Source: Pyrodictiaceae archaeon
GTDB lineage: Archaea; Thermoproteota; Thermoprotei_A; Sulfolobales; Pyrodictiaceae
Assembly (NCBI GenBank): GCA_027036135.1
Contig: JALVSY010000030.1
Coordinates: 246,222-310,221 of the forward strand
Length of the DNA: 64,000 nt
Direction: 5' to 3'
Shown here in pieces: positions 1 through 64,000 of the stretch (the stretch's first letter is position 1; the number at the start of each line of letters is the position of its first letter). The position numbers and the translations under genes were made by a program. The notes beneath the pieces were generated by a model, which was given only the letters and a program-made list of their open reading frames with translations, was not told where the DNA came from and did no database searches.

Positions 1-2
1 TT

Positions 3-833
3 AGCATTGATGAACTTAAGTATATCGGTAAGAATGTGTTCCTCATCCATCTAGGGCATGATCCGTATATCTACCCGATCTGTACCGGAGGCACATGCTA
101 TCATAGTTCTCTTCCTAACGTTGTGTTTGTTCCAGGCGAGTATGTGGGAGGTAGTGTTGAGGAAATTGTAGAAAATCTGAGAGAGCTGCTTGGTGCTTCA
201 AAAAGATTAGCTATAGGTTACTCTGTCCAACATCGCATGCTCTCTCATAGTGTTGCAGAAGCTCTAAGTAGGAATGGTTACGATATTAGATTAGTAGCAC
301 CTGTCCTTGGGTGCTATTATTACAACCTTGTCAAGTATAGAGACGTTGTTGATGCGTTTATAGTAATCGCTGGGGGCTACTTCCACTCTCTAGGCCTCGG
401 ACTAGCTCTTGGAGGCGAAAAAACAGTCCTAAGAGCTGATCCCTACTCCAACAAAGTAGAGAATATCGGTGACAAAGTACTACATGTCCTCTCCAAGAGA
501 TACTGGGCCTTATCACTCTTATCAAGTGCTAAATCGCTTGGCATAATAATCGGGTTACTGCCTGGTCAGTACAGGCCTTGGATAGCTAGTTTCATAGAAG
601 CACTGGCTAGGCGTCGAGGAATAAAAACTTACAAACTTTATGCGAGGTATCTTAGCAGAGAAGTTCTCGATAATTTGAGTCCAAGCGATTACGATGCCTT
701 TGTCGTTACGTCTTGTCCTAGACTGGCTATAGATGATTTAGGTGATTATTGGAAACCCGTACTTACGCCAGCTGAGGCCAGGCTATGGCTTACCGATGCT
801 CTTGGTAAATACGGCTATACTTTTCCATGGTGA
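3..833 (+). CDS. dph2: Diphthamide biosynthesis enzyme Dph2 (5' end lies outside the window)
   Basis: HLGH, VLGC, GGYFH and VVTSCPRLAIDD...KPVLTP motifs; frame open to the window edge. Confidence 0.9.
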   Translation, partial: SIDELKYIGKNVFLIHLGHDPYIYPICTGGTCYHSSLPNVVFVPGEYVGGSVEEIVENLRELLGASKRLAIGYSVQHRMLSHSVAEALSRNGYDIRLVAPVLGCYYYNLVKYRDVVDAFIVIAGGYFHSLGLGLALGGEKTVLRADPYSNKVENIGDKVLHVLSKRYWALSLLSSAKSLGIIIGLLPGQYRPWIASFIEALARRRGIKTYKLYARYLSREVLDNLSPSDYDAFVVTSCPRLAIDDLGDYWKPVLTPAEARLWLTDALGKYGYTFPW

Positions 834-841
834 TTAACTAG

Positions 842-1474
842 TTGTTGAAACCTTCACAAATAGTACTTATTTTGGAAAAGAATGTTAAGCGCTTTAGTAA
901 ACCAAAACGTCTTCTCGAACAATACCGCACGCCACCAGAGATAGCTGTTGAGATTGCTCTTTGGTTAAGGAGTATTGGCTGTGAAGTAGTAGTTGACCTA
1001 GGCACAGGTACAGGCATGATAGCCTATGCTTCGTCTCTACTCGGCTTCTATGTCGTCGGAATAGACATTGATAGCGATGCCCTAAAGGATGCTATAGAGT
1101 CAAAGCTCTATAGTAAATTGGCCATAGATTTTGTACAAGCTGATGCCAGATATCTCCCCCTCCGACAAGGTGGCGACAAGTACTGCGTTGCGCAGAATCC
1201 TCCCTTTGGTATACAACGAAAAGGACAAGACACGGTATTTCTTGGAGCAGCTGCTGGGCTCGAGGCTAGTTACATAGCATCAATACATCATGGAGGCTCG
1301 AATAGTGCTCTCAATTACTTAGAAGATTTTATGAAAAAATATGGATACAGGCTTAAGCACATTGAAGCATTTAAGTTCCCAATACCCGCTATGTATCGGA
1401 GCCATACTAGGCGCATCTATTACGCCCCCGCGCTACTACTGCTATTTGAGAGAAAAAGGGTGCACGAGCATTGA
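842..1474 (+). CDS. METTL5-family SAM-dependent RNA methyltransferase
   Basis: LEQYRTPP, DLGTGTG and NPPFG motifs; typical neighbour of dph2/csl4. Confidence 0.88.
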   Translation: MLKPSQIVLILEKNVKRFSKPKRLLEQYRTPPEIAVEIALWLRSIGCEVVVDLGTGTGMIAYASSLLGFYVVGIDIDSDALKDAIESKLYSKLAIDFVQADARYLPLRQGGDKYCVAQNPPFGIQRKGQDTVFLGAAAGLEASYIASIHHGGSNSALNYLEDFMKKYGYRLKHIEAFKFPIPAMYRSHTRRIYYAPALLLLFERKRVHEH

Positions 1475-2070
1475 GCAACGTGCTAGCAAGTATCGTTGGT
1501 AAAAAGGTGTACCCTGGCGACGTGCTTTGTACTATAGAGGAGTTTCTGCCAGGTGATGGAGTATACGTTGAGGATGGATATATACGAGCAGCTCGCTTTG
1601 GTATAGTTGAGGTAGATTTTGCTAATAGGTGTATACACGTTAAGCCTCTTGGTAAAAGACCGCGTTTACCAAGAAAAGGTTCAGTAGTATATGGAGTCGT
1701 TACTGGTGTGCCTAGAGAGGAGCTAGCCTTTGTAAAGATATTTGCAGATGAGAGAATGATGCCTTTTAACGGGTTCTTTAGCGGCGTGCTCCACGTATCA
1801 CAGGCTAGTGATACACCGGGCCAGCACAGCATCTACGATTTTGTGAAGCCAGGCGACTTCATAAGGGCAACAATAGTATCTTCTTCAGCGCCATACTTGT
1901 TGTCCATCAAGAGGCCGCAGGATGGTGTGATTCTCGCTTATTGCTCGGTTTGTGGTGCTCCTCTGTATAAGGTTCCGGGTAGCCCATACTTGGTGTGTAA
2001 GCGTTGCGGAAATAAGGAGAAACGCAAGATAGCAATACACTACATGTTGGAGGAGAGAAGAAAGAGGTAG
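1471..2070 (+). CDS. csl4: Exosome RNA-binding subunit Csl4
   Basis: VYPGD..EEFLPGDG N-domain, S1 domain, C-terminal CxxC..CxxC Zn ribbon ending EKRKIA. Confidence 0.93.
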   Translation: MSNVLASIVGKKVYPGDVLCTIEEFLPGDGVYVEDGYIRAARFGIVEVDFANRCIHVKPLGKRPRLPRKGSVVYGVVTGVPREELAFVKIFADERMMPFNGFFSGVLHVSQASDTPGQHSIYDFVKPGDFIRATIVSSSAPYLLSIKRPQDGVILAYCSVCGAPLYKVPGSPYLVCKRCGNKEKRKIAIHYMLEERRKR

Positions 2071-2075
2071 AACTA

Positions 2076-2720
2076 GTGATGCCTATCAAAGTTATTAAGA
2101 AGAAGCTCTATGTAACAAGCATCCCACCGGGTTTTCCACTAGAAAAGATATACGAGAAAATATCCAGTAATGTCAGGACACCTTTCGCCGAAATAAGTAT
2201 ACGTGGTAATAGGGCATTCATAGAGCTAGTAGGCACCGAGGCCGAAATAAAAGATACATGGTACAGGATTAGGAACGCTCTACAAGATCTCTGGGAGCTA
2301 TACAGATTAGAGAGACAGAAGGAAGCAACAATAAACGCCATAGTTAAGGAAGCTGGACGCACCTTTCCTCCAGAGTCGCTTGTATACGCACTTAAGCTAA
2401 AAGGGTATGATGCGAGGCTGAGCGAAGATAAGCAATACATCTATACTAATGCGCCACCCGATATAGTTGTTGAAAGTGCCCGCCGCATAGCAGAGGTAAT
2501 CGATGAGATAAGATTCCAAGTAAAGGGATCGGCGGCAAAACGCATGATAGCAGCTATAGCCGTTGGTTTATCGGTTGATCCCGAGAAGGTAATAGAGTAT
2601 GGGCTTAAGACGCGCGTTCTAGAAGAAACCGATGATGGACTTAGGCTACGAGAGGAATGGAGAAAAGGTCTAAGAAAGATAGCAGTCATGCTTAAGGGGG
2701 CTGAGCTAGGCTTCGAGTAG
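2076..2720 (+). CDS. Conserved archaeal protein (DUF2067-like)
   Basis: Position between csl4 and rpoL; PESLVYALKLKGY motif. Confidence 0.6.
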   Translation: MMPIKVIKKKLYVTSIPPGFPLEKIYEKISSNVRTPFAEISIRGNRAFIELVGTEAEIKDTWYRIRNALQDLWELYRLERQKEATINAIVKEAGRTFPPESLVYALKLKGYDARLSEDKQYIYTNAPPDIVVESARRIAEVIDEIRFQVKGSAAKRMIAAIAVGLSVDPEKVIEYGLKTRVLEETDDGLRLREEWRKGLRKIAVMLKGAELGFE

Positions 2721-2737
2721 GTGGGGCTGAGCAGAAG

Positions 2738-3073
2738 ATGAGTAGCCAAGAGCAATTGCTTGCAGGGTCAAAACTTAGGCTGCTTAAACGCGAGAAAGAC
2801 TCTATTGAAATAGAGCTTGAAGGCGAGGATCACACAATAGCGAATCTGATCGCGAAGTATGCTATACGCAAAAAGGGCGTCGTGTATTCATCATACATAA
2901 TATCTCATCCATTAGTTGGGAAACCCGTGGTCGTGTTATCAACTGATGGTAGTCGTGATCCTTTAGAAGTACTTGAAGAAGTGCTGAACGATATAATCAG
3001 GGATGCAAAGGAGTTCCGCAACAAGCTACAAGAGGTTATAAAAAATAATGCATTCTGCCAAGAAAGAGGCTAG
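2738..3073 (+). CDS. rpoL: RNA polymerase subunit L (Rpo11)
   Basis: GEDHTIANL...Y.ISHPL signature. Confidence 0.95.
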   Translation: MSSQEQLLAGSKLRLLKREKDSIEIELEGEDHTIANLIAKYAIRKKGVVYSSYIISHPLVGKPVVVLSTDGSRDPLEVLEEVLNDIIRDAKEFRNKLQEVIKNNAFCQERG

Positions 3074-3410
3074 ACTTTTACTCATTTATAGATGCAACGA
3101 AGGCCTTTATGCAGTAATAGTGTTTAGAGGCCCTTTCCGTCTAGAGTATGCCAGTACTGGTACTAGAGACGTAATTGAGGAAGTTGCGCATTCGAGCATA
3201 TTTGATGAAATACGCTATGTTTGGCCGCCAAGCTTCTCTCGTAAACTTGGGCTAAGTCCTCTACCTAACTTGGAGAGCTATTTTGGCTCTTGTTTACTCT
3301 GCGTGGATAATCTTGCTAAAAATATATGTAGTATAGCAGATAACTTAATAGTTTCCGAAAATTCTTTACTTTTTAAAGACCAGAGAGAAAGCAATAAGAG
3401 GAGCCAGTAG
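3048..3410 (+). CDS. Hypothetical protein
   Basis: Fills the rpoL-tfs gap in the same operon. Confidence 0.55.
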   Translation: MHSAKKEARLLLIYRCNEGLYAVIVFRGPFRLEYASTGTRDVIEEVAHSSIFDEIRYVWPPSFSRKLGLSPLPNLESYFGSCLLCVDNLAKNICSIADNLIVSENSLLFKDQRESNKRSQ

Positions 3411-3471
3411 CTAAGAGGAGCTAAACTGGCTAAACCGAATTACTATGGTACAAGTCAAGAGGTGAGCGAAG

Positions 3472-3816
3472 ATGAAGTTCTGTCCACGCTGTGGTTCATT
3501 AATGGTTGTCAAGACCATTAATGGTAAAAAAGTATGGGTCTGTCCCAGCTGTGGTTACACCGAGGAAATCAAAGACGATGGAAGTGTCTCAGCACTTGTT
3601 CTAAAGCAGCGGATAAAACACAGCGAGAAAGAGCGGCTAGTGGTAATACCTAAAGATATCAATTGGGAAGCGATGCCAAAGACTAGAGTAACATGTCCAC
3701 GCTGTGGATACCATGAAGCCTATTACTGGGTTGTACAGACTCGTCGTGCCGACGAGCCTCCAACAAGATTCTTCAAGTGTGTGCGCTGCGGATACGTATG
3801 GAGAGAATATGACTGA
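3472..3816 (+). CDS. tfs: Transcription factor S (TFS)
   Basis: Two Zn ribbons; QTRRADEPPTRFFKC catalytic hairpin. Confidence 0.95.
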   Translation: MKFCPRCGSLMVVKTINGKKVWVCPSCGYTEEIKDDGSVSALVLKQRIKHSEKERLVVIPKDINWEAMPKTRVTCPRCGYHEAYYWVVQTRRADEPPTRFFKCVRCGYVWREYD

Positions 3817-4039
3817 CACGGGTAGAGGCGCGGATATTTGTTACGAGGCCGAGTACTTTACTAGACTTTTTAGGAAACTGTTAGAAGATGCAGAGGAGGC
3901 CTATTATCGCACCCCAGTGCACGTCTCGTCAAGGCCATATATGGAGCGTGTGCTTAGGCTAGTACAAGCCGGGCTTAGCGAGTCAATAAGATTACTAAGT
4001 GAATGTAAGAAAGACATGGGGAGTGAGTGGAGTGCTTAG
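3809..4039 (+). CDS. Small hypothetical protein
   Basis: ATG at 3809 overlaps the tfs end; helical 76 aa product; the upstream part of ORF 3704 is a tfs shadow. Confidence 0.55.
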   Translation: MTDTGRGADICYEAEYFTRLFRKLLEDAEEAYYRTPVHVSSRPYMERVLRLVQAGLSESIRLLSECKKDMGSEWSA

Positions 4040-4104
4040 ACTTGATTTATGCATAGACCTTTTCTAGCTAAGTCTCCTAAATACTAGCTTCTCGGGGAGA
4101 GCGG

Positions 4105-4845
4105 TTGAAAATAACATTCTTTGATGCAAGAGTATGGCGGTACCTGATATCAGCAATCTCTAAAGTAATAGAGGAAGGCGTGTTCATAGTTGATCCAGAG
4201 AAAGGATTTAGATTTAGAGCCATGGATCCCTCACATGTAATTCTACTCGATATGAACTTTCCCCGCGAGTCCTTCGAGGAGTTCGATGTTGATAAGGAGT
4301 ATCAGCTCGGCGTAAACCTAGAAGATCTTGCAAAGGTCCTAAGAAGGGCTAGGAAAGAGGATAAACTAGAGATACGAGCAGACGAGAACACGATATCAAT
4401 TAGCTTCATAGGTAAAGGATATCGTGAGTTCACACTACCATTACTCGATGTAACAGCTGAGGAGATACCAGAGCCCGAGCTAGAGTTCAAGGCAAACGTA
4501 AAAGTGATGAGCGATGTCTATAGAGATACTATTAAGGATGTAGAACTAGTCGGTGACGTGATAAAATTCACGGCCTCCGAGAACGAGTTTCGCGTAGAGT
4601 CTTCAAGCGAGTTAGCAGAAGCGGAGATAGTCTATACCCTTGAGAGTGGTAGCATAATAGAACTGAATGTTGAGGATACTCAGTCAGCGATGTATACGCT
4701 CGAGTACTTTAGCGATCTCTCCGGAGCAGCACGTGTGGCAGATACAATAACTATACGCTTTAGTAGCGAAATGCCTGCTCTTATAGAGCATGAGATACCT
4801 CAGGGAGCTAAGTTTAGTTTCCTAATAGCTCCGCGGGTCGAGTAA
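4105..4845 (+). CDS. pcn: DNA sliding clamp PCNA
   Basis: AMDPSHV.L motif and C-terminal FLIAPRVE. Confidence 0.96.
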   Translation: MKITFFDARVWRYLISAISKVIEEGVFIVDPEKGFRFRAMDPSHVILLDMNFPRESFEEFDVDKEYQLGVNLEDLAKVLRRARKEDKLEIRADENTISISFIGKGYREFTLPLLDVTAEEIPEPELEFKANVKVMSDVYRDTIKDVELVGDVIKFTASENEFRVESSSELAEAEIVYTLESGSIIELNVEDTQSAMYTLEYFSDLSGAARVADTITIRFSSEMPALIEHEIPQGAKFSFLIAPRVE

Positions 4846-4948
4846 GGGCCACGAAAAATGCATCAAATTTTATCAATAGTGCCATAATTTATCCTTTAGT
4901 AGCGGGTTGTCTTTAGGCTCGGAACATAGATATAAGGGTCACGTAGTA

Positions 4949-6103
4949 ATGGCCGACCTCTTTCGGCGAACAAAGCGCTTCCTAGAGCGGATAACAAGGA
5001 ACTACTATGAGAGAAAAACACCTCATGTCCCGAATGACTTCATGTTAAGAGAGTTTGCTGCCCAGACCTGGCATAGTAGGAGCTACATAAGGCACATGGC
5101 TTTCCAGAGCATAGAGGAGATAAAAAAATTCCTCGTGACAAAGGCGCCACGTCACTTCTACTATTCCTCAGCTAGGTATAATCAGCCCGAAGCAAACGAT
5201 ATGGAGCTTAAAGGATGGCGCTCTGCAGACCTGGTATTCGATATTGATGCAGACCATTTACCTGAGTGCACAGATAAGGTTATTGAGATAAAAATTGAGG
5301 CAAGCGGTGAGAAAACAAGCCTAGTCGATGACGAGTGTATAGAACGTGCCTCACTCCGTGCTCTCAACCTTAGAGATATACTAGTCTATGAGTTGGGCAT
5401 AGACGAGAAACGCATAGCAATAGAGTTTTCAGGTAATAGAGGTTTTCATGTCACGGCATACCTTGACGACAATAATGAGCTAGCTAAGAGCGGTTCAGAC
5501 GTAAGAAGAGAACTAGTAAACTACATAAAAGCCATAGACCTCCTAGACGAGTCTCTTGAACCGTGGCGCCAGCTCAGCCTTAGACGTGGTAGGCCCAGCC
5601 CTATTCCGCCTAGCCCTCTGAGCGGCGGTGTGCGCGGCCGCCTTGCCAGAATAATGGTGCGCTTAGCTCAGCAACGAGGATTAACAAGTATAGTGGCCAA
5701 GCTATATAAGTTTCAGTCACAGAAGACCACAATGCTGTATGAAAATGCATTAAAAGATCTTGAGCAAGAAGCGCGTGAACTTATTGGAGTGGAAATAGAT
5801 GAGCAAGTAACAATAGATACTTCTCGATTAATCCGTGCACCTTGGAGCCTAAACGGGAAAACAATGCTACCAGTCATGCCTCTAGACGAGCATATGTTAA
5901 TTAGATTCAAGCTCTCTGCACATATCTCCCCGTTTGCAAACATGGAGCCCGTGCGTGTGCGTATGCTTACAAATATCCCGACTAGTATAAAGATTCTAGG
6001 TACAAGAATGAGCTTGAAGAAAGATGATAGACCTAAACTTGATGCTCCCTTGGCGCTCTACTTGCTTAGTAAAGGGCTTGCTATAATAGAGCAGGAGGGG
6101 TGA
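4949..6103 (+). CDS. priS: DNA primase small subunit
   Basis: YYSSARY, DLVFDIDAD, FSGNRGFHV, IDEQVTIDTSRLIRAP motifs; ATG 4949 preferred over TTG 4907. Confidence 0.95.
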   Translation: MADLFRRTKRFLERITRNYYERKTPHVPNDFMLREFAAQTWHSRSYIRHMAFQSIEEIKKFLVTKAPRHFYYSSARYNQPEANDMELKGWRSADLVFDIDADHLPECTDKVIEIKIEASGEKTSLVDDECIERASLRALNLRDILVYELGIDEKRIAIEFSGNRGFHVTAYLDDNNELAKSGSDVRRELVNYIKAIDLLDESLEPWRQLSLRRGRPSPIPPSPLSGGVRGRLARIMVRLAQQRGLTSIVAKLYKFQSQKTTMLYENALKDLEQEARELIGVEIDEQVTIDTSRLIRAPWSLNGKTMLPVMPLDEHMLIRFKLSAHISPFANMEPVRVRMLTNIPTSIKILGTRMSLKKDDRPKLDAPLALYLLSKGLAIIEQEG

Positions 6104-6579
6104 TTCCCCCAATGGTTGATGGCTATGACGAGGCTGGATTACAAGCCCTTATTCGCTCGGCCAAGAGGCTTCTAGAAGAAGGTAAGCTAGAAAGCATACT
6201 CGATGATGCGAAGCGCTATAGGGAAGGCTTAGCAAGTACTCTGCTCTCATTAGAAAATTATAAACATAGCGATATATTGGAAACTTATCTTAATATGGCT
6301 AATAAGGCTATTAAACTCTTATTGAAGTCATATAGCACGGCTAACAAGGTTAACAGAGAGGAAGCTGAAGCAACGCTCGCCGGGATAATAGGCTTAGCTG
6401 TTTCAGCAGATAAGTGTACGCTCATAGAGCTAGCAACCGATATCAAGCTCCGGGGTAAGAATAGAAGCCTTGGTTCCATAACTTGTGTTAGCTCCGAGAA
6501 AGCAGTACACATGGTTTTAGCAGATATCGCCTCATTATTGCCCAGCGGCCTCAGTGAAGCCCTCAGAGGCTCAGAGTAG
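6100..6579 (+). CDS. Probable GINS subunit Gins15 (divergent)
   Basis: Occupies the Gins15 slot of the conserved PCNA-PriS-Gins15-L44e-S27e-aIF2a-Nop10 cluster; helical N-part and beta-rich C-part. Confidence 0.55.
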   Translation: MIPPMVDGYDEAGLQALIRSAKRLLEEGKLESILDDAKRYREGLASTLLSLENYKHSDILETYLNMANKAIKLLLKSYSTANKVNREEAEATLAGIIGLAVSADKCTLIELATDIKLRGKNRSLGSITCVSSEKAVHMVLADIASLLPSGLSEALRGSE

Positions 6580-6646
6580 TATTTAAGCCAGAACCCTGTC
6601 TCTCGTGATGAGGGTACTAAGTAAGGGGCTGGGGAGTGATAGCGCC

Positions 6647-6931
6647 GTGAAAGTACCAAAGGTGATAGTAACGTACTGTCCCCGTTGCCGTACACATACA
6701 CCACACACAGTAATGATATATAAGCATGGTAAGAGACGTAGCCTTGCAGAAGGTGAGCGCAGATATAGGCGCAAGCAAGAAGGTTATGGTAGCAAGAGGA
6801 AGCCTGAGCAAAAACGCTTCGCAAAGGTAACAAAGAAGGTCGTACTCAAGCTCAAGTGCCAAAAGTGCGGCTACATACTGCACCGTAGAGGCATTAGGCT
6901 TAAGAAAGTTGAATTAGTCGAGGTGAGGTGA
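6647..6931 (+). CDS. rpl44e: 50S ribosomal protein L44e
   Basis: KVPK...YCPRCRTHT...[12 protein letters not shown]; GTG start at 6647. Confidence 0.96.
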
Positions 6932-6937
6932 GACCTT

Positions 6938-7138
6938 ATGGTCAAGAAGCTCAAGATACTAGTTCCTCAGCCGCGTAGCAGGTTCCTATTGGTACGCTGC
7001 CCGGTATGCGGAAACGAGCAAGTAGTATTCAGCCATGCTACTTTCCCGGTACGTTGCCTAGTATGCGGTGCACAGCTAGTCGAGCCTACTGGAGGAAAAG
7101 CAAAGATACATGGCCAGGTAGTTAGAGTCCTCGGCTAA
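6938..7138 (+). CDS. rps27e: 30S ribosomal protein S27e
   Basis: [22 protein letters not shown]...PTGGKA. Confidence 0.96.
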
Positions 7139-7225
7139 TAATAGCTATATGGCTTATGTAAAGCTTAGGTATTCGCCTTTTTCTAGGAATAACCTGCTTC
7201 AAGAGACGTACATAGTTCGTTTTTA

Positions 7226-8071
7226 TTGAGTCTCTCTAATAGGGTATCAAGAGGTGATATAGTAACCTTGGCAATTAGGAAGAAAGAGCTACCCGATGTA
7301 GGCGAACTCGTTGTAGCAACAGTGAGAGAAGTATATGACTATGGAGCCTACCTTAACCTCGACGAGTATGGCGGCCTAGAAGCATACTTGCCGTGGAGCG
7401 AGGTTGCTTCTCGATGGGTCCGTAGCATTCATGATGTAGTTAAGCCTGGCCAGAAAGTCGTTGTAAAGGTTATACGTGTTCATAGAAAGAGAAAAACAGT
7501 TGATGTATCATTAAAGAGAGTTACTGATAGTGAAAGAAAGCGTAAAATGGCGCAGTGGAAGCGTGAGCAGAAAGCACTCAAGATCCTCGAGATAATTGGG
7601 CAGAAGAAGGGCAAGACCCTCGAGGAGATATACGAAGTAGTTGGGCGCAAGCTTGAGGAAACATTTGGCGACTTAATGACCGCCTTCGAGGAAGCCGTTA
7701 TACGAGGAGCCGAAGCCCTTAGGGAGGCTGGTATACCTGAGGAATGGATAGAGCCCATCCTAGAGGAAGTTAAGAGGCATGTGCACGTCAAGAGAGTGAA
7801 AATAGAGGGTACAATAATAGCTACTTCTAGGGCAGGCGATGGAGTTGAGAGAGTAAAGAAGGTCCTCCTTGCAATGAAGCAACAGCTACTAAGATTCTCT
7901 AAGGACATAAGTGCACGCCTATATACCATAGGTGCGCCGCGCTACAAGATAGAGCTAGAAGCATACGATTATAGAACCATTGAGAAAGCGCTTGAGGAGG
8001 CCCTTAGCGAGGCGGAAAAGAACGCTAAGAAGCTAGGGGTAGAGTTTAGCTTCACACGTGAAAGGAAGTAA
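7226..8071 (+). CDS. eif2a: Translation initiation factor 2 alpha subunit (true start probably TTG 7268)
   Basis: ELPDVGELVVATV S1 domain, DVSLKRV, YTIGAPRY. Confidence 0.95.
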   Translation: MSLSNRVSRGDIVTLAIRKKELPDVGELVVATVREVYDYGAYLNLDEYGGLEAYLPWSEVASRWVRSIHDVVKPGQKVVVKVIRVHRKRKTVDVSLKRVTDSERKRKMAQWKREQKALKILEIIGQKKGKTLEEIYEVVGRKLEETFGDLMTAFEEAVIRGAEALREAGIPEEWIEPILEEVKRHVHVKRVKIEGTIIATSRAGDGVERVKKVLLAMKQQLLRFSKDISARLYTIGAPRYKIELEAYDYRTIEKALEEALSEAEKNAKKLGVEFSFTRERK

Positions 8072-8089
8072 ACAAGGAGGACCCAGGGC

Positions 8090-8272
8090 ATGCAATGGCT
8101 TTTAAGACGTTGCACTAAATGTGGACGATACACTCTTAGGAGAGATAAATGCCCTGTCTGTGGTGCCCCGGTACAGGTACCTCATCCGCCAAGATTCTCT
8201 CCAGAGGACAAATATGTCGCATATCGTTACCGTATGAAGCTAGCGGCTCTCCGCGAACAAGTGAGTAAATAG
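8090..8272 (+). CDS. nop10: H/ACA RNP protein Nop10
   Basis: CxxCGRYTL..CPVCG...HPPRFSPEDKY. Confidence 0.96.
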   Translation: MQWLLRRCTKCGRYTLRRDKCPVCGAPVQVPHPPRFSPEDKYVAYRYRMKLAALREQVSK

Positions 8273-8310
8273 ATTGGGCCCTTCTAGCGCCTCTTATACT
8301 TCCCCTTATT

Positions 8311-8817
8311 TTACCAAGGTACGGGTTTTAGTCTAAGCTTATGCGCAGCGGTATTAGTAGCCCTGTGCAACGCCATAACTACTGGCGCGAAGCCTAGTAT
8401 AACCCATGGATTAAGCACCAAGTGAGCAGAGTACAGCATATAGAGAGCACCGGAGTAGAAGTCTAGCTGGTCTAGAACCGGAGCTGGCGCCCCTCTCTCA
8501 AGCCCTATTCTTCTCTTGATAAAGGCTCCAAGCATGTCACCCAAGAGAGCGCCAAGCGCAGCTAATACCCCTCCATAGAATATTATAGGAGAGCATGTAA
8601 GTGCAGCTAGGAATAGGGCTACAGTAGAGCCGTATAGGAATCCTATGATTAGCCCCTCCCAGGTCTTTCCCGGGCCCAGTAAGGGACGCCCATCCCGCAG
8701 CACTAGGCCCCTGTCTATCGGTGTGCCCTTGTACCGTAACAGTACTGGTGCGCCATTGGCAGCGAGCGCAGGCAATAATACCAGTATAGTGTTTAGAGGG
8801 TTCAGCAGGTAAGCCAT
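8311..8817 (-). CDS. carS: CDP-archaeol synthase (DUF46)
   Basis: ANGAPV, PID.G, GPGKTWEG, GDMLGAFIKRR, DQLD, LKPVPW. Confidence 0.93.
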   Translation of the reverse strand: MAYLLNPLNTILVLLPALAANGAPVLLRYKGTPIDRGLVLRDGRPLLGPGKTWEGLIIGFLYGSTVALFLAALTCSPIIFYGGVLAALGALLGDMLGAFIKRRIGLERGAPAPVLDQLDFYSGALYMLYSAHLVLNPWVILGFAPVVMALHRATNTAAHKLRLKPVPW

Positions 8818-9398
8818 TCTATCCCCCTTGCTGTAATCCGAAACAAAGCTTCATAGCTTAGAGGGTGCTCTACTACCAGTCTCCTAGCTCCCTGTTCCTT
8901 TGCCTGCTCTATCCTAGCGATGCTGTGTGCCCAGAAATATATAGCGTTCTCCATAAGCGGGCGGGGCCTCTTAGTCTCAGGGTCGATATGTGTATCACTT
9001 ATCAGGATAACAGGGATACCAAGAGAATCGCTAAGAGATCTTAGGGCAGCAATTGCGAAGAGTGTAGCATTAAAGGCTATCCCTCCTTCGCGGGCAAAGG
9101 CTGTAATGGGGTCAACGACTATTAGATCTAGTTCATAATAATTGGTTTTCAACAATACATCAACGAGATCAAGGTAATCAATTATTTCTCGAAGCTTAAC
9201 GCCTGCTAGCCTAATCCCTATGTTTTTCATTCTCTCAATGATAGGTGTAAGTGTTGTCCCTACATATAAGCAGGAGGACAAACAATAATGTCTTACAAAC
9301 TCAAGAGCAATATTCGTCTTACCAGTACCCGGCTCGCCATAAATAGCTAGAATCGTTGGCCACTTTATTGCATCCAGGAATTCCTTGCAGAGAGCCAC
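8802..9398 (-). CDS. RecA/RadB-like ATPase (single-domain RadA paralogue)
   Basis: Walker A GEPGTGKT, Walker B LIVVD, C-terminal FRITARGIE. Confidence 0.8.
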   Translation of the reverse strand: MALCKEFLDAIKWPTILAIYGEPGTGKTNIALEFVRHYCLSSCLYVGTTLTPIIERMKNIGIRLAGVKLREIIDYLDLVDVLLKTNYYELDLIVVDPITAFAREGGIAFNATLFAIAALRSLSDSLGIPVILISDTHIDPETKRPRPLMENAIYFWAHSIARIEQAKEQGARRLVVEHPLSYEALFRITARGIEWLTC

Positions 9399-9449
9399 TT
9401 ATCCTCCCCTGCTATTTACTAGCTCTATTAATGGGGAACGAGACAGCCA

Positions 9450-10076
9450 ATGCCGCTAAGGGTTATCGCCTGGATTAATGATACAGAGCTTGCTCATAAA
9501 TTTCTAGAGCTAGCCAGAATACTAGGTATTAGAGCAGAGATACCCCGCCTACCTATATCTACCTGCCAAAACTCTAGCTCCCTGGTTGTCACAGACGATG
9601 CAGAGATAGCTGCAAAAATAGATGGGAAGTGCAAGGTGCTTCTCCTAAGAGCTAAGGATACACTATCAAACTTAATCACAGTGGTCTCAGAACTTGCCGG
9701 GACTCCGTCGGAGATCGTCGTCGGGGTAGACTTGGGGAAAGAGAAACTCGCCTACGTAGTAATAGTTGCTGGAATCGTAATAGACTATGGCATCTGTGTT
9801 AACTGTATAGAAGAATTCGCAAAGAGAATTTGCCAGCTCAAACACCACAAGGTCTTTGTCGGAATAGGGTACACTGCGAGCGTCTCAGATAACGCGCTAG
9901 GACTCTACGAGCTATTAAGAGAATGTGGTATCAACGTATCAATAGTTGATGAGAGAAGATCTAACAAATCAATACTAATGGGGCTTCGAGGAAGCGAGGC
10001 GCTACGCAAGACCGATTTAAGAGCCGCAGCAATAGTTGCACTTCGCTCAAGATCCTGGAAAACACGTACCAGCTAG
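9450..10076 (+). CDS. YqgF/RuvX-like RNase H-fold protein
   Basis: VGVDLG, VDERRS and D..AAAIVA match the YqgF catalytic pattern. Confidence 0.6.
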   Translation: MPLRVIAWINDTELAHKFLELARILGIRAEIPRLPISTCQNSSSLVVTDDAEIAAKIDGKCKVLLLRAKDTLSNLITVVSELAGTPSEIVVGVDLGKEKLAYVVIVAGIVIDYGICVNCIEEFAKRICQLKHHKVFVGIGYTASVSDNALGLYELLRECGINVSIVDERRSNKSILMGLRGSEALRKTDLRAAAIVALRSRSWKTRTS

Positions 10077-10104
10077 CCCCCGTTTCTCGATGAAGCAATG
10101 ATAG

Positions 10105-11397
10105 GTGTCGGTGTCCTTGATATCGAGGGTTCAGCTTGAGCCCGGGCAAGTAATTAGAGTTATAGGCCCGGCGCATGTAAGGGTAATTAGTGGCCAAGTA
10201 CTTGTTCTCGGGGCGGTCTTTGACGCAGGTAAGGAGTTCTTCGTGCACAGGTACAGGAGCTATGCTATTAAAGGGCTCGTTGAGTCACTTGTCGAGATAA
10301 GGCTTGAGAGTGGAGGCTCTCTAGAAAATCCTCTACCAGGAGAAGAGATGATCGATAAGTGGGTTAGCGCCATAGATTCCTTGATACAAAGGGAGTGCCG
10401 GAGAATAGTTGTGATTGGGCCAAGCGACTCCGGTAAGACGAGTATAGCAGCCCTAATAGCCAATAGAAGCTTGCTAAGAGGGTACAGGGTGGGAGTAATA
10501 GATGCTGATGTAGGGCAAGCTGATATAGGGCCGCCGAGCACTGTCTCGGCAGCAATGGTTCCACGCCAGATTCTTTGGCTGCGAGAGCTTCGCGCGCAGT
10601 ACATTAGGTTTATAGGGTCTATTACACCTCAGAGAAATGAGCGAAAAATAGTAGCTGCAGTAGTTGAGCTCGCAAACAGCCTTATGCAAGCTGGCGCAGA
10701 CGTCATCGTTGTTGACACTGATGGCTGGGTTCAGGGAATAAACTCGATAGAGTATAAAGCCGAGATAACCCGGTTCATAAAAGCACATAGTGTAGTCGTG
10801 GTTGGTGATCAGCAGCTCTACCAGAGCATAAAGAACATGTTCCAAGGGCTTCCATGCGGGGCGGTGTTTCTCGAGTCTCCTAAGGTGAGGCGCGAGCGAA
10901 GCAGAGAGGATAGGAGGGTGCTGCGGAAAGAAGCGTATAAGAGGTATCTAACACCACTATTTGAGCGCGTAATTAGTCTGGACAAGGTATCATTGTATGG
11001 TTCGTGCTTTTTCTCGGCTAGGCGAGTAAGAGGATATGAGTCAGAGCTCCAGAAGCTTTTACGCGTCAATGTACTAGCTGTTAGCGAGACCATTGACACG
11101 TATTACGTAGTAACTAGTGGGCAGCCCTTACCGCAGCATGTAGCCACGGCAACGGAGAAACTAGGTAAGCAAGTATACATACTCGATGTGAATCTCGCAA
11201 AGAACGCTGTCCTATCAATAATAGGGAGTGATTACGAGGAGAAAGCCATAGGGTTGCTCAAGGAGATAGATTTTGACAAGAACACAGTAACCATAGCTAC
11301 GCCATACACCGGTGAGGTGAGGGGAATAATTTTTGGAAGCATACGCTTAAGCGATGAATTCGAGGAAGTAGGTAAGCCACTAAGGTGCGTCATATGA
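10105..11397 (+). CDS. Clp1/Grc3 polynucleotide 5'-OH kinase
   Basis: GPSDSGKT, DADVGQADIGPP, VVDTDGW, RSREDRR lid. Confidence 0.92.
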   Translation: MSVSLISRVQLEPGQVIRVIGPAHVRVISGQVLVLGAVFDAGKEFFVHRYRSYAIKGLVESLVEIRLESGGSLENPLPGEEMIDKWVSAIDSLIQRECRRIVVIGPSDSGKTSIAALIANRSLLRGYRVGVIDADVGQADIGPPSTVSAAMVPRQILWLRELRAQYIRFIGSITPQRNERKIVAAVVELANSLMQAGADVIVVDTDGWVQGINSIEYKAEITRFIKAHSVVVVGDQQLYQSIKNMFQGLPCGAVFLESPKVRRERSREDRRVLRKEAYKRYLTPLFERVISLDKVSLYGSCFFSARRVRGYESELQKLLRVNVLAVSETIDTYYVVTSGQPLPQHVATATEKLGKQVYILDVNLAKNAVLSIIGSDYEEKAIGLLKEIDFDKNTVTIATPYTGEVRGIIFGSIRLSDEFEEVGKPLRCVI

Positions 11398-12662
11398 GTA
11401 ACTGTCTTGCCGGCTCTATTCAAGAGTTCCTAGAAAGTCTCGGAGTCACTAACCTAAGCGAACAAGTAATAAGTCGAGACGAGGTAGTGGAACTGATAAA
11501 GAACAGTAAGGAGCCAGTCGCTTTCCGTGTAGCGGGGAAGCCTTATCGCTTCATAGCAAACTTGTTCGGCTCAAGGAGGCACCTATACCATGCCCTTGGG
11601 GCAGGGAGCGACCGTGAAGCATATGAGAGCCTTATGAACTCAATTAATGAGCCAGGAAACCTTGTCTACGACGAGTTCAATAAATACTTCGCCTTCCTCT
11701 CTTCATCTGTTATGGATCTACCGGGGCTGAGATTCTATAGACGCGATGGAGGCGAGTACATATCGTCTTCTATTTTCATCGCTTGTCTAGACGGGGTTTG
11801 TAACGCATCAATACACCGAATAATGATAAATAGAGAAGAGGGTTACGCAGCTGCCCGAATAGTTCCTAGGCACTTGTACACAATGCTAAAAGAGAAGAAG
11901 GCGCTGCCAGCGGCCATAGTCATAGGCACCCATCCACTAATCCTCTTAGCCTCTGCTATGAGTCCTCCCTTTGGCTTCTTCGAGCTAAGAGCAGCAGCCT
12001 CGCTTCTTGGTGGCTGTCTAAGAGTATGCAAGACGCCTAATCTGGGTCTACCGGTTCCATGTGGAGCCTCAATGATTGTTGAGGCTATTCTTGGCCCGGA
12101 ACGTAGAAGAGAGGGGCCCTTTGTAGACCTACTTCAGCTATATGACAAGGTGCGCGAAGAGCCTGTCCTACATGTAAAATCTATATATGTGAACAAGGTC
12201 TACGACCCGCTTATCCACGCTATACTGCCTGGCGGAGTTGAGCACATGCTGCTCATGGGGTTTCCGCGTGAAGCAGCTATATACGACTCAGTAAGGCGCT
12301 CAGTTCCACGTGTACATAAGGTTAGGTTGACGCCGGGCGGAGGTATGTGGCTTCACGCTATAGTAGCTATCGAGAAAATGCATGACGGTGATGGGAAAAC
12401 AGCTGCTTTTGCAGCACTAGCTGCACACCCAAGCCTAAAGCATGTCGTGGTAGTCGACGAGGACGTTGACCCCGATAACCCGTATGATGTTGAGTGGGCT
12501 ATAGCCACCCGTGTCCAGGCAGACAAGGACGTCATTATAGTGAGTAATGCTAGAGGCTCTACCCTTGATCCAAGCGCAGAGGAGGGCTTAACGGCGAAGA
12601 TGATTATAGATGCAACAGCGCCTCTGAACAGAAAAGAGGAGTTCCGAAGACCAGTAAGCTAG
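11385..12662 (+). CDS. UbiD-family decarboxylase (probable anhydromevalonate-phosphate decarboxylase)
   Basis: NASIHR, EGPF, KHVVVVDEDVD, RGSTLDPS; adjacent to the AcnX pair. Confidence 0.88.
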   Translation: MRHMSNCLAGSIQEFLESLGVTNLSEQVISRDEVVELIKNSKEPVAFRVAGKPYRFIANLFGSRRHLYHALGAGSDREAYESLMNSINEPGNLVYDEFNKYFAFLSSSVMDLPGLRFYRRDGGEYISSSIFIACLDGVCNASIHRIMINREEGYAAARIVPRHLYTMLKEKKALPAAIVIGTHPLILLASAMSPPFGFFELRAAASLLGGCLRVCKTPNLGLPVPCGASMIVEAILGPERRREGPFVDLLQLYDKVREEPVLHVKSIYVNKVYDPLIHAILPGGVEHMLLMGFPREAAIYDSVRRSVPRVHKVRLTPGGGMWLHAIVAIEKMHDGDGKTAAFAALAAHPSLKHVVVVDEDVDPDNPYDVEWAIATRVQADKDVIIVSNARGSTLDPSAEEGLTAKMIIDATAPLNRKEEFRRPVS

Positions 12663-12674
12663 AAGGGACAGGCA

Positions 12675-13868
12675 ATGTACCTAAGCAAGGAGGAGGAGAG
12701 AATACTAAACGGCGAGGAGGGCGAGGCACGACGACTTGCAATGAAGCTTGTCGTGAGAGTGGGCGAGGCCCTTGGAGCTGAGCGCTTAGTCAAGATAAGC
12801 CATGCACATGCAAGCGGGATCTCATACGATAACATAGGCGATGCTGGCTTAGAATTCCTTGAAACAATGGCTAGGAATGGGGGCAAGGCCAAGGTATTTG
12901 CAACGTTCAACCCCGTAGGAATGTGTATGGAGCTTGAGCCTCCCCTGAAGCTACGAGAAGAACCGGACTTTGTTAGAAAACAGCTAAGGATTGTCAAGCT
13001 GCTCGAATTAATGGGGTTTATCCGTAGCATAACCTGTATACCGTATCGGATACGTAGTCCCCGGCTAGGCGAGCACTTAGCATGGGGCGAGTCAAGTGCA
13101 GTAGCAGTCGCCAATACCTTGTACGGGGCCCGCACTAATCGCGAGGGCGGTCCCTTAGCGCTAGCAGCCGCTCTTGTCGGGCGAACATATTACTGGGGCT
13201 TACACTTGGACGAGAATAGGCATCCAACAATAAAACTGGTTGTTCGCAACGCCAAGGTATCGGATGAGCTCCGAGCAGGCCTCATAGGCTATTACATGGG
13301 GCTCGAACTAAGCGATCACATACCACTAGTAGAGGCGAAGCTCGCTAAGGAGCGTCACGTTATATCGATGTGTGCTGCGGCAGCTGCGAGCGGCAACATA
13401 GCTATGTGCCTAGTAAAGGACTTCTCACCAGAATACAGAGAGCCGGTCAATGGCCTCGAGAGAGTAGAGATAGATGAGAAAGAGCTAGTAACTCTCCGAG
13501 AAAGTATTGAGACAGCTAGCCTTGACGAAGCCGAGCTATTCTTCACCGGGTGCCCACACCACGATGCCAGCTTCGTGACCAAGGTGGCTGATTACATTGT
13601 GAGCAAGAACATAGGGAGGCTTAAGAAAGAGATGTGGATAGCTATACCCGGGTACCAAGCAAGCAAGGTAAGAGACATCGCAAGGAAGCTCCGCGAGAAA
13701 AACATATACATACTCCCAGGCACATGTATAGTAGTATCAAGGCTACGTGGAAGAGCAAAAGCCATTGCAACAGACTCTCTGAAAACAGCGTTCTATATGC
13801 CTCGCAGGCACGGAATAAGGGTCGCTCTAAGCACTGCGTGGCAATACATAGACAAGTTCTCCGAGTAA
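12675..13868 (+). CDS. Aconitase X large subunit (phosphomevalonate dehydratase, DUF521)
   Basis: MYLSKEEE.IL.GE.G, TCIPY, AWGESSA..ANT..GARTNREGG, GCPH, TDSLK. Confidence 0.9.
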   Translation: MYLSKEEERILNGEEGEARRLAMKLVVRVGEALGAERLVKISHAHASGISYDNIGDAGLEFLETMARNGGKAKVFATFNPVGMCMELEPPLKLREEPDFVRKQLRIVKLLELMGFIRSITCIPYRIRSPRLGEHLAWGESSAVAVANTLYGARTNREGGPLALAAALVGRTYYWGLHLDENRHPTIKLVVRNAKVSDELRAGLIGYYMGLELSDHIPLVEAKLAKERHVISMCAAAAASGNIAMCLVKDFSPEYREPVNGLERVEIDEKELVTLRESIETASLDEAELFFTGCPHHDASFVTKVADYIVSKNIGRLKKEMWIAIPGYQASKVRDIARKLREKNIYILPGTCIVVSRLRGRAKAIATDSLKTAFYMPRRHGIRVALSTAWQYIDKFSE

Positions 13869-13892
13869 GAAAAACCCGGGGTACTCGGTGTA

Positions 13893-14282
13893 TTGAGGCT
13901 CGTACTTAGTCTGCGCGGGTACGTGGAGGGCGAGGCTGAAGGAGAGCTTGTGGTAGTGAATCAGCGCATATCATTTTACGGCGAGGTGCGCGATGGCAAA
14001 CTGGTTGATGGAAGAAGTATTGTTGGCAAGATACTAGTAGCGCTAGGCACACGGGGAAGCACAGTAGCTCCCTACATACTATATGGGCTCAGTAAGCGAG
14101 GCCTAGCACCAAGAGCCATAATAGTGAGCAGCATAGAGCCAATGCTCGTAGCAGGATGCGTACTATCATCTATCCCACTTGCCGGAGGATTACCGCCCGA
14201 GACAATAAGGCAGATACACGATGGGTGCCAAGGAAAACTAATCGTCAAACCCCCTAGGGCAGAAGCCATAATTGAGTGCTAG
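13893..14282 (+). CDS. Aconitase X small subunit (DUF126)
   Basis: GEAEGE, ISFYG, GKILV, RGSTV motifs. Confidence 0.9.
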   Translation: MRLVLSLRGYVEGEAEGELVVVNQRISFYGEVRDGKLVDGRSIVGKILVALGTRGSTVAPYILYGLSKRGLAPRAIIVSSIEPMLVAGCVLSSIPLAGGLPPETIRQIHDGCQGKLIVKPPRAEAIIEC

Positions 14283-14668
14283 TCCTTCTTCTCCTCCTCC
14301 CTCGTCTTCCCGGAGTCCTGCATTATCGACAAGATGCGCTCAGTCCTCTCCAGCACATCAAGCCACCGAACTAGCTCATCAAGCCCTTGGCCACGCCTCT
14401 CCAGCGCCTTCGCTATCTCCTCGGCAGCCACCTTCTCTATGTTCTCCAGTACACCTTGAACAGTTATCCTAGTAGCCTCGCTCTCCGTCTTAACAATATA
14501 GACTCTCCCATGAACAGGGCAAACAACCTCTCCACTCTTCAGCCTAAACAATGGAAGCCCACAAATAGGGCACCTCTCGGAAAGCATCGCAGCCCCTGCA
14601 CGCAGCAAATCAGCCATCTTCTTAACAACATCCTGGCCCTCAGGCCTCCTACGCTCACTCAGCGACAT
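14279..14668 (-). CDS. UPF0148 / autoantigen p27-like Zn-finger protein
   Basis: MADLLRAGAAMLSERCPICGLPLF...CPVHG. Confidence 0.88.
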   Translation of the reverse strand: MSLSERRRPEGQDVVKKMADLLRAGAAMLSERCPICGLPLFRLKSGEVVCPVHGRVYIVKTESEATRITVQGVLENIEKVAAEEIAKALERRGQGLDELVRWLDVLERTERILSIMQDSGKTREEEKKD

Positions 14669-14795
14669 AGAGCCACCAGCACCCCCAACACATTACCAGC
14701 AATAGAAGCGGTACGTATAAACTAGCTCCCCTATAAGAAGAGGATGCACGGCGGGAAAAAGGGCCCCCTGCCGCACTAGCCCCAAAGCACCCGGG

Positions 14796-15077
14796 GTGAG
14801 CACAATGGCTGCCCCTATCTACGATAACCAGGCTAAGATAAGGCAAGCCATAGTAATGCTTATGAGGATAATAAACGATACAGCCGTTCCAAGGAACATA
14901 AGAAGAGCAGCAACAGAGGCAATAAAACAACTACGCGATGAAAGCGTAAGCCCAGCCGTGAGAGCAGCTAATGCAATAAGCATCCTCGATGAGATTAGCC
15001 AAGACCCCAATATGCCTATCTACGCCAGAACAATAATATGGAACGTAATCACGCTACTTGAAACAGTAAAAGACTAG
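14796..15077 (+). CDS. UPF0147 family protein
   Basis: [11 protein letters not shown]...[12 protein letters not shown]. Confidence 0.9.
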
Positions 15078-15151
15078 GCCTCATAGACCCGCTTCTCCAG
15101 CACTAAAATGGTTTTATTTTGCACAGACCAGTAAGAAAACATAGCCCATTC

Positions 15152-15355
15152 TTACACGACTATCTCTATTACTTGTGCCCGCGGATCATATCTTGGCTCA
15201 CTACGTATCTCGGGGAGCTTTATCCCCTCTTTCTGTAAAAGCGTCTCTATAGCTGCTCTAATAACCTCGCTCCTCGACAATCCCTTCATCTTCGCATATC
15301 TATCGAGAACCCTTAATAATTCCTCGTCAAGCTTAAAGGTAACTATGCGCTGCAT
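15152..15355 (-). CDS. Ribbon-helix-helix (CopG) regulator
   Basis: [15 protein letters not shown]...[10 protein letters not shown]. Confidence 0.88.
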
Positions 15356-15485
15356 ACGCGTCCTCCCTATCTTATAGTGTTACTACTATCTTTCAGTGTA
15401 TAGAAGGAAGTATGGATCCGAGTTACATAGGGAGGGGGAGCTAAGCGTAACTAATGCCGTGGAGAAGATTGATAATCTGGTTTAT

Positions 15486-15573
15486 TGGTGCGGGGGGTGG
15501 GATTTGAACCCACGCAGGCCTACGCCAGCGGGTCCTGAGCCCGCCCCCTTCGACCTGGCTCGGGCACCCCCGC
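15486..15573 (-). tRNA. tRNA-Leu(CAG)
   Basis: Cloverleaf GCGGGGG...CCCCCGC ACCA; anticodon arm GCGGG-CTCAGGA-CCCGC; long variable arm. Confidence 0.97.
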
Positions 15574-15694
15574 GCCCAGGTGATAGGCTGTCTTCGCCTC
15601 GTTCAATGGGTTTCCGGGGCATCCGTGTGTGGAGCAGTACTTGGTCTAGGGTTTTTCTAGCTGACTCCCAGGGACGGAGCCTGTGAAGAGGGTG

Positions 15695-17110
15695 CTACTT
15701 GGCTGCCTTCTGTGCCTCTTCTAGGGCTTTCTCGTATAGAGCGGCGGTGATTATCCCTTCTTTGAACACCTTGTCTAGCTCTTCCTTGTCGATTATTCTC
15801 GTCTCGCCGCTCGTTGTCTTTACAACGTCTATTTCGAGATCGTGGTATATTACTCCGTCCTCGAAGAGCTCGGGGGGCGTGTTTATGTTTATGTATATGC
15901 CTTTAAGCTCGCCGCTGGCAGAGTAATATGTGTGCTTTATGCTCCATTCGCGCGTGTTTATCTCGGTGACTATTCTGTCTCCGGGCTCCTTCTCGGCGCC
16001 AAGGCCATCATATACTCCTCTGTGCTTCACTGTTCTCTCAAGTATTAGTATGACTGCGTCGCGGTCTCTGTAGATGTTTTTGAGCCTTGCCGTGCCTAGC
16101 TCTATTACCTCGCCGCTGGGCTTTACGTGGAGAATCCTTACATGGTGCTTCTGCTTATAGGTCTCTAGCACTAGGTCTAGGAAGGCCTCTACTAGCTGGG
16201 CCTCATCTATTCTTCTCTGCTTTAGTTTCTCAGCATAATCGACTACGCTTGAGAATGATTGCAGCATGCTCTTAGTAGAGTGGTGAAACTTTATCGTTGG
16301 AACTACTTCGTCTCTCACCTTGTCAAGGTACTCTTTATCAACGCTGCTAAGCCTTACAACAGCTACTATCTCGCCAGTACTGTACTTTTTACCGGGCTTC
16401 CCCTCCTCTGCCCGCTTCCTAACCTCGGCAAGGGCCTTGACCAAATCCTCCAAATGAGTTCTAAGAGTATCTTGGTCCGCGTGCTGGCTACTACTCCTCC
16501 AGTGAACACTAAGCCCCTTAGAAGTAGCTAGCGAGGCTAATGCGGCTAGCTTGGCTCTCTTAGCAGTACTCCTTACGTGCTCACTAATAGTTACACGCGG
16601 CTTACCGTCCTGCTCGTAGACTATGGCGTAGTCGCCTATCACCCTCGCGCCGGGCACTAGCCTCGGCTCCTCAAACGGCTTTACACCAGGCCATACCACG
16701 GAGGCAACTACGTGTCTCCCCTCTGTGCACTCGTCGCTCAGCAGCTCGGCCTCAATGCCCCCGACCTCTGCTATGCATTTATCGCCTCTCCTCCCCTTGA
16801 CGACTGCCTTTACTGTGCTGTGAAGCGGGAGCCTAGATATCCAGTAAAAGGAGTACCTTAGGTGCCTCTGGAGAGCAGAGAGAACACGGTCAGCCTTCCC
16901 CCCATAGCCAACGACAACTAGTTCGCTGGGCTCCCGGTCACTCGTCTTAACAGTCACGTCGGCTGGTAAGCGTAGCTCGGGTAAATGGAACCGGTCAGCG
17001 ATTATCCTAGAGGGCTGAACTACCTGGAACCCCTCGTCAAGAATTATCTTCGTGAGCGCGGTGGCGTAGATCCCCCTAATCCGTACCCTTATTATCGCCG
17101 AGGCGGGCAC
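15695..17110 (-). CDS. fau-1: FAU-1 family RNA-binding ribonuclease (DUF402 C-terminus)
   Basis: VRIRGIYATALT N-terminus, WRSS, YININTP.E, DLEIDVV. Confidence 0.92.
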   Translation of the reverse strand: MPASAIIRVRIRGIYATALTKIILDEGFQVVQPSRIIADRFHLPELRLPADVTVKTSDREPSELVVVGYGGKADRVLSALQRHLRYSFYWISRLPLHSTVKAVVKGRRGDKCIAEVGGIEAELLSDECTEGRHVVASVVWPGVKPFEEPRLVPGARVIGDYAIVYEQDGKPRVTISEHVRSTAKRAKLAALASLATSKGLSVHWRSSSQHADQDTLRTHLEDLVKALAEVRKRAEEGKPGKKYSTGEIVAVVRLSSVDKEYLDKVRDEVVPTIKFHHSTKSMLQSFSSVVDYAEKLKQRRIDEAQLVEAFLDLVLETYKQKHHVRILHVKPSGEVIELGTARLKNIYRDRDAVILILERTVKHRGVYDGLGAEKEPGDRIVTEINTREWSIKHTYYSASGELKGIYININTPPELFEDGVIYHDLEIDVVKTTSGETRIIDKEELDKVFKEGIITAALYEKALEEAQKAAK

Positions 17111-17288
17111 GGGCTAGCGCCTCCCTGTCCCGGCAAGGATATGGCCCTGGTCTGAATTATTAGGGTTCGTTGATTAGCTAAGTGCATGGATAAAGGAATA
17201 GCACTCCGCCTCTAGGATGCATTATTAATAGACAACGGGAGGGCTGTGAAAAAGAGGACTATGGAGTAGCGGGCTTAGCTCTCCGGGG

Positions 17289-17885
17289 TTACTGTTTTGT
17301 CCGTGCTAGCTCGGCGCCCCGGTGTAGGGCGGCGATGTTTGGTTTTGCTGCCTTGCCGAGCACGTTCTGGATGGCTTTCTCGGCTGCCTCTAGGTCTATG
17401 TAGTCTTTGAGAGCACCTGCCTCTATAGCTGCTCCTAGTAGGATCATGTTTGCTACACGGACGTCTCCGCGTTCGAGGGCTTCCTGCGTAGCTGGCACTA
17501 TTACTAGCTTAGATGCCCTGGTCTTGACCATGGATACCAATTCGCTCGGCTCCGGTATCTTTACGCCGGGTAGCGGCGGAGGTACCAGGTAGTCGTTCAC
17601 GACTGCTATGGAGCCCTCTGCTAGGTAGTAGGAGTACCTCGCGGCCTCGATTAGCTCCATCGAGAGCAGTGCGTCAGCGGCTCCAGGCGGTATTAGGGGA
17701 GCGTCGGCGTTGCCTAGCCTAACGTGCACTATTACTGTGCCTCCTCTCTGGCTCAGGCCATGGGTCTCAGCAACTATCGCGTTAACGCCGTTAAGGAGAG
17801 CTGCCTCTGCTATTACGCGTGCAAGGGTTATTTGGCCCTGACCACCAATACCCGTGACTACTATGTTGAGCACGTCCCCCGCCAT
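17289..17885 (-). CDS. iorB: Indolepyruvate ferredoxin oxidoreductase beta subunit
   Basis: GIGGQG, ETHGLSQRGG.V, NMILLG. Confidence 0.93.
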   Translation of the reverse strand: MAGDVLNIVVTGIGGQGQITLARVIAEAALLNGVNAIVAETHGLSQRGGTVIVHVRLGNADAPLIPPGAADALLSMELIEAARYSYYLAEGSIAVVNDYLVPPPLPGVKIPEPSELVSMVKTRASKLVIVPATQEALERGDVRVANMILLGAAIEAGALKDYIDLEAAEKAIQNVLGKAAKPNIAALHRGAELARTKQ

Positions 17886-17901
17886 GCTGGGTCACCTCCC
17901 C

Positions 17902-19857
17902 TTATTCGGGCTTAGCTGTCCTCATTATCTTGAACCACTCAGGGTTGGGCTCGGCTACTGGCTCGAAGGCGTTGAATGGGCAGATCTGGGCACATACCCC
18001 GCACCCTGTACACAACGCTGGGTCTATCTCGGCCTTCTTGTCGCTCCTGCGATGTATTGCTGGGCAGTTGAACACTGTGTAGCATATGCCGCACCCGGTG
18101 CACTTATCCAGGTTAACCTTGTAAGCGACGGGCTTTACTCCCATGCGGTAAGCTGTTCTCAGCGCGACTAGTATACAGGCACCCTTAGCTACTAGGACAG
18201 CGGGCTTCTTGTTCTCCTTCACGTACCTCAGTGCCTCTAGGAGCTTCGCCTCGGAGTCCTTAACATCAAATGGATCAGCTACTAGGATCTTCTCTACACC
18301 GACTTCCCGGGCAACACTCTCTATGCTCATAGCTCGTCCGGGCTCCCCTGTTGCCCTGATACCAGTCCCGGGGTGTGGCTGGTGCCCTGTCATCGCGGTG
18401 GTGTGGTTATCTAGGACTATTACTAGGAGTGGTGCGTTGTTGTATACAGCGTTTAGTAGCGGTGTTATGCCGCTGTGGAAGAATGTTGAGTCACCTATTA
18501 TCGCTATAGCTATGTCGTTGTCCCCGCGGAGTACGTGCGCGAACCCGTTCCCAGCGCCTATGCTACCGCCCATCTCTATTATAGTGTCTTGGACGTGGAA
18601 CGGGGGCAGTACTCCTAGGCTATAGCAGCCTATATCACCGCTATACACGGGTTTTAGCCGTAGCTTGTTCACGGCGCGCCTCAGCGCGTAGAAGAAGCCA
18701 CGATACGGGCACCCTGGGCACAGTACCGGGGGTCTTGGGGGAAGTTTTTCATCGAGGCTCTCTGGGGGCTCTAGGGCCCATTTCGGCGCCTCCTTCCCAG
18801 TTACCTTGGCGAGGGCCTTTACTACCTTGTCTAGTCCTAGCTCGCCGTATCGCGGAAGAAGCGGCTCGCCGCGCTTACCAAGTATCCTTGTCTTTGCCCC
18901 CGCTTCCTGGGCCATGGCCTTTAGCTGTGTTTCTGCGACGGGGTCACCCTCCTCGACTACTAGCACGGTGTCGTGGCTCAGTATCTTCTCGGCCAGCGGT
19001 CTCGGGAACGGTACGCTCGTCGCGACCTTGTAGAGCGTAACCATGTCCTCCGCTCCCAGTACGCGTACAGCCTCCCTAGCGTAGCGGTGGCCGAGCCCAA
19101 CCCCTACTACTGCTACGTCGCCGCTACCCTCGATGCTGTTGAGGGGGAAGCTGGCCAGCTCTTCGGCTATCTTGTCCCAGTAATCGAGTAGCTCTAGTCT
19201 CTTCCTCCGAGCATACTGGGGCACAAGCGTCCAACGCGCAGGATCCTTGTGGAACTCTCCCCGGGGCTCCAGCTTATCCAGCGGTATCTCCCCGGTATCC
19301 ACTGGGACCCTTGTGTGCGCTATCCTAGTGGTAGTCCTCAGTATGAATGGGCGCTTGTACTTCTCGCTATACGTGAGCGCAAGCCTAGCAGCCTCCTTAG
19401 CGTCCTGGGGCCCCGTGGGCTCTATCACCGCCACGTAGGCGTGGAGACCATACCACCTATTGTCTTGCTCGTTCTGGCTACTCCACATCCAGGGATCATC
19501 AGCACTCACCACTACCAGTGCCCCGTCGACGCCCAGGTACGCGCTGCTAAAGAACGGGTCAGCGGCGACGTTGAGCCCCACGTGCTTCATAGCAGCTATT
19601 GCACGGGCCCCGGCTATGGCGGCGCCGAGGGCAGCCTCGAGAGCCACCTTCTCGTTGACACTCCACTCGACGTAGGGCTTGCCGCCGAGCACCCGGGAGG
19701 CAGTTGAGAGCGCCTCAACTATCTCGGTGCTAGGCGTACCAGGGTAAGCGGCAGCGAACTGTAGCCCAGCCTCGAGGAAGCCACGGGCAATCGCAACGTT
19801 GCCCAGCATTATTACTCTCTTACCTGGAGGCGAGAGAACCTCGCGATGATGAGCCAA
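17902..19857 (-). CDS. iorA: Indolepyruvate ferredoxin oxidoreductase alpha subunit
   Basis: YPGTPSTE, SSQNEQD, RPPVLCPGCP, GDSTFFH, C-terminal 2x[4Fe-4S]. Confidence 0.95.
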   Translation of the reverse strand: MAHHREVLSPPGKRVIMLGNVAIARGFLEAGLQFAAAYPGTPSTEIVEALSTASRVLGGKPYVEWSVNEKVALEAALGAAIAGARAIAAMKHVGLNVAADPFFSSAYLGVDGALVVVSADDPWMWSSQNEQDNRWYGLHAYVAVIEPTGPQDAKEAARLALTYSEKYKRPFILRTTTRIAHTRVPVDTGEIPLDKLEPRGEFHKDPARWTLVPQYARRKRLELLDYWDKIAEELASFPLNSIEGSGDVAVVGVGLGHRYAREAVRVLGAEDMVTLYKVATSVPFPRPLAEKILSHDTVLVVEEGDPVAETQLKAMAQEAGAKTRILGKRGEPLLPRYGELGLDKVVKALAKVTGKEAPKWALEPPESLDEKLPPRPPVLCPGCPYRGFFYALRRAVNKLRLKPVYSGDIGCYSLGVLPPFHVQDTIIEMGGSIGAGNGFAHVLRGDNDIAIAIIGDSTFFHSGITPLLNAVYNNAPLLVIVLDNHTTAMTGHQPHPGTGIRATGEPGRAMSIESVAREVGVEKILVADPFDVKDSEAKLLEALRYVKENKKPAVLVAKGACILVALRTAYRMGVKPVAYKVNLDKCTGCGICYTVFNCPAIHRRSDKKAEIDPALCTGCGVCAQICPFNAFEPVAEPNPEWFKIMRTAKPE

Positions 19858-19996
19858 AATAACCAGTCCCCGCAGAGGAGTTCCTCACCCTATGTTTTTG
19901 CCCCTGGGTAACGGATAAGCATCACGATAGTCGGTGGCCTAACGAGACCCTCCAAGCACTATCCAAGAGAGACACTGTGGAGGAGAAGAGGGATGC

Positions 19997-20845
19997 CTAG
20001 GCGGCTAGCTCTCCTCCTCGCTGCCTGGTCGCTGGGGCCTCGAGGCCGCCCACGACGCCTGCCTTCTCGGCCTCCTCAGCCTCTTCTTCCTCGACTATCT
20101 CCCTTATCTTGTGCCTAGCTACCGCGATGGCGTGCTCTAGGTCGCCGCGCGGGCCACGTATCCTCTCCGGTAGCTTCTCCAAGACCTCCTCTGGGCCATA
20201 GCAGACGAGGCGGTCTCCAGCACGTAGGCGGAAATCGGGCTTAGGAGCCCCAATGTAAACCTCTCCCTGGGGAGTCTGCCTGTAAACCCCCAGGACCATT
20301 ACGCCCTCCTCTCTCAGCCTAGCCTCCTTGAGCGTCTTCCCGTCAAGCCAGCAACCAGGCCTTACACGTATTATCGAGATACCGTAGCCCCTGCTGAGCC
20401 CCAGCACGTGCTCATAGTCTATTATCTTGACCCGTGTCCAGCGAGTACTAGCCCACTCAATAAACTTTCCAAGCAACTTATCCAGTAAGTGGGAGCGAGA
20501 GAAGAGGTAGAGGGCACCGAGCCCAATAAGCAGGCCTAGGCCATTAGTAGCCATCTCTCCCGGTGTATTGCCGACGAAGGTGAGCACAAGCGAGGCTATG
20601 GCAGAGGTGAGCCCCGCGCTCCCCAGGAGCATAAGCCACTTAATGATTCTCCTTCGAATCGGGTGATTCACAACGTACTCCGCCTCAGAAGTAGTAAACC
20701 CCACGCCGGTAAACGCTGAAAGCGCCTGGAACCCGGCAACATCGTGGCTAAGCCCAGTCTTCTCCAACGCCTTAGTACCTATACGCACCACTATCATAGA
20801 GAACAGCACTACCAGCAGGAACGTTACCAGTGGCGCCGGGAACAT
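19997..20845 (-). CDS. TrkA-C (RCK_C) domain membrane protein with ion-channel-like pore
   Basis: SAFTGVGFTT.E pore-like motif, TM helices, GKTL.E..L..GV.VLG RCK_C. Confidence 0.8.
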   Translation of the reverse strand: MFPAPLVTFLLVVLFSMIVVRIGTKALEKTGLSHDVAGFQALSAFTGVGFTTSEAEYVVNHPIRRRIIKWLMLLGSAGLTSAIASLVLTFVGNTPGEMATNGLGLLIGLGALYLFSRSHLLDKLLGKFIEWASTRWTRVKIIDYEHVLGLSRGYGISIIRVRPGCWLDGKTLKEARLREEGVMVLGVYRQTPQGEVYIGAPKPDFRLRAGDRLVCYGPEEVLEKLPERIRGPRGDLEHAIAVARHKIREIVEEEEAEEAEKAGVVGGLEAPATRQRGGELAA

Positions 20846-20983
20846 AGCCCTGCATCAACCTAGCTACTCGGAATCACCGAGGCCCCCTTTATATATCCAT
20901 GGCTTATAGAGCCCTGGTATGTACTAGTAGTACACAAGCCTAGAATACCCAGACAGAGCCAAGGAACAAACTGGTAAACAGTT

Positions 20984-21556
20984 TTGAGAACAAGTACAGC
21001 AATAATAGCAATAACCATGCTAGCCTCGCTACTAAGCACAGCCGCCCTATGGAACTTGATGCTCCAGGTACAGGGAGTAGTGAAGACAGGCAGCTACGAC
21101 CCAGAAATAACATCAACCAAGCTAATAATTAGCGACCACTGCCAATGCAACTGCACCCACGGCCACGGAGAAGGAACCATAGAAACAGACCCAGATAACC
21201 ACCTAAGAATATACATACACATAGACCACGCACACCACAACACCACGATATGGCTAGGCCTCATAATATCCAACCAAGGTACAATCCCGCTCAAAATAAC
21301 CCGCGTAGAAACAAACGCCACAAATCAAGAAACCTACGTCTATGGACCCTACCAAGCACCAGGAACAAGCCAAGTATGGAGCCACGCCACAGCAGCAACA
21401 CTACCATACCTAGGATACACAGGGCTACCCAGCCCAAGCCTCCAAGCACCACAAAAACTAATACTATGGATAAAACTACAACCCATACACCACCACACAC
21501 ATTGCCACAAAGAAACATACGAAGTAACCATAGAAACAAAACCATTCAACGCCTAA
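20984..21556 (+). CDS. Secreted His-rich protein resembling TasA-like / archaeal bundling pilin subunits
   Basis: Signal peptide, then ALW..L.V.G.VKTG..D strand and N.GTIP.K motif. Confidence 0.5.
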   Translation: MRTSTAIIAITMLASLLSTAALWNLMLQVQGVVKTGSYDPEITSTKLIISDHCQCNCTHGHGEGTIETDPDNHLRIYIHIDHAHHNTTIWLGLIISNQGTIPLKITRVETNATNQETYVYGPYQAPGTSQVWSHATAATLPYLGYTGLPSPSLQAPQKLILWIKLQPIHHHTHCHKETYEVTIETKPFNA

Positions 21557-21737
21557 ACACAAACACTTGGGCCTAATAACCCCATCACAGCACCAAACCA
21601 CTCCAGCCAATAAAGGCGCTACACATACTCAAATAATCTGTATATCTATGTTGATTGATTTTGCTAGCTTACTGGGCCCAAAGGGATATGTATTCTAGGG
21701 CTGGGCTAGTTCATTACAGTTATGAGCGGGTTGTGCA

Positions 21738-21992
21738 ATGTCTACTGAGCTTAGGGAGATTATCAGGCGTGAGCGTGTGCCCTACTCCGACAAGGAGAAG
21801 CTGTTCATTGTTTTAGGGCTCTTACTTAGTGGTAGGATTTCGCTGGGTAAGGCGGCTGAGCTGCTGGGTCTTAGGGTTGATGATTTCTGGCTGCTCATGC
21901 ACAAGCTTGGTGTTAAGTATAGCATTCTTGACGAGGAGGAGGTTGAGGAAGAGCTAGATGCCTATAGGAGGATCTTTAAGAGCAGTGTTTAA
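21738..21992 (+). CDS. UPF0175 family putative antitoxin
   Basis: GRISLGKAAELLGL..F..L..LGV HTH. Confidence 0.85.
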   Translation: MSTELREIIRRERVPYSDKEKLFIVLGLLLSGRISLGKAAELLGLRVDDFWLLMHKLGVKYSILDEEEVEEELDAYRRIFKSSV

Positions 21993-22434
21993 CACTTCTC
22001 CGATAATAGTATTGGCTAAGCTTGGCGTTCTGAGTAGTGCTCTTAAACTGTTTAGCGAGGTTGAGGTCCCCAGCGGTGTACTTGAGGAGTTAGAGAGAAA
22101 GAGGGATGAAGTGTACCAGGAGCTTATAAGAGCCATTAATGAAGGTAGTGTACGTGTCGAGAATATTAGAAGGAGGCTTCCGAGGCTCAGCGTCGGCGAA
22201 TCTTCTGCAATACTTCTAGCCTTAGCGAGGAACAAGATCGTAGTCCTAGACGATAAGAGAGCTCGAAGACTAGCTAGGGAGCTAGGCCTAGAAGTCATAG
22301 GGACACCCTCAATACTCAAGAAACTCCATGAGCAAGGCATCTTAGCTGAACCGCCTAGCACCATATACAGACGCCTAATTGAAATAGGATTCTACATAGA
22401 CAAGAAGCTTTTCAACAAAATCTTCCAGGAATAA
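21958..22434 (+). CDS. DUF3368 PIN-domain (VapC-like) protein
   Basis: VFNTSPII.L, GESSAI.LA, LDDKRARR.A..LGL..IGT. Confidence 0.88.
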   Translation: MPIGGSLRAVFNTSPIIVLAKLGVLSSALKLFSEVEVPSGVLEELERKRDEVYQELIRAINEGSVRVENIRRRLPRLSVGESSAILLALARNKIVVLDDKRARRLARELGLEVIGTPSILKKLHEQGILAEPPSTIYRRLIEIGFYIDKKLFNKIFQE

Positions 22435-22745
22435 ATAGAACAACTATAGCTCAAGGCTAAGGCCACAAAATTCTACAATAACAGGACACAGGCCAACCGA
22501 CCCCTACCTGCTGCCCACCCAAGACACCTACTCAAGAGCACGCTTTACATACCGCAAGGAGCTTCCCCGCACTATATCTCTGCAAAATCATGAAGTTTAC
22601 AAGGGAATACTATTTCAAAATCGCTACCCATTATATATCATCTAGCATTCTAGATAGGATTTCCCCATGAACGTTTAGCTCAAAGATAATATATTAGACC
22701 AGATTGGCAGGGGAGGAAGTGCTAGAAACTAGTTGCCCTGAATAT

Positions 22746-22797
22746 TGGTGAGGCCGCGAGGATTTGAATCCCGGATCTCCGGCTCCGAAGGCTGGCG
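22746..22797 (-). pseudogene. Degenerate tRNA 3' half (Arg-TCG-like anticodon arm, Pro-like acceptor end); att-like relic
   Basis: Revcomp CGCCAGCCTTCGGAGCCGGAGATCCGGGATTCAAATCCTCGCGGCCTCACCA; no 5' half. Confidence 0.8.
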
Positions 22798-22944
22798 ATA
22801 TAAAAGTGATGTTTCCAATAGAAACCATGAAATGGAAACACACTTCAAGAATAGTTATCGGATAGGATACCTATCATGATGATCTGGAAACTCTTCCGTA
22901 GATAGGAGTATAAAGCATATTGGGCTGGGGGCTCGTAGTAGTTC

Positions 22945-23172
22945 TTGGAGGTGTATGGAGAATTGTCCAAGGTGGTCAAAGCAGTATATAAGGATGGTGT
23001 GCTGAAGCTTCTAGAGCCTGTAGAGCTCAGGGAAGGCGAGGAGGTGTTTGTGAGGCTGGAGAGGTACGAGAACCGGGTCAGGAGACTCCGTAAGTATCGG
23101 GGCATGCTGGGTAAGGCGAGTAGGGAGGAGATAGAAGAACTCCTACTTGAGGCCGAGTTCGAGCGTCTCTAG
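22945..23172 (+). CDS. AF2212-like (DUF104) antitoxin; start probably TTG 22963
   Basis: VKAVYKDGVLK.LEPVEL.EGEEV signature. Confidence 0.88.
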   Translation: MEVYGELSKVVKAVYKDGVLKLLEPVELREGEEVFVRLERYENRVRRLRKYRGMLGKASREEIEELLLEAEFERL

Positions 23173-23187
23173 AGGGGATTAGCAGGG

Positions 23188-23644
23188 TTGAAAGTAGTAG
23201 ACACTAACATCTTCGTACATCTTCGTAGAATACCTCTTCGACGGAGACCGTGCCGACGAAGCTGAGAGACTCTTAGCCTCGTACCCGGACCTGGCAGCGA
23301 CTGTTGGGATAATCAATGAAGTGGAATTTGTGATTATAAGGCGCCTAGCAAAGAAAAGACTGGGCATTAGGAAGCTCAGCAGGCCCAGGGAGCATATAAG
23401 GAGGAATGAGCTAGGCTTCGCAATCAACATGCTCGAGCGATACACTGAAATGCTCTAAGAATTCGACATAGCAGTCCTAAGAGACCATGCAGAACCCAAG
23501 GAGCTACTGGAAACCATGAGAAAATACAGGCTAACCCCGAGCGACGCCATCATAGCCTTAACCTGTAAGCACTATAGTATAAACGCTATCCTTACTTTCG
23601 ACGAGGACTTCAAGAGAATACCTTGGCTGAAGGTTATACCCTAG
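23188..23644 (+). pseudogene. vapC: VapC/PIN toxin pseudogene
   Basis: VVDTNIF...SDAIIALTC...ILTFDEDF; disrupted by a 10-bp tandem duplication ACATCTTCGT (23207-23226) and an in-frame TAA at 23456-23458. Confidence 0.88.
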
Positions 23645-23771
23645 AAATCCCAGAATCATATGGTGATTATACTACATGGTTATCAAGGACTGAGTAGGCA
23701 TCAGCTAGGGTTCGAGGTTTCCGCGTTTGATAACCCCTTATTGGAAATTAGTGATGGTTTCGTGGAGTTTG

Positions 23772-23826
23772 TGGCGGGCCCGCCGGGATTTGAACCCTCG
23801 ACCACTGGCTCCGAAGACCAGCGTCC
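23772..23826 (-). pseudogene. Degenerate tRNA-Arg(TCG) 3' half; att-like relic
   Basis: Revcomp GGACGCTGGTCTTCGGAGCCAGTGGTCGAGGGTTCAAATCCCGGCGGGCCCGCCA. Confidence 0.82.
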
Positions 23827-24043
23827 ACGGAAAACTATTTACTGGGCAAATAGGTACTACAAAGACAGCTTGCATGAGTTACCCCTGAATCATGCATCGC
23901 TTAAATATCTAGAGCGTTTCATAAAGGAAAGAGGCATAGCGTCTATTGAATTGGTATCATAGTTAAGCATATGCCTTGTCTACTTCAATCAGCTATAATA
24001 TAGCATGTAATAATGACGTGAATGACCCGAATAAGGATTCCCC

Positions 24044-24122
24044 GGAGCCCCCGAGGAGCAGACCGCTGGCGGACTATTCTTCCCCCCGGAGACGGAGCAC
24101 TGCGTACTTCCCCGGGGCTTCA
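24044..24122. ncRNA. GC-rich structured hairpin element, copy 1
   Basis: GGAGCCCCCGAGGAG...CTTCCCCGGGGCTTC stem; aligns with 34484-34568. Confidence 0.5.
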
Positions 24123-24295
24123 CGGACTTTAAGCCCGCAGAAACAAGGAAGCGGAGCAAAACTCCACCCCACCACTTAAGCCAATACAACACCCCACTAC
24201 TTAGCGGACATGTAATAAACGCAAGATAGCCTTTGAGAAAAAGCCTTAAACCGGGCCCTCTAATGCAATAAGACCAAAATGGAGTCCTCTCCTCT

Positions 24296-24405
24296 GGGGC
24301 CGTCGTCTAGCTTGGCAGGATGCGGGGCTTGGGCCCCCGTACGGCCTTCCCGCCCTAGGGAGGCCGGGGCGAAGGTCCGGGGTTCAAATCCCCGCGGCCC
24401 CACCA
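24296..24405 (+). tRNA. tRNA-Pro(TGG) with ~33-nt non-canonical intron at the anticodon stem/variable loop junction (~24340-24373)
   Basis: GGGGCCG...CGGCCCC ACCA; anticodon arm CGGGG-CTTGGGC-CCCCG intact, followed by a hairpin insert CGGCCTTCCC..GGGAGGCCG. Confidence 0.9.
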
Positions 24406-25061
24406 TATAGCACCCCTATAAATTTCTATCAATTCTAAGCACACTCCTTAGTTAACTAGTTGACGAACGTTTTGTTATATTAACGTTCTATGGTGTTAGG
24501 AGTGTTAGTTGAAGTATTTAGAGTGCATTTTCTAGCCTATGTAGAGCTGTCCAAGATAGTTTTGTGAATATGTTTACGTAATATCTTCATTGTCAAGGAT
24601 TTACTAGTATTACATGGAGCTTGTCTAGGTCTGCATGGGCATGCTGAGTGAAGGATATAAACTAATTTACGCTAGTTACTAAATCTCTATGATTTTGAGG
24701 TTAACGGTAAATAAATAATTGAATGAGTGTGACTGACTATAACTGTGATATTTAAACAAGATGGCAGCGAAGGTGCAAACTGTCATGAATATGGGAGAGT
24801 TCGGGCGTGGGGGAGTGTGGTTAATGGTGTGTTAATTGGTGATAATTGTATTTATTGTCTATGTTTATATGTACATACCTAGTTAGAAAAGGATCTTGGG
24901 GTTTCTTAGGAAAAATAGAGCCAGGAGGCGGAGAGTACTAGGTTAATGGGATTACGATATGGAAGCGTAAGTAAGTTTATATTGAGTAGTTTGTGGGAAC
25001 TATACAGTGGAGCTAAGCGTTACCTTTAAATAAGTCTTCTAAGGGTGCGACAGGGGCTTGA

Positions 25062-25262
25062 TTGGAAATGGCAAGGGTTGTGTCGTTTCCTGAAGAGCTG
25101 CGTGGCAAGTGGGTGGCCTATAAGCTCAACAGAGATATCCAAGTGATAGACTATGACGAGGACTTCGAGAAGCTCCTAGCTAGGCTACGTAGCAAGGGCT
25201 TGGACGTGAGATTTATCCAGGTAGACTATGTCCCTGACGAGGACGTAGTCTTTCTGGTCTAG
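25062..25262 (+). CDS. Small DUF5678-like protein
   Basis: GKWVAY...VI..DEDF..L...VDYVP pattern; precedes an aspartyl protease. Confidence 0.6.
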   Translation: MEMARVVSFPEELRGKWVAYKLNRDIQVIDYDEDFEKLLARLRSKGLDVRFIQVDYVPDEDVVFLV

Positions 25263-25272
25263 GTGCCCGGTA

Positions 25273-25725
25273 TTGGAATGCGTTAATGGGTTTTTCCAAC
25301 GTCTCTCATCCGCTACTGAATACCCTCTCGTGAAAGCGCGTCTCTACATCGATGGCGAGCTAAAGGGCGAGCTTCTCCTCCTGGTAGATACTGGCGCGGG
25401 TGTAACTAGTATATCCTATAGGGATGCCCTGAGACTGGGACTCACCAACATAGTGAAGCGCGGGCCAAGAAGGAAAGTAGTGGGGGTATCTGGTACTGCG
25501 CAGGAACGCGTACTAGCAGGCACCATAGAGCTAGAACTATTTGATGAAAGCAACGTGCTAAGGCTAAGGCTCAGCTCAGTAACCGTGGCGGAAAAGCCGA
25601 GACAACACGGTAAAGACTTCAATCTGGCCCTCCAGAGACCGAGCATACTAGGCTGGGACGCCCTCAAAAACACAGTAATAACGGTAGACTATGGCAAGAA
25701 GCTTGTACAAATTTGCTTACCATGA
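25273..25725 (+). CDS. Retropepsin-like (clan AA) aspartyl protease
   Basis: LVDTGA..T catalytic motif, ILGWD, ITVDY. Confidence 0.85.
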   Translation: MECVNGFFQRLSSATEYPLVKARLYIDGELKGELLLLVDTGAGVTSISYRDALRLGLTNIVKRGPRRKVVGVSGTAQERVLAGTIELELFDESNVLRLRLSSVTVAEKPRQHGKDFNLALQRPSILGWDALKNTVITVDYGKKLVQICLP

Positions 25726-25964
25726 TTCGTTCAATGCTCCTTTAGTAACTAGGAGTGCCAGCACTATCTCGACGAATATTTGAATGTATTTTGTATTAAT
25801 AATGAATCTAGGAATCTAAAGAATAGAAAACATAGTCACAGACTAAGAAAGAGGCTGCAAACGTGATGAGGAAAGGAAGTGAACCTAAGGGTATAAACTT
25901 TTGACTCAATGACCAGCATAGGAGTTTTTCGAAAACATTGCTAAAACCGGGGAATAGTAGAGGG

Positions 25965-26390
25965 TTAGTCCTGGCTACTTATCTTTATCCAGATCAGCGT
26001 TACCTCGCTCGTTTTACTTGTTTTTGTTACGCAGTTGTTTTCTCGTAGCTTCTCCTCCGCCCTCATCACTGGCTCTGGTGGCTCGGGGATGTCCGGTGCC
26101 TCCGAGGCATACATAGCTAGTGCCTCTGCTAAGTCGTCGTCTCTGAAGCCTAGTGCATGAACTAGTTCGTGGAGGAGGGCATGGGCGGCGTAGCCCGTGT
26201 CGAACAGTATGTGCGGGGACACGGTAACGAAGCCACCGCTCCTATTCTCCACATAGATTGCGTCAACAGCCCCGCCTTCATCCCCGACCAGAAGAGCGGG
26301 GAAAATAGCTAGGCGCCTATCCCTAGCAAGCTCCCTGGGAACCCCGAGCAATACCTCGCAAAACTCCCTCCTATCACTAGGGCAATCCAC
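25965..26390 (-). CDS. Small HExxH metallopeptidase-like protein
   Basis: ALLHELVHALG...E..A zincin motif. Confidence 0.65.
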   Translation of the reverse strand: MDCPSDRREFCEVLLGVPRELARDRRLAIFPALLVGDEGGAVDAIYVENRSGGFVTVSPHILFDTGYAAHALLHELVHALGFRDDDLAEALAMYASEAPDIPEPPEPVMRAEEKLRENNCVTKTSKTSEVTLIWIKISSQD

Positions 26391-26567
26391 GAGAACCTTA
26401 GCGGCCTTCTCAACAGCCTCAACAAGCCTCGATATAAACCACTCAACCCCGACACCAAGAACCGTAACAACACGGGGCTCAGAAGACAGTGCGTGAGCAC
26501 CCCCTAAACTATTATCTGTTATCTTGGTCCACTAAGTGGTGTTGTCTAGCTCTAGTTCTGGGCCACA

Positions 26568-28403
26568 TTAGGGGTATGAGTGGCTTAGCGTCAATGCTCT
26601 CGCTCTATCCTTCTCAGCGGCTCTTACGAGTTTTAAGGCTTCATCAATATCTACTGTGAATATTTTTAACTCTTCCATGGTTCCTCTTATTAGTCCACTC
26701 TATTAGCCTTCTGAGCCATGTCCTCGGGAGAATTGCTGCTTGGGGAGGCGGTAATACTATCCAGAGCTCTGAGCCTCCTTTCTCCACGATAGGTGCTCGC
26801 TCCTCTATGAGGTTCCTAAGCCTTAGTAGTGGTAGCCCGCGCCCGTAGAGCGTCTCTACCTCAACTATTATGCTTGTGCCCCGGCTACTGGCACAGACGT
26901 CGGCAAGTACGCCCACCATGTCTCTGCACTCGTGCTCGGCTCCTACATTTTCGTAGCCTAGCACGTGTTTTAGGTATAGATAGGCTACAGCCTTGAAGGC
27001 GTAGTGAACAATGCTCTCTCCCTCGGGGCTTACCGGGACCTCTAGTTGTACAACACTACTGCCAGCTATGCGTGCCAGCCTCATATAGTACATAGTGTCT
27101 GCGTGCCTAGCGTAGCCGTCGAGGCCTATAAGGGATATAGCGCTTTCATCCCCGTAGGGTGGTAGCGGCTTCTCGGCATTAACTATGCGGCCCCAGATCA
27201 TATTAATAATTGCTATGAGCTGGGAAGGCGGTTTCGCCTCAACGCCTCTAAGCCTTACTCTGAATGCTGGTGCAGGTAATGGAGGAGATACATCCTCTAA
27301 GGTATTTGCAGCCACAATCTCTCTCAGCGCTATAGCTGCGTTATCTGTATAGATTACGATGAACCCGTAGCCCTGTGAGAACAGCTCAGCCAATTTCTCA
27401 CGGACACGTCTCAGACCCTCCTCGTCCCTCCCCTTAAGGGCGACAAGTTCCTCGGAGCCAAGCTTGACGAGAGCTACGCTGCTAGTCGCATAAAGCTCAA
27501 TAGTCCTCTCTATAGCCCCAGTTAAGCTAAGAGCTACAAAGGGCCTCGGAACACCATGAGCCATTCGGTGAATCTCCCGTAGCAATCGCGTCAAAAGCTC
27601 CGAGTACTCGAGGAGACCCTTCTCAGCGAGAATCAGCACTGGCCTATCATGGGCCACAAGCCCCACTAATAAACCCCGCACACTCGTAGCCTCATCCCAT
27701 GCAAGATCCTCGACAACTAGGAGTTCATCCGCGCTTCCCGCAACACTAGCTACCCAGTCCTCCTCAACACCCCTCTTCTCACCAGTCACGCGCTTTTCGG
27801 CCCTAGTCTCCGAGATCCTAGAGGAGGCGTTCTGTACAGCGGGCTCAGCATAAGCACTAGTCCAGGAAAGAGACATGTCAGGAAAACTTACAGCTCGAAT
27901 CTCCCTCGCAGACCTAAAGAGTGTTGAAACACTGTAAACCCTTAAGGGCTCCTCACCGGGCCACTCTGGAAGAGAGACATCAATCTCCCTATCTATAACG
28001 ACCCCGTCAGCAGGCTGAAACACCACATTCCCGGCCAGAATTGCTCGCAGCCCAGCAGGGCCAACACCTAGCTCAATACTAGTCACCGCATCACCAGCTA
28101 TATCAACTTCACGAGGCTCCAGGAACACTATCTCCTCAAGCTCTCTAGCCCTAGGCTCAACTACGTCAGCCAAATCAATATCGCTGTCAACCATTGAGAC
28201 ACTGATCACAGAGGGCTCGAACACCAAGGCTACATGTATCGGATACCTAATTTTCTCTTCCCTAAGCTTGGTAACCGTTTCAATACCATGTATAACTCTC
28301 TCTGAAGCAGCTTCTTCAACATTTATATTATGAATCGTATTTTCGCCTTGTCGGTACGCGTCCTTAACCGTAATCCCGTGCTCTTTAATACCTTTTTATT
28401 CAA
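26568..28403 (-). pseudogene. Large protein with a C-terminal PD-(D/E)xK-like nuclease domain; frameshifted in A5 runs near both ends (intact ORF 26644-28227)
   Basis: E...H..K, ADV...IVEVETL motif; upstream TTG 28403 with SD out of frame at 28393-28397; VKIFTVD tail restored by a shift at 26663-26667. Confidence 0.55.
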
Positions 28404-28416
28404 ACTGTTGTCTCCC

Positions 28417-29599
28417 TCAATACAAACGCCACAGTGTTTGAATATACAACTCATCTTGTCTATAGAGAGCAACGCCTAGAAAAGCTAGAGGTGCTATGGC
28501 TTCAACAAAAGATGTATATGAAACATTGTCAATGCTTCCGCCGGAAAGTTGAACGCGGTAGTATGCTATATTATACCATAAAGGAATATATATCCCATAT
28601 AATGATTGACAAACGCTTCCAACATAACCAATTTTAACTTCAATTCCTTTCTCCCTCACCGCTTCTAGTAATACTTTTATTATCGATTTGTAGACCTCAA
28701 GATAACGGTTATACTCGTTTATAATGTTTACGAAGTATTTTGTTGAGAATGTTGTTTGTGGCTATTAGTCCGTGGAGGCTGTATGCTAGGCATATTAGCT
28801 TGTGGAGTAGCCAGCCACTACTCTGGGGTACGTGGCCTATTATTGCTCTCTTTAGCTTCTCTTCTTTGTTTAGTATGTCCGGGGCTAGTAGTACTTGGAG
28901 TCTTATTCCGTAGGTTTTGAAGGTCTCTTTAAGTTCTTCCTCTTTTGGTTCGACTTGGTCGTTTCTTTGCTCGAAGCTTATGCCGTATATATGTTGTAGG
29001 TAGAAGGTCGGGGTTGACATGAAGCTTTGCAGTATAAAGGTCACTGGATTGTAGAGGGGTAGGAGCTTCTTTGAGGTGTCAAGTATGTCTTTTAGGGCTC
29101 GGAGGGCGGCGAGGGGGTCTTTGGCGTCATAGTTTATGGGCTCTACCTCTGCTTCGGCTCTGCTCTTCTCGTATAGTATCTGGTAAAGTGTCTTGTTTAT
29201 CTCCCTTATAGTATCCACGATCTTGTTGCTGTTTATCCCGATCTTGATGTCTTTGCCTGCGTCGGCTGGTTTATCGCCCTCCCTGAGCCTCGTAGCGAAT
29301 TTCCTTAACTCGTCGCTATCTATGTCTATTCCCGGTGCTTTGCGGTAAAAGAGTCCTAGAGCTCTATCACTGTACTTGGCTTTCTCCGCGTTGAAGCCTC
29401 CTAGTATGGTTTTTAGCAGGTACTCTTTCTCCTCGTCTCTTATGATATCTTCCAGCGTTCTCCCTGAAAGCATGGCAGTAAGTTCTTGGTAGAGCTGTAA
29501 GAAGCCCAGGGTCCTCCAGTATAGCTTGGCTAAAAGCCGCCAATACTCGTCCCACTTGTCGTGGTTAAGAAGGATGCTCCGAAGCTCTGTGTATTTCAA
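28417..29599 (-). pseudogene. Hypothetical helical protein split by a frameshift (ORFs 28709-29599 and 28417-28659)
   Basis: Removing one A at 28738-28741 gives the continuous read ...LNKYFVNIINEYNRYLEVYKSIIKVLLEAVREKG... Confidence 0.65.
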
Positions 29600-29971
29600 G
29601 TAGCTTCCCGCCCTAGAGTCTGTGCAATAAATATAGTATATGTTTTACCCTTTATAGATTCTGTGATAAGCGCGAACTAACTAGGATGAGAAACACCTAA
29701 TATGGTGGCTTCGCTTTACCCATACTACTCCATATTCATAATTAATTACCTGGCTATAGGCACCTATAACCAAGGCTAAGATGATTCCTATGTTTCCTTG
29801 TAAAAACTTTTTGGAAACACTTTAGTGGTTCTCAATCAATATATCATGGACAATTAGCTAGGTATTGTAATCTAGTGTTTAGTTAGAGAACGTGACTAGC
29901 AAGCAAGTGCTTGGTTAGGGTATAGATGTAGTTTCCTTCGTCTTCTCAAGCGGGTTTTAAATAAAATTCTT

Positions 29972-30874
29972 CTAAGCGTTATTAATGATTATATTCTTTA
30001 TAGCATTATTTATCAGTTTTTCTGCTTCCTCAATTAGTTCTTCCATTCGTCTCCAGCTATTCTCGAGGCTTTTCATGAGTTCTTGTTCTTGTTGCAGCCC
30101 TAGCTCCATAATGACTTGAGCAAGTGCTTCTGTTACCAGCGTAGAGATGTTTGTATAGAACTTTCTCAGTGAGCCGCCGTATACGGCTACGTAGTCGTAG
30201 AATCTGCTTCTCTTCGAGGCCTCCACGGCTACGTAGAAACGGGTCGTGTTAAGTAAGTATGTCTCGGTCATGCTTATTGCTTTCTCTACGTGATAAATCC
30301 TTGACACTCCATTGAAGTACTTCTTAGCCCTTGGGGTCATCCTTTCTATGACTTGGTGCACGAACTCGCTCCAGTTAATTCTTCTCTCAAACTCTAGTCT
30401 CTTGTTTAGCTTCTCCATAGCCTCGTCAGATAAGACATTGGTGATCTCTTTGAAATGCTTGTGGAGATTCTCGAAGAGGTTTGAGGGAGGCAGCGGAAAA
30501 CTTATTCTCATAGAACCAAGTATTCTCAAGCGAATATCGTGTAGATCTATGCGGATCCCTCTAAGAACAGTGTCAGGATCTAACTCTATACCGAGAAGTC
30601 TAGAGGACTTAACTCTCTCAAAGAGATCATCGAGTGCGTGGTGTAGGTAGAAGAGGTGAGGCTTTGAAGCAAGTTTCTGGAGTACCTGCTTAGCATTTCT
30701 AGCAAGCTTATGCCTCCTTGCACCACCCTCGGTCATGTATGGTGGATAAGGCTCCTTAACTACGGAAATACCGATATCATGGAGGGGGCCAGCATCAATA
30801 AGTCTTTCAACAAGCTCATCCCTTCCATAGCCGAGGATATCAGCAATTAGCCAATGAAGTCTCCAAGAAGGCAT
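29972..30874 (-). CDS. Putative Zn-dependent hydrolase, paralogue 1 (MPSW..H / ID / HD / HHALD)
   Basis: ATG 30874 after SD GGAGGT; metal-ligand pattern resembling phospholipase C/P1 nuclease. Confidence 0.55.
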   Translation of the reverse strand: MPSWRLHWLIADILGYGRDELVERLIDAGPLHDIGISVVKEPYPPYMTEGGARRHKLARNAKQVLQKLASKPHLFYLHHALDDLFERVKSSRLLGIELDPDTVLRGIRIDLHDIRLRILGSMRISFPLPPSNLFENLHKHFKEITNVLSDEAMEKLNKRLEFERRINWSEFVHQVIERMTPRAKKYFNGVSRIYHVEKAISMTETYLLNTTRFYVAVEASKRSRFYDYVAVYGGSLRKFYTNISTLVTEALAQVIMELGLQQEQELMKSLENSWRRMEELIEEAEKLINNAIKNIIINNA

Positions 30875-30923
30875 ACCTCCACCCATCTACCCAGAGACTC
30901 ACGGGTGAGCAATTTGTGTCCCG

Positions 30924-30979
30924 AGAGCGCTGCTTAGTAATCTCTATTCTTTTCCATTAGATGCAGGAAGCAGCGCTCT
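30924..30979. repeat. Perfect 12-bp inverted repeat AGAGCGCTGCTT / AAGCAGCGCTCT with a 32-bp spacer
   Basis: Read directly; lies in the divergent promoter region. Confidence 0.85.
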
Positions 30980-31129
30980 TAAATTATAGTACTAATCGTG
31001 ATCTCGCGCTTAGCGATAGACTATATAAGTGAGGTTGGTAAATATAATACAGAACTAGGGTCTTAGCATCCTATACCTCTAGCTACGACTTCATAGCATG
31101 CATCTATTAGTTTGTTTGGAGGATGAGGT

Positions 31130-32298
31130 TTGCCTAGTCACGATGGCCATAGGTTGCTTTCTATGAAGTATCTTGGTGCTCCGGGGTATGTAGTTACTGA
31201 GGTTGATAGGCTTATTGATCTAGGTCCGGTGCATGATATTGGTAGGAGGAAGCCGGGTAAGCCGCCAGCTTATCTAGAGATAGTCGAGCAGGGAGATGTT
31301 GAGAAGCTGTACCGGGTAAGGCTTAGAGAGAACGCCGCTAGAGTGCTGGCCAGCATCTGTGAAGATGAGACGAAGGCTAGGGTATTCTTTTTCACCATGC
31401 ACTAGATGTTCTGGCACAGAGGCTTTCTTCGGCCATTATTCTAGGGCTGGAGCCTAGGAAGATATGCAGGGATCTTATTGAAGGTGTTCTCTGTGACTTA
31501 TCGGAAGTGGAAATAAATTTGAGGAAAATGGGCATTATTTGCCCACAAAATCCCGTGAAGAAGGTGAAAGAGGTTCTGCTCTCCTCTTGCACTGATGCAG
31601 TACTAGTTAATTGGGTAAAGGATAACATGGTCCCGAGGTACAGGAACTACAAATCCCTCGAATATATAAAAGAAAGATACATGAACACTATACCTAGTAT
31701 TTTCAAAAGTGATGCAAAGTATGGGGTTAATCTTATTTTAGGCGTTATAGCACATCTTGTTAAGTCGTCTAAACCAAGCTCCACTAACCATATACGTGAA
31801 GTAGAGCTAGAAGTTGGCAGAACGAGGTTTAAAGCCTCAATTAGCGAAGATCAAGGCGTCTTCATAAAGAGGGAGAACATTGTTGAAGAGTATAGAAGGG
31901 AGCTGAGCAGAAGGGTTGAGACACTGAAGTTGTCGCCTTATGGTCTTGGGAGGTTAAGGAAAATAATTGTTAACCTAGCCTCACTGTACTCCGATCTCTA
32001 TCACTTACCCTTTATAGAGCCCTATTGCATTAGCTTAGCTGTCGAGAGAATATTGTCTACGAGAAAGAAGAGGTACTCGCTTGCAAGTAATGTGCTAAGA
32101 TGCTATAGTAGGTACTCTAGTGAAATCCTTGAGGCTAGAAGCTGTGCAGCGCGTGAAATCAATCGGGTCTTGGAGCACTATGCCGGTGTTATTACTAGGC
32201 AGAGGCTCGAGGAAATAGGGAACAAGTTCATAGAGGCCTTGGAGGAACTCTCGGAATTCTCCGCTAGTATCGGAATAAACGTTCTTAGCGATATGTAG
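31130..32298 (+). pseudogene. Putative Zn-dependent hydrolase, paralogue 2, frameshifted
   Basis: MPSHDGH..LIDLGPVHDIG; one extra base in the T5 run 31388-31392 restores HHALDVL and joins ORF 31507-32298. Confidence 0.7.
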
Positions 32299-32347
32299 TA
32301 GAGAATTAAAAATTGTATCTCTATAAGACTATGGCGTAGACTAGTTT

Positions 32348-33256
32348 TTATTCTTTGCCTAAATAATGCTTTATGAACTCGCATAGCTCTGTATAGTTAT
32401 TGAACTTTAGCCTTATTATGCTGTTGAGACAAGGGTTCTTCTCCGTTATTGAGAAATGTATGTATATGGGTTGCCCCCTTCTTACTAGGTTATAGACCCT
32501 TAGAGCTGCTACTGGTATATCTAGTTGCTTTCCTTGCCGCGGCTCTCTCGTAGAGATGCATACTACTTCGTTAAGCAAGTTTTTCCTAGCAAAGATTAGG
32601 AGAGCGTCTTTGAACGAGTCGCCGTTACAGCCTGGTATGGGCCCTTTTCTCTTGAACTCCAGGTTGAGGATTCCGTCAATATAGATGCAGTGTCTCCTAA
32701 ACGCGTTGACTATTTGTTCTGTAATGTTGATAAGATCTTTCTCGGTTGCTAGTTTGAGGTTGAATCTATTCATGTGGTTTATGTGGTTCCAGAGCTTATA
32801 TTTGGTGCACTCAATAACTATGTCACACCGGGTTTGTAGTGGTCCATAATAGCTCATGCAGTCCGTGAAAATGTCCAGGGCGTAGTGCATGATTGCTAGA
32901 GTGAGGATTTCGCCTGGTATATAAATCTCGTGGGTACGGGTGTATTGGGATAATGATTTCTTATTCTTGATCGTTGTTAGGAGGTCTAGGGCAACTTTAT
33001 ATCTCTCCTCTCGGGAAGCATGCGTGAACACACCGTTAACCACTATGTCGCCGAACTCGGCGAAAAGCATTAGCAGCATACATGCAAGCGAGAAGGGCCT
33101 AGGCTTGTGCTCGACACCATGTTCGCCACATACTTTATCTGCATCAGCCATGAGATTATTGAACTCTTCAACTCCTTCATCGCTTATTGCTCGTATCTCG
33201 GGCTCCTTACTACGGAGAAGAAGATAGACACGAATATGGGCATCCCAAGAGGGCAC
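32348..33256 (-). CDS. Putative Zn-dependent hydrolase, paralogue 3 (MPSWDAH / HYALD)
   Basis: GTG 33256 after SD GGAGG gives an MPSW..H start like the paralogues. Confidence 0.55.
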   Translation of the reverse strand: MPSWDAHIRVYLLLRSKEPEIRAISDEGVEEFNNLMADADKVCGEHGVEHKPRPFSLACMLLMLFAEFGDIVVNGVFTHASREERYKVALDLLTTIKNKKSLSQYTRTHEIYIPGEILTLAIMHYALDIFTDCMSYYGPLQTRCDIVIECTKYKLWNHINHMNRFNLKLATEKDLINITEQIVNAFRRHCIYIDGILNLEFKRKGPIPGCNGDSFKDALLIFARKNLLNEVVCISTREPRQGKQLDIPVAALRVYNLVRRGQPIYIHFSITEKNPCLNSIIRLKFNNYTELCEFIKHYLGKE

Positions 33257-33453
33257 AAAACAACCCTCCCGAGATAGTTTTACCCTGTGCGCTATATTCT
33301 TAATGATATGCAGAGTATTAGCAGTTTCTAGATCGCAATATCCCGTGTTGCCATGATACGGGGAGAAGTAGCTCATCTACATGCGTGAATACTACAAGGG
33401 TTAGGAATCGATTTTAGCTTCTGGAATGCATTTTCTCCCGTAGGTGCTGGTTA

Positions 33454-34392
33454 GTGGTTGAACGTAGTATAGAGGATGAGGTCATTCTTAATTGGGAACA
33501 GTTACCCGTATTCTATTGCCCGGTATGTGGCAAGAAGATAGTTGATTGGTGGGGATGGGGTGGAGAACCGCACGTTGAGCCGTGTCGTCATCTTCTGTTC
33601 ATTTATTTCTGGAATAGTGGCGAATTTCTATACATAAGGAATGATTTAGCAAAGGAGTTAGAGCAACGAGGGATTAAGCTAGAGAGAACCAGTACTGGTT
33701 TTGAACCTAAAGGTGATTTCGAGGACATCTTGGTCCTTTTGAGAGAAATACTTGCATTGACAAGCTTTGCTGTATTCACTCTTCATGCGCAGCAAGGGCC
33801 TCCGATGGCAGAGGAGTTTGTGGCTTCAATAGGCATAGAGTTTGTAGAGGAATCCGGGTATACATGGTTTGCACAAAGTATCACTAATATCATTAATGAG
33901 AAAACTATTGTATCTCTCAGAGAACTTGTATATAGTGGGAATCCCCCTAGAGACCCCGGCAAGGCTACACGAAAGGCCCTAGAATGGGTTAATAGGCATA
34001 TTATACTTGATGGTTGTGACAAGGACTCGCTTGTAGATATAGATGAGCCTCTTTATATAGTCAATGAGGGACGTGGCTCGTGCGGAGACATAGCCCTTCT
34101 CTTAGCTATTGCCCTTCTCTCAGCTGGTATTGAGCCTGTGTATATAGTCGACTACGATACTCTCAATGGCAGGTATGTAACAGTAGCTGTGGAGATTAAT
34201 GATAAGGCACTAGTATTAGATGGAGAGCCTATCGAGTGGAGCAAATACTTCAATAATGTTAACCTATTATCCGATGTACGTGTCTACAAGATAACACTAG
34301 GCAAGGAAAAACTAGGTAAGGTAGATTATTGTAGAATTGATAAGAACAAGGTCTTGCTACGCCGCTGTAGTCCCTTCTGTGGATGCCATTGA
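33454..34392 (+). CDS. Fusion of a CxxC/CxH N-domain and a transglutaminase-like domain
   Basis: YCPVCG..PCRH; GSCGDIALLL..GI..; the catalytic His position reads Tyr (GRYVTVAV...VLD). Confidence 0.65.
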   Translation: MVERSIEDEVILNWEQLPVFYCPVCGKKIVDWWGWGGEPHVEPCRHLLFIYFWNSGEFLYIRNDLAKELEQRGIKLERTSTGFEPKGDFEDILVLLREILALTSFAVFTLHAQQGPPMAEEFVASIGIEFVEESGYTWFAQSITNIINEKTIVSLRELVYSGNPPRDPGKATRKALEWVNRHIILDGCDKDSLVDIDEPLYIVNEGRGSCGDIALLLAIALLSAGIEPVYIVDYDTLNGRYVTVAVEINDKALVLDGEPIEWSKYFNNVNLLSDVRVYKITLGKEKLGKVDYCRIDKNKVLLRRCSPFCGCH

Positions 34393-34483
34393 TTAGCTAC
34401 GAGCTATGGACCATACTGGATCGAGATAATTAGAAGGTTTTTGTGGAATCTTTTCTTCTGATTTTCTCTGGGTAGGTGTTGTA

Positions 34484-34568
34484 GGGGCCCCGAGGAGCGG
34501 ATACCCCGCAGCCGAGGCTCTTCTTGCCCCTATGGGTCAGGGCGGCTCCGGACTCCTCGGGGATCCCC
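34484..34568. ncRNA. GC-rich structured hairpin element, copy 2 (probably transcribed on the - strand)
   Basis: Stem GGGG-CCCCGAGGAG / CTCCTCGGGG-AT-CCCC; TATA-like AAAAATATAGTAA ~30 nt upstream on the - strand. Confidence 0.6.
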
Positions 34569-34657
34569 TTATACATTTATTGCTCCGGGTATTACTATAT
34601 TTTTCTTTTAATTGTTAAATATTTGTTTAATTCTGTCGCCGATTCTCTATTTTAATT

Positions 34658-34750
34658 GATACCCCGCAGCCGAGGTGATAGTATGGGTCATGTATTTCCT
34701 GGCCTAGGTAAATCATGTTCCGAACTTTTCAATGCCCCTATGGGTCAGGG
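34658..34750 (+). repeat. Two 18-nt exact repeats of hairpin-loop segments
   Basis: GATACCCCGCAGCCGAGG at 34500 and 34658; TGCCCCTATGGGTCAGGG at 34525 and 34733. Confidence 0.9.
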
Positions 34751-35699
34751 TGGCGAGGAGGCTGGGGCGCGTTGTAGCATAGGGGTGTTGGCGAGTAATG
34801 GGGATGTGCAAAGACTGTTGGGGTTTGTTGGGGTTGGGATAGTGCCTGTTATGAGGAGGGACTTTGAGTGGGCTTGTGGTATGCTGGCGTTCCTGTATGG
34901 TGATGGTATTGTGGAGCTTCGGCGTGGGGTGAGGAGTTTCCGTGTTATGGCCAGGGTCTCTACTACTAGGGCGTCGACGTTGTTTGCTGCGGCTGCGCGT
35001 TACTTGGTGTTTGCGTCGGAGGGTAGCGGGGGCAGTGTTTATTGCGGCCATGGGCTGACTAGAAGCGATATGCGGTTCGTGGTGCCGCTCGATATTGAGG
35101 CCTTAAGGTACCTTGGCTTAGGCCATCTCATGGAGGGTAAGAAGGGTGTACGTAAGGATCTCTTTACGTGCTTGGATAACGATAAGGCGGTTATGCATGT
35201 TGCCGCGGGGCTGATAGATAGCGAGGGAAGTATATCCAAGAAGGCTTGGAGGATATACATAGGGATGAAGGATGCCGGGCTGCTAACTCGTCTAGGTAGG
35301 CGGCTGAGCGAGCTAGGTATCGAGGTGGTGCCGGCGCGGTTTCTAAGAAACGGCGTCATGATATTGGAGTTCAAGGGTAGTGAGAGGATAAGGGGTATTG
35401 TAGAGAGTGTTGTGAACCCTAGTAAGCGCGTACTAATGGCTAGGATGCTTATCGATAAGAGGACTCTGCGAAAGAAGATCTACAGAGTGCTTGTTAACGA
35501 GGTCCGCATAGTGGCTCGGAGGCTCGATGAGCCCGTGGGGGCTGTTGAGTGCCTTGAGTGCGCGAAGACGGTGCTAAGGGAGGCCCGCGCCCTAGCCTCC
35601 GCTGGAGACATGGAAGGGGGTTGTTCTATACCCCCTTCCACCTTTGTGGCTATATTGGTTTTATTTTTGCTAGTACTGGTTTGCTTGCCCCTATCTTGA
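34683..35699 (+). CDS. Free-standing double-motif LAGLIDADG endonuclease-like protein
   Basis: MLAFLYGDGIV and AAGLIDSEGSI motifs; ATG 34683 after SD GAGGTGA. Confidence 0.75.
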   Translation: MGHVFPGLGKSCSELFNAPMGQGGEEAGARCSIGVLASNGDVQRLLGFVGVGIVPVMRRDFEWACGMLAFLYGDGIVELRRGVRSFRVMARVSTTRASTLFAAAARYLVFASEGSGGSVYCGHGLTRSDMRFVVPLDIEALRYLGLGHLMEGKKGVRKDLFTCLDNDKAVMHVAAGLIDSEGSISKKAWRIYIGMKDAGLLTRLGRRLSELGIEVVPARFLRNGVMILEFKGSERIRGIVESVVNPSKRVLMARMLIDKRTLRKKIYRVLVNEVRIVARRLDEPVGAVECLECAKTVLREARALASAGDMEGGCSIPPSTFVAILVLFLLVLVCLPLS

Positions 35700-36687
35700 C
35701 TATTGCTTCCCCTGTTTCTAGGCTTAGTAGTGTCTTTGTGAGGGCTTGTTTTGCGCGTGGCTCTGGGGCTAGGTGCTCGGCTAGTCGTTTGGCTGATTCT
35801 GTGTCTGGTTGTTGGTGTGCTATGATTGTTTGTTGGTTGTGATGGAGTGGTGTTGGGTGGCTTGTTAGTGTTATGAGGCGTATGTTTTTCTTCCTTGCTT
35901 CGAGGAGGAGTTGTTCGAGTGGGGTTCCTGGCTGGGCTGTGTGGTGTGCTTCCTCTACTGCTAGGTAGAGTAGTGTTGTTGCTTGCTTGTTGGCTTGGAG
36001 GTGTGTGGCTAGTAGCTGGGTGTAGGTCTTTTTCTGGCTTGGTGTGAGGCCTGAGAGGTCTATTGTGTATATTTTGCCTGGCTGGGGGCTCGCTGGGTCT
36101 AGTTTCTTGTCTGGGCCTGGTTCTAGTTGCTCTAGTACTGGTTGTAGTGCCCATAGCCTCCTTAGTAGCGCGTGTGTGCTTGTCCTGGTGTCTGCTCTTG
36201 GTGTGTTCTCTGCTAGTTTCTCTAGCTCCTCTACTAGGCTTCTTACCCGCCTCCTTGTCCTGGCAAGGGTCTTTGCTAGTAGCTGGGCCATTAGGGGGCT
36301 TAGGGAGTAGTGGTCTCCGTGGACGCGTAGCGCTGCCTCGAGGGCTTCTACGACGCGGCGGGGATCGGGGTAGTTGAGCACGGGGACCCTTACCTGCCAC
36401 GGCTCTAGGGCGTGGCTCGCTATGTCGCTGTGCTCTCCCTCCCAGTCGAGGACCAGGACCGCGGCGCCTTGGCGGGCCAGGGCCCTTGCCAGGGTTTTCA
36501 AGGTGTGGGATTTGCCGCTCTCCGTCGCCCCAACTATGCCCACGTGCCCCGTGTCCCTCGGCACTAGTAGCTCGGCAGCGGCCTCCCTGCCTGGGGCCTC
36601 CACGACCCCTATGGGCTCCCCAGCGGCCACGGGGGGGCTGTGCCTAGTAGTGGCCACTCGAGGTGCCTGGGCAGCACCTTTGACCAC
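35650..36687 (-). CDS. HerA/VirB4-like (DUF87) P-loop ATPase
   Basis: HVGIVGATESGKS, VLDWEGE, LAVEEAH, EARK, L.TGEAIV. Confidence 0.85.
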   Translation of the reverse strand: MVKGAAQAPRVATTRHSPPVAAGEPIGVVEAPGREAAAELLVPRDTGHVGIVGATESGKSHTLKTLARALARQGAAVLVLDWEGEHSDIASHALEPWQVRVPVLNYPDPRRVVEALEAALRVHGDHYSLSPLMAQLLAKTLARTRRRVRSLVEELEKLAENTPRADTRTSTHALLRRLWALQPVLEQLEPGPDKKLDPASPQPGKIYTIDLSGLTPSQKKTYTQLLATHLQANKQATTLLYLAVEEAHHTAQPGTPLEQLLLEARKKNIRLITLTSHPTPLHHNQQTIIAHQQPDTESAKRLAEHLAPEPRAKQALTKTLLSLETGEAIVKIGASKPVLAKIKPI

Positions 36688-37320
36688 GCGGGGCCGGGGC
36701 TGCGACAGGGCTCGGGGATTGGTACTCTTAGGTCCCTTATCCTGCCCTCTAGGATGTAGCAGAACACCTTGTCCGGGATATTGTAGCCGTCGCTGGGCTT
36801 GGCTAGGAAGCGCTTCTCCGCCTCCTCGTGTATCCTAGCCACCCGTTCCTCGACCTCCCCGGGGGACCAGGTCTCGCCGAGCACATAGCTCCTCAGCTCT
36901 AGGCAAGTGGTGCAGGCGAGGAGGCTCGGGTAATCCAGGGCAGCCGACGCGACCATTAGGTGGAGTAGGGCGCCGTGCGGGGAGCCCTGGGTGCAGCCTC
37001 TTAGGCAGAGCTCGAAGCAACCAACACTACGCCAGCCACTACAGGCACCGAGGAGCCCCGTGGCGAACACTGCCCCGAGACCGCCCACGCCAAGAAACAC
37101 GTCGAGGCCGCCGAGCCCGATGCGCAGCACAGAGCCCGGAGACGGCCACGAAGAACACGCTCCAACACATAAACAACCTCGCCGAGACAACCCTCAACAA
37201 CCAACACATCCCCACAAACAACGCCACAAACCACACCACAGACAAAGAACCCAGACAACCCCCAGCGCCCAAAACACCCCCGGGCAAAAGCCACAGGGAA
37301 GGACAGAGAGCACGCCACAA
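36609..37320 (-). CDS. Hypothetical, possibly decayed membrane-associated partner(s) of the ATPase
   Basis: Overlapping ORFs 36609-37190 and 37039-37320; frame uncertain. Confidence 0.3.
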
Positions 37321-37590
37321 CTACACACAACAGCTCAGACCCGCTGCGGCAAAGCGCACAGACACATCTATCCGATAAGGCGTCATCATAGAGGATAGTT
37401 TTCTGAGAAGGCTTGGCAAACGTGCTTCTCTTAGGACTAGCATTAGCTAGGAAAGCTTCTGAGCAGTCCTTTGGAGGGCAGTATAGCGCTGCGCATGCAT
37501 ATATGGTGTTATCCAGGCGTAGTAGGGTTCGGGCCTTGTTGCATTACGAATCGATCAATTCTCTTTGGATATTAGAATAGGATGTAGTGC

Positions 37591-37691
37591 GGGGCCCGAA
37601 ACCCCGGGCGGCCCAGGGACGGCGTGACCGGGCTAGCTGAGCCTTGATGAGGGCTGTGTGAGCCGACCCGGCCCCCGGGGCGGGATGCCCC
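37591..37691 (+). ncRNA. Long GC hairpin with an apical K-loop (CTGA-GCCT-TGATGA); probable L7Ae-binding sRNA
   Basis: GGGGC/GCCCC, CCCCGGG/CCCGGGG and CGGC/GCCG helices; box D then box C at 37637-37650. Confidence 0.6.
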
Positions 37692-37959
37692 ATGTTATAA
37701 TACAGGGGAGGAGCTATGTATGTTTTATCTGAGTACCTTCATTACTCATAGTGCTTTCAGTGACAGACTCTGCTGATAGAATGTTCCCTATCATGTTTGC
37801 TCTATTGCCAGGTAATTGTTTGAACGAGGCTGTTACTCCGTCTCTCTATGACTCCAGGGCACACGTGAGCTGTGGAGCTCGTTTTGCCTTTGCGTCAAGG
37901 GCCTCCCGGGAGTCTTGACGTGGAGGATTAGGTTATAGGTAGAGGCTAGGTTTCTCTGT

Positions 37960-38027
37960 CCTTAAGGACGCTCGAACTCGGCCTCGAGTAAGAACTCCTC
38001 TATCTCTTCTCTGCTCGCCTTACTCAG
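37960..38027 (-). pseudogene. Fragment of a DUF104 antitoxin gene (paralogue of 23107-23172)
   Basis: Encodes LSKASREEIEEFLLEAEFERP vs LGKASREEIEELLLEAEFERL. Confidence 0.8.
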
Positions 38028-38160
38028 TTAATGGGTGGGATCTGGCGGCTTATTATATCGAATATTATGTGATGTGGGTTACCTTATATGATGGCATAAC
38101 GTTAAAAGATACTAGGCATAGTATATTGCTAGTCTATACTGGAGCTAATGGTGCTTAGAG

Positions 38161-38466
38161 TTGGCGACTGGTCTCTTGTATAAGAAGGCGTCTAGGGTGC
38201 TTGGTATCCGTGAAGATGTATTGGAGAGGGAGGCTCTGCGCCAGTACATCTTATCCGAGCTTAGGCGTGTTAGGCTAGAGTCTAGGCTCATTATGGCCCG
38301 TTATGGTGTATCAAGCATTGAGGAGCTTGACGAGAAGATTAGGCGCGGAGAACTAGAGGAGTCAGAGGTCTTTGAGGATCTTACTCGCCTCGATTATCTA
38401 CTCGATCGCGAGAAGAGACTGGAGAAGCTCTTAGAGGAATTGGAAAAGGGTGAATATGTGCAATAA
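38161..38466 (+). CDS. Conserved archaeal antitoxin-like helical protein (partner gene absent)
   Basis: YGVSSIEELDEKIRRGEL..E..EDL..LDYL. Confidence 0.65.
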   Translation: MATGLLYKKASRVLGIREDVLEREALRQYILSELRRVRLESRLIMARYGVSSIEELDEKIRRGELEESEVFEDLTRLDYLLDREKRLEKLLEELEKGEYVQ

Positions 38467-38596
38467 TGTGCAATACTTTGCTTTTGATAATGCACGGAAG
38501 CGTAGCTTTTCATTGGATTAAGAGAAGGGATCTTAATAATAGTGATTATTGAAAATATAGTATCTAACATATTAGCCAAAGATTTAGTAACATAAG

Positions 38597-39622
38597 CTAA
38601 GTTTTTAGCTTCGCTATATTTAATACCTTAACTATATCTTCTAGTTTTTCTGAAAATATATTTATAACTTGTTTTTCGTATTTGGTTCCTATAAGTCTAC
38701 ATAATTCGCACCGGCTATAGATGCGATACTTCTTGATTAAAGATTCTACGTCAACTTTAAGCAATTCATCTAGCACCGCATACGGCCCTTTAATACTTAA
38801 CCACCAATAGAAAGGATTTCGCCACATTCTCTTGATTATATCTAGTAACGGTTCTCTTGTAAGGTTACCGATAGTTACTATGCGAGCAGCCTTATCTCTT
38901 ATTATATGACCACAGCAAGCCATTACTGTTCCATCGGGATGTATTGCAAGCGTTGTTCCGATTTCATTGCAGGGCATTTTTAAGCGCAGAATTTGTTTAT
39001 TATACTGCTTTTTATCTATATCAGGCTCGATGGAAACACCTCTACCAAATCTATATACATAGTCCTCGATTATAGTTATATTTTCGCTTATTATATTATT
39101 TTTCTTTAAAAGATTAATTATATACGATCTATTTATTATATCGTTTTCACTATATCTTACAACAGCTATGGCAACTCGTAGTCCTTCCTCAATTGCGGCT
39201 CTAACGGCATTTACTATATTCCTTTCTCCACCATATTTTTCAAGCCATGGCTTGTGGAAATCATCATAACTAACATTAAGCTCATTTAGGCCAGCATTTT
39301 TCAACATAGACACAAGCTTTCTTGATTGTTCGATAGTGCTAGCCCACCACGCATTAGTAACAACCCTTACATTAAAACCCTTATCATATGCATATCTTAC
39401 TGCTTGAAGAAGCCTATTCAAAAACAATGTTGGTTCGCCACCACTTATAGCTATAGTATAAATCGATGGTATCTCTTCTGCATCGTCTACAGCTTTTTTA
39501 AATAATGACAGATCGATTACTGTACTATCTGATGGAGACGCTCTCATTGAGCAATGTTTACAAAAGAAATTGCACTTATACGTGAATATAATTGCCAGTG
39601 TACGAGGAATCATTTTAATCAC
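38597..39622 (-). CDS. Radical SAM/SPASM peptide maturase, YydG(EpeE)-like
   Basis: CNFFCKHC, SGGEP, TNAWWA, NVSYDDFH, C...IHPDG.V.ACC...CELC. Confidence 0.8.
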   Translation of the reverse strand: MIKMIPRTLAIIFTYKCNFFCKHCSMRASPSDSTVIDLSLFKKAVDDAEEIPSIYTIAISGGEPTLFLNRLLQAVRYAYDKGFNVRVVTNAWWASTIEQSRKLVSMLKNAGLNELNVSYDDFHKPWLEKYGGERNIVNAVRAAIEEGLRVAIAVVRYSENDIINRSYIINLLKKNNIISENITIIEDYVYRFGRGVSIEPDIDKKQYNKQILRLKMPCNEIGTTLAIHPDGTVMACCGHIIRDKAARIVTIGNLTREPLLDIIKRMWRNPFYWWLSIKGPYAVLDELLKVDVESLIKKYRIYSRCELCRLIGTKYEKQVINIFSEKLEDIVKVLNIAKLKT

Positions 39623-39624
39623 CT

Positions 39625-40164
39625 CTATGGCCTAGTTGATGCGTTATAACGTTTTATTTCGTTTAGTAATTCTCTATAGGCTTTTTCAATACCTGGATGA
39701 GATATGACAAATAGTTTATTATCATATGTTATTAAAAGAGCTTTTTCTTGCGGCTTATATATTATAGCTATACCGTGTTTGCCATTAGCGAATTTATACC
39801 TACCTAGAGCTAATAGACCAGGAATGGATACTCCGGCTTCCCGGAAAACAGGCTTTACTTTACTATATGGTACTAATGAAATATTAACTTCATTTATGGG
39901 TATTTTATATGTTCTTATATACTTTATTATAATATAGTTATTTTCAATTCCATAACTAACCCCAGAAGTAGTAAGTATCAATACGATGAATGGTATAAGA
40001 GCCAATATGATGATAAATATTATCATATTACGTAATGTTAAGTTGAGTAAAAAACCGGCTAGGATTCCTCCTATTATTGTAAATATAATTGTACCTATAA
40101 ATATGGGATTAAAGATAATTAATTTTAGTATTTTTATATGTGATAAACTATAAATAATCATCAT
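39625..40164 (-). CDS. Membrane protein with a bacterial PH domain
   Basis: Two TM helices, then Y.I....I.I...IP..E....G...PG...G.Y. Confidence 0.7.
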   Translation of the reverse strand: MMIIYSLSHIKILKLIIFNPIFIGTIIFTIIGGILAGFLLNLTLRNMIIFIIILALIPFIVLILTTSGVSYGIENNYIIIKYIRTYKIPINEVNISLVPYSKVKPVFREAGVSIPGLLALGRYKFANGKHGIAIIYKPQEKALLITYDNKLFVISHPGIEKAYRELLNEIKRYNASTRP

Positions 40165-40200
40165 CTAAGTCACCTTATAGACTTTAGCACAGCAGCACTT

Positions 40201-40536
40201 CTATACGACAAATTGCGAAAGCGAAACCACAGCTGCGACTATAATTGCTAATACTAATTTATAGGCAATTGCTATGTCTGTTGCAACACCTAGATTAGTG
40301 AAGACGCCAATATTAAGGTAACTTTTTACAGCAATTGCTGTATCTGTATAGAAGAATACATTATCGCTTCCAGGATCAATTTCGATAGGAGTATGTACGT
40401 AATCATCTTTTCTGGTTTTCTCTATTTTCTCAATACTTTTCATTATATTATTTGATATTGTTGCGTACGGGTCAACATCGTATTCTATGTTAAGGCAGTT
40501 AAGATAATTACACTCATGAGTCTTCATATTGCTCAC
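40201..40536 (-). CDS. Putative RiPP precursor peptide
   Basis: Charged N-terminal leader; hydrophobic C-terminal core with 6-residue N/D periodicity. Confidence 0.6.
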   Translation of the reverse strand: MSNMKTHECNYLNCLNIEYDVDPYATISNNIMKSIEKIEKTRKDDYVHTPIEIDPGSDNVFFYTDTAIAVKSYLNIGVFTNLGVATDIAIAYKLVLAIIVAAVVSLSQFVV

Positions 40537-41065
40537 TCACCTTGTCTGCGTGATTTTGTTTAAGTCGTTTCTTAGTATTTTCATGTATCTTTCTAATTTT
40601 TTCATATTATACTTTTGAGCATTTATTATTATTAAATCTATTATTTCTTTATTATCTATTATATTATCACTTTTTAAATATAAGGATATATCTTCTACAA
40701 GGTACTCTAAATCATCGGCATAGGCCACTACAACGCTTTTCTCGTTCTCACTTATAACGGCCAAGAATGGCTCTACTAAGCCATTTATTATACCTTTAAA
40801 TGTATACGTCTGCGTTCTTACACTCTTTAAAGTTTTGCCATGTTTACTTATGTAAGTTTGTGTCACAACATACATTAATTTATGTGTTTCAAAGCTGTAT
40901 TCTTTAATGGTCTTTATGTTTGTCGTGATCTGCAGCTCACTTAAATTTTGGGGATTCATACTTCTTGCAATGCTAAATACAGGCGATAGTAAATGCATCA
41001 AGGAGGTCAGTAGAAGGCCGCTTATAAACTTTCGTCTTGATATATATATATATATCTGTCAACAT
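40537..41065 (-). CDS. Tat-signal secreted protein, out of frame in an (AT)8 tract
   Basis: SD GGAG + ATG 41065; SRRKFI + hydrophobic stretch is in frame with ORF 40537-41001 but one base off from the ATG. Confidence 0.65.
41040..41055. repeat. (AT)8 microsatellite
   Basis: Read directly. Confidence 0.95.
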
Positions 41066-41366
41066 TATCACTCTCCGTTCGTCTCCAAGTGGTTTGAGCA
41101 TTTATTTAAAAGCGTTACTTATATATGTTTGTTAACTAGATTTCTTCTAGTAGAGCAAGTTATCTTTAAAAGAGGGCTACTGTGTAACGTAGACCTTTAA
41201 AGTGATTCACTTAGTAGGAATATAATATAGTATCTAATTTCAGAATTGCTTAAAATGCTAGCTGGCGCTACGGAACCATAGGTAAATGGTATAATATGGC
41301 TAAGAATAGCAGGAATCGCTAAATAGCTTTGTAATAGGTTCGTGAGGCATTAAGGATGGTGTATAG

Positions 41367-42311
41367 ATGGTGTTGCTCGAGATATATAAGTTGACGAAGA
41401 TATATGATGACCGTGTTGTTGCTCTCCGGGATTTTAGCCTTGCTTATGATAGGGGGTCTTCTATAATTGTTCTTGTTGGTCCTAATGGTGCTGGGAAGAC
41501 TACTCTTCTTAGGATTCTTGCAGGTCAGCTTAGGCCTACTAGTGGTACTGCTAGGGTGTTTGGCTACGACCTTGTTAGGGATGTGGATAAGGTTGTTGGT
41601 GTTGTAGCGTTTCTTCCGCAGGGTATTCGTGCGCCTTTCTATAACCTTACGCCCTGGGACTATATTGTCTCGTATCTCTTGATCCGGGGGTATAGTCTAG
41701 GGGATGCGAGGCGTAGGGCTAGGGAGATGCTTGAGCTTTTCTCGCTAGAAGAGTACGCATCTGTCCCTGTCTCGAAGCTTTCTGGTGGGACTGTGAGGAG
41801 GGCTTTGATAGCTTCCGTCTTGGCTGACGAGAGTGCTGAGTTGTTCTTGCTTGATGAGCCTCTTCCAGGGCTTGATCCAAGGTCGAGGATGATATTTTGG
41901 AGTGTTATTCGCCGTGTTGTGAGGGATGGACGGCTTGCTATAGTATCTTCTCACTATACCGAGGACTTGCCGCTGGTAGCTGACTATGTTGTTGTGCTTA
42001 GTAGGGGTAAGAAGATAGCTGAAGGAAATCCCAGTAATGTGATAAGAGATGTGCTAGGGCCTTGTAGCTATAAGGTTATAATAAGAAGTCGTTACTCTAC
42101 AAACGGTACAAGTATTGAAAGCTCTATAGATGCTTTGAGAGAAAGTAGTAATGGTGTTTGCCGATTTGTGAGATTGGGCGAGGATACTGTTATCGTGTAT
42201 GCTAGTAGTCCTCAGCATGTTGTTAGTGTTGCCGAGTATTATGGCCTTGATGTTGAGGTTGCACCGGTAGGCCTTGGCGATATAGTGCTGGCCCTGGGTG
42301 AGAGGGGGTGA
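41367..42311 (+). CDS. ABC exporter ATP-binding subunit
   Basis: GPNGAGKTT, LSGG, LLDEP, SSH. Confidence 0.93.
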   Translation: MVLLEIYKLTKIYDDRVVALRDFSLAYDRGSSIIVLVGPNGAGKTTLLRILAGQLRPTSGTARVFGYDLVRDVDKVVGVVAFLPQGIRAPFYNLTPWDYIVSYLLIRGYSLGDARRRAREMLELFSLEEYASVPVSKLSGGTVRRALIASVLADESAELFLLDEPLPGLDPRSRMIFWSVIRRVVRDGRLAIVSSHYTEDLPLVADYVVVLSRGKKIAEGNPSNVIRDVLGPCSYKVIIRSRYSTNGTSIESSIDALRESSNGVCRFVRLGEDTVIVYASSPQHVVSVAEYYGLDVEVAPVGLGDIVLALGERG

Positions 42312-43039
42312 GGAGGCAGCTTCGCTCCCTATTCGGTCTTCTATACTTCTACTCCATGGCGTACATCCTGCGCTCTCCGCTATCAGTGCCGTTACTCGTT
42401 TTCCGTATGAGTGTTTTCGTGATACTATTAACCCTCGTTGGTGGCCACGAGTACGCTGTCTATGCGCTCTCAGGCGCCCTCGTTGCCCTGGCCTTCGGAG
42501 CTGGTCTCTCACAATTCTCGGTTGATATTAACGCGCTTAGAGTCTCGGGTTATAGGTACATACTGCTTACTGCACCGTTAGGGCCGGCTACCTTCGCTAT
42601 TGGGACGGCTCTCGGTATGAGTCTCTTATCATTTGTAGGATTAACGGTGTTCTTCCTACCATGGTACTATATTTGTCACCCGGGGCTCCAGGGGGTTCTT
42701 GAGCTTGGATTGGTTCTTGCACTAACGTGGCTTATAGGGCTCTCAATAGGCTTCCTACTATCAATCCTTATTAGGACACCGCATGTGCTCTTCAACGTCA
42801 CGGACACTGTTTACGCGCTACTAGTTTACCTAATGCCCGTATACTACCCGATAGAGCTACTTCCTCAATCACTAAGACCGCTAACACTAATATCGCCAGC
42901 CACGCACGCTGGCATCCTTGTTAGAGAAATAGCAGTAGAAGGCCACATAGTATCCCCATTAAACATGTACGTCATCATAGTCGTTGCTGCAGCGTTACTG
43001 GCACTAATATCGAGGATATCTAAGTGGAGAGAAGCCTAA
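42308..43039 (+). CDS. ABC-2 type permease
   Basis: Six TM helices, PVYYP..LLP..L. Confidence 0.88.
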   Translation: MRRQLRSLFGLLYFYSMAYILRSPLSVPLLVFRMSVFVILLTLVGGHEYAVYALSGALVALAFGAGLSQFSVDINALRVSGYRYILLTAPLGPATFAIGTALGMSLLSFVGLTVFFLPWYYICHPGLQGVLELGLVLALTWLIGLSIGFLLSILIRTPHVLFNVTDTVYALLVYLMPVYYPIELLPQSLRPLTLISPATHAGILVREIAVEGHIVSPLNMYVIIVVAAALLALISRISKWREA

Positions 43040-43423
43040 TAAGCACATCACAAAAGCAGTAAATGCGTCGATTTCTCTTAGTTTTAAGCCTATTTAGAAA
43101 TACACCATAGGTGTATAATGTAATTAGTGTTCTTGCAGGAATTAGTAGCTAGTGTATGGCGCGGCATCTTCAAGGGAACATTGAAGTGCCTTGGCCTCGG
43201 AGAGTAAAACATATTGGAATCATAATAATTGGAAAAGAATTCTGTAAAGATTTCTTAAAGATTGGCTCCTGTCTAGGAGAAGGCTGGAGATAAGGATTAA
43301 GTAAAGAGACCTTGTTCGTGGGCGTGATGTTTCAAATAATACACGATTTAGATGCAAGGAATATGGCTACTAAGAGAGCCGGATAGGAGCTCTGCGATAT
43401 TGTTTTTAATCCTACTTTAGCGC

Positions 43424-44188
43424 CTATATCGGTGTTCTTGTTATTTGCTTTATTTTCTCTAGGATTTTTTGAATTGCTTTTCCTGCTGGTGCTTCTATGT
43501 GTATGTCTGCTATGCTTGTTATTGGTGTTTTCTCTATGTTTATCTCTATTATCTTGGCTCCGTTCTCCTTGGCTATTGTTGGTATTAGTGCGGCTGGATA
43601 GACTACGCCGCTTGTCCCTATTACTAGGAGTACTCTTGCCTCCCGTGCTAGTTGTAGGGCTTGTCTCCATTCCTGCTCTGGTAGAGGTTCGCCGAACCAT
43701 ACTACGTCTGGGCGTAGTAGTGCTCCGCAGCGTGGGCATCTTGGTGGTATTTCGCGTGGTGGTTCCCTGAAGACCACTCGGTGGCCGCACTTTGTGCATC
43801 GTGCTCGCCATATGTTGCCGTGTAGCTCTACTAGGCATTGTTGCCCGGCTTCGCGGTGGAGGCCGTCAACGTTCTGTGTTATGACGCATCTTAGGAGGCC
43901 TAGTTTCTCTAGCTCTGCTAGTGCTAGGTGCGCGGGGTTTGGCCTAGCCCGGGCTATGATCTCCATTCTCCAGCGGTACCACTCCCATACTAGGCGTGGG
44001 TTCCTCTCGAAGGCCTCGGGTGTTGCTAGCTCTTCTGGGCGGAAGCGCTTCCAGAGCCCGTCTCTGCCCCGGAATGTGGGGACACCGCTCTCCGCCGAGA
44101 CGCCGGCCCCGGTGAAGGCTACTGTCTCGCCGCGTGCCTTGAGTATGAGCCTGGCGGCCCTCTCCGCTAGCTCGTCTAGAGTCTCCAA
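43424..44188 (-). CDS. cobB: NAD-dependent protein deacylase (sirtuin)
   Basis: [45 protein letters not shown]. Confidence 0.96.
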
Positions 44189-44349
44189 CGCCCCTGGCCC
44201 CCAGGGGTAATCAAGATGTGTTTCACCGGGTATTAGGGGCTGGGCCTCCGCGGCGCCATTACCGCGTAAAAGCCCTCCCGGATGCCAGGGAAAGCATAGT
44301 GGTTTCTCCCGGGGAGGCGTGGTTTCCTAAGGGTGGAGGGGCTGGCTCG

Positions 44350-45006
44350 GTGATTATTCTTGGCCACAGGGCTAATACGCCGCGATGGATTCGCCGCTTC
44401 CTAGCCGAGGGAGCCGATGGCGTTGAGATGGATGTTTATTGTAGAGGTGGTGAGCTCTATGCGAGCCACTTGAGCCTCGTGGGGCGGGCGAGGCTGCTCC
44501 GGGAGAGAATAGCCTCGCTGCTCACCGGGCTACACCTTCTCGGCCCGTACCGGGCCAGGAACCTCCTAGCCCTCGTCCCCCAGGGCTCGCCGGTGATGCT
44601 TGACCTCAAGAGCAGGGTTAGCGAGGAGTGCCTCGCCGAGCTATCAGTGCTCGGCGAGAGCTACAAGGTCTATGTCTCTATACGAGACTATGACCTAGCA
44701 CCACGGCTCGCCGAGAAAGGGCTAAGCGTGCTACTCAGCATGGATCACCGCCCACTAGGGGTACTAGACGAGCTACGCGCAGCCAGTGCAGCCGGGGTAT
44801 CGATTAACAAGAGGTACCTCGACGAGGACCTAGCCAGGCTACTCCGCGGCCACGGCTACATAGTCGCGGCCTGGACAATTAATACAGCCGAGGAGGCGAT
44901 TAAAGTAAGCAGCATGGGGGCCGACATAATAGTCACTGATTACCCAGGGATTGCTAGGAGGGCGCTAAGAAGCCGAGCCAGCACCCCCAAGGAGGGGGAA
45001 TGGTAG
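44350..45006 (+). CDS. Glycerophosphodiester phosphodiesterase family protein
   Basis: GHRAN, GADGVEMDV, DLK, AWTIN, IVTDYP; GTG 44350. Confidence 0.85.
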   Translation: MIILGHRANTPRWIRRFLAEGADGVEMDVYCRGGELYASHLSLVGRARLLRERIASLLTGLHLLGPYRARNLLALVPQGSPVMLDLKSRVSEECLAELSVLGESYKVYVSIRDYDLAPRLAEKGLSVLLSMDHRPLGVLDELRAASAAGVSINKRYLDEDLARLLRGHGYIVAAWTINTAEEAIKVSSMGADIIVTDYPGIARRALRSRASTPKEGEW

Positions 45007-45109
45007 CCGGGCGGGGATTCGAACCCCGGTCACGGGGGTTCTCCCCACGGCCCCTGGGGGCCGCTAATGGGCCAGAGCCCCGCATCCTTGGCCGCTAGAC
45101 GACCCGGCT
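45001..45109 (-). tRNA. tRNA-Gln(CTG) with a 33-nt intron at 37/38
   Basis: AGCCGGG...CCCGGCT ACCA; BHB with CTCT/GGAG central helix. Confidence 0.95.
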
Positions 45110-45285
45110 ACCCAGGGGCTTCCCCAGGTAACTCATTACTACGTCTACCAGAGCCGGGGTTTTTTAGGCTTAGCTATGAAGGCGCGCTACTACACTAGTA
45201 TTATCGCTGATTAGCACCAGGCTCTTCGCTCCAGAGCCCCTTGTTCATGGAAGCACTGAAGTAGCTACTACCACCTATCTCTCAT

Positions 45286-45552
45286 TTGGGTCTTGTCTCC
45301 TTGCGCAGACTAGTAGCGTGGCAACAAGTCCTCGGAGACACAGATCCCGTAGTGGGCCTGCTAGCTCGCCACGGGTTCGGCGAGCTAGCTGCCAGCGTGC
45401 TCGCTAAGAGACTGCGACAACTCGCAGCACTATCTCTCAGCGATGATGAGGCAGAGGCCTACCTTGAGATACTATTACCTGGGGTTGATAAGAAGACATT
45501 GATGAAGGCATACGAGCTGGTGAAGAGAACCAGGGCCGCGCCGAGACACTAG
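45286..45552 (+). CDS. Hypothetical protein
   Basis: 88-aa ORF between two tRNAs; start uncertain. Confidence 0.45.
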   Translation: MGLVSLRRLVAWQQVLGDTDPVVGLLARHGFGELAASVLAKRLRQLAALSLSDDEAEAYLEILLPGVDKKTLMKAYELVKRTRAAPRH

Positions 45553-45650
45553 GCTCTTCCTAGCCCTGGACGAAAGAATGATAACCCCCAATGCTTAGCT
45601 AGGAGCAAGAATAACTCGGGGGCACACCCAAAGCCCCCCCCTTACGCGAT

Positions 45651-45769
45651 GCCGCCGTAGCTCAGCCCGGTTAGAGCGCCGGACTCATACGGGCGCCCCG
45701 GTCCACCGGAGTCGCCGGGGGCCCTGGGGGATCCGGTCGTCCCGGGTTCGAATCCCGGCGGCGGCACCA
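45651..45769 (+). tRNA. tRNA-Met(CAT), elongator type, with a 41-nt intron at 37/38 (45690-45730)
   Basis: GCCGCCG...CGGCGGC ACCA; CCGGA-CTCATA|intron|A-TCCGG. Confidence 0.95.
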
Positions 45770-45820
45770 CAAGGTAGGCCGGGAACCCCCTGGGCCCCTA
45801 CAATTCCTCTACCCGTTATC

Positions 45821-46741
45821 CTAGCATCCTTTGTAGGGGCTACGTATCCTCTGCTCCGCGATGTACTTAGCGAGGATAACCGCGTCCCTGGTCTCGGCTA
45901 CGTCGTGTGCGCGTATTATGTGGGCCCCGTTATAGACAGCTATTGCGGCAGCGGCTATGCTGCCCCATAGCCTATCTTCTGGGCGTTCTCGCCCAGTTAT
46001 GGCGCCTATGAAGGATTTCCGTGACGCCCCGACCAGTATGGGTTTGTTGAAGCTTCGTAGCACGTGTAGGTTCGCTAGTATAACTGAGTCCCACTGGTAC
46101 CAGGGCGGGTTCCTTGGCCTGAAGAACCCTATTGCTGGGTCAATTGCTATCTTCTCGTCGTCTATGCCGCTTCTCTTGGCGATCTCGATGCTCTCCCACA
46201 GGGCCTTCATGACCACTGCCAATGGGTTAGCGTTCTCGGGGACAAAGTCCTCGTGGGCAGCTATTATCACGGGTACACCGTACTCAGCTACAACGCGGGC
46301 CATCCCCTGGTCGGCCTTGAGGCCAGTAACGTCGTTGACGATGTCGGCGCCAGCTCTTAGTGCCTCCTCAGCGACCCGGGCAGAGAACGTATCGACCGAG
46401 ACAGGGGCCTTAACCGAGGTATTCTCCTTGATAATCCTGATCGCCGTCACGACCCTCCTAATCTCCTCCTCCAAGGGTATATCAGTCTCCTTGTAAGGAG
46501 CAGTAGAGCGGCCACCAACATCTATGAAGCTAGCCCCCAGCCGCTCAGCAGCCTCTGCACGCTCAGCTATCTCCTCGGCCCCCCGGGCCACGGAGCCCTG
46601 GTAAAACGACTCGGGGCTAACATTAATAACAGCCATAACCCTCGGGGGCTGGTCATCGCCTACAAGCACGCCTGCGATATTGGCCCTAATAGGCCTAAAA
46701 TAACTCCCAGTAACTGGCATCCCGGCCAAGACTTTTCCCAT
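45821..46741 (-). CDS. folP: Dihydropteroate synthase
   Basis: INVSPESF, DVGGRST.P, SVDTF, NDVTG, DPAIGF, SRKSFIG, RAHDV. Confidence 0.92.
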   Translation of the reverse strand: MGKVLAGMPVTGSYFRPIRANIAGVLVGDDQPPRVMAVINVSPESFYQGSVARGAEEIAERAEAAERLGASFIDVGGRSTAPYKETDIPLEEEIRRVVTAIRIIKENTSVKAPVSVDTFSARVAEEALRAGADIVNDVTGLKADQGMARVVAEYGVPVIIAAHEDFVPENANPLAVVMKALWESIEIAKRSGIDDEKIAIDPAIGFFRPRNPPWYQWDSVILANLHVLRSFNKPILVGASRKSFIGAITGRERPEDRLWGSIAAAAIAVYNGAHIIRAHDVAETRDAVILAKYIAEQRIRSPYKGC

Positions 46742-46821
46742 GTACTATAAGAGCTATGCCTAGTCCTCAGAGACTATAAAGGAAGTGCATTGGTACCGTG
46801 TTAGAGTATAGTGTGGCTTGC

Positions 46822-47292
46822 CTAAGCAGTAGCAGCTGACAGGGCCCGTGGCCTCTCCACGGAGCAGAAGACGCCGTCGCGTACAAGGTTCTCAACAAAT
46901 AAGCGGTACTCCTTGCGCCCAAGAAGATCAGCCATAAGCCCTGCACGCATCCATGCTGAGACACTCACACGGACCTTGCCCGGGCCCAGGCGCTCAACAA
47001 GAATCCTCATATAGAACTCGTACTTGGAGTCTGGCGTGCTCTCATAGATTATCTCTACACGGTTCCTCTCCGGCTTCCTCCTAACACGTAGCTTCACCGG
47101 ATAATACTTAGTCATGCCGAGCTTACGCCACCGGAAAACAACCTCGTAGACCTCTCCCTTCTCATCAAGCTTCCTAACGCGGTAAGTATACGGGCTAGCA
47201 GCGAAGAAGCTCACTGGGGAACATAGACAAGGGAAACATGCGGCAAAGTCGATATCCATCTTAGTGCTAAATTCATGCCTAAGAACCACCAC
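46822..47292 (-). CDS. SRPBCC/CoxG-like hypothetical protein
   Basis: Beta-rich body with a C-terminal helix; weak pattern. Confidence 0.45.
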   Translation of the reverse strand: MVVLRHEFSTKMDIDFAACFPCLCSPVSFFAASPYTYRVRKLDEKGEVYEVVFRWRKLGMTKYYPVKLRVRRKPERNRVEIIYESTPDSKYEFYMRILVERLGPGKVRVSVSAWMRAGLMADLLGRKEYRLFVENLVRDGVFCSVERPRALSAATA

Positions 47293-48370
47293 TGCTACAC
47301 CCGTGCTGAAGGAAGTACTTTTGTATCATATTTAGAGCTAATTTGGGCACGAGCACCAAAAACTATAATAACAACTGAAAATAGAAATAAATAATATAGG
47401 ATATTGTTAATTATATGTCTAGGGCAATAGTCTTGCATATTTATCTATGTTTATACTCAGGCAACTATATATTAAGAATTATATGCTATATCAAATAAAG
47501 TAGACATTCTTCTATAACTAGTAGCGACTCCTTATATATTTTCTATAAATAAGAATTTATCAATATATATGTACTAATAAATTCTAAGTAAAACACTACT
47601 GCTGATGTTTTTAATGAGTTCTCAGCGTAAAGAAAATGTACTCCTAAACCACGGCAATATGGAATAAGAAGCCCCGAGCCCGCAAAGTAGAGCAAAGAAT
47701 CTATGGCGGATTTATAACGGTCAAGGCATCCTCAATAATTGCTAGAGGATCTAATTTGTCTAATAGCTATTTAGGTATTGATTTCCTCTAGAAAAGAAGG
47801 CTCAGACAGGGCAAATACTTCTATTAGACCTCATTAGGCTCCAGAAAAGATATGGGATGACATATATCCGCGGCTCAACGAACCCACAGCTATACTGTAA
47901 CTTATATTACGAATCTTTTAGGATAAATGGTATTCTGTTTAAACTAAAGCCTAATTCAGTCTATAAACTCGACGTAAGATTTACCCCTCAAGATAATGGT
48001 GAAAACAAAGTCTATTTATACTTTGTTAGCTGAAGTATAGCATCGCTCTACAACATATTCATACCAAAAGACGAAGATAATCCTGGCTAGTCGGTAGGGT
48101 ATTCTCGAGGCTTATACAGCCGATGAAAAAGGAGCTACTCGAACTAGGTGGCAATACCGCTTTCAAGATAGAGGTAATCAACTGGCTAATAAAGTCATAG
48201 ATTTGGAAGACATGGTCTCATGCTTACGAATATGAGGGATAAATCATGAACACTACTATAATGTATCATATAATATATGGAAAAAGATGTAGATAAAACT
48301 ACTTAGGCAAGGAAAGGTATGCATAGAATATCAAGTAGGGAGTAAGCATTATACTTATGGTGAAAAAGGT

Positions 48371-49087
48371 TTGGTAAATCATACTACTGGTAAATCCTTT
48401 TATTCTGTGCTTGTCGTAGCTGTGGTAATAGTGGTTATTACTTCGATTCTAATAGTGTTCTATAACAAGTACGCCCACAGTAGCATCTCTTACTCGTCTC
48501 AACAAGCTAATACTAGCATAGCTACGAACAGTAGTATCTCCTCGCCTAGTACAAGTAACGAGTACCTAAGAATTTCCGGTGTGAATAGACACGAGTATGC
48601 CCTGGCTCTTAAGAATCTCAAATATATCCTAAATGAGGCCAGAAAGATGTATACTGAACTCGTTGAGAAAAATGAACCCTACATGATGAGCTTAGACAAC
48701 TTCTCCGAGATATTTATTGAAAAAGCCTCAATTATAAACGAGACCACTATTCGCATAGGCAACGAATCATACCGTTATGTCGTCTTTATGGTGTATAATA
48801 ACAAGAATAAATTCAGTTTCAGCCCCTCAAGGCTCGTGGTCAACGATATCGAAGTCCGGCTCTTGCCGAGAAACAAGTCAGTGACCTACACGGGTGGATT
48901 ACCCTATCACTACTTAATCAAGTATGAGGACAAGGTGTGCAGTGTGAAGTTCATTGAGATCGGTTTTGTCATAGCTACTAATAACTTGTTAGGCTCAACG
49001 ATTAAGCCGTGCAATGGCATTTATGTGGTGAGGCTATCAGTGAACAAAGGCGAAAATGAGGTATGGCTTGTCTTAATAAAACGGTAG
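48371..49087 (+). CDS. Membrane-anchored extracellular protein with a Ser/Thr linker
   Basis: N-terminal TM helix, S/T-rich stretch, several N-x-S/T sequons. Confidence 0.7.
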   Translation: MVNHTTGKSFYSVLVVAVVIVVITSILIVFYNKYAHSSISYSSQQANTSIATNSSISSPSTSNEYLRISGVNRHEYALALKNLKYILNEARKMYTELVEKNEPYMMSLDNFSEIFIEKASIINETTIRIGNESYRYVVFMVYNNKNKFSFSPSRLVVNDIEVRLLPRNKSVTYTGGLPYHYLIKYEDKVCSVKFIEIGFVIATNNLLGSTIKPCNGIYVVRLSVNKGENEVWLVLIKR

Positions 49088-49206
49088 GATATCTTCAGAT
49101 ACTAATTATCTAGCTAATAGCTTGGTGTCTTTGCTCAACGCGACGCTCCGGAGCCAGGGGTAACTTGAGTATCATATATAGGTAAAACTACTTAGAATTA
49201 CTTTTA

Positions 49207-49572
49207 TTATATATTCTTTTCTGATTTAATCTCTTCTAGGACTTCGCGTAGTACAACTGCGTTATTATGTTCTCTATCTTTAGCTGCGTAAAGAAGAGTT
49301 ATTACTCCATAGTGTTTCTCAAGCTCTATGAGCTTTCTGAGTAGTTCCTCTTTGTTCTTGAGTTCCTCTCTATACCTTTTCTTGAACTCTTCCCAGCGCT
49401 CCGGTTTATGCGAGAACCATTTCCTTAGCTCATTACTGGGAGCTATGTCTCTTAGCCAGAGATCTATCCTTGCCTTACTCTTAGGCAAGCCTCGCGGCCA
49501 TAGTCTATCAACTAAAATCCTATATCCATCGTCCTCGGAAGGAGGATCATATACCCTCTTCAGCTTTATCAA
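49207..49572 (-). CDS. DUF488 (YeaO-like) protein
   Basis: IKLKRVYD...[13 protein letters not shown]...APS.ELRKWF.H; TTG 49572. Confidence 0.92.
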
Positions 49573-49910
49573 TACATTACACCTATAACACCATTTCCCG
49601 CTAATACTTAGAAAATATTCCTCCCCACGAAGCAGTGTTAAACTCCACAAAGTGTTCGTTTCAAGCATACAGCACAAGGCAATGGATATTTTCCTCATCA
49701 ATACAGTACCTAAGGAATTTGACAGTAATGGTTGCCCCGCTCTGCTAGTGAATAAGAAAAGAAGATACAAAGGTAGCGACGATTATAAGAAGATATCATC
49801 CTTTCTCTACACTAGAAATTTTTCTCCTAGTTTAAGCCTCATTGGTTCTTCCCCGGATTGCTTAGGTGCTCTTTTGCAGGTTTCTCTCTATCTTGTTTAT
49901 GCTGTAATAA

Positions 49911-50165
49911 TTACTTATTTAACGTATTATTTTTCTGTTTTAGCTTATCCTTGGTTAGTATTGTTTTTATTAGTGCTTGTTTTATCTCTGGGTTCTTCCA
50001 CATTTCTTTGTCGGCTTCCCATGCCTTGATTAACCACTCGTCTCTCTGCTCAAACCACTTGGAGCCTAGCTTTTTCACCATTTCCGCTTCCCATTGGGCA
50101 TGGTGAATAACGTCTCTAAGGTTTCTTCTTCGCTCCTTCTCGGCTTCCTCAACGAGAGTGCTCAT
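49911..50165 (-). CDS. Small helical partner of the nucleotidyltransferase
   Basis: Overlaps the upstream gene stop; RNL..V...A.W motif. Confidence 0.6.
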   Translation of the reverse strand: MSTLVEEAEKERRRNLRDVIHHAQWEAEMVKKLGSKWFEQRDEWLIKAWEADKEMWKNPEIKQALIKTILTKDKLKQKNNTLNK

Positions 50166-50854
50166 AGCTTATCTATCTCCTTTAATGCCTTGCAGTTTAC
50201 TCTTAAACGTTTACACCATTCCTCTATCTCCTTGTGGTCTATATGATTTTTGAACAATGTGTAAAGGAATACTGCGTCTCCTATGTCTTTTTCGGAGCCC
50301 ATGTAAAGCTTATAGGCTATCTGTAGTTCTAGGGGTGATATCCTAATTACAAATTCATTGTTTATTACGGTCTTTATACTATGAGCTAATGCGTATCTAT
50401 GAATGCTCGTTCTAGCTATCTTTACCTCAATATTTGGAAGAATAGTGTCTCTATATATGAACCTAATACTATATCCTTTTGTAAGGTACTCTCGGTATAC
50501 CCCTCTTACGGATTCCTCATCGGTTATATCGCCCTGCATCATCGTAAAGCCCTCTTCTTGGAGCCTTTTACATAGTTCTACGAAGCGGCTCTCATCTATT
50601 TCCTTGATTATGAAGTCTATATCATCGCTTCTCCTAGCCCTACCAAAGAGTATTGCTGTATAGCCAGCAACTATTACATATCTAATCTCATTCTTCTCAA
50701 GAACCTTAGCGAAATTGAAAGCTATTACGTCCTCCGGCAAAAGCTTCTTCTTGGTAAGATATATCACACGTCTACTTCTATCAATTACTAAGGTCCTATC
50801 CCGGGTAACACTCTTTTCATCATTTCTATTTCCATAAGAATTACTTATTGTCAC
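50162..50854 (-). CDS. Nucleotidyltransferase-fold protein (AbiEii/DUF6036-like)
   Basis: YVIVAGY.A...GR.R.SDDID, ISPLE.QIAYKL..GS.KD..DA. Confidence 0.75.
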   Translation of the reverse strand: MTISNSYGNRNDEKSVTRDRTLVIDRSRRVIYLTKKKLLPEDVIAFNFAKVLEKNEIRYVIVAGYTAILFGRARRSDDIDFIIKEIDESRFVELCKRLQEEGFTMMQGDITDEESVRGVYREYLTKGYSIRFIYRDTILPNIEVKIARTSIHRYALAHSIKTVINNEFVIRISPLELQIAYKLYMGSEKDIGDAVFLYTLFKNHIDHKEIEEWCKRLRVNCKALKEIDKL

Positions 50855-50967
50855 TGTTCTATACCTTCTAGCCCCTCTCTACTCATTGCTAACAAATGGT
50901 TTTGACGCGATGGCTTATTGGGGCTCCTAGACGGTAACATCTACCGATGTTCGGGTGTAAAAGAGAA

Positions 50968-51045
50968 TGGCGGGCCCGCGGGGATTTGAACCCCGGACCT
51001 CCGGCTTAGAAGGCCGGCGCCCTATCCTGGCTAGGCTACGGGCCC
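50968..51045 (-). tRNA. tRNA-Arg(TCT)
   Basis: GGGCCCG...CGGGCCC GCCA; CCGGC-CTTCTAA-GCCGG. Confidence 0.97.
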
Positions 51046-51734
51046 GCCTGGTTCTGGCACCACCGGTGGTGTTGTTCTAGTAGTAGGTGGGGTATATTGT
51101 TTATTCTTGCAGCTCCCTTAATGATAGTGGTTACAGTGTAGTATGCTAGGTCGAAGATTCTCGGCGCCTTTAGTGTTATCGCGATATCGCTTGTGGCTGC
51201 TATGCAGTTGTTTTTCTGCGCTTCCTCTATGATCTGTTTATCGGCGTTCTTGGTAGCCATCGTTTCTATCCCTAGTACTCTTCTCAGGTAGGCTGCTGTT
51301 TCGCCGCTATGGCTTGGCTGGCTATCCAGGACTATGATTGCCTCCTTGGGCTCTAGTCTCTGTAGTGCCTGGGCTAGTACCGGGACTAGTTTATCAATGT
51401 TCTCTATCACTAGGCGTGGCCCAGCGAGCAAAGAATCTCTTAGCATTGTGTCGCTGCACACGTAGAGAGGCGCATCGATCATTGCCGCGTATATCGTGGT
51501 TAGTTGATTGAACCCATCTACTACTAAACAATCCCCTCTTACCTGATCGGGTCCCTGCTTCTTCCTGGCTATTTCCTCGTTGATTTCCGGTGGATGTATA
51601 CAGCGTGACAAAAGGATGAGTGCTTCCCGTGACAAGCCGTGTTTTGAGCGTATGAGCTCGAGTGCTGCTTGCCTAGGGTAGCCGCGGGCGAGCAGGTAGT
51701 ATAGGTCGTAGAAGGCGTTACTTGGTGGCCCCAA
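51036..51734 (-). CDS. DUF434 family protein with a PIN-like domain
   Basis: DL.YLL.RGYP, VVDGFN, SHSG, NADK, ATSD. Confidence 0.85.
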   Translation of the reverse strand: MGPPSNAFYDLYYLLARGYPRQAALELIRSKHGLSREALILLSRCIHPPEINEEIARKKQGPDQVRGDCLVVDGFNQLTTIYAAMIDAPLYVCSDTMLRDSLLAGPRLVIENIDKLVPVLAQALQRLEPKEAIIVLDSQPSHSGETAAYLRRVLGIETMATKNADKQIIEEAQKNNCIAATSDIAITLKAPRIFDLAYYTVTTIIKGAARINNIPHLLLEQHHRWCQNQAGP

Positions 51735-54489
51735 GCTGTTCTCTCACCGCATCCCTTACCAGGTTTATGGCCTCTGCCTCCCTAGTGGCGCCGCCCCGTA
51801 TGTAGAGGTTTATGTGGCTTGGCTTCCCTCCTCCCCTTATGCCGTGTTCTCTTAGCTTCTGCGCCACGGCTCTTAGGTCAATTATCTTTGCTGCTTGTTT
51901 TCCTGCCCCCACCTCTATTACTAGGTCGTTCCCCTTTCTCTCCACGCCTATGGTTATGGCCTCGGGGTCTTTTTCGCTGATCTCTCTCACCGCGTCCTGC
52001 ACTACTCCTCCTAGCGGCGCATCTCCCTTGACGATGTAGAGGTTCACGTTGCCGAGTCTCTCCCTAGTCTCAGTGGCCTGCCTCACTAATAGCTGTACGA
52101 AGTATCTGCGTATACTGGATAGTTGCTTCCTCGCCTCGTTGAGGTCCCTTACTAGCTTCTCTACACGTTTTGCTAGATCCCGTCTGCTTGCCCCTACGAG
52201 CTGGGCAGCCTTATCTAATGTTTCTTCGAGCTTCTTAGCGTAGGTCGCTGTCTCTGTCCCCGCTACTATCTCGAACCTTATTACCCCGTCCTGTAGCTTT
52301 TCCACGTTAACTATCTTTATGCCACCTATCTCAGCTGTATTGGCTACGTGGGTTCCGAAACAGGCCTCAACATCCCACGGGTCTTTCTCATCGCCTATCC
52401 TGAGCACCCTTATGACGGGGCTGAGTGGCACGCCTCCCTGGTAGAGGCGGAAGCCGTAGAGCTGTTCTGCCCTGTTCCGCTCCATTAGTGCCGCGGTGAC
52501 TGGTAACCGGGCTAGGATTGCCTTGTTTGCTAGCTCCTCTATCCTCTCTATCTCCTTCTTCGACGGTAGCTCGTAGTGTGTTAGGTCAAGCCGTGCCTTC
52601 TCCGGAGTCTTCTCAGCTCCTGCCTGCCATACGTGGTTCCCGAGTACTCTGCGAGCAGCACCTAGGAGGACATGAACGGCTGTGTGGTGCCTCATTAGCC
52701 GGTATCTACGCTCCCAGTCAATTACGCCTCTTGCCTTATCACAGTTCCTTGGCGGCTCTTTCTCCAAGACGTGTATGATTACATCGCCTATCTTCTCTAC
52801 GCGCTTCATGGCTATTTGTTGGCCACAAAGCTCTAGGACCCCAGTGTCGTGGAGCTGTCCACCGCCTGTCGGGTAGAAGGCCGTCTGGTCGAGGACCAAG
52901 TACACTCCGTTGACTCCCAGGACTTTTGCCTCGAAGCTCTTGAGGTAGGGGTCTTCGTGGAAGAGGCGCCTTGTCGCGGGGAACTTCCTCGCCCACTCAG
53001 CTATGTCGCTAGGAAGACCTGCTTCCTCTCGCGGTTTTTGTAGAACGCCGCTAGCGCCGTGGCGGTGAGCAACGAGTGCATAGAAGTTATGCGGTACATC
53101 GACTCTTGCTCCTAGCTTCCTAGCAGCTTCTGCTACGAGGTCTGGTGGTACACCCTTGGAGTCGTAGAGCACTATGAGGTCGTCCAGTTCTAGGCTCTTC
53201 TTCCTGCGCAGTAGCTTCTCCACCTCCCTGAGCCCCTTCTCCAGGCTCCTCAGGTAGCGCTTCTCCTCGAGCTCTGTCACGCGTAGTATGTAGTCGTGGT
53301 TATCGAGGAGCTGTGGATAGTAGTCGTGCCCCCAGAACTCTATCTGGTGAGCAACGAGCTCCGATAACGAGATACTAGCTCCTAGCCTCTTGATTACACG
53401 GAGTGCTCTTCGGAGAACTAGGCGGGCTAGGTAGCCTTCACCACTATTGCTTGGCACTATCCCGTCTCCGAGCATTAGTGCCAATGTCTTCGTGTGATCC
53501 AGCAGCGCATAGAGCCCTGCCTCGCGCTCAAGGATATCTCTGACCTGGTCGCTGCCAAGCCCGGTCTCTCTCCCTACTCTCTCATAGTACCCTTTGAGAG
53601 ATGCAGGATCCTCTGGGTCTAGTCTACCAGCGGCCCTAAGGGCTACCCAGAGCAGCTTATCCTCCGGCTTCTCGAGGCCCAGTAGCTTGCGATACTTCTC
53701 TACCAGCTCGCCATATATGGCGTGGAATGCTGTCGGCGTCTTCTGAGTGAACCATGCTATCCTCTCAATACCGTAGCCCGTGTCAACTACTCTGAGCGGT
53801 ATAGGCTCGTATCCCTTATCAGTTACGCGGTACTGCATGAACACAAGAGTTGCTAGCTCGAGCCCACCCACAGTGACCTCGAAGGAGGGGCCAGCGTTTC
53901 CTCCGCCCTCCCACCAGGACTCCTTGAAAGTTACCGCCTCCGGTGGAATGCCTAGCTCCTTTGTGAAGAACTCGAAGGCTAGCTGTAGTGTCTCCTCCTT
54001 CCAATACACTGGTTTATCTGGGTAGTTGAAGGCATGGTGGCCTCCCATCTCGAAGGATGTTAGGTGCCTCCCTAGGGTTACGCCCACATTGTCTATGTCC
54101 TCTAGCCTAATACTGGGCTGAACTATTACAAGGGGATTAGCTGGAGGAGGAACTAATCCACTCGTAACATGTGGTTGGAAGACAACAATGCTCGCTATAG
54201 TTAGGTAAAGGTCCTCACGCCACCTAGCGACAACTGGCCGTGGCTCAACGACCTCGTGGCCGTGCCGGTTAAAGAACTCTATGAATCGCCTACGGGCCTC
54301 ACTTACACTAAGCGGTGGGACGCTGCGCGGCACCTCCCAGAAATAATACTCGACACAGGGCGCGTCGTTGCAGTGGTCCTGGCTAGGGTTAAGTGTCCAG
54401 AAGAATTCTCCGCTTACCCTGCACCGTTTACGAATAAAGCCTTCACGGCGGAAGAACTCAAGCTCGTACTCGCTAGGTGATGCGCTCAA
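51718..54489 (-). CDS. alaS: Alanine-tRNA ligase
   Basis: ARWREDLYLTIASI, ELATLVFMQY, DTGYGIER, HTAVH editing domain, GGG in C-Ala. Confidence 0.98.
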   Translation of the reverse strand: MSASPSEYELEFFRREGFIRKRCRVSGEFFWTLNPSQDHCNDAPCVEYYFWEVPRSVPPLSVSEARRRFIEFFNRHGHEVVEPRPVVARWREDLYLTIASIVVFQPHVTSGLVPPPANPLVIVQPSIRLEDIDNVGVTLGRHLTSFEMGGHHAFNYPDKPVYWKEETLQLAFEFFTKELGIPPEAVTFKESWWEGGGNAGPSFEVTVGGLELATLVFMQYRVTDKGYEPIPLRVVDTGYGIERIAWFTQKTPTAFHAIYGELVEKYRKLLGLEKPEDKLLWVALRAAGRLDPEDPASLKGYYERVGRETGLGSDQVRDILEREAGLYALLDHTKTLALMLGDGIVPSNSGEGYLARLVLRRALRVIKRLGASISLSELVAHQIEFWGHDYYPQLLDNHDYILRVTELEEKRYLRSLEKGLREVEKLLRRKKSLELDDLIVLYDSKGVPPDLVAEAARKLGARVDVPHNFYALVAHRHGASGVLQKPREEAGLPSDIAEWARKFPATRRLFHEDPYLKSFEAKVLGVNGVYLVLDQTAFYPTGGGQLHDTGVLELCGQQIAMKRVEKIGDVIIHVLEKEPPRNCDKARGVIDWERRYRLMRHHTAVHVLLGAARRVLGNHVWQAGAEKTPEKARLDLTHYELPSKKEIERIEELANKAILARLPVTAALMERNRAEQLYGFRLYQGGVPLSPVIRVLRIGDEKDPWDVEACFGTHVANTAEIGGIKIVNVEKLQDGVIRFEIVAGTETATYAKKLEETLDKAAQLVGASRRDLAKRVEKLVRDLNEARKQLSSIRRYFVQLLVRQATETRERLGNVNLYIVKGDAPLGGVVQDAVREISEKDPEAITIGVERKGNDLVIEVGAGKQAAKIIDLRAVAQKLREHGIRGGGKPSHINLYIRGGATREAEAINLVRDAVREQLGATK

Positions 54490-54645
54490 CTAGCTACCCC
54501 TAGGCCTAGACCGGGAGCCTAGCCCCCCTATAGTGCTTAGCCTTAGAACCAATAACCGAGCTGAGGGAGTTGAAACAAATTCATCGCATTTAGGTAGAAT
54601 TGTTTTTATGAATAGGAGGCGCGTGAAATGAGAGAAATAGGGCGG

Positions 54646-55683
54646 CTAGAACCCGAAGAGGCTCTCTAGGCCAGCGGCTAGTTGTTCCTCGCTAACCTCT
54701 TCCTTCTTTTCCTCCTCTTTCTTCTCCTCTTCCTCTTCTTCCTTCTTCTCCTCAGCAGCTGGCGCGGCTACTGGTGCAGCTACCTCTATCTCTATTCCTA
54801 GCTCCTTAGCCTTGTCCCCAAGCGCTGCCACCACAGTTAATGCCTTGTTAATAGCGAGTCTTAGCACGTACTCTGCGTTGTCCGGTGTCACGTAGCCAGC
54901 CTCGGCAGCTACTGCCAGTGCTCTCCTCACAGCTAGCGGTATTGCTACCTCTAGTACCTCTGGCTCCGGATATGCTATCTCGACTCCTAGCCAGAGCGCG
55001 TTCAAGTGTGCACGCATTACATCGTTGCGGTAAGCCTCAAGATCTAGTATTAGCTGGTCGCCTGGGATGACTACCCCAGAGTCGTAAGCGGCCTTTATCT
55101 TGAGCTTGACTATTATTGGCTCTATGCCTAGCTTCTGGAGAAGAGATGCTAGCTCAGGGCTAATAGTGTCCCCGGGCTTGGCTACCTTAGTATCCTTTGC
55201 TATCCAGATGGTTCCTCCCTGGACCCTTATTGGGACTTTGAGCTTGCCGAAGACGCTCATAATCGGGCCAGGCTTGAACCCAGTGTTACCTGCTGGGAGT
55301 ACTATCTCTGTTGGTGCAGTGTCCCCAGGCTTAGCTGGCGCGGTGGTAAACATCCGGTCTATGGCCATTGCTACCTCGAACGGGTTTAGATTAGTGAATA
55401 CGAACATATTGACTCCTGTAAGGTAGTCCTCCAAGGGCTTGGGGTCTATACCAGCCCTTTCTAGCGCGATTCGGAACAGTGTGTTCTTAGCAACCCTCAT
55501 GACGAGGGCGTTTCCTAGCTTTCTCTCAATCTTTCTCCGCAGCTTCTGTAGCTGCGCTGTTGGGGTCTTCATCAAGTCTATGATAAGTATCACTTTGTGC
55601 GACTTAGCTAGCTCGGTTAGCTCCTCTACCTCCTTTATCTTCCACTCGGGTATCCTCTTTGCACGCGTGGTCACATACGCCAT
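54646..55683 (-). CDS. rpl10: 50S ribosomal protein L10 (P0)
   Basis: IPEWK, KNTL, acidic tail ending LESLFGF. Confidence 0.96.
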   Translation of the reverse strand: MAYVTTRAKRIPEWKIKEVEELTELAKSHKVILIIDLMKTPTAQLQKLRRKIERKLGNALVMRVAKNTLFRIALERAGIDPKPLEDYLTGVNMFVFTNLNPFEVAMAIDRMFTTAPAKPGDTAPTEIVLPAGNTGFKPGPIMSVFGKLKVPIRVQGGTIWIAKDTKVAKPGDTISPELASLLQKLGIEPIIVKLKIKAAYDSGVVIPGDQLILDLEAYRNDVMRAHLNALWLGVEIAYPEPEVLEVAIPLAVRRALAVAAEAGYVTPDNAEYVLRLAINKALTVVAALGDKAKELGIEIEVAAPVAAPAAEEKKEEEEEEKKEEEKKEEVSEEQLAAGLESLFGF

Positions 55684-55703
55684 GTAAGAGACACCTCTCC
55701 TCC

Positions 55704-56372
55704 TTACTCTGGCCTAGCTAGGTAGAAGGGAACCTCTACTGGGGGCCCCATGGTGGTCTTTACTATTATTCTTGCTATGTTCTGGCGCGGATTTGGCAAC
55801 CTGTTTTCAAGTGTTGATAGCACCTTGAAAATGTTCTCTGTTATCTCCTTGGGGTCCATGTCCTCGGTTCCGACTCTGCACGCTACTTGTGGCTGATCCT
55901 TTGTCCTAAGAATCACGGCTGCGCGATACCTATTCACGAAGTCAACAATGTTAGCATTAGGGGGTACGGGGACAGGCACCTTTCCTCTCGGGCCTAGGGC
56001 TGGTGCTAGTGTACGGCCTACGAGAGGCATTAGGTCTGTACGTACGAGCACCCAGTCGCATGCCTCGGCTATCTTCTTCGCCGCCTTACGATTACCTACT
56101 AGGCCTTGTAGCTCCTCCCTCGTGATGACCCGGTCTGCTACTTCGCGGGCCTTAACAGCCATGTCGCCATCAGCTGCTACACATATCGTTGTCTTCTTCC
56201 GAGGCGGGTTAGGCAGGAACACTATCTCCCTAAGCCTCATCTGTGGATTCTTTAAGTCAATGTCCTTGAGCACTACTATTAGCTCTACTGCCTGCTTAAA
56301 GTTCCTAGGAGGACTACCCTCTATGGCCTCGCGCACGGCCTTCTCAACAAGGTCTCGCGGCACGAACGACAC
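55704..56372 (-). CDS. rpl1: 50S ribosomal protein L1
   Basis: RNFKQAVE, LGPRGK.P, KTTMGP. Confidence 0.96.
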   Translation of the reverse strand: MSFVPRDLVEKAVREAIEGSPPRNFKQAVELIVVLKDIDLKNPQMRLREIVFLPNPPRKKTTICVAADGDMAVKAREVADRVITREELQGLVGNRKAAKKIAEACDWVLVRTDLMPLVGRTLAPALGPRGKVPVPVPPNANIVDFVNRYRAAVILRTKDQPQVACRVGTEDMDPKEITENIFKVLSTLENRLPNPRQNIARIIVKTTMGPPVEVPFYLARPE

Positions 56373-56414
56373 TAGCGTACACCCCGTCTAGCCTGGTACA
56401 AGGGGGTAGGGGGT

Positions 56415-56915
56415 CTAAGCCTTCTCCCACTCCTCTTCATACTTTGCTAGTACCGCGTCGTAGACTCCGCTCTCTACTTCCTGTGTTACCTGCTTAGGGT
56501 CCTTGCCATCAACTGTTATGCCTATGCTCCTAGCAGAGCCAAGGATTGTCTTGACAGCAGCTTTAAGCGTCTTAGCATTAAGGGATGGTTTCTTGAGGAT
56601 GGCTATCTCAACTATTTTCTCGAATGATAGATCTCCTATCTTCTGGTGCATTGGGTCACCGGAGGGCTCTTTTGCACCTACTGCTTTGAGTAATAACTCT
56701 GTAGTTGTCGGTGGCTTTATCTCTATGTCGTATTCCTTTGTGTCCTCGTCAACCATTATCTTTATTGTTACCTCGAAGCCCTTGTACTTCTCGGTGAGCT
56801 TGTTCAACTCCTCACGCAACTTGGTTAGGTCAAGCCCGCTCTTCTTAAGCGTGGACAACGCGTCTTCTGTTACTTGGCCACCCTTAGCCTTGACGGTATA
56901 TACTCTTATCCCCAT
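56415..56915 (-). CDS. rpl11: 50S ribosomal protein L11
   Basis: [26 protein letters not shown]. Confidence 0.93.
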
Positions 56916-57424
56916 TACTGGCCACCTCTCTCCTTTGCTGGGCGCACCGAGTCACCCGGTACCGTGATTTGGAGTGGGTACTCAATCTCAAGCACATTTA
57001 AAACTACCTCATTCTTACCGGGCACAACTCTAACTACTTGTGCCTTCATGCCACGGAATGGCCCTGATATTATTTCAACGATGTCTCCAGGCTTGAGAGT
57101 CTCCACGACGGCCTCAGGCTTCAACAATCTCTCAACATCCTCGTAGCGCAAGATACCGGGGACAACGCCCTTTGCATACCTTATACCCTGTATAGCGTTC
57201 GATGCGTGGAACGCTGCTGGCGTCTCAACTATAACGTAGCCCTTTATCCTCGGCGGAACTATCACAGCATATATCGGTATGTCCTCGTCCCTTGCCTTCT
57301 GCTCTATTATTAAGGCCACGTCCAGCTCACGGCCAGCAACAGTCCTTACAGCAAATAGTCTTGGCTCAAGCCTGGGCCTAGCTTTTTCCTCAGCCTTTGC
57401 CTCTTCACTCAAAGGCCTCTTCAC
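56915..57424 (-). CDS. spt5: Transcription elongation factor Spt5
   Basis: NGN domain (KGYVIVE) plus KOW ([12 protein letters not shown]). Confidence 0.95.
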
Positions 57425-57621
57425 CCAGTAATGAGCTTAACAGCTACTAGCTGTATGAGATACGCAACAGATCCAACCAACAAGATAGTAAGCCACATTA
57501 TCTTCGCGGTCTGTTTGTACTCATCCATATCAGGTTTCTTGAGACGCTGGAGTATCAGCCGCCACTCATGAAGCGTCATCTTTATTTTCCCTATTATTCC
57601 CGGAGCCTCCTCTGACGCCAT
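57421..57621 (-). CDS. secE: Protein translocase SecE (Sec61 gamma)
   Basis: KKPD..EY..TAK plus TM helix. Confidence 0.92.
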   Translation of the reverse strand: MASEEAPGIIGKIKMTLHEWRLILQRLKKPDMDEYKQTAKIMWLTILLVGSVAYLIQLVAVKLITG

Positions 57622-57707
57622 ATCCTTCTACCCCCTAGTGGCTTTCCTCGGCTCTAGGGAAATGTAGGTTTTGCCTATCCAATGTGATAAGAGGCTAAGC
57701 CTTTTAC

Positions 57708-58637
57708 TCACACTATGCCCTCAAGAAGCTTCTTTACATAAGCCTTGGGGTTAAAGGGCTCCAAGTCCTCGTAACGCTGACCAACGCCAAGGAATAATAT
57801 AGGCTTATTAATTACAGCGGCTATGGTTAGAGCGCTGCCGCCCTTCACGTCTGCGTCAACCTTTGTTAGTACAACAAAGTCTATCCCGACAGCTTCATCA
57901 AAGAAGTGTGCTTGCTCAACGGCATCGTTCCCGGTTAGTGCGTCGACGACGAGTACCTTGTAGTCAGGTTTTGCTACGCGAGTTATTTTCCTAAGCTCCT
58001 CCATTAGGTCCTCGTCTGTGTGCATCCTGCCAGCAGTATCAGCTAAAACGACTCTATAGCCTCGTGCCCTAGCGTATTCTATGGCGTCATAGACTACTGA
58101 GGCCGGGTCAGCGCCATAGCGTCCACCTATAAAGGGTACCCCTAGCTTCTCAGCATGCATCTTTAACTGTTCCTGAGCACCAGCACGAAAAGTATCAGCC
58201 GCAGCAATGACGGGTGTAACGTTATTCTTTCTAAGCATATAGGCGAACTTAGCTATAGTAGTCGTCTTACCTACGCCGTTAACGCCGAAGAATAATATTC
58301 TCAAGGGATTGCTGGGGTCACGCTTCTTTGCCTCCTCAACAATGTTAACTGGCCTATAATTCCTAGAAACTATATCCTCTATTACCTCTGCAAGGGTATC
58401 TATTACATACTGTCGTACATCCTTGAATCGTGGAACCTTTGTACCAACTAGCTTCTTCTTAATAAGCTCCCCTATCTCCTCGGCAACTTCTAGAGCGACA
58501 TCACTCTCTACCAGGCTTATCGTCAGCTCCTCTATAATTGGCTCCAGATCCTCTTCCTTAACCTCCTTTGTAGTAATTGTCTCGCTTACGGTATCAACGA
58601 AACGCTTTAAGGCTTTCTTGAGCTTGTTAAATACCAT
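57708..58637 (-). CDS. ftsY: SRP receptor FtsY
   Basis: GVNGVGKTTT, DTFRAGA, DTAGR, TKVD. Confidence 0.97.
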   Translation of the reverse strand: MVFNKLKKALKRFVDTVSETITTKEVKEEDLEPIIEELTISLVESDVALEVAEEIGELIKKKLVGTKVPRFKDVRQYVIDTLAEVIEDIVSRNYRPVNIVEEAKKRDPSNPLRILFFGVNGVGKTTTIAKFAYMLRKNNVTPVIAAADTFRAGAQEQLKMHAEKLGVPFIGGRYGADPASVVYDAIEYARARGYRVVLADTAGRMHTDEDLMEELRKITRVAKPDYKVLVVDALTGNDAVEQAHFFDEAVGIDFVVLTKVDADVKGGSALTIAAVINKPILFLGVGQRYEDLEPFNPKAYVKKLLEGIV

Positions 58638-58804
58638 GGCTAAAACCCTCTTGCTTCTCGCAAAGAGCTATTAAGCTATAAAGCAACGATTTCAGTATTA
58701 TATGGAGTCTATGTTCCACTTACGTCCCTAAAAACTATGAAGCAGTGAGAATACCGTTCTCTATGTACAAGGACTAAAGAATTGCAGTAATGTTGGCTAT
58801 CAAG

Positions 58805-59257
58805 CTACTGCTGTTTCCTTTGTTGTGCTTGTTGAAGTGCTTGCTCAACTGCAGAGCGTAATGTCATATAGTACTGTGTTAGTTGTGCTAGTTCGCGGTT
58901 ATAACTATCTAGGAGCTTTGATGTCGCCGATTTCTCCTCCCTTATAACCTCAAGTGCTTTGTCCTTCTCAAGCTCTATGAATATATCCAGCCCGGCGTGG
59001 AGTAGTACTCTCTCTATCGGCTTTATCTCTCCCCTAACGAATACCGTGCCGGACGCATCAAGCGGGACAAAGGAGTCCTCGGAGCCCTTCTCTAGGTTCA
59101 ATATAGCATCCTCTACCGTTGATAACCTAGTGATTCTAGCAGATAGCTCGGCTACGAGTTCTTGGAGCTGTTTTAACTGGTTCTCGAGGAGACTAAGCTG
59201 GGCAATGGCCTCCTCGAGCGTTATTGCTCTCTGTTCTTGGCTCAAGGCTTTTCCCAC
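58805..59257 (-). CDS. pfdA: Prefoldin alpha subunit
   Basis: Coiled coils flanking beta hairpins; conserved synteny. Confidence 0.9.
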   Translation of the reverse strand: MGKALSQEQRAITLEEAIAQLSLLENQLKQLQELVAELSARITRLSTVEDAILNLEKGSEDSFVPLDASGTVFVRGEIKPIERVLLHAGLDIFIELEKDKALEVIREEKSATSKLLDSYNRELAQLTQYYMTLRSAVEQALQQAQQRKQQ

Positions 59258-59505
59258 CTTGTGAGTTTGGAGAGCTCAACCACTTGTATGTCCTCTACCT
59301 GCTCAGGGGGAACCTCCTCTACTTTTTCAATTCTAATGTGGAACCTCTTTATCTTATGATTACTGCCCAGCTCTGAGAGAACCTTTTCCACTGCATGCTC
59401 TGGTTTCAAGGCCCTAACGTATTTGCGGAAAGGCCACCACTCCGGCATCTTGTATGGCCTTATCAGTATCTTTCCCTCAACAAGATAGATCTTGACGTCG
59501 CCCAT
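59242..59505 (-). CDS. rpl18a: 50S ribosomal protein L18Ae (LX)
   Basis: F.K.VRA..EHAVEKV.SELGS.H. Confidence 0.93.
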   Translation of the reverse strand: MGDVKIYLVEGKILIRPYKMPEWWPFRKYVRALKPEHAVEKVLSELGSNHKIKRFHIRIEKVEEVPPEQVEDIQVVELSKLTRWEKP

Positions 59506-59549
59506 TGTAGTCCCCCTCTCTTCTTTGGTTCCCGAGCACCCTATTCTGC

Positions 59550-60221
59550 TTAGAGCCTTAAAGCTTGCTGTATCCTCATTAATTCTGGACCCGTTGTCTC
59601 GTCTCCTACTAAGGCACCCTTGTCATTAGCGACTAGGCCCGCTTTAACGAAGTATAGGCCGAAGTTCACCGTGGCTGTAGCAAATCCTACACCGAAAAGA
59701 TTTGTAAGCATCTTTATCTCTTCGTCACTTACACCAGGGTGGACAACGCCCCCCCTATTCGTGACAACTATCATCGAGCCAACTGTTGGCATGTTAGCGA
59801 GAGGCTTCTGCAGCACCCTATCTACTCCTAGTACCTCTTGTATCTTCTTAATAGCGGCGACATCTATACTCGGCGATACCAGGGCACCAACATTGTTAGC
59901 AGCTATTAGATTTCCTAGAGCAGTCTGCCTTATGTTCAACACCTCTATTCTCATCTTGTCACCAATTAATTGCCTGAGGGCATCATACTCATCGGGTCTA
60001 ACTATACGTGGTAATAGCAACCCCTTATCGTTACCAGCAACCATTACGCCATTTATTATCATATCAGCTATCTTAGTCTCAATAACATCAACTCCTAGAA
60101 CGTCCTCAATGAGCTTCTTATCTTTGGGTGTAATTGTTGGTGGTACAAGAGCTATATAGTTATTCACGAAAATATATACACCTATATTAGGGTTACCATG
60201 TATATTAAGATAATCAATCAT
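59550..60221 (-). CDS. eif6: Translation initiation factor 6
   Basis: [24 protein letters not shown]. Confidence 0.96.
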
Positions 60222-60415
60222 TCCCGCAACAACACCTCTCTAGCTACGTACCCGCTTTCCTAGAAAAGGAAAGAGCTTAGCAAAATACCCTATAGACAAT
60301 AAGTAGACAGCCAATAACATTACTACAGCTATAGTAAAGATCATGTAAAGAGTACAAGGATACTAAGCAGTTCAAGCTACTAGGGAAGGCAGTATCAATG
60401 CCCTAATAGAATACT

Positions 60416-60712
60416 TTAGTGCTGCCGTGTCTTTACCTTACTTTCTCTAACTAATACTACTTTGACTTTTCCGGATTCCTGGTCTTTTACTGCTTTCACA
60501 GTTACTCTTCTCGGCGGCTTCTCGATACTACGCGACCAAATGTACTCATTGACATTGTTGTGTATCACTACGTCCTTCTCTTCTACCCCAAAGTGCCTAG
60601 CAATGAACCTGCGTACTAGCCTTATAGCTCTTGCCGCTCTATTTGCCCTCCTACCCCAATAGACCTTATATATAGGTATTGTGTAAATGGCCTCCTTCTT
60701 ATCCTTAGGCAT
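60416..60712 (-). CDS. rpl31e: 50S ribosomal protein L31e
   Basis: YTIP, RAARAI, VNEYIWSR.IEKPP. Confidence 0.95.
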   Translation of the reverse strand: MPKDKKEAIYTIPIYKVYWGRRANRAARAIRLVRRFIARHFGVEEKDVVIHNNVNEYIWSRSIEKPPRRVTVKAVKDQESGKVKVVLVRESKVKTRQH

Positions 60713-60742
60713 AAGAAGCTCACCCCTCTCATTTTAAGCAGC

Positions 60743-60898
60743 TTAGGCTTTCAGCTTAACCCTTCTCCAATGCCTTCTCTTCGGATGATCACGGAACTTT
60801 CTCATTGTGCGCATAATTACCCATAGCGGTACTGAGCGGTTTTGCTTAAGCGCCTTGGCTAGGCGGAGTTTCTTCCCCAGCGGCTTGAAGTGCGCCAT
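60743..60898 (-). CDS. rpl39e: 50S ribosomal protein L39e (not in the ORF track; 51 aa)
   Basis: [27 protein letters not shown]...[14 protein letters not shown]. Confidence 0.96.
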
Positions 60899-60929
60899 CC
60901 TATTGCCGCCCCCGTGGCCCTATCCTTAC

Positions 60930-61277
60930 TCACTTTCTTTTAATCCTTATACGCGGCTCTCTGTGAGTACGCTCATAGATAAGTGCTAGTATCTTCTTAA
61001 CAGTTTCCTCATCGACTGGCGGCTTTATTTGACCCGATTGAACTAGTGCTATTAGGTTATCCTCCACTATGCGCGCAAGCTCTGGGCGTACGAGTTTGAC
61101 GTTGGCCAGTCTCTCCCTAGCCTCGGGGGTCAATATTGAGCGGAGAAGTGCCTCTCTCCTGGCCTCCTCCTCTTGCTGCTTCTTCCTAAGCTCCTCCTCC
61201 ATTGCTAAGCGGCGTTGAAGCTCTAATAGCTTCCTCCTCTTTATCTCTTCCAGCTCATCGTCATAGTATTCTGCCAT
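60930..61277 (-). CDS. PDCD5-like DNA-binding protein
   Basis: ELEEIKRRKL, ILTPEARERL.N..LVRPE. Confidence 0.93.
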   Translation of the reverse strand: MAEYYDDELEEIKRRKLLELQRRLAMEEELRKKQQEEEARREALLRSILTPEARERLANVKLVRPELARIVEDNLIALVQSGQIKPPVDEETVKKILALIYERTHREPRIRIKRK

Positions 61278-61484
61278 ACTCGCGTCACCCAGAAGAGCGT
61301 AACGGCTCTACCTCTTATTAAAAGCTAAGCACATAGTCCTGCTAAGAGTAAAATAAGTTATAAACTCGTAATAAGGAGTTGTAACAAAGCAGGATCATAA
61401 ATGGTACAGCGGTAAAATATCTATTCTATCCTTGTTGAATTAGTGTTATACAAAACGATTAAGAGGATGTATTTGTGCTAAAAA

Positions 61485-61946
61485 CTAGGCAAGATACTTC
61501 TTCAGAGCAGGGTTCTTTTCGGCTAGTTCTTTTAGAATCTCGTAAGCAGTGTTATCCAGGAGGCTTCGGCCCTTAGGGCTAAGCACTCTGCCCTTACCCT
61601 TTATGCGTACGACGAGTCCAGCGCGTTCGAGCTGCTGTAGAATCTTTCTTATCACTGCGCCCGAGCCTTTCCTAAAGTGTTCTGGCGCAGATCCCCTGTT
61701 AATCCTTCCACCATAGGCGGTGCGAAGCCTCTCTATCCCTACTGGGGTTCCGCGCTTGTACAGCTTGCGTAGAATAGATGCTGCTCTATAGTACCACCAG
61801 TCTGGATCCTCCGGTGGATGCTCCTTGAATGTACCAGTCTTTACGTAGAAAGCCCATGCTGGTGGTCTTACTTGCGGCATAGCCTTTAGCTTCTCTGCTA
61901 GCCTCTCTATTAGTAGATCCGCTGGAACCTCGAGCGCCGTAACCAT
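61485..61946 (-). CDS. rps19e: 30S ribosomal protein S19e
   Basis: [25 protein letters not shown]. Confidence 0.97.
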
Positions 61947-62296
61947 CGGCTCTTCTCCCCGCTAATCTTGCTCCCCTGGCTCTGCGCTTTATATCTTTGA
62001 CCTAGTGGTTCTCTTCTTTCTTCTCTAGTCTTTGGGCGATATAGTACAAACGTCCTGCCTCTAACATCGAGGAGCATTGCACTAAGGGCTGAAGCCACTC
62101 TTGAAGCTAGTTCTTTCCGGTCAAGGCCAGTGACCTTCAGGGCGCTTCTCAGCGCCTTCACCTTCACTACGCCTTTGTCCTCGAGATGTCTATCTATCTC
62201 CCTAAGCATGCCTTCACTTAGCCCATTCTTCCCTATAATCACGTCAGCTCTTCTTTGCTGAACTATCTCTTTTAGCTTTCTCAGATTCTGTACCAC
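61910..62296 (-). CDS. YhbY/CRM RNA-binding protein
   Basis: [21 protein letters not shown]; GTG 62296. Confidence 0.9.
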
Positions 62297-62630
62297 TATG
62301 TCTCCCCTTAACCCGTAGAATGAAGCGACGCTTATAGCCACATATGGTACAGGTAACTACAAGCCTTGTAACTCTCCCATCCCGTCTAAGGCGATAAGTA
62401 GCTGTTAGCCCCGGGACTAGCGGGGCGCCACAGTTCTTGCATACCATTCTTCGAAGCACAAAGGGTTTTCTCAGCTTAATGCGCTTACGGAGCTCCTCAG
62501 CGTCCTTAATAAGCTGGCGAGCCTCCTCGACCCTGCCCTCACGTGTTAGGCGTACGGCTTCGTCAAAGAGTATCCTTATTCCCTGGTAGCCTATGTCGCG
62601 AACAATATCCTTAAGCCTTGTCCGCGCCAA
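62244..62630 (-). CDS. rnp4: RNase P protein component 4 (Rpp21)
   Basis: CKNC..PLVPG.TA..R...TC..CG..RRF. Confidence 0.92.
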   Translation of the reverse strand: MARTRLKDIVRDIGYQGIRILFDEAVRLTREGRVEEARQLIKDAEELRKRIKLRKPFVLRRMVCKNCGAPLVPGLTATYRLRRDGRVTRLVVTCTICGYKRRFILRVKGRHSGTESEKAKRDSSAKKS

Positions 62631-62659
62631 GATAAGATATCCTCCCCTGGGCGGCTAGC

Positions 62660-63349
62660 GTGGCTGAGCGCTTCAAACTAGTCATAGCCGAGGCAGCACT
62701 AGAACTAGTGCCTAGAGAATTATGGGGGCATCCCTCCGTCTATAAAGCTGCTCGCAAACGGGGAAAAAGACCGGGAGAAACACTGCTGGATAGCACCCTG
62801 CATCACCAAGCTATGAAGAAGCTGCCAGAAAGCCCACGGCGCGGTAGACCAGACATAGTCCACATAGAGCTCCTAGAAGCGCTTGAGAGCCCCCTTAATA
62901 AGAAAGGGTTCCTGGAAACGTATGTGCATACCTATAACGACTATGTCTTACACGTTAATCCGGATACACGTATACCTAGAAACTACAACCGCTTCATAGG
63001 GCTCATGGAGCAACTACTAACCCTTGGCCAAGTACCGCCGCCACCAGCCAAGCCACTAATGCGCGCAGAGCCTATGAATCTCGAGAAGCTATTAATACGA
63101 CTGAGCCCGTGCAAGACGGTGGCGATAAGCGATTCCGGCGAGCAAGCAAGCTTCAGGGAAATAGCAATAAGGGTATCAGAAATGCCCTGTACAATCATAC
63201 TGGTCAAGGGGTTTCCCCACGAAGACTTCGATGCAAAAACGCTATCTCTTGTCGACGAAGTATATGCGCCAAAGATAAAAGGGCTAGAACCATGGATACA
63301 TTTATCACACCTACTAGCACACCTAGCTGATATACTAGGCATAGCCTAG
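62660..63349 (+). CDS. nep1: rRNA small-subunit methyltransferase Nep1
   Basis: EAALELVP, LDS..H, RGRPDIVH, RIPRNYNRF.GLMEQL. Confidence 0.95.
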   Translation: MAERFKLVIAEAALELVPRELWGHPSVYKAARKRGKRPGETLLDSTLHHQAMKKLPESPRRGRPDIVHIELLEALESPLNKKGFLETYVHTYNDYVLHVNPDTRIPRNYNRFIGLMEQLLTLGQVPPPPAKPLMRAEPMNLEKLLIRLSPCKTVAISDSGEQASFREIAIRVSEMPCTIILVKGFPHEDFDAKTLSLVDEVYAPKIKGLEPWIHLSHLLAHLADILGIA

Positions 63350-63363
63350 GTGAGGCGAAGCAA

Positions 63364-63720
63364 TTGAACATCGTACTAGGCCTTGACTCAACGGTATCGT
63401 TGCTAGAGAACATACAACTATTCCTCATAGTATTCGTACTAATAGTATACGGCATGGGTGCTCCAAAGAAAATAGTCCTTGCAACACTATACCTAATGGC
63501 AATACTACACATAGCATTCATAATATCATACGCAAAGGCATATGGGCTCAAACTAGTAATAAGACCATTCCTAGACATATTCATACAAACAAGCACAGAA
63601 AGAGCATCAGCAATGATAGACGTAGCACAAATAATCATAGCGATAATCATAATAGATTATGTATTATCAATTCTGCGCAGGAGAAAGGAAAGTCAAGTAA
63701 GAGAAAGGAAAGTCAAGTAA
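63364..63720 (+). CDS. Small membrane protein
   Basis: Three hydrophobic helices, basic tail. Confidence 0.6.
   Translation: MNIVLGLDSTVSLLENIQLFLIVFVLIVYGMGAPKKIVLATLYLMAILHIAFIISYAKAYGLKLVIRPFLDIFIQTSTERASAMIDVAQIIIAIIIIDYVLSILRRRKESQVRERKVK
63681..63720 (+). repeat. Perfect 20-bp tandem duplication GAGAAAGGAAAGTCAAGTAA x2
   Basis: Read directly. Confidence 0.95.
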
Positions 63721-63784
63721 CAAATATAACCCCCACTTCAAACCAAGAACTCTACCAATAATGGCGAAAAACAGCTGCGCGGTT

Positions 63785-63862
63785 GCCGCGGTAGTATAGC
63801 CCGGCCAAGTATGCGGGCCTCTCGAGCCCGTGACCCGGGTTCAAATCCCGGCCGCGGCACCA
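63785..63862 (+). tRNA. tRNA-Glu(CTC)
   Basis: GCCGCGG...CCGCGGC ACCA; CGGGC-CTCTCGA-GCCCG. Confidence 0.97.
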
Positions 63863-64000
63863 ATTCCCCAACACCTCTCCTATCAACTCCTCGTGCAACT
63901 CTACGTTGCATGGTTCATGTCTCAGCCGTGCAACATAAGTATGAGAATCCATCCCGCTTATCACGGGTTCCTGGGCGTGGGTTGGTACTCTCAGCTAGAC

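Follow-up and report, generated by a model that had tools for sequence, protein, structure and literature searches.

The epipeptide cluster of Bacillus subtilis (yydFGHIJ/epeXEPAB) consists of genes for a peptide, an epimerase, a membrane protease and an ABC pair. We know of no radical-SAM-modified peptide characterised from Thermoproteota, and the main texts of the open-access literature yielded no report of a YydG-type epimerase in archaea or of a cassette that combines, as described below, a protein X, a peptide and a radical SAM enzyme. According to PMC13012085, the characterised epimerase EpeE (YydG) epimerises only two residues and uses Cys223 as the hydrogen donor to quench the Cα radical; the known epipeptide product acts on membranes (PMC8326336). 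Two other peptide systems are relevant here. Export of enterocin DD14 needs the PH-domain proteins DdE and DdF, whose deletion stops export (PMC8657885), and the alternating D- and L-residues of gramicidin A give rise to a β6.3 helix that acts as a membrane channel (PMC9241976).

The window analysed here is a stretch of 64,000 nucleotides from a Pyrodictiaceae archaeon (GCA_027036135.1 JALVSY010000030.1:246222-310221). Its minus strand carries, from 38597 to 41101, a tight cassette of four genes, whose products are X, a peptide of 111 aa, a membrane protein with two helices and an enzyme of the radical SAM/SPASM type. A first-pass annotation made from the sequence alone had proposed these four open reading frames and a divergent ABC pair, and all of them were found as claimed:

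38597-39622, minus strand: radical SAM/SPASM enzyme, 341 aa, YydG/EpeE-like (Pfam, NCBIfam and PDB profile matches)
39625-40164, minus strand: membrane protein, 179 aa, of a bPH_5-related family (homologues flanking the radical SAM gene, predicted model)
40201-40536, minus strand: putative precursor peptide, 111 aa (member of a peptide family just upstream of the radical SAM gene)
40537-41040, minus strand: X, Tat-signal protein; the listed reading frame starts at TTG 41001, and SRRKF begins in frame at 41040 (in-frame extension)
41040-41055, no strand: (AT)8 tract that separates the upstream ATG frame from X's Tat motif (Tandem Repeats Finder)
41056-41101, minus strand: short ATG-started frame entering (AT)8, out of frame with X here (ORF list, frame arithmetic)
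41367-42311, plus strand: ABC ATPase, divergently oriented neighbour that is probably not dedicated to the cassette (Pfam ABC_tran)
42308-43039, plus strand: ABC-2 permease, divergently oriented neighbour that is probably not dedicated to the cassette (Pfam ABC2_membrane)

The description of the operon as AT-rich also holds, with a GC content of 0.31-0.34 across 38500-41000 compared to 0.45-0.66 in the flanks. This base composition is foreign to the host genome and the cassette was probably gained by horizontal transfer. Open reading frames and a Pfam scan revealed neither a protease nor a dedicated exporter in the window's cassette, and methyltransferase and hydroxylase genes are absent from it. 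On balance we favour, with some reserve, the interpretation that the four genes form a RiPP cassette in which an EpeE-like radical SAM enzyme epimerises the core of the 111-aa peptide to yield a membrane-acting product.

The enzyme matches Pfam Radical_SAM with 58.1 bits and SPASM with 29.1 bits. The best of its 45 NCBIfam matches is TIGR04078 (rSAM_yydG), which covers the full length, whereas the next family reaches 47.8 bits. When a profile of the enzyme family was compared with the PDB, the EpeE/YydG chains 8ai1 and 8ai6 were matched at E=7e-39 over positions 1-302, and the next match followed only at 1.5e-9. The motifs TN.WWA and SYD.FH, from which the likeness to YydG had initially been recognised, are exact (TNAWWA at 89, SYDDFH at 118). 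In the phylogenetic tree, the window enzyme lies in a clade of 24 rows (support 95) and the three rows of canonical YydG form their own clade outside it on a branch of length 1.74; both belong to one 62-row clade with a support of 97. Judged by sequence, the enzyme is YydG/EpeE-like, as proposed, rather than a non-peptide enzyme, and YydG/EpeE is by far its nearest characterised relative. Eight cysteines (C17, C21, C24, C218, C236, C237, C305 and C308) are invariant in 35 aligned sequences. The first three form the CxxxCxxC cluster motif, and in the profile alignment the C236-C237 pair falls on C222-C223 of EpeE, C218 on C206 and C305/C308 on the C-terminal CxxC (EpeE residue numbers are PDB chain positions minus 25). 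The enzyme would cleave SAM at the CxxxCxxC cluster and abstract Cα hydrogens from residues of the peptide core, and Cys237, as the counterpart of EpeE Cys223, would return a hydrogen from the opposite face, converting L- into D-residues. Still, the cut-off of TIGR04078 at 300 bits is not reached by the window enzyme (96.5 bits) or its paralog (97.2 bits), while true members score 434-466. Because of this score, the separate clade and the long YydG branch, the activity could differ from that of YydG. The enzyme profile picks up about 1,075 sequence clusters at E≤1e-30; to our knowledge, only the Bacillus branch of such YydG-type enzymes has been studied.

The likely substrate is the 111-aa peptide, in which a charged leader of about 57 residues is followed by a hydrophobic core. 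It belongs to a family with 52 distinct members encoded directly upstream of the radical SAM gene that share a conserved leader motif (aromatic/aliphatic residue, x, L/I, D/E, x, x, V, D), also present in the window peptide. No Pfam or NCBIfam family was matched at its cut-off and no NCBIfam family at E≤0.1. The only match at E≤0.1, Pfam T4_y05I_C, has 17.2 bits compared to a cut-off of 27 and is unrelated to nitrile-hydratase-like leaders, and none of the curated precursor families is related in sequence to the peptide. The residues and repeats named in the first-pass annotation are all exact: polar residues of the core are N59, D65 and K71 followed by N75, N81, D87 and K93, and the internal repeat reads TDTAIAVK at 64 and TDIAIAYK at 86. 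The accompanying claim that a polar residue occurs at every sixth position stands for both copies in this genome but does not extend to the family as a whole. In the window core, five pairs of strongly polar residues are spaced at lag 6, compared to 0-1 for each of the other lags from 2 to 9 (p=0.001, 100,000 shuffles); for its four-residue ladder, p is 0.012 when lag 6 alone is considered but only 0.11 when all lags from 2 to 9 are admitted. The peptide of the paralogous cassette, which served as an independent test, contains a ladder of five (D-N-N-N-H, p=0.002). Across the family, however, the lag-6 periodicity exceeds z=2 in only 8 of 52 peptides, and lag 2 does so equally often.

The composition of the cores also bears on the possibility that the same cassette acts on the same substrate by a different modification, such as a C-C or C-heteroatom crosslink or a side-chain change instead of epimerisation. 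The peptide chemistries of SPASM and twitch radical SAM enzymes are diverse, the clade is distant from characterised YydG, and the cores are rich in Tyr and Trp. In some subgroups cysteines are conserved within the core, which hints at other chemistry there, whereas in the window peptide thioether chemistry is ruled out because the core contains no cysteine. Neither an aromatic residue nor a cysteine is conserved across all cores of the family, the one characterised enzyme to which a relationship could be traced is an epimerase, and the counterpart of its hydrogen-donor cysteine is invariant in the 35 sequences. We therefore regard a different modification as rather unlikely and epimerisation as the better candidate.

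A second cassette, 49% identical and consisting of the same four genes, is present elsewhere in the genome; it has no ABC transporter. The gene order X-peptide-radical SAM-membrane protein recurs in Thermoproteota and thermophilic Bacillota. The neighbourhood search for homologous precursors that had been proposed at the outset detected a homologous peptide at 41 of the 52 clade-A loci whose upstream sequence spans 400 nt or more; X was found at 33 of 39 and a membrane protein flanking the radical SAM gene at 34 of 50. A sister clade of the enzyme family is accompanied by longer precursors, and weak matches to nitrile-hydratase-like leaders occur in four of eight of these tested (best 23.7 bits, cut-off 40). 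The cassette is a member of an undescribed family common to heat-loving archaea and bacteria. In four related loci (L028, L033, L037, L039) the radical SAM gene is split into two open reading frames, which implies that the system is dispensable and often decays.

With a core long enough to span a membrane, the peptide could also be a resident small membrane protein that the producer matures for its own use, for instance in membrane function at high temperatures, with X and the PH-type protein as its partners in one complex. Such a role would agree with the lack of a dedicated exporter or protease in both the window and its paralog and with the fact that the named cultured hosts are mostly thermophiles. 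On the other hand, the family combines a conserved leader with hypervariable, Ala/Val/Ile-rich cores, as is typical of peptide natural products, and the cassette is distributed sporadically (two of 151 sampled genomes of the order, G000 included). Some loci encode several precursors, and others are adjoined by fused ABC exporters in Bacillota or Rce1-like (CPBP) proteases in archaea, neighbours that fit peptide export or immunity. Together with the foreign base composition, this makes a resident protein improbable. In the favoured RiPP interpretation, the modified hydrophobic peptide would reach a membrane and act there.

The first-pass annotation had included the ABC exporter in the system. 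Both components are genuine, as the ATPase matches Pfam ABC_tran (76.7 bits) and the permease ABC2_membrane (42 bits) above their cut-offs. However, a genome of the same genus that lacks the cassette (G066) still has the pair, with an ATPase 55% and a permease 65% identical, and no relatives of the permease were found at any other locus searched. We therefore rejected the exporter as a dedicated part of the cassette; judged from these comparisons, the pair is probably an older resident of the genus.

The assignment of the membrane protein to a PH-domain family is valid at the level of the family only. Of 18 relatives, 13 match Pfam bPH_5 (PF10882) at E≤0.01, the best at 2.1e-23, and an archaeal homologue (L015) reaches 24.5 bits compared to a cut-off of 22.5. 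The window protein itself gave no Pfam match at E≤0.01 in the family scan or at E≤0.1 in the window scan, and hhalign of its subgroup against the strongly bPH_5-matching subgroup yielded E=0.0036 with a probability of 9%. The predicted model (pLDDT 93) consists of two helices followed by a β-sandwich capped by a C-terminal helix, and a Foldseek search returned no PDB match at E≤0.001. By comparison with the PH-domain proteins for enterocin DD14, this bPH-type protein may participate in export or self-protection.

X was described as a Tat protein. In agreement with this, SRRKFISG, a hydrophobic stretch and SIARS lie in frame upstream of the listed TTG start, and the Tat motif is kept in the paralog and in homologues; the ordinary start codon is missing, since in this allele the frame contains no ATG, GTG or TTG before SRRKFISG. 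Among the listed archaeal X homologues whose N-terminus is complete, most begin at an ordinary start codon situated 15-25 residues ahead of the RR motif. Pfam TAT_signal matched a single homologue and only at E=0.12. No family match was found for X. Every source in which it has a name lists a hypothetical protein, and none gives it a Pfam domain; its predicted model (pLDDT 85) has no PDB match at E≤0.001.

The Tat signal of X is separated from any ordinary start codon by the (AT)8 tract, into which a 42-aa reading frame (40973-41101) runs from ATG 41101. The tract is length-polymorphic, with contigs from four runs differing by 0, -2, -2 and -4 letters. ATG 41101 is fused to full-length X only with 6 or 9 AT units, and one independent assembly represents the in-frame (AT)6 allele. 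We propose that X is exported via the Tat pathway and that production might be switched by the length of the tract, a candidate contingency switch in an archaeon. That the cassette is instead a decaying, silent remnant from which nothing is made, as the lack of an in-frame start for X in this allele and the split genes in related genomes might suggest, is very improbable given four intact and tightly spaced reading frames, a repeat and a Tat motif that are arranged alike in both paralogs, and the (AT)6 assembly, in which 2.9 kb show just 18 substitutions relative to the window and indels only at the tract and at 41219, upstream of ATG 41101.

A more far-reaching version of the RiPP interpretation describes a ribosomal counterpart of gramicidin and polytheonamides in hyperthermophilic archaea. 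An enzyme of the EpeE rather than the PoyD type would epimerise alternate residues of the roughly 50-residue core, which would adopt a β6.3-type helix and form a membrane channel with Asn/Asp six residues apart as a side-chain ladder; X, a Tat-exported carrier with a new fold, would help the product to leave the cell and would be phase-varied by (AT)n slippage between the start codon and the twin-arginine motif. Taken jointly, these features are doubtful, and alternating chirality is only a hypothesis. The spacing of six in both genome copies points to a specific fold, which is a testable prediction. If the enzyme does epimerise many residues, it would represent a second, independent route to long D/L peptides. 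In any case, the locus is not a one-off but part of a family with its own precursors, Tat-signal proteins and PH-type membrane proteins in archaea and thermophilic Bacillota.

The epipeptide system is among the closest known systems. In both, the enzyme gene adjoins a short peptide gene, and YydG/EpeE, likewise a radical SAM enzyme that has a single additional iron-sulfur cluster (PDB 8AI1-8AI6), is alignable with the window enzyme over its full length and shares with it the cluster cysteines, the CC pair with the hydrogen-donor cysteine and the motifs N.(F/W)W and SYD.(Y/F)H. The systems differ in that the window enzyme stays far below the YydG family cut-off in a separate clade, the host is an archaeon rather than B. 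subtilis, and a Tat-signal protein and a PH-type membrane protein take the place of the protease and the ABC pair. The precursor has 111 aa compared to 49 aa for EpeX, a length inferred from the EpeX18-49 construct (PMC13012085), and its core is far longer and more hydrophobic. DdE and DdF are likewise small membrane proteins from the gene cluster of a peptide toxin, and their bacterial PH domains have a counterpart in the family of the window's membrane protein, but they match PHb2 (YdbS/YdbT type) instead of bPH_5, and enterocin DD14 is leaderless and unmodified, unlike the predicted product. Gramicidin A is rich in Val, Ala, Gly and Trp, but it is a 15-residue product of a non-ribosomal synthetase, whereas the window peptide would be made ribosomally. 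With the proteusins (PoyA, PoyD) the window peptide shares a long hydrophobic core rich in Val, Ala, Ile and Gly. The likeness to polytheonamide ladders noted in the first-pass annotation is confirmed by the Asn-derived residues of polytheonamide B at 15-21-27-33-39-45 (PMC3887386), the same spacing of six as in N75-N81-D87-K93 and the D-N-N-N-H ladder of the paralog. In contrast to the window locus, proteusins have a nitrile-hydratase-like leader, to which only sister-clade precursors show weak, sub-cut-off matches, as well as the methyltransferase and hydroxylase genes missing here, and they use a single-cluster PoyD-type epimerase, whereas the window enzyme is EpeE-like and has a second cluster of the SPASM type.

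The four genes of the cassette, those of the Tat-signal protein X, a peptide, a membrane protein and a YydG/EpeE-like radical SAM/SPASM enzyme (rSAM), are arranged head to tail along the minus strand and face away from an ABC-2 pair:

40537-41001 (as listed), minus strand, ORF of X
40201-40536, minus strand, ORF of the 111-aa peptide
39625-40164, minus strand, ORF of the 179-aa membrane protein
38597-39622, minus strand, ORF of the 341-aa radical SAM enzyme
41367-42311, divergent from the cassette, ABC ATPase
42308-43039, divergent from the cassette, ABC-2 permease

The stop codon of X is followed directly by the start of the peptide gene, and the rSAM start lies two bases after the stop of the membrane protein. 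The GC content of the cassette is 0.31-0.34 compared with 0.45-0.66 in both flanks. On rechecking, all residue positions and motifs named in the first-pass annotation were exact. A look-up of RNA evidence listed no entry, a result without bearing on expression. On either side of the cassette (38554-38567 and 41224-41237) lies one copy of a perfect 14-nt direct repeat, AATATAGTATCTAA. However, approximately 0.1-0.2 chance matches are estimated for the AT-rich stretch and a paralogous cassette in the same genome (locus L006) has no counterpart of the pair, so the repeat was not counted as an insertion scar. No tRNA gene that could have served as integration site was found in 30000-50000. A separate stretch of the window (34656-37400) reaches a GC content of 0.66; numerous long ORFs overlap there on both strands, and it is adjoined by an ORF of 345 aa that has a P-loop motif (GKS).

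The rSAM contains Radical_SAM and SPASM domains (Pfam). The best of its 45 NCBIfam matches is TIGR04078 (YydG peptide epimerase), which is matched over the full length with 96.5 bits, below the family cut-off of 300 bits and above the next family with 47.8; three true YydG genes score 434-466 bits. When a profile of 35 rSAM relatives was compared with the PDB, profile positions 1-302 matched the EpeE/YydG chains 8AI1-8AI6 with E=7e-39, the next match being at 1.5e-9. In this alignment the invariant C236-C237 of the rSAM corresponds to EpeE C222-C223, C218 to C206, and C305/C308 to the C-terminal CxxC (for EpeE, residue numbers were obtained by subtracting 25 from the chain position, our own count). 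Cys223 of EpeE is reported to quench the Cα radical (PMC13012085). The two rSAM motifs from which the first-pass annotation had drawn its comparison with YydG are also present in EpeE, as N-G-F-W and S-Y-D-E-Y-H.

The placement of the enzyme was examined in a quick maximum-likelihood tree of 75 rows. The sequences were those of the window and the paralog, of 21 genome loci, of 23 out of a 55-protein set, of every fourth full-length protein in P0086-P0198, of three YydG genes and of a single outgroup. Genes that are split or partial (L009, L018, L028, L033-L037, L039) were omitted, as were duplicates (L017, L021). The window rSAM falls into clade A (24 rows, support 95), which is sister to clade B (17 rows) with a joint support of 98. 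Canonical YydG sits on a long branch (1.74) elsewhere inside the same 62-row clade (support 97). The rSAM thus groups with a peptide epimerase rather than with non-peptide enzymes, and its tree position together with the TIGR04078 scores marks it as YydG-like in kind and outside the curated family. The wider enzyme family is large and mostly unstudied, since 1,075 cluster representatives among 1.84 billion proteins match the rSAM profile at E<=1e-30. Some loci have the rSAM gene in two pieces, as overlapping or adjacent ORFs (L028 5965-6934 in Pyrobaculum oguniense, L033 1021-2014 in a Woesebacteria MAG record, L037 5998-7004 in a Pyrobaculum MAG and L039 5998-6983 in Vulcanisaeta distributa). 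A conserved programmed frameshift was rejected for these genes because the one-base gaps of L037 and L039 lie in different alignment columns, which makes independent decay or sequencing error more likely.

The paralogous cassette is located on another contig of the same genome (C7; L006 7478-9841) and consists of X, an 86-aa peptide, an rSAM with 49% identity to that of the window, and a membrane protein. It is AT-rich too and has no ABC transporter beside it; NAD-biosynthesis-like genes flank it on one side and an opposite-strand ORF of 452 aa on the other. Scans yielded 79 loci in genomes and 80 in metagenomes. ORFs from 114 sources (a part of the window plus L006, L008-L039 and L105-L184) were searched with iterated HMMs, which gave 63 matches for X, 65 for the membrane protein and 63 for the peptide, with 52 distinct peptides. 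With loci assigned to a clade only by the enzyme's best BLAST match to five reference enzymes per clade, the peptide was found in 41 of 52 clade A loci with at least 400 nt upstream present, X in 33 of 39 with at least 1000 nt upstream, and the membrane protein in 34 of 50 with at least 700 nt downstream. The same models found none of the three in clade B (0/23, 0/19 and 0/24, respectively). The recurrent gene order is X, peptide, rSAM, membrane protein; an Rce1-like (CPBP) protease comes next in many archaeal loci, and Bacillota loci have additional proteins of the PH type as well as an ABC exporter in fused form. Among the named hosts are Caldicoprobacter, Desulfothermobacter, Desulfotomaculum, Pyrobaculum, Vulcanisaeta and a Thermoproteaceae archaeon. 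Desulfothermobacter acidiphilus (L029) has two family precursor genes, 4345-4578 and 9362-9601, on either side of an ABC exporter, and encodes three PH-type membrane proteins. In a sample of 151 genomes from the window's order, rSAM matches at E<=1e-20 occurred in two, including the window's own genome; the other match is a 526-aa ORF with 35% identity.

Clade B enzymes (L016-L027, L030-L032; e.g. L016 5247-7952) occur in hosts such as Thermogemmatispora, Hydrogenibacillus, Halorussus, Thermoplasmata and Bathyarchaeia. Their precursors of 120-175 aa are structured in the N-terminal part and end, behind a G-Y-G-x-P motif, in a short hydrophobic tail. Four of eight tested weakly matched nitrile-hydratase-like RiPP leader families, all below the cut-off (best E=3.8e-5, 23.7 bits compared with a cut-off of 40). 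Genes for an ABC ATPase and a permease usually come next at these loci. A relationship of the window's ABC pair to them was discarded: its ATPase shows generic similarity only, and no other locus has a relative of its permease.

The ABC-2 exporter had been proposed as a dedicated part of the system, a view that we do not uphold. G066, a complete genome from the same genus, encodes the ATPase and permease with 55% and 65% identity, respectively, without any rSAM, and nothing else within 9 kb on either side of its pair matches the window. Because of this pair and the absence of permease relatives at the other loci, we treat the ABC-2 genes as neighbours of the cassette. Still, the cassette may have co-opted them, since many related cassettes have some kind of ABC transporter beside them.

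The model of the membrane protein (pLDDT 93) displays two helices followed by a beta-sandwich that is closed by a C-terminal helix; its best PDB match in Foldseek (E=0.08) was not usable. Pfam bPH_5 is matched by 13 of 18 family members and not by the window's own protein, and the profile-profile link between subgroups is weak (E=0.0036, probability 9%). For enterocin DD14, export of the bacteriocin is reported to require PH-domain membrane proteins (PMC8657885). The model of X (pLDDT 85) shows a six-stranded sheet backed by two long helices. Foldseek returned no PDB match at E<=0.001 (best E=0.07, BPIFA1, TM 0.26) and the ESM Atlas no usable one; the relatives of X (15 clusters) are all named hypothetical and have no Pfam domain. 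Complex prediction for X and the peptide gave a score of 0.03 (mark 0.32), which speaks neither for nor against an interaction.

In both copies, the reading frame of X runs on upstream through a canonical Tat motif, SRRKF(I/L)SG followed by a run of hydrophobic residues and (S/T)ARS; the frame reaches a stop codon without passing an ATG, GTG or TTG. Most listed archaeal homologues with a full N-terminus have a normal start 15-25 residues before the RR motif. Between upstream ATG codons in other frames and the twin-arginine motif, both copies carry a dinucleotide tract, which is (AT)8 at 41040-41055 of the window and (AT)7 at L006 7465-7478 of the paralog. By computation, only 6 or 9 AT units join ATG 41101 of the window to full-length X with its Tat motif, and tracts of 5, 7, 8 or 10 units lead to an early stop; for the paralog, tracts of 5, 6, 8 or 9 units give an in-frame arrangement and a tract of 7 does not. 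Among the contigs of four public runs that were compared with the window, X3 has the same tract length as the window, X1 and X5 are two letters shorter, and X4, which belongs to another study and has 18 substitutions relative to the window over 2.9 kb, is four letters shorter. X1 may be the source sample of the window DNA and is therefore not independent of it. By this arithmetic, the X4 allele would be 'on' for signal-bearing X and those of the window, X1, X3 and X5 'off'. Judged by lengths compared between contigs, the tract has the layout of a slipped-strand switch. Alternatively, X may be translated from an ATA start, and a TATA-box role is another possibility for the tract.

Overall, the first-pass observation is confirmed, and the core of the first-pass proposal, an archaeal peptide modified by an epimerase-type radical SAM enzyme, survives at the level of sequence comparison: the enzyme groups with an epimerase and a homologous peptide accompanies it at homologous loci. 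The chemistry of the cassette is inferred, as are the count of modified sites, the peptide's fold and its activity. We found no description of the cassette family in searches of open-access main texts, nor in passages from two archaeal gene-cluster surveys (PMC12144867, PMC13635244).

Neither the peptide nor X belongs to a Pfam or NCBIfam family at cut-off; matches at E<=0.1 are to unrelated families far below it. In the family alignment the peptide leader starts with a conserved pattern (aromatic/aliphatic, x, L/I, D/E, x, x, V/I, D), followed by a variable linker that often ends in E-P. The cores of 35-55 residues are hypervariable and dominated by Ala, Val, Ile and Gly, with Trp and Tyr interspersed; cysteines are conserved in some subgroups, and the window core is cysteine-free. 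The polar residues at every sixth position that the first-pass annotation had pointed out were evaluated statistically. Strongly polar residues of the window core form five pairs at lag 6 compared with 0-1 at the other lags from 2 to 9 (p=0.001), and for the ladder N75-N81-D87-K93, p is 0.012 at lag 6 and 0.11 over all lags. The paralog peptide, which was not visible to that annotation and is an independent test of lag 6, has D-N-N-N-H at an exact spacing of six (p=0.002 for the ladder of five, p=0.023 for the pairs). The spacing is not supported as a family trait, the signal across the family being weak: z>2 at lag 6 was obtained for only 8 of 52 peptides, which are related to one another, with 8 at lag 2 too and 0-2 at other lags. 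When a spacing of six occurs without one of two or four, it is compatible with neither an alpha helix nor a plain strand. Polytheonamide B has Asn-derived D-residues at 15, 21, 27, 33, 39 and 45, with side-chain hydrogen bonds on a beta-6.3 helix (PMC3887386). The parallel to the window and paralog peptides is real, but no more than a resemblance.

Follow-up and report, generated by a model that had tools for sequence, protein, structure and literature searches.

Organization of the locus

On the minus strand of the window, by which we mean the whole 64,000-nt stretch of Pyrodictiaceae DNA analysed here, four genes are arranged as a cassette in the order exported protein, small hydrophobic peptide, membrane protein and radical SAM/SPASM enzyme. 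The first, the predicted exported-protein gene of an uncharacterised family, has an open frame of 173 codons plus a stop (40537..41058, the stop being at 40537-40539), as judged from translation, shuffled sequences and homologues. The second encodes a peptide of 111 aa whose C-terminal half is hydrophobic (40201..40536), and its position is kept in all cassettes; the third encodes a 179-aa membrane protein (39625..40164), both being taken from the list of open reading frames. The product of the fourth (38597..39622) was recognised in a domain search by its Radical_SAM (58.1 bits) and SPASM (29.1 bits) domains, and its best-scoring named family is YydG (TIGR04078), with 96.5 bits against a cut-off of 300; judged by this score, the enzyme is YydG-like and not a YydG equivalog. 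The 111-aa product has no Pfam family and no NCBIfam match at E ≤ 0.1, hence none to a YydF-family precursor, and it is a candidate for either a precursor peptide or a small membrane protein. An earlier reading of the window, made from the letters alone (the sequence-only reading), had called the cassette a RiPP operon. With a radical SAM/SPASM enzyme that stays far below the YydG cut-off and a small hydrophobic peptide gene, we consider that label reasonable, although unproven.

The cassette lies in an island of 31-39% GC, with neighbours of 45-63% GC, in a genome of 2.2 Mb (40 contigs, 99.6% complete, 49.7% GC) whose rRNA is archaeal (Rfam SSU 1463.5 bits and LSU 1115.5 bits, after clan competition). 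The divergent ABC-2 transporter gene (41367-43039) was considered as a part of the cassette and rejected, since it is absent beside the paralogous cassette described below, and in the loci of genus g116 as fetched.

The head of the first gene has an unusual layout. Read on the minus strand, an ATG (41063..41065) is followed by TTG ACA G, an (AT)8 tract (41040..41055), a C and then the codons TCA AGA CGA AAG TTT ATA for SRRKFI (41023..41040). The tract, the presumed slippage site, is a perfect short-unit repeat at the 5' coding end, beginning 10 nt past the A of the ATG, and with the flanking G and C it makes G(AT)8C a perfect palindrome. The SRRKFI codons share the frame of the open reading frame 40537-41001, which starts at TTG 41001, as well as the longer frame 41058-40537, so that the twin-arginine motif and the hydrophobic stretch claimed for this frame by the sequence-only reading are indeed there. 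Upstream of the tract this frame is closed by a TGA (41059..41061), and there is no ATG, GTG or TTG between the TGA and the twin arginine. Counted between the A of the ATG and the T of TCA, the serine codon, the distance is 25 nt, or in general 9+2n nt for n AT units; therefore 6 or 9 units put the two in frame, and 7 or 8 do not. As assembled, with n = 8, the ATG misses the frame of the 173 codons by one base, and this spacing, together with the two restoring lengths, is as had been proposed. The frame read from the ATG terminates after 30 codons at TAG 40975-40973 (40973..41065, within the frame of the open reading frame 40973-41101), and with n = 7 it would end after 13 codons.

The start codon is preceded by the Shine-Dalgarno-like sequence GGAGAGTGAT (41067..41076, minus strand), which ends 1 nt before the ATG and had been pointed out by the sequence-only reading. 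Through GGAG-A-GTGAT it can pair with the 3' end of the 16S rRNA of the same genome, GGATCACCTCCT, at 9 positions with one base bulged out, and this pairing supports ATG 41065 as a real start. Further upstream lies the TATA-box-like TTTAAATA (41103..41110, minus strand), which, from the archaeal TATA consensus and its spacing, we take to be a putative promoter. It would set the transcript start near 41080, downstream of another ATG at 41101. That ATG is in frame with ATG 41065, but it overlaps the TATA-like box and has no counterpart in the paralogue, and it was rejected as a start; initiation at AUA inside the tract found no support either.

The (AT)8 tract is more than a chance feature. Tandem Repeats Finder returned 32 rows for the window, among which it is the sole period-2 array, and (AT)6 occurs in the window only inside the tract, with 0.01 expected from 100 shuffles; hence the remark that no other dinucleotide tract in the window is this long was right. 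In the whole genome (2,205,677 nt) there are 20 period-2 runs of at least 10 nt, and only four reach at least 14 nt, all of them AT. Two of these four are the homologous sites of the window gene and its paralogue, and the other two are intergenic.

A conserved gene behind the tract

The frame behind the tract was not open in any of 20,000 shuffles, and the other two frames hold 33 and 14 stops. An exhaustive HMMER search yielded 15 representatives of the family at E ≤ 0.001, five of them at E ≤ 1e-10. Two of the 15 are themselves out-of-frame gene calls, one from the window (P0002, 153 aa) and the other from the paralogue (P0007, 125 aa). The hidden gene that the sequence-only reading had proposed is thus a real one, a conserved frame of 173 codons belonging to a small protein family.

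The Tat signal consensus is S/T-R-R-x-F-L-K near the N-terminus, and a Tat-like motif is present as S-R-R-K-F-I in the window and S-R-R-K-F-L in the paralogue. It is followed by 21 residues (F11-A31) free of D, E, K and R, which end in S-I-A before an R. In the translation and the family alignment, the uncharged hydrophobic stretch ends in a conserved SP.FSIA followed by R (40966..41022, minus strand), and both the stretch and an AP.LS.AR-like motif are kept across the family; this segment is likely the h-region with the signal-peptidase site. The genome also has Tat translocase genes, one for TatC (113 bits) and two for TatA (67.5 and 63.8 bits). The NCBIfam model of the Tat signal, TIGR01409, gave no match to the window protein at E ≤ 10 and matched only one homologue, P0018, with 14.2 bits against a cut-off of 16.7; short models are often filtered out. 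We therefore base the Tat assignment on the motif, the uncharged stretch of 21 residues, its S-I-A/R end and the translocase genes, and the label of a Tat-signal gene appears apt on these sequence features.

The closest homologue besides the two genomic copies, P0004, is 43% identical and starts with M-P-I-Y-I-S-R-R-K-F-L, where the length of I-Y-I equals that of the n = 6 allele. P0018, which is 89% identical to P0004, differs from it only upstream of I-Y-I-S, with M-I-F-H-V-K-G-Y in place of M-P. Such a difference would be expected if tracts of unequal length were read from different upstream starts. Among the 11 other N-terminally complete representatives, the arginine pair is present in five (P0004, P0005, P0009, P0013 and P0014) and absent in six distant homologues (P0006, P0010, P0011, P0012, P0015 and P0016).

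As to what the protein may do, it has no Pfam family, and NCBIfam gave sub-threshold chance rows only. An AlphaFold model (mean pLDDT 83.9) shows an N-terminal helix, a six-stranded sheet and two C-terminal helices, where the first helix (residues 2-32) is of low confidence (pLDDT around 60). With this fold, Foldseek found no match in the PDB at E ≤ 0.001, the best hit of the VIA structure search (Z 7.4, 80 residues aligned) is within background, and the best score in the protein Atlas, 0.76, is to an unnamed cluster. That a hydrophobic half-barrel might bind the modified peptide outside the cell is an unsupported guess from the model.

A paralogous cassette in the same genome

A search of the genome located one paralogue (G000:C7:557462-557962). 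Here GGTGAT is followed by six bases, ATG GTA GAT G, (AT)7, a C and then TAGG AGA AAA TTT CTA, encoding SRRKFL. The motif is out of frame with the ATG, and its frame is closed upstream by a TGA. Since the ATG is followed by 7 nt and the tract, the paralogue also obeys the 9+2n rule, and it would be brought into frame by 6 or 9 units. After the upstream TGA its frame contains no ATG, GTG or TTG until a GTG 48 codons in, past conserved residues; consequently, a downstream start cannot rescue the paralogue. Both cassettes are low-GC islands, and both are OFF, that is, out of frame, in this assembly.

The two cassettes have diverged considerably. The exported proteins are 38% identical over 172 residues, the radical SAM enzymes 48.5% identical, and the membrane proteins, of 179 aa in the window and 193 aa in the paralogue, 35% identical, and the small peptides are not alignable. 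The 173-codon frame of the paralogue was likewise open in none of 20,000 shuffles; both frames lie in DNA of about 31-34% GC, and the other frames of the two copies hold 14-33 stops. In the motif codons, there are four synonymous differences between window and paralogue (TCA/TCT, AGA/AGG, CGA/AGA and AAG/AAA), and such synonymous-only divergence is a signature of selection on the protein.

These observations bear on a reading in which the tract is noncoding, acting as the TATA box of an internal promoter, with the gene starting at TTG 41001 or ATG 40998. An (AT)n run does match an archaeal TATA box, public gene callers chose ATG 40998 (the 153-aa P0002), and of the four long AT tracts in the genome, the two outside the cassettes lie between genes. 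However, the paralogue has no start codon that could serve such a promoter before the GTG mentioned above, SRRKF and the following stretch are conserved as protein with synonymous changes, and relatives begin upstream with the RR motif, all of which leaves the internal promoter very improbable in our judgement.

Tract length in vent metagenome assemblies

Contigs of four metagenome runs (X2 of study P1, X3 and X5 of study P2, and X4 of study P3) were aligned to window positions 40500-41400 (901 nt). Where the runs with this DNA have an organism label, it is hydrothermal vent metagenome; three are unlabelled. In X2, a contig of 6878 nt (depth 67) lacks two letters at 41040 and thus has n = 7, being otherwise identical to the window, so that tract length is the only difference between the two. 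In X3, a contig of 3594 nt (depth 10.4) has n = 7 and one base change. X4 has a single contig of 268 nt (40911-41178) at the low depth of 3.4, which aligns with no gaps and no changes and has n = 8. In X5, a contig of 9297 nt (depth 64) lacks four letters, giving n = 6, which is in frame; it has in addition four base changes and a 5-nt deletion at 41219 in the upstream intergenic DNA, which is the sole indel in any run apart from the tract. Within the frame it has a single change, at 40816, a synonymous one in the third position of an arginine codon.

In total, the five assemblies including the window comprise one with n = 6, two with n = 7 and two with n = 8, each contig giving one majority form per sample, in which within-sample mixtures are not visible. 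Near-identical DNA, with 0-4 base changes per 901 nt, hence holds both ON and OFF lengths. It follows that tract length changes faster than base substitutions build up, and that the presence of two OFF lengths (7 and 8) beside an ON length in such DNA reflects repeated slips and not a single one.

X2 is a possible source sample of the window DNA. If it is, the mismatch between 7 and 8 units hints at a mixed population, which is only a hint. X5 also has a second contig (record 11, 2703 nt) that matches 41015-41056 without gaps and with 5 mismatches, and whose flank matches the start region of the paralogue. Since window and paralogue differ at 5 positions downstream of the tract, the same count as these mismatches, record 11 suggests a paralogue-like copy with 8 units.

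An out-of-frame tract could in principle be an error of assembly or sequencing at a low-complexity site, and the sequence-only reading had named an in-frame length in all reads as the sign of such an error. Runs of dinucleotides are prone to error, and X2, the possible source run, has n = 7 against n = 8 in the window. Against an artefact, a tract of 16 nt is shorter than assembly words of 31 letters (the word size being assumed), the lengths are carried by contigs at depths of 64-67, and n = 8 recurs in an independent study (X4) as n = 7 does in two studies. Instead of a single in-frame length, independent assemblies show 6, 7 and 8 units; consequently, the out-of-frame length is not merely an error of the window assembly, and we regard an artefact as scarcely credible, the least probable of the readings weighed here.

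A second way to explain an out-of-frame copy is recoding, where RNA polymerase or the ribosome slips on (AU)n, some full-length protein is made at any DNA length, and that length only tunes its amount. This would account for two genomic copies that are out of frame yet well preserved, and in Helicobacter pylori the CT-tract lengths of sabA have been compared in gDNA and cDNA clones, according to the part of that article available to us (PMC2715451). However, the window needs a shift of +1 (or -2) and the paralogue one of -1 (or +2), so that one fixed ribosomal shift cannot serve both, and the length differences that exist at the DNA level are sufficient alone. Recoding is thus quite improbable, though somewhat less so than the internal promoter.

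Distribution of the cassette and the question of decay

When 61 relatives were searched with the window protein alone, a match was found only in its own genome, and the four other rows had E ≥ 0.037. Class-wide, 2 of 351 genomes have a match, including the genome studied here, the second being partial (E 3e-7), and in a sample of the phylum 5 of 401 do, again including this genome, with the remaining four all from genus g116. Within g116 itself, the family occurs in 5 of 18 genomes. A related-locus search of genome contigs, with the single protein and with a three-sequence alignment, found no relative, and the only locus returned from metagenome contigs (L007) was rejected, its AYADDEEY match being a chance one within a protein of 715 aa.

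The head regions of five g116 loci (L013-L017) were read, with L022 left out. In all five the exported-protein gene comes first in the cassette, and RRE[FAT]L occurs 14-24 residues after the ATG. The first gene is followed by the small hydrophobic peptide gene and the radical SAM gene in L013-L016, and by a radical SAM gene and a membrane-protein fragment in L017. Whether relatives start downstream and lack the Tat motif had been named as a point that could count against the sequence-only reading. This is not what the relatives show: the paralogue, P0004, P0018 and all five g116 cassettes have an upstream ATG and the arginine pair. On the other side, the six distant homologues listed above lack the pair.

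The main rival explanation is neutral instability in a dying accessory gene, under which the tract is slippery but the gene has lost its use, the OFF lengths are unselected inactivating slips and n = 6 is the unbroken ancestral state. Four of the five locus assemblies and both cassettes of the genome are OFF, a pattern also to be expected of a gene that is being lost. The cassette is patchy, being found in 5 of 18 g116 genomes and at E ≤ 0.01 in none of 28 other genomes of its own family, and there are broken copies: L017 carries stops as well as a frameshift in its first gene, and L016 has a split radical SAM gene. On the other side, lengths of 7 and 8 units and an ON length in DNA with 0-4 base changes are repeated slips, and the RR-motif codons of the two copies differ only synonymously. 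Moreover, the two paralogues, whose proteins are only 38% identical, have each retained an uninterrupted tract in the equivalent position and an open 173-codon frame, which long inactivity would not preserve. We think decay unlikely, while giving it clearly more weight than recoding, the internal promoter or an artefact.

The alternative left open by the sequence-only reading, a recent inactivating slip, is accordingly disfavoured. With three lengths on record and the tract kept in the paralogue, a recurrent and probably reversible slip, which was its other suggestion, is favoured instead.

A proposed frameshift switch

Taken together, the evidence makes it probable, in our view, that the first gene of the radical-SAM peptide cassette is under a slipped-strand frameshift switch, which is OFF in this assembly. 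The switch would work as follows. Replication slippage would add or remove AT units. With 6 or 9 units, the ATG at 41065 behind its Shine-Dalgarno sequence would read MLTD, I-Y-I, the twin-arginine signal and the mature domain, and the product would presumably be a Tat-exported protein of about 150 residues (ON). With 7 units, or with the 8 of this assembly, translation would stop at the early stops described above (OFF). The downstream genes of the cassette have their own start sites, so that the exported protein is probably the main target of the switch. The second, anciently diverged cassette of the genome would be gated likewise. We infer, from sequence and assemblies, that lengths revert within a lineage and that the protein is made or not made and exported accordingly, and any benefit of such switching is presumed as well.

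A broader reading is that the two anciently diverged cassettes form a selected two-locus contingency system, in which an (AT)n tract between start codon and Tat signal has been maintained by selection through at least three cassette lineages (the window, the C7 paralogue and P0004/P0018). We put this forward tentatively, as a possibility falling a little short of an even chance. If it is true, wild populations would consist of cells that display the exported component and cells that do not, and such a mixture could be, for example, a hedge against viruses or competitors. It would then also be the first repeat-driven phase variation of a chromosomal archaeal gene in a natural population found in the literature searched. 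In any case, the locus is a concrete, testable one in an archaeon, in a free-living high-temperature setting, with natural alleles in public data and with the paralogue as an internal replicate. It also draws attention to an uncharacterised family of predicted exported proteins and to a conserved four-gene radical-SAM cassette in Thermoproteota-type archaea.

Comparison with known systems

Phase variation driven by repeats is a textbook bet-hedging device of host-associated bacteria. In the hif fimbrial locus of Haemophilus influenzae, slippage changes the length of a (TA)n tract and sets expression. The window shares with hif a TA/AT dinucleotide tract of slippage-variable length. However, the hif tract is placed between promoter elements and affects transcription, whereas that of the window is part of the coding region and affects the reading frame.

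The sabA gene of H. pylori has in its 5' coding region a CT repeat for which 7 or 10 units are the in-frame lengths, and alleles both in and out of frame occur among strains, as stated in the portion of the paper at hand (PMC2715451). The likeness is close, with a dinucleotide repeat in the 5' coding region, every third length in frame, and alleles of both kinds. The differences are that here the setting is an archaeon of a vent, the repeat is AT, self-complementary and TATA-like, and the signal is of the twin-arginine type. In addition, sabA is an adhesin gene and the window gene heads a radical-SAM peptide cassette, and sabA switching has been demonstrated within a strain, whereas the window locus is known from length differences between assemblies. 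Other genes of H. pylori, oipA, hopZ and sabB, are similar CT-repeat genes.

As for the content of the cassette, the epipeptide locus yydFGHIJ of Bacillus subtilis is outlined in the accessible part of a published account (PMC7026026). So far as that outline goes, the two are alike in that a small peptide gene adjoins a radical SAM/SPASM enzyme gene, with YydG the nearest named family for the enzyme of the window. They differ in that the window cassette has no match to a YydF-like precursor and no protease gene, and that its enzyme stays at 96.5 bits against the cut-off of 300. The window cassette has instead a predicted exported Tat protein and a different membrane protein. We know of no repeat switch in yyd.

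For archaea, the sequence-only reading had held that repeat phase variation is rarely documented, and this agrees with what we found. Surveys of repeats that include archaea are statistical and, in the parts available, name no switching archaeal locus (PMC3315296; PMC2831843). A 2025 review states, in the section seen, that a future expansion of the distributions of phase-variable loci across archaeal phylogenies may inform evolutionary explanations (PMC11868660). The literature searched, some of it available in part, contained no case of a simple repeat switching a gene on an archaeal chromosome; the nearest cases were in archaeal viruses, and papers outside this search may describe one. For example, the archaeal virus SMV1 shows a reversible change of repeat copy number that its authors, in the available part of the text, compare with the slippage of simple sequence repeats (PMC12199143). 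The likeness, as far as that part of the text goes, is a reversible change of repeat copies in an archaeal system, where reversibility of the tract in the window is presumed from its lengths. The difference, on the same partial basis, is that SMV1 is a virus that gains and loses a repeat element named 'Sader', and not a frameshift switch in a chromosomal gene. A repeat switch is a kind of device known from bacteria, and new here are the archaeon as its host, AT as the repeat unit, the presence of a Tat signal and the pairing of two cassettes.

Repeats upstream of related cassettes

The five cassettes of the archaeal genus g116 (L013-L017), whose first gene encodes a relative of the exported protein, all carry a TATA element similar to AAGCTTAAA at 24-26 nt 5' of the ATG of this gene, and such a spacing suggests that the first gene is read from leaderless transcripts. 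Between the TATA-like element and the ATG, a run of 6-10 A bases is present in every case (7, 10, 8, 8 and 6 in L013 to L017, respectively), and a (GC)5-type dinucleotide run also occurs upstream of the ATG in L017. In g116, such runs might act as a repeat switch that alters promoter spacing, or they might simply represent an A-rich promoter element. The first gene of L017 is broken by a TGA, a TAA and a frameshift. The radical SAM gene of L016 (215-1221, minus strand) is broken into two overlapping pieces of 104 and 246 aa, apparently by a frameshift.

The metagenome proteins P0004 and P0018, also relatives of the exported protein, share 89% identity. All their differences lie N-terminal to the I-Y-I-S before the twin arginine, where P0004 reads M-P and P0018 M-I-F-H-V-K-G-Y. 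This divergence of the N-termini would fit a third cassette lineage, in which a variable AT tract is read from alternative upstream starts.

Besides the two cassette tracts, the only long AT tracts in the genome of the window (G000) are both intergenic, that is, C16:479248-479264 (17 nt) and C7:60372-60387 (16 nt). About 70 nt downstream of the former lies an ATG of an ORF that resembles a membrane-protein gene, and this tract may act as a variable promoter element.

Surroundings of the cassette in the window

In the vent metagenome run X5, where the tract is in frame, the intergenic region that separates the cassette from the divergent ABC transporter also differs: it has base changes at window positions 41115, 41160 and 41189, and 5 nt are deleted at 41219. 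The change at 41115 is 5 nt away from the TATA-like box. Run X3 has a base change at 41208. The divergent transporter is an ABC-2 type pair of ATPase and permease (41367-43039, plus strand), and the nearest family of the ATPase is DrrA (164 bits, below the cut-off). The pair was not found next to the paralogous cassette, and thus probably consists of host genes rather than of cassette members.

Elsewhere in the window, two perfect direct copies of a 20-nt sequence (GAGAAAGGAAAGTCAAGTAA) stand in tandem at 63681-63720, about 65 nt 5' of the tRNA at 63785-63859. Another tRNA match (45651-45766, plus strand) spans 116 nt against a model of 71 positions, and thus probably contains an intron; tRNA introns are common in this archaeal group.
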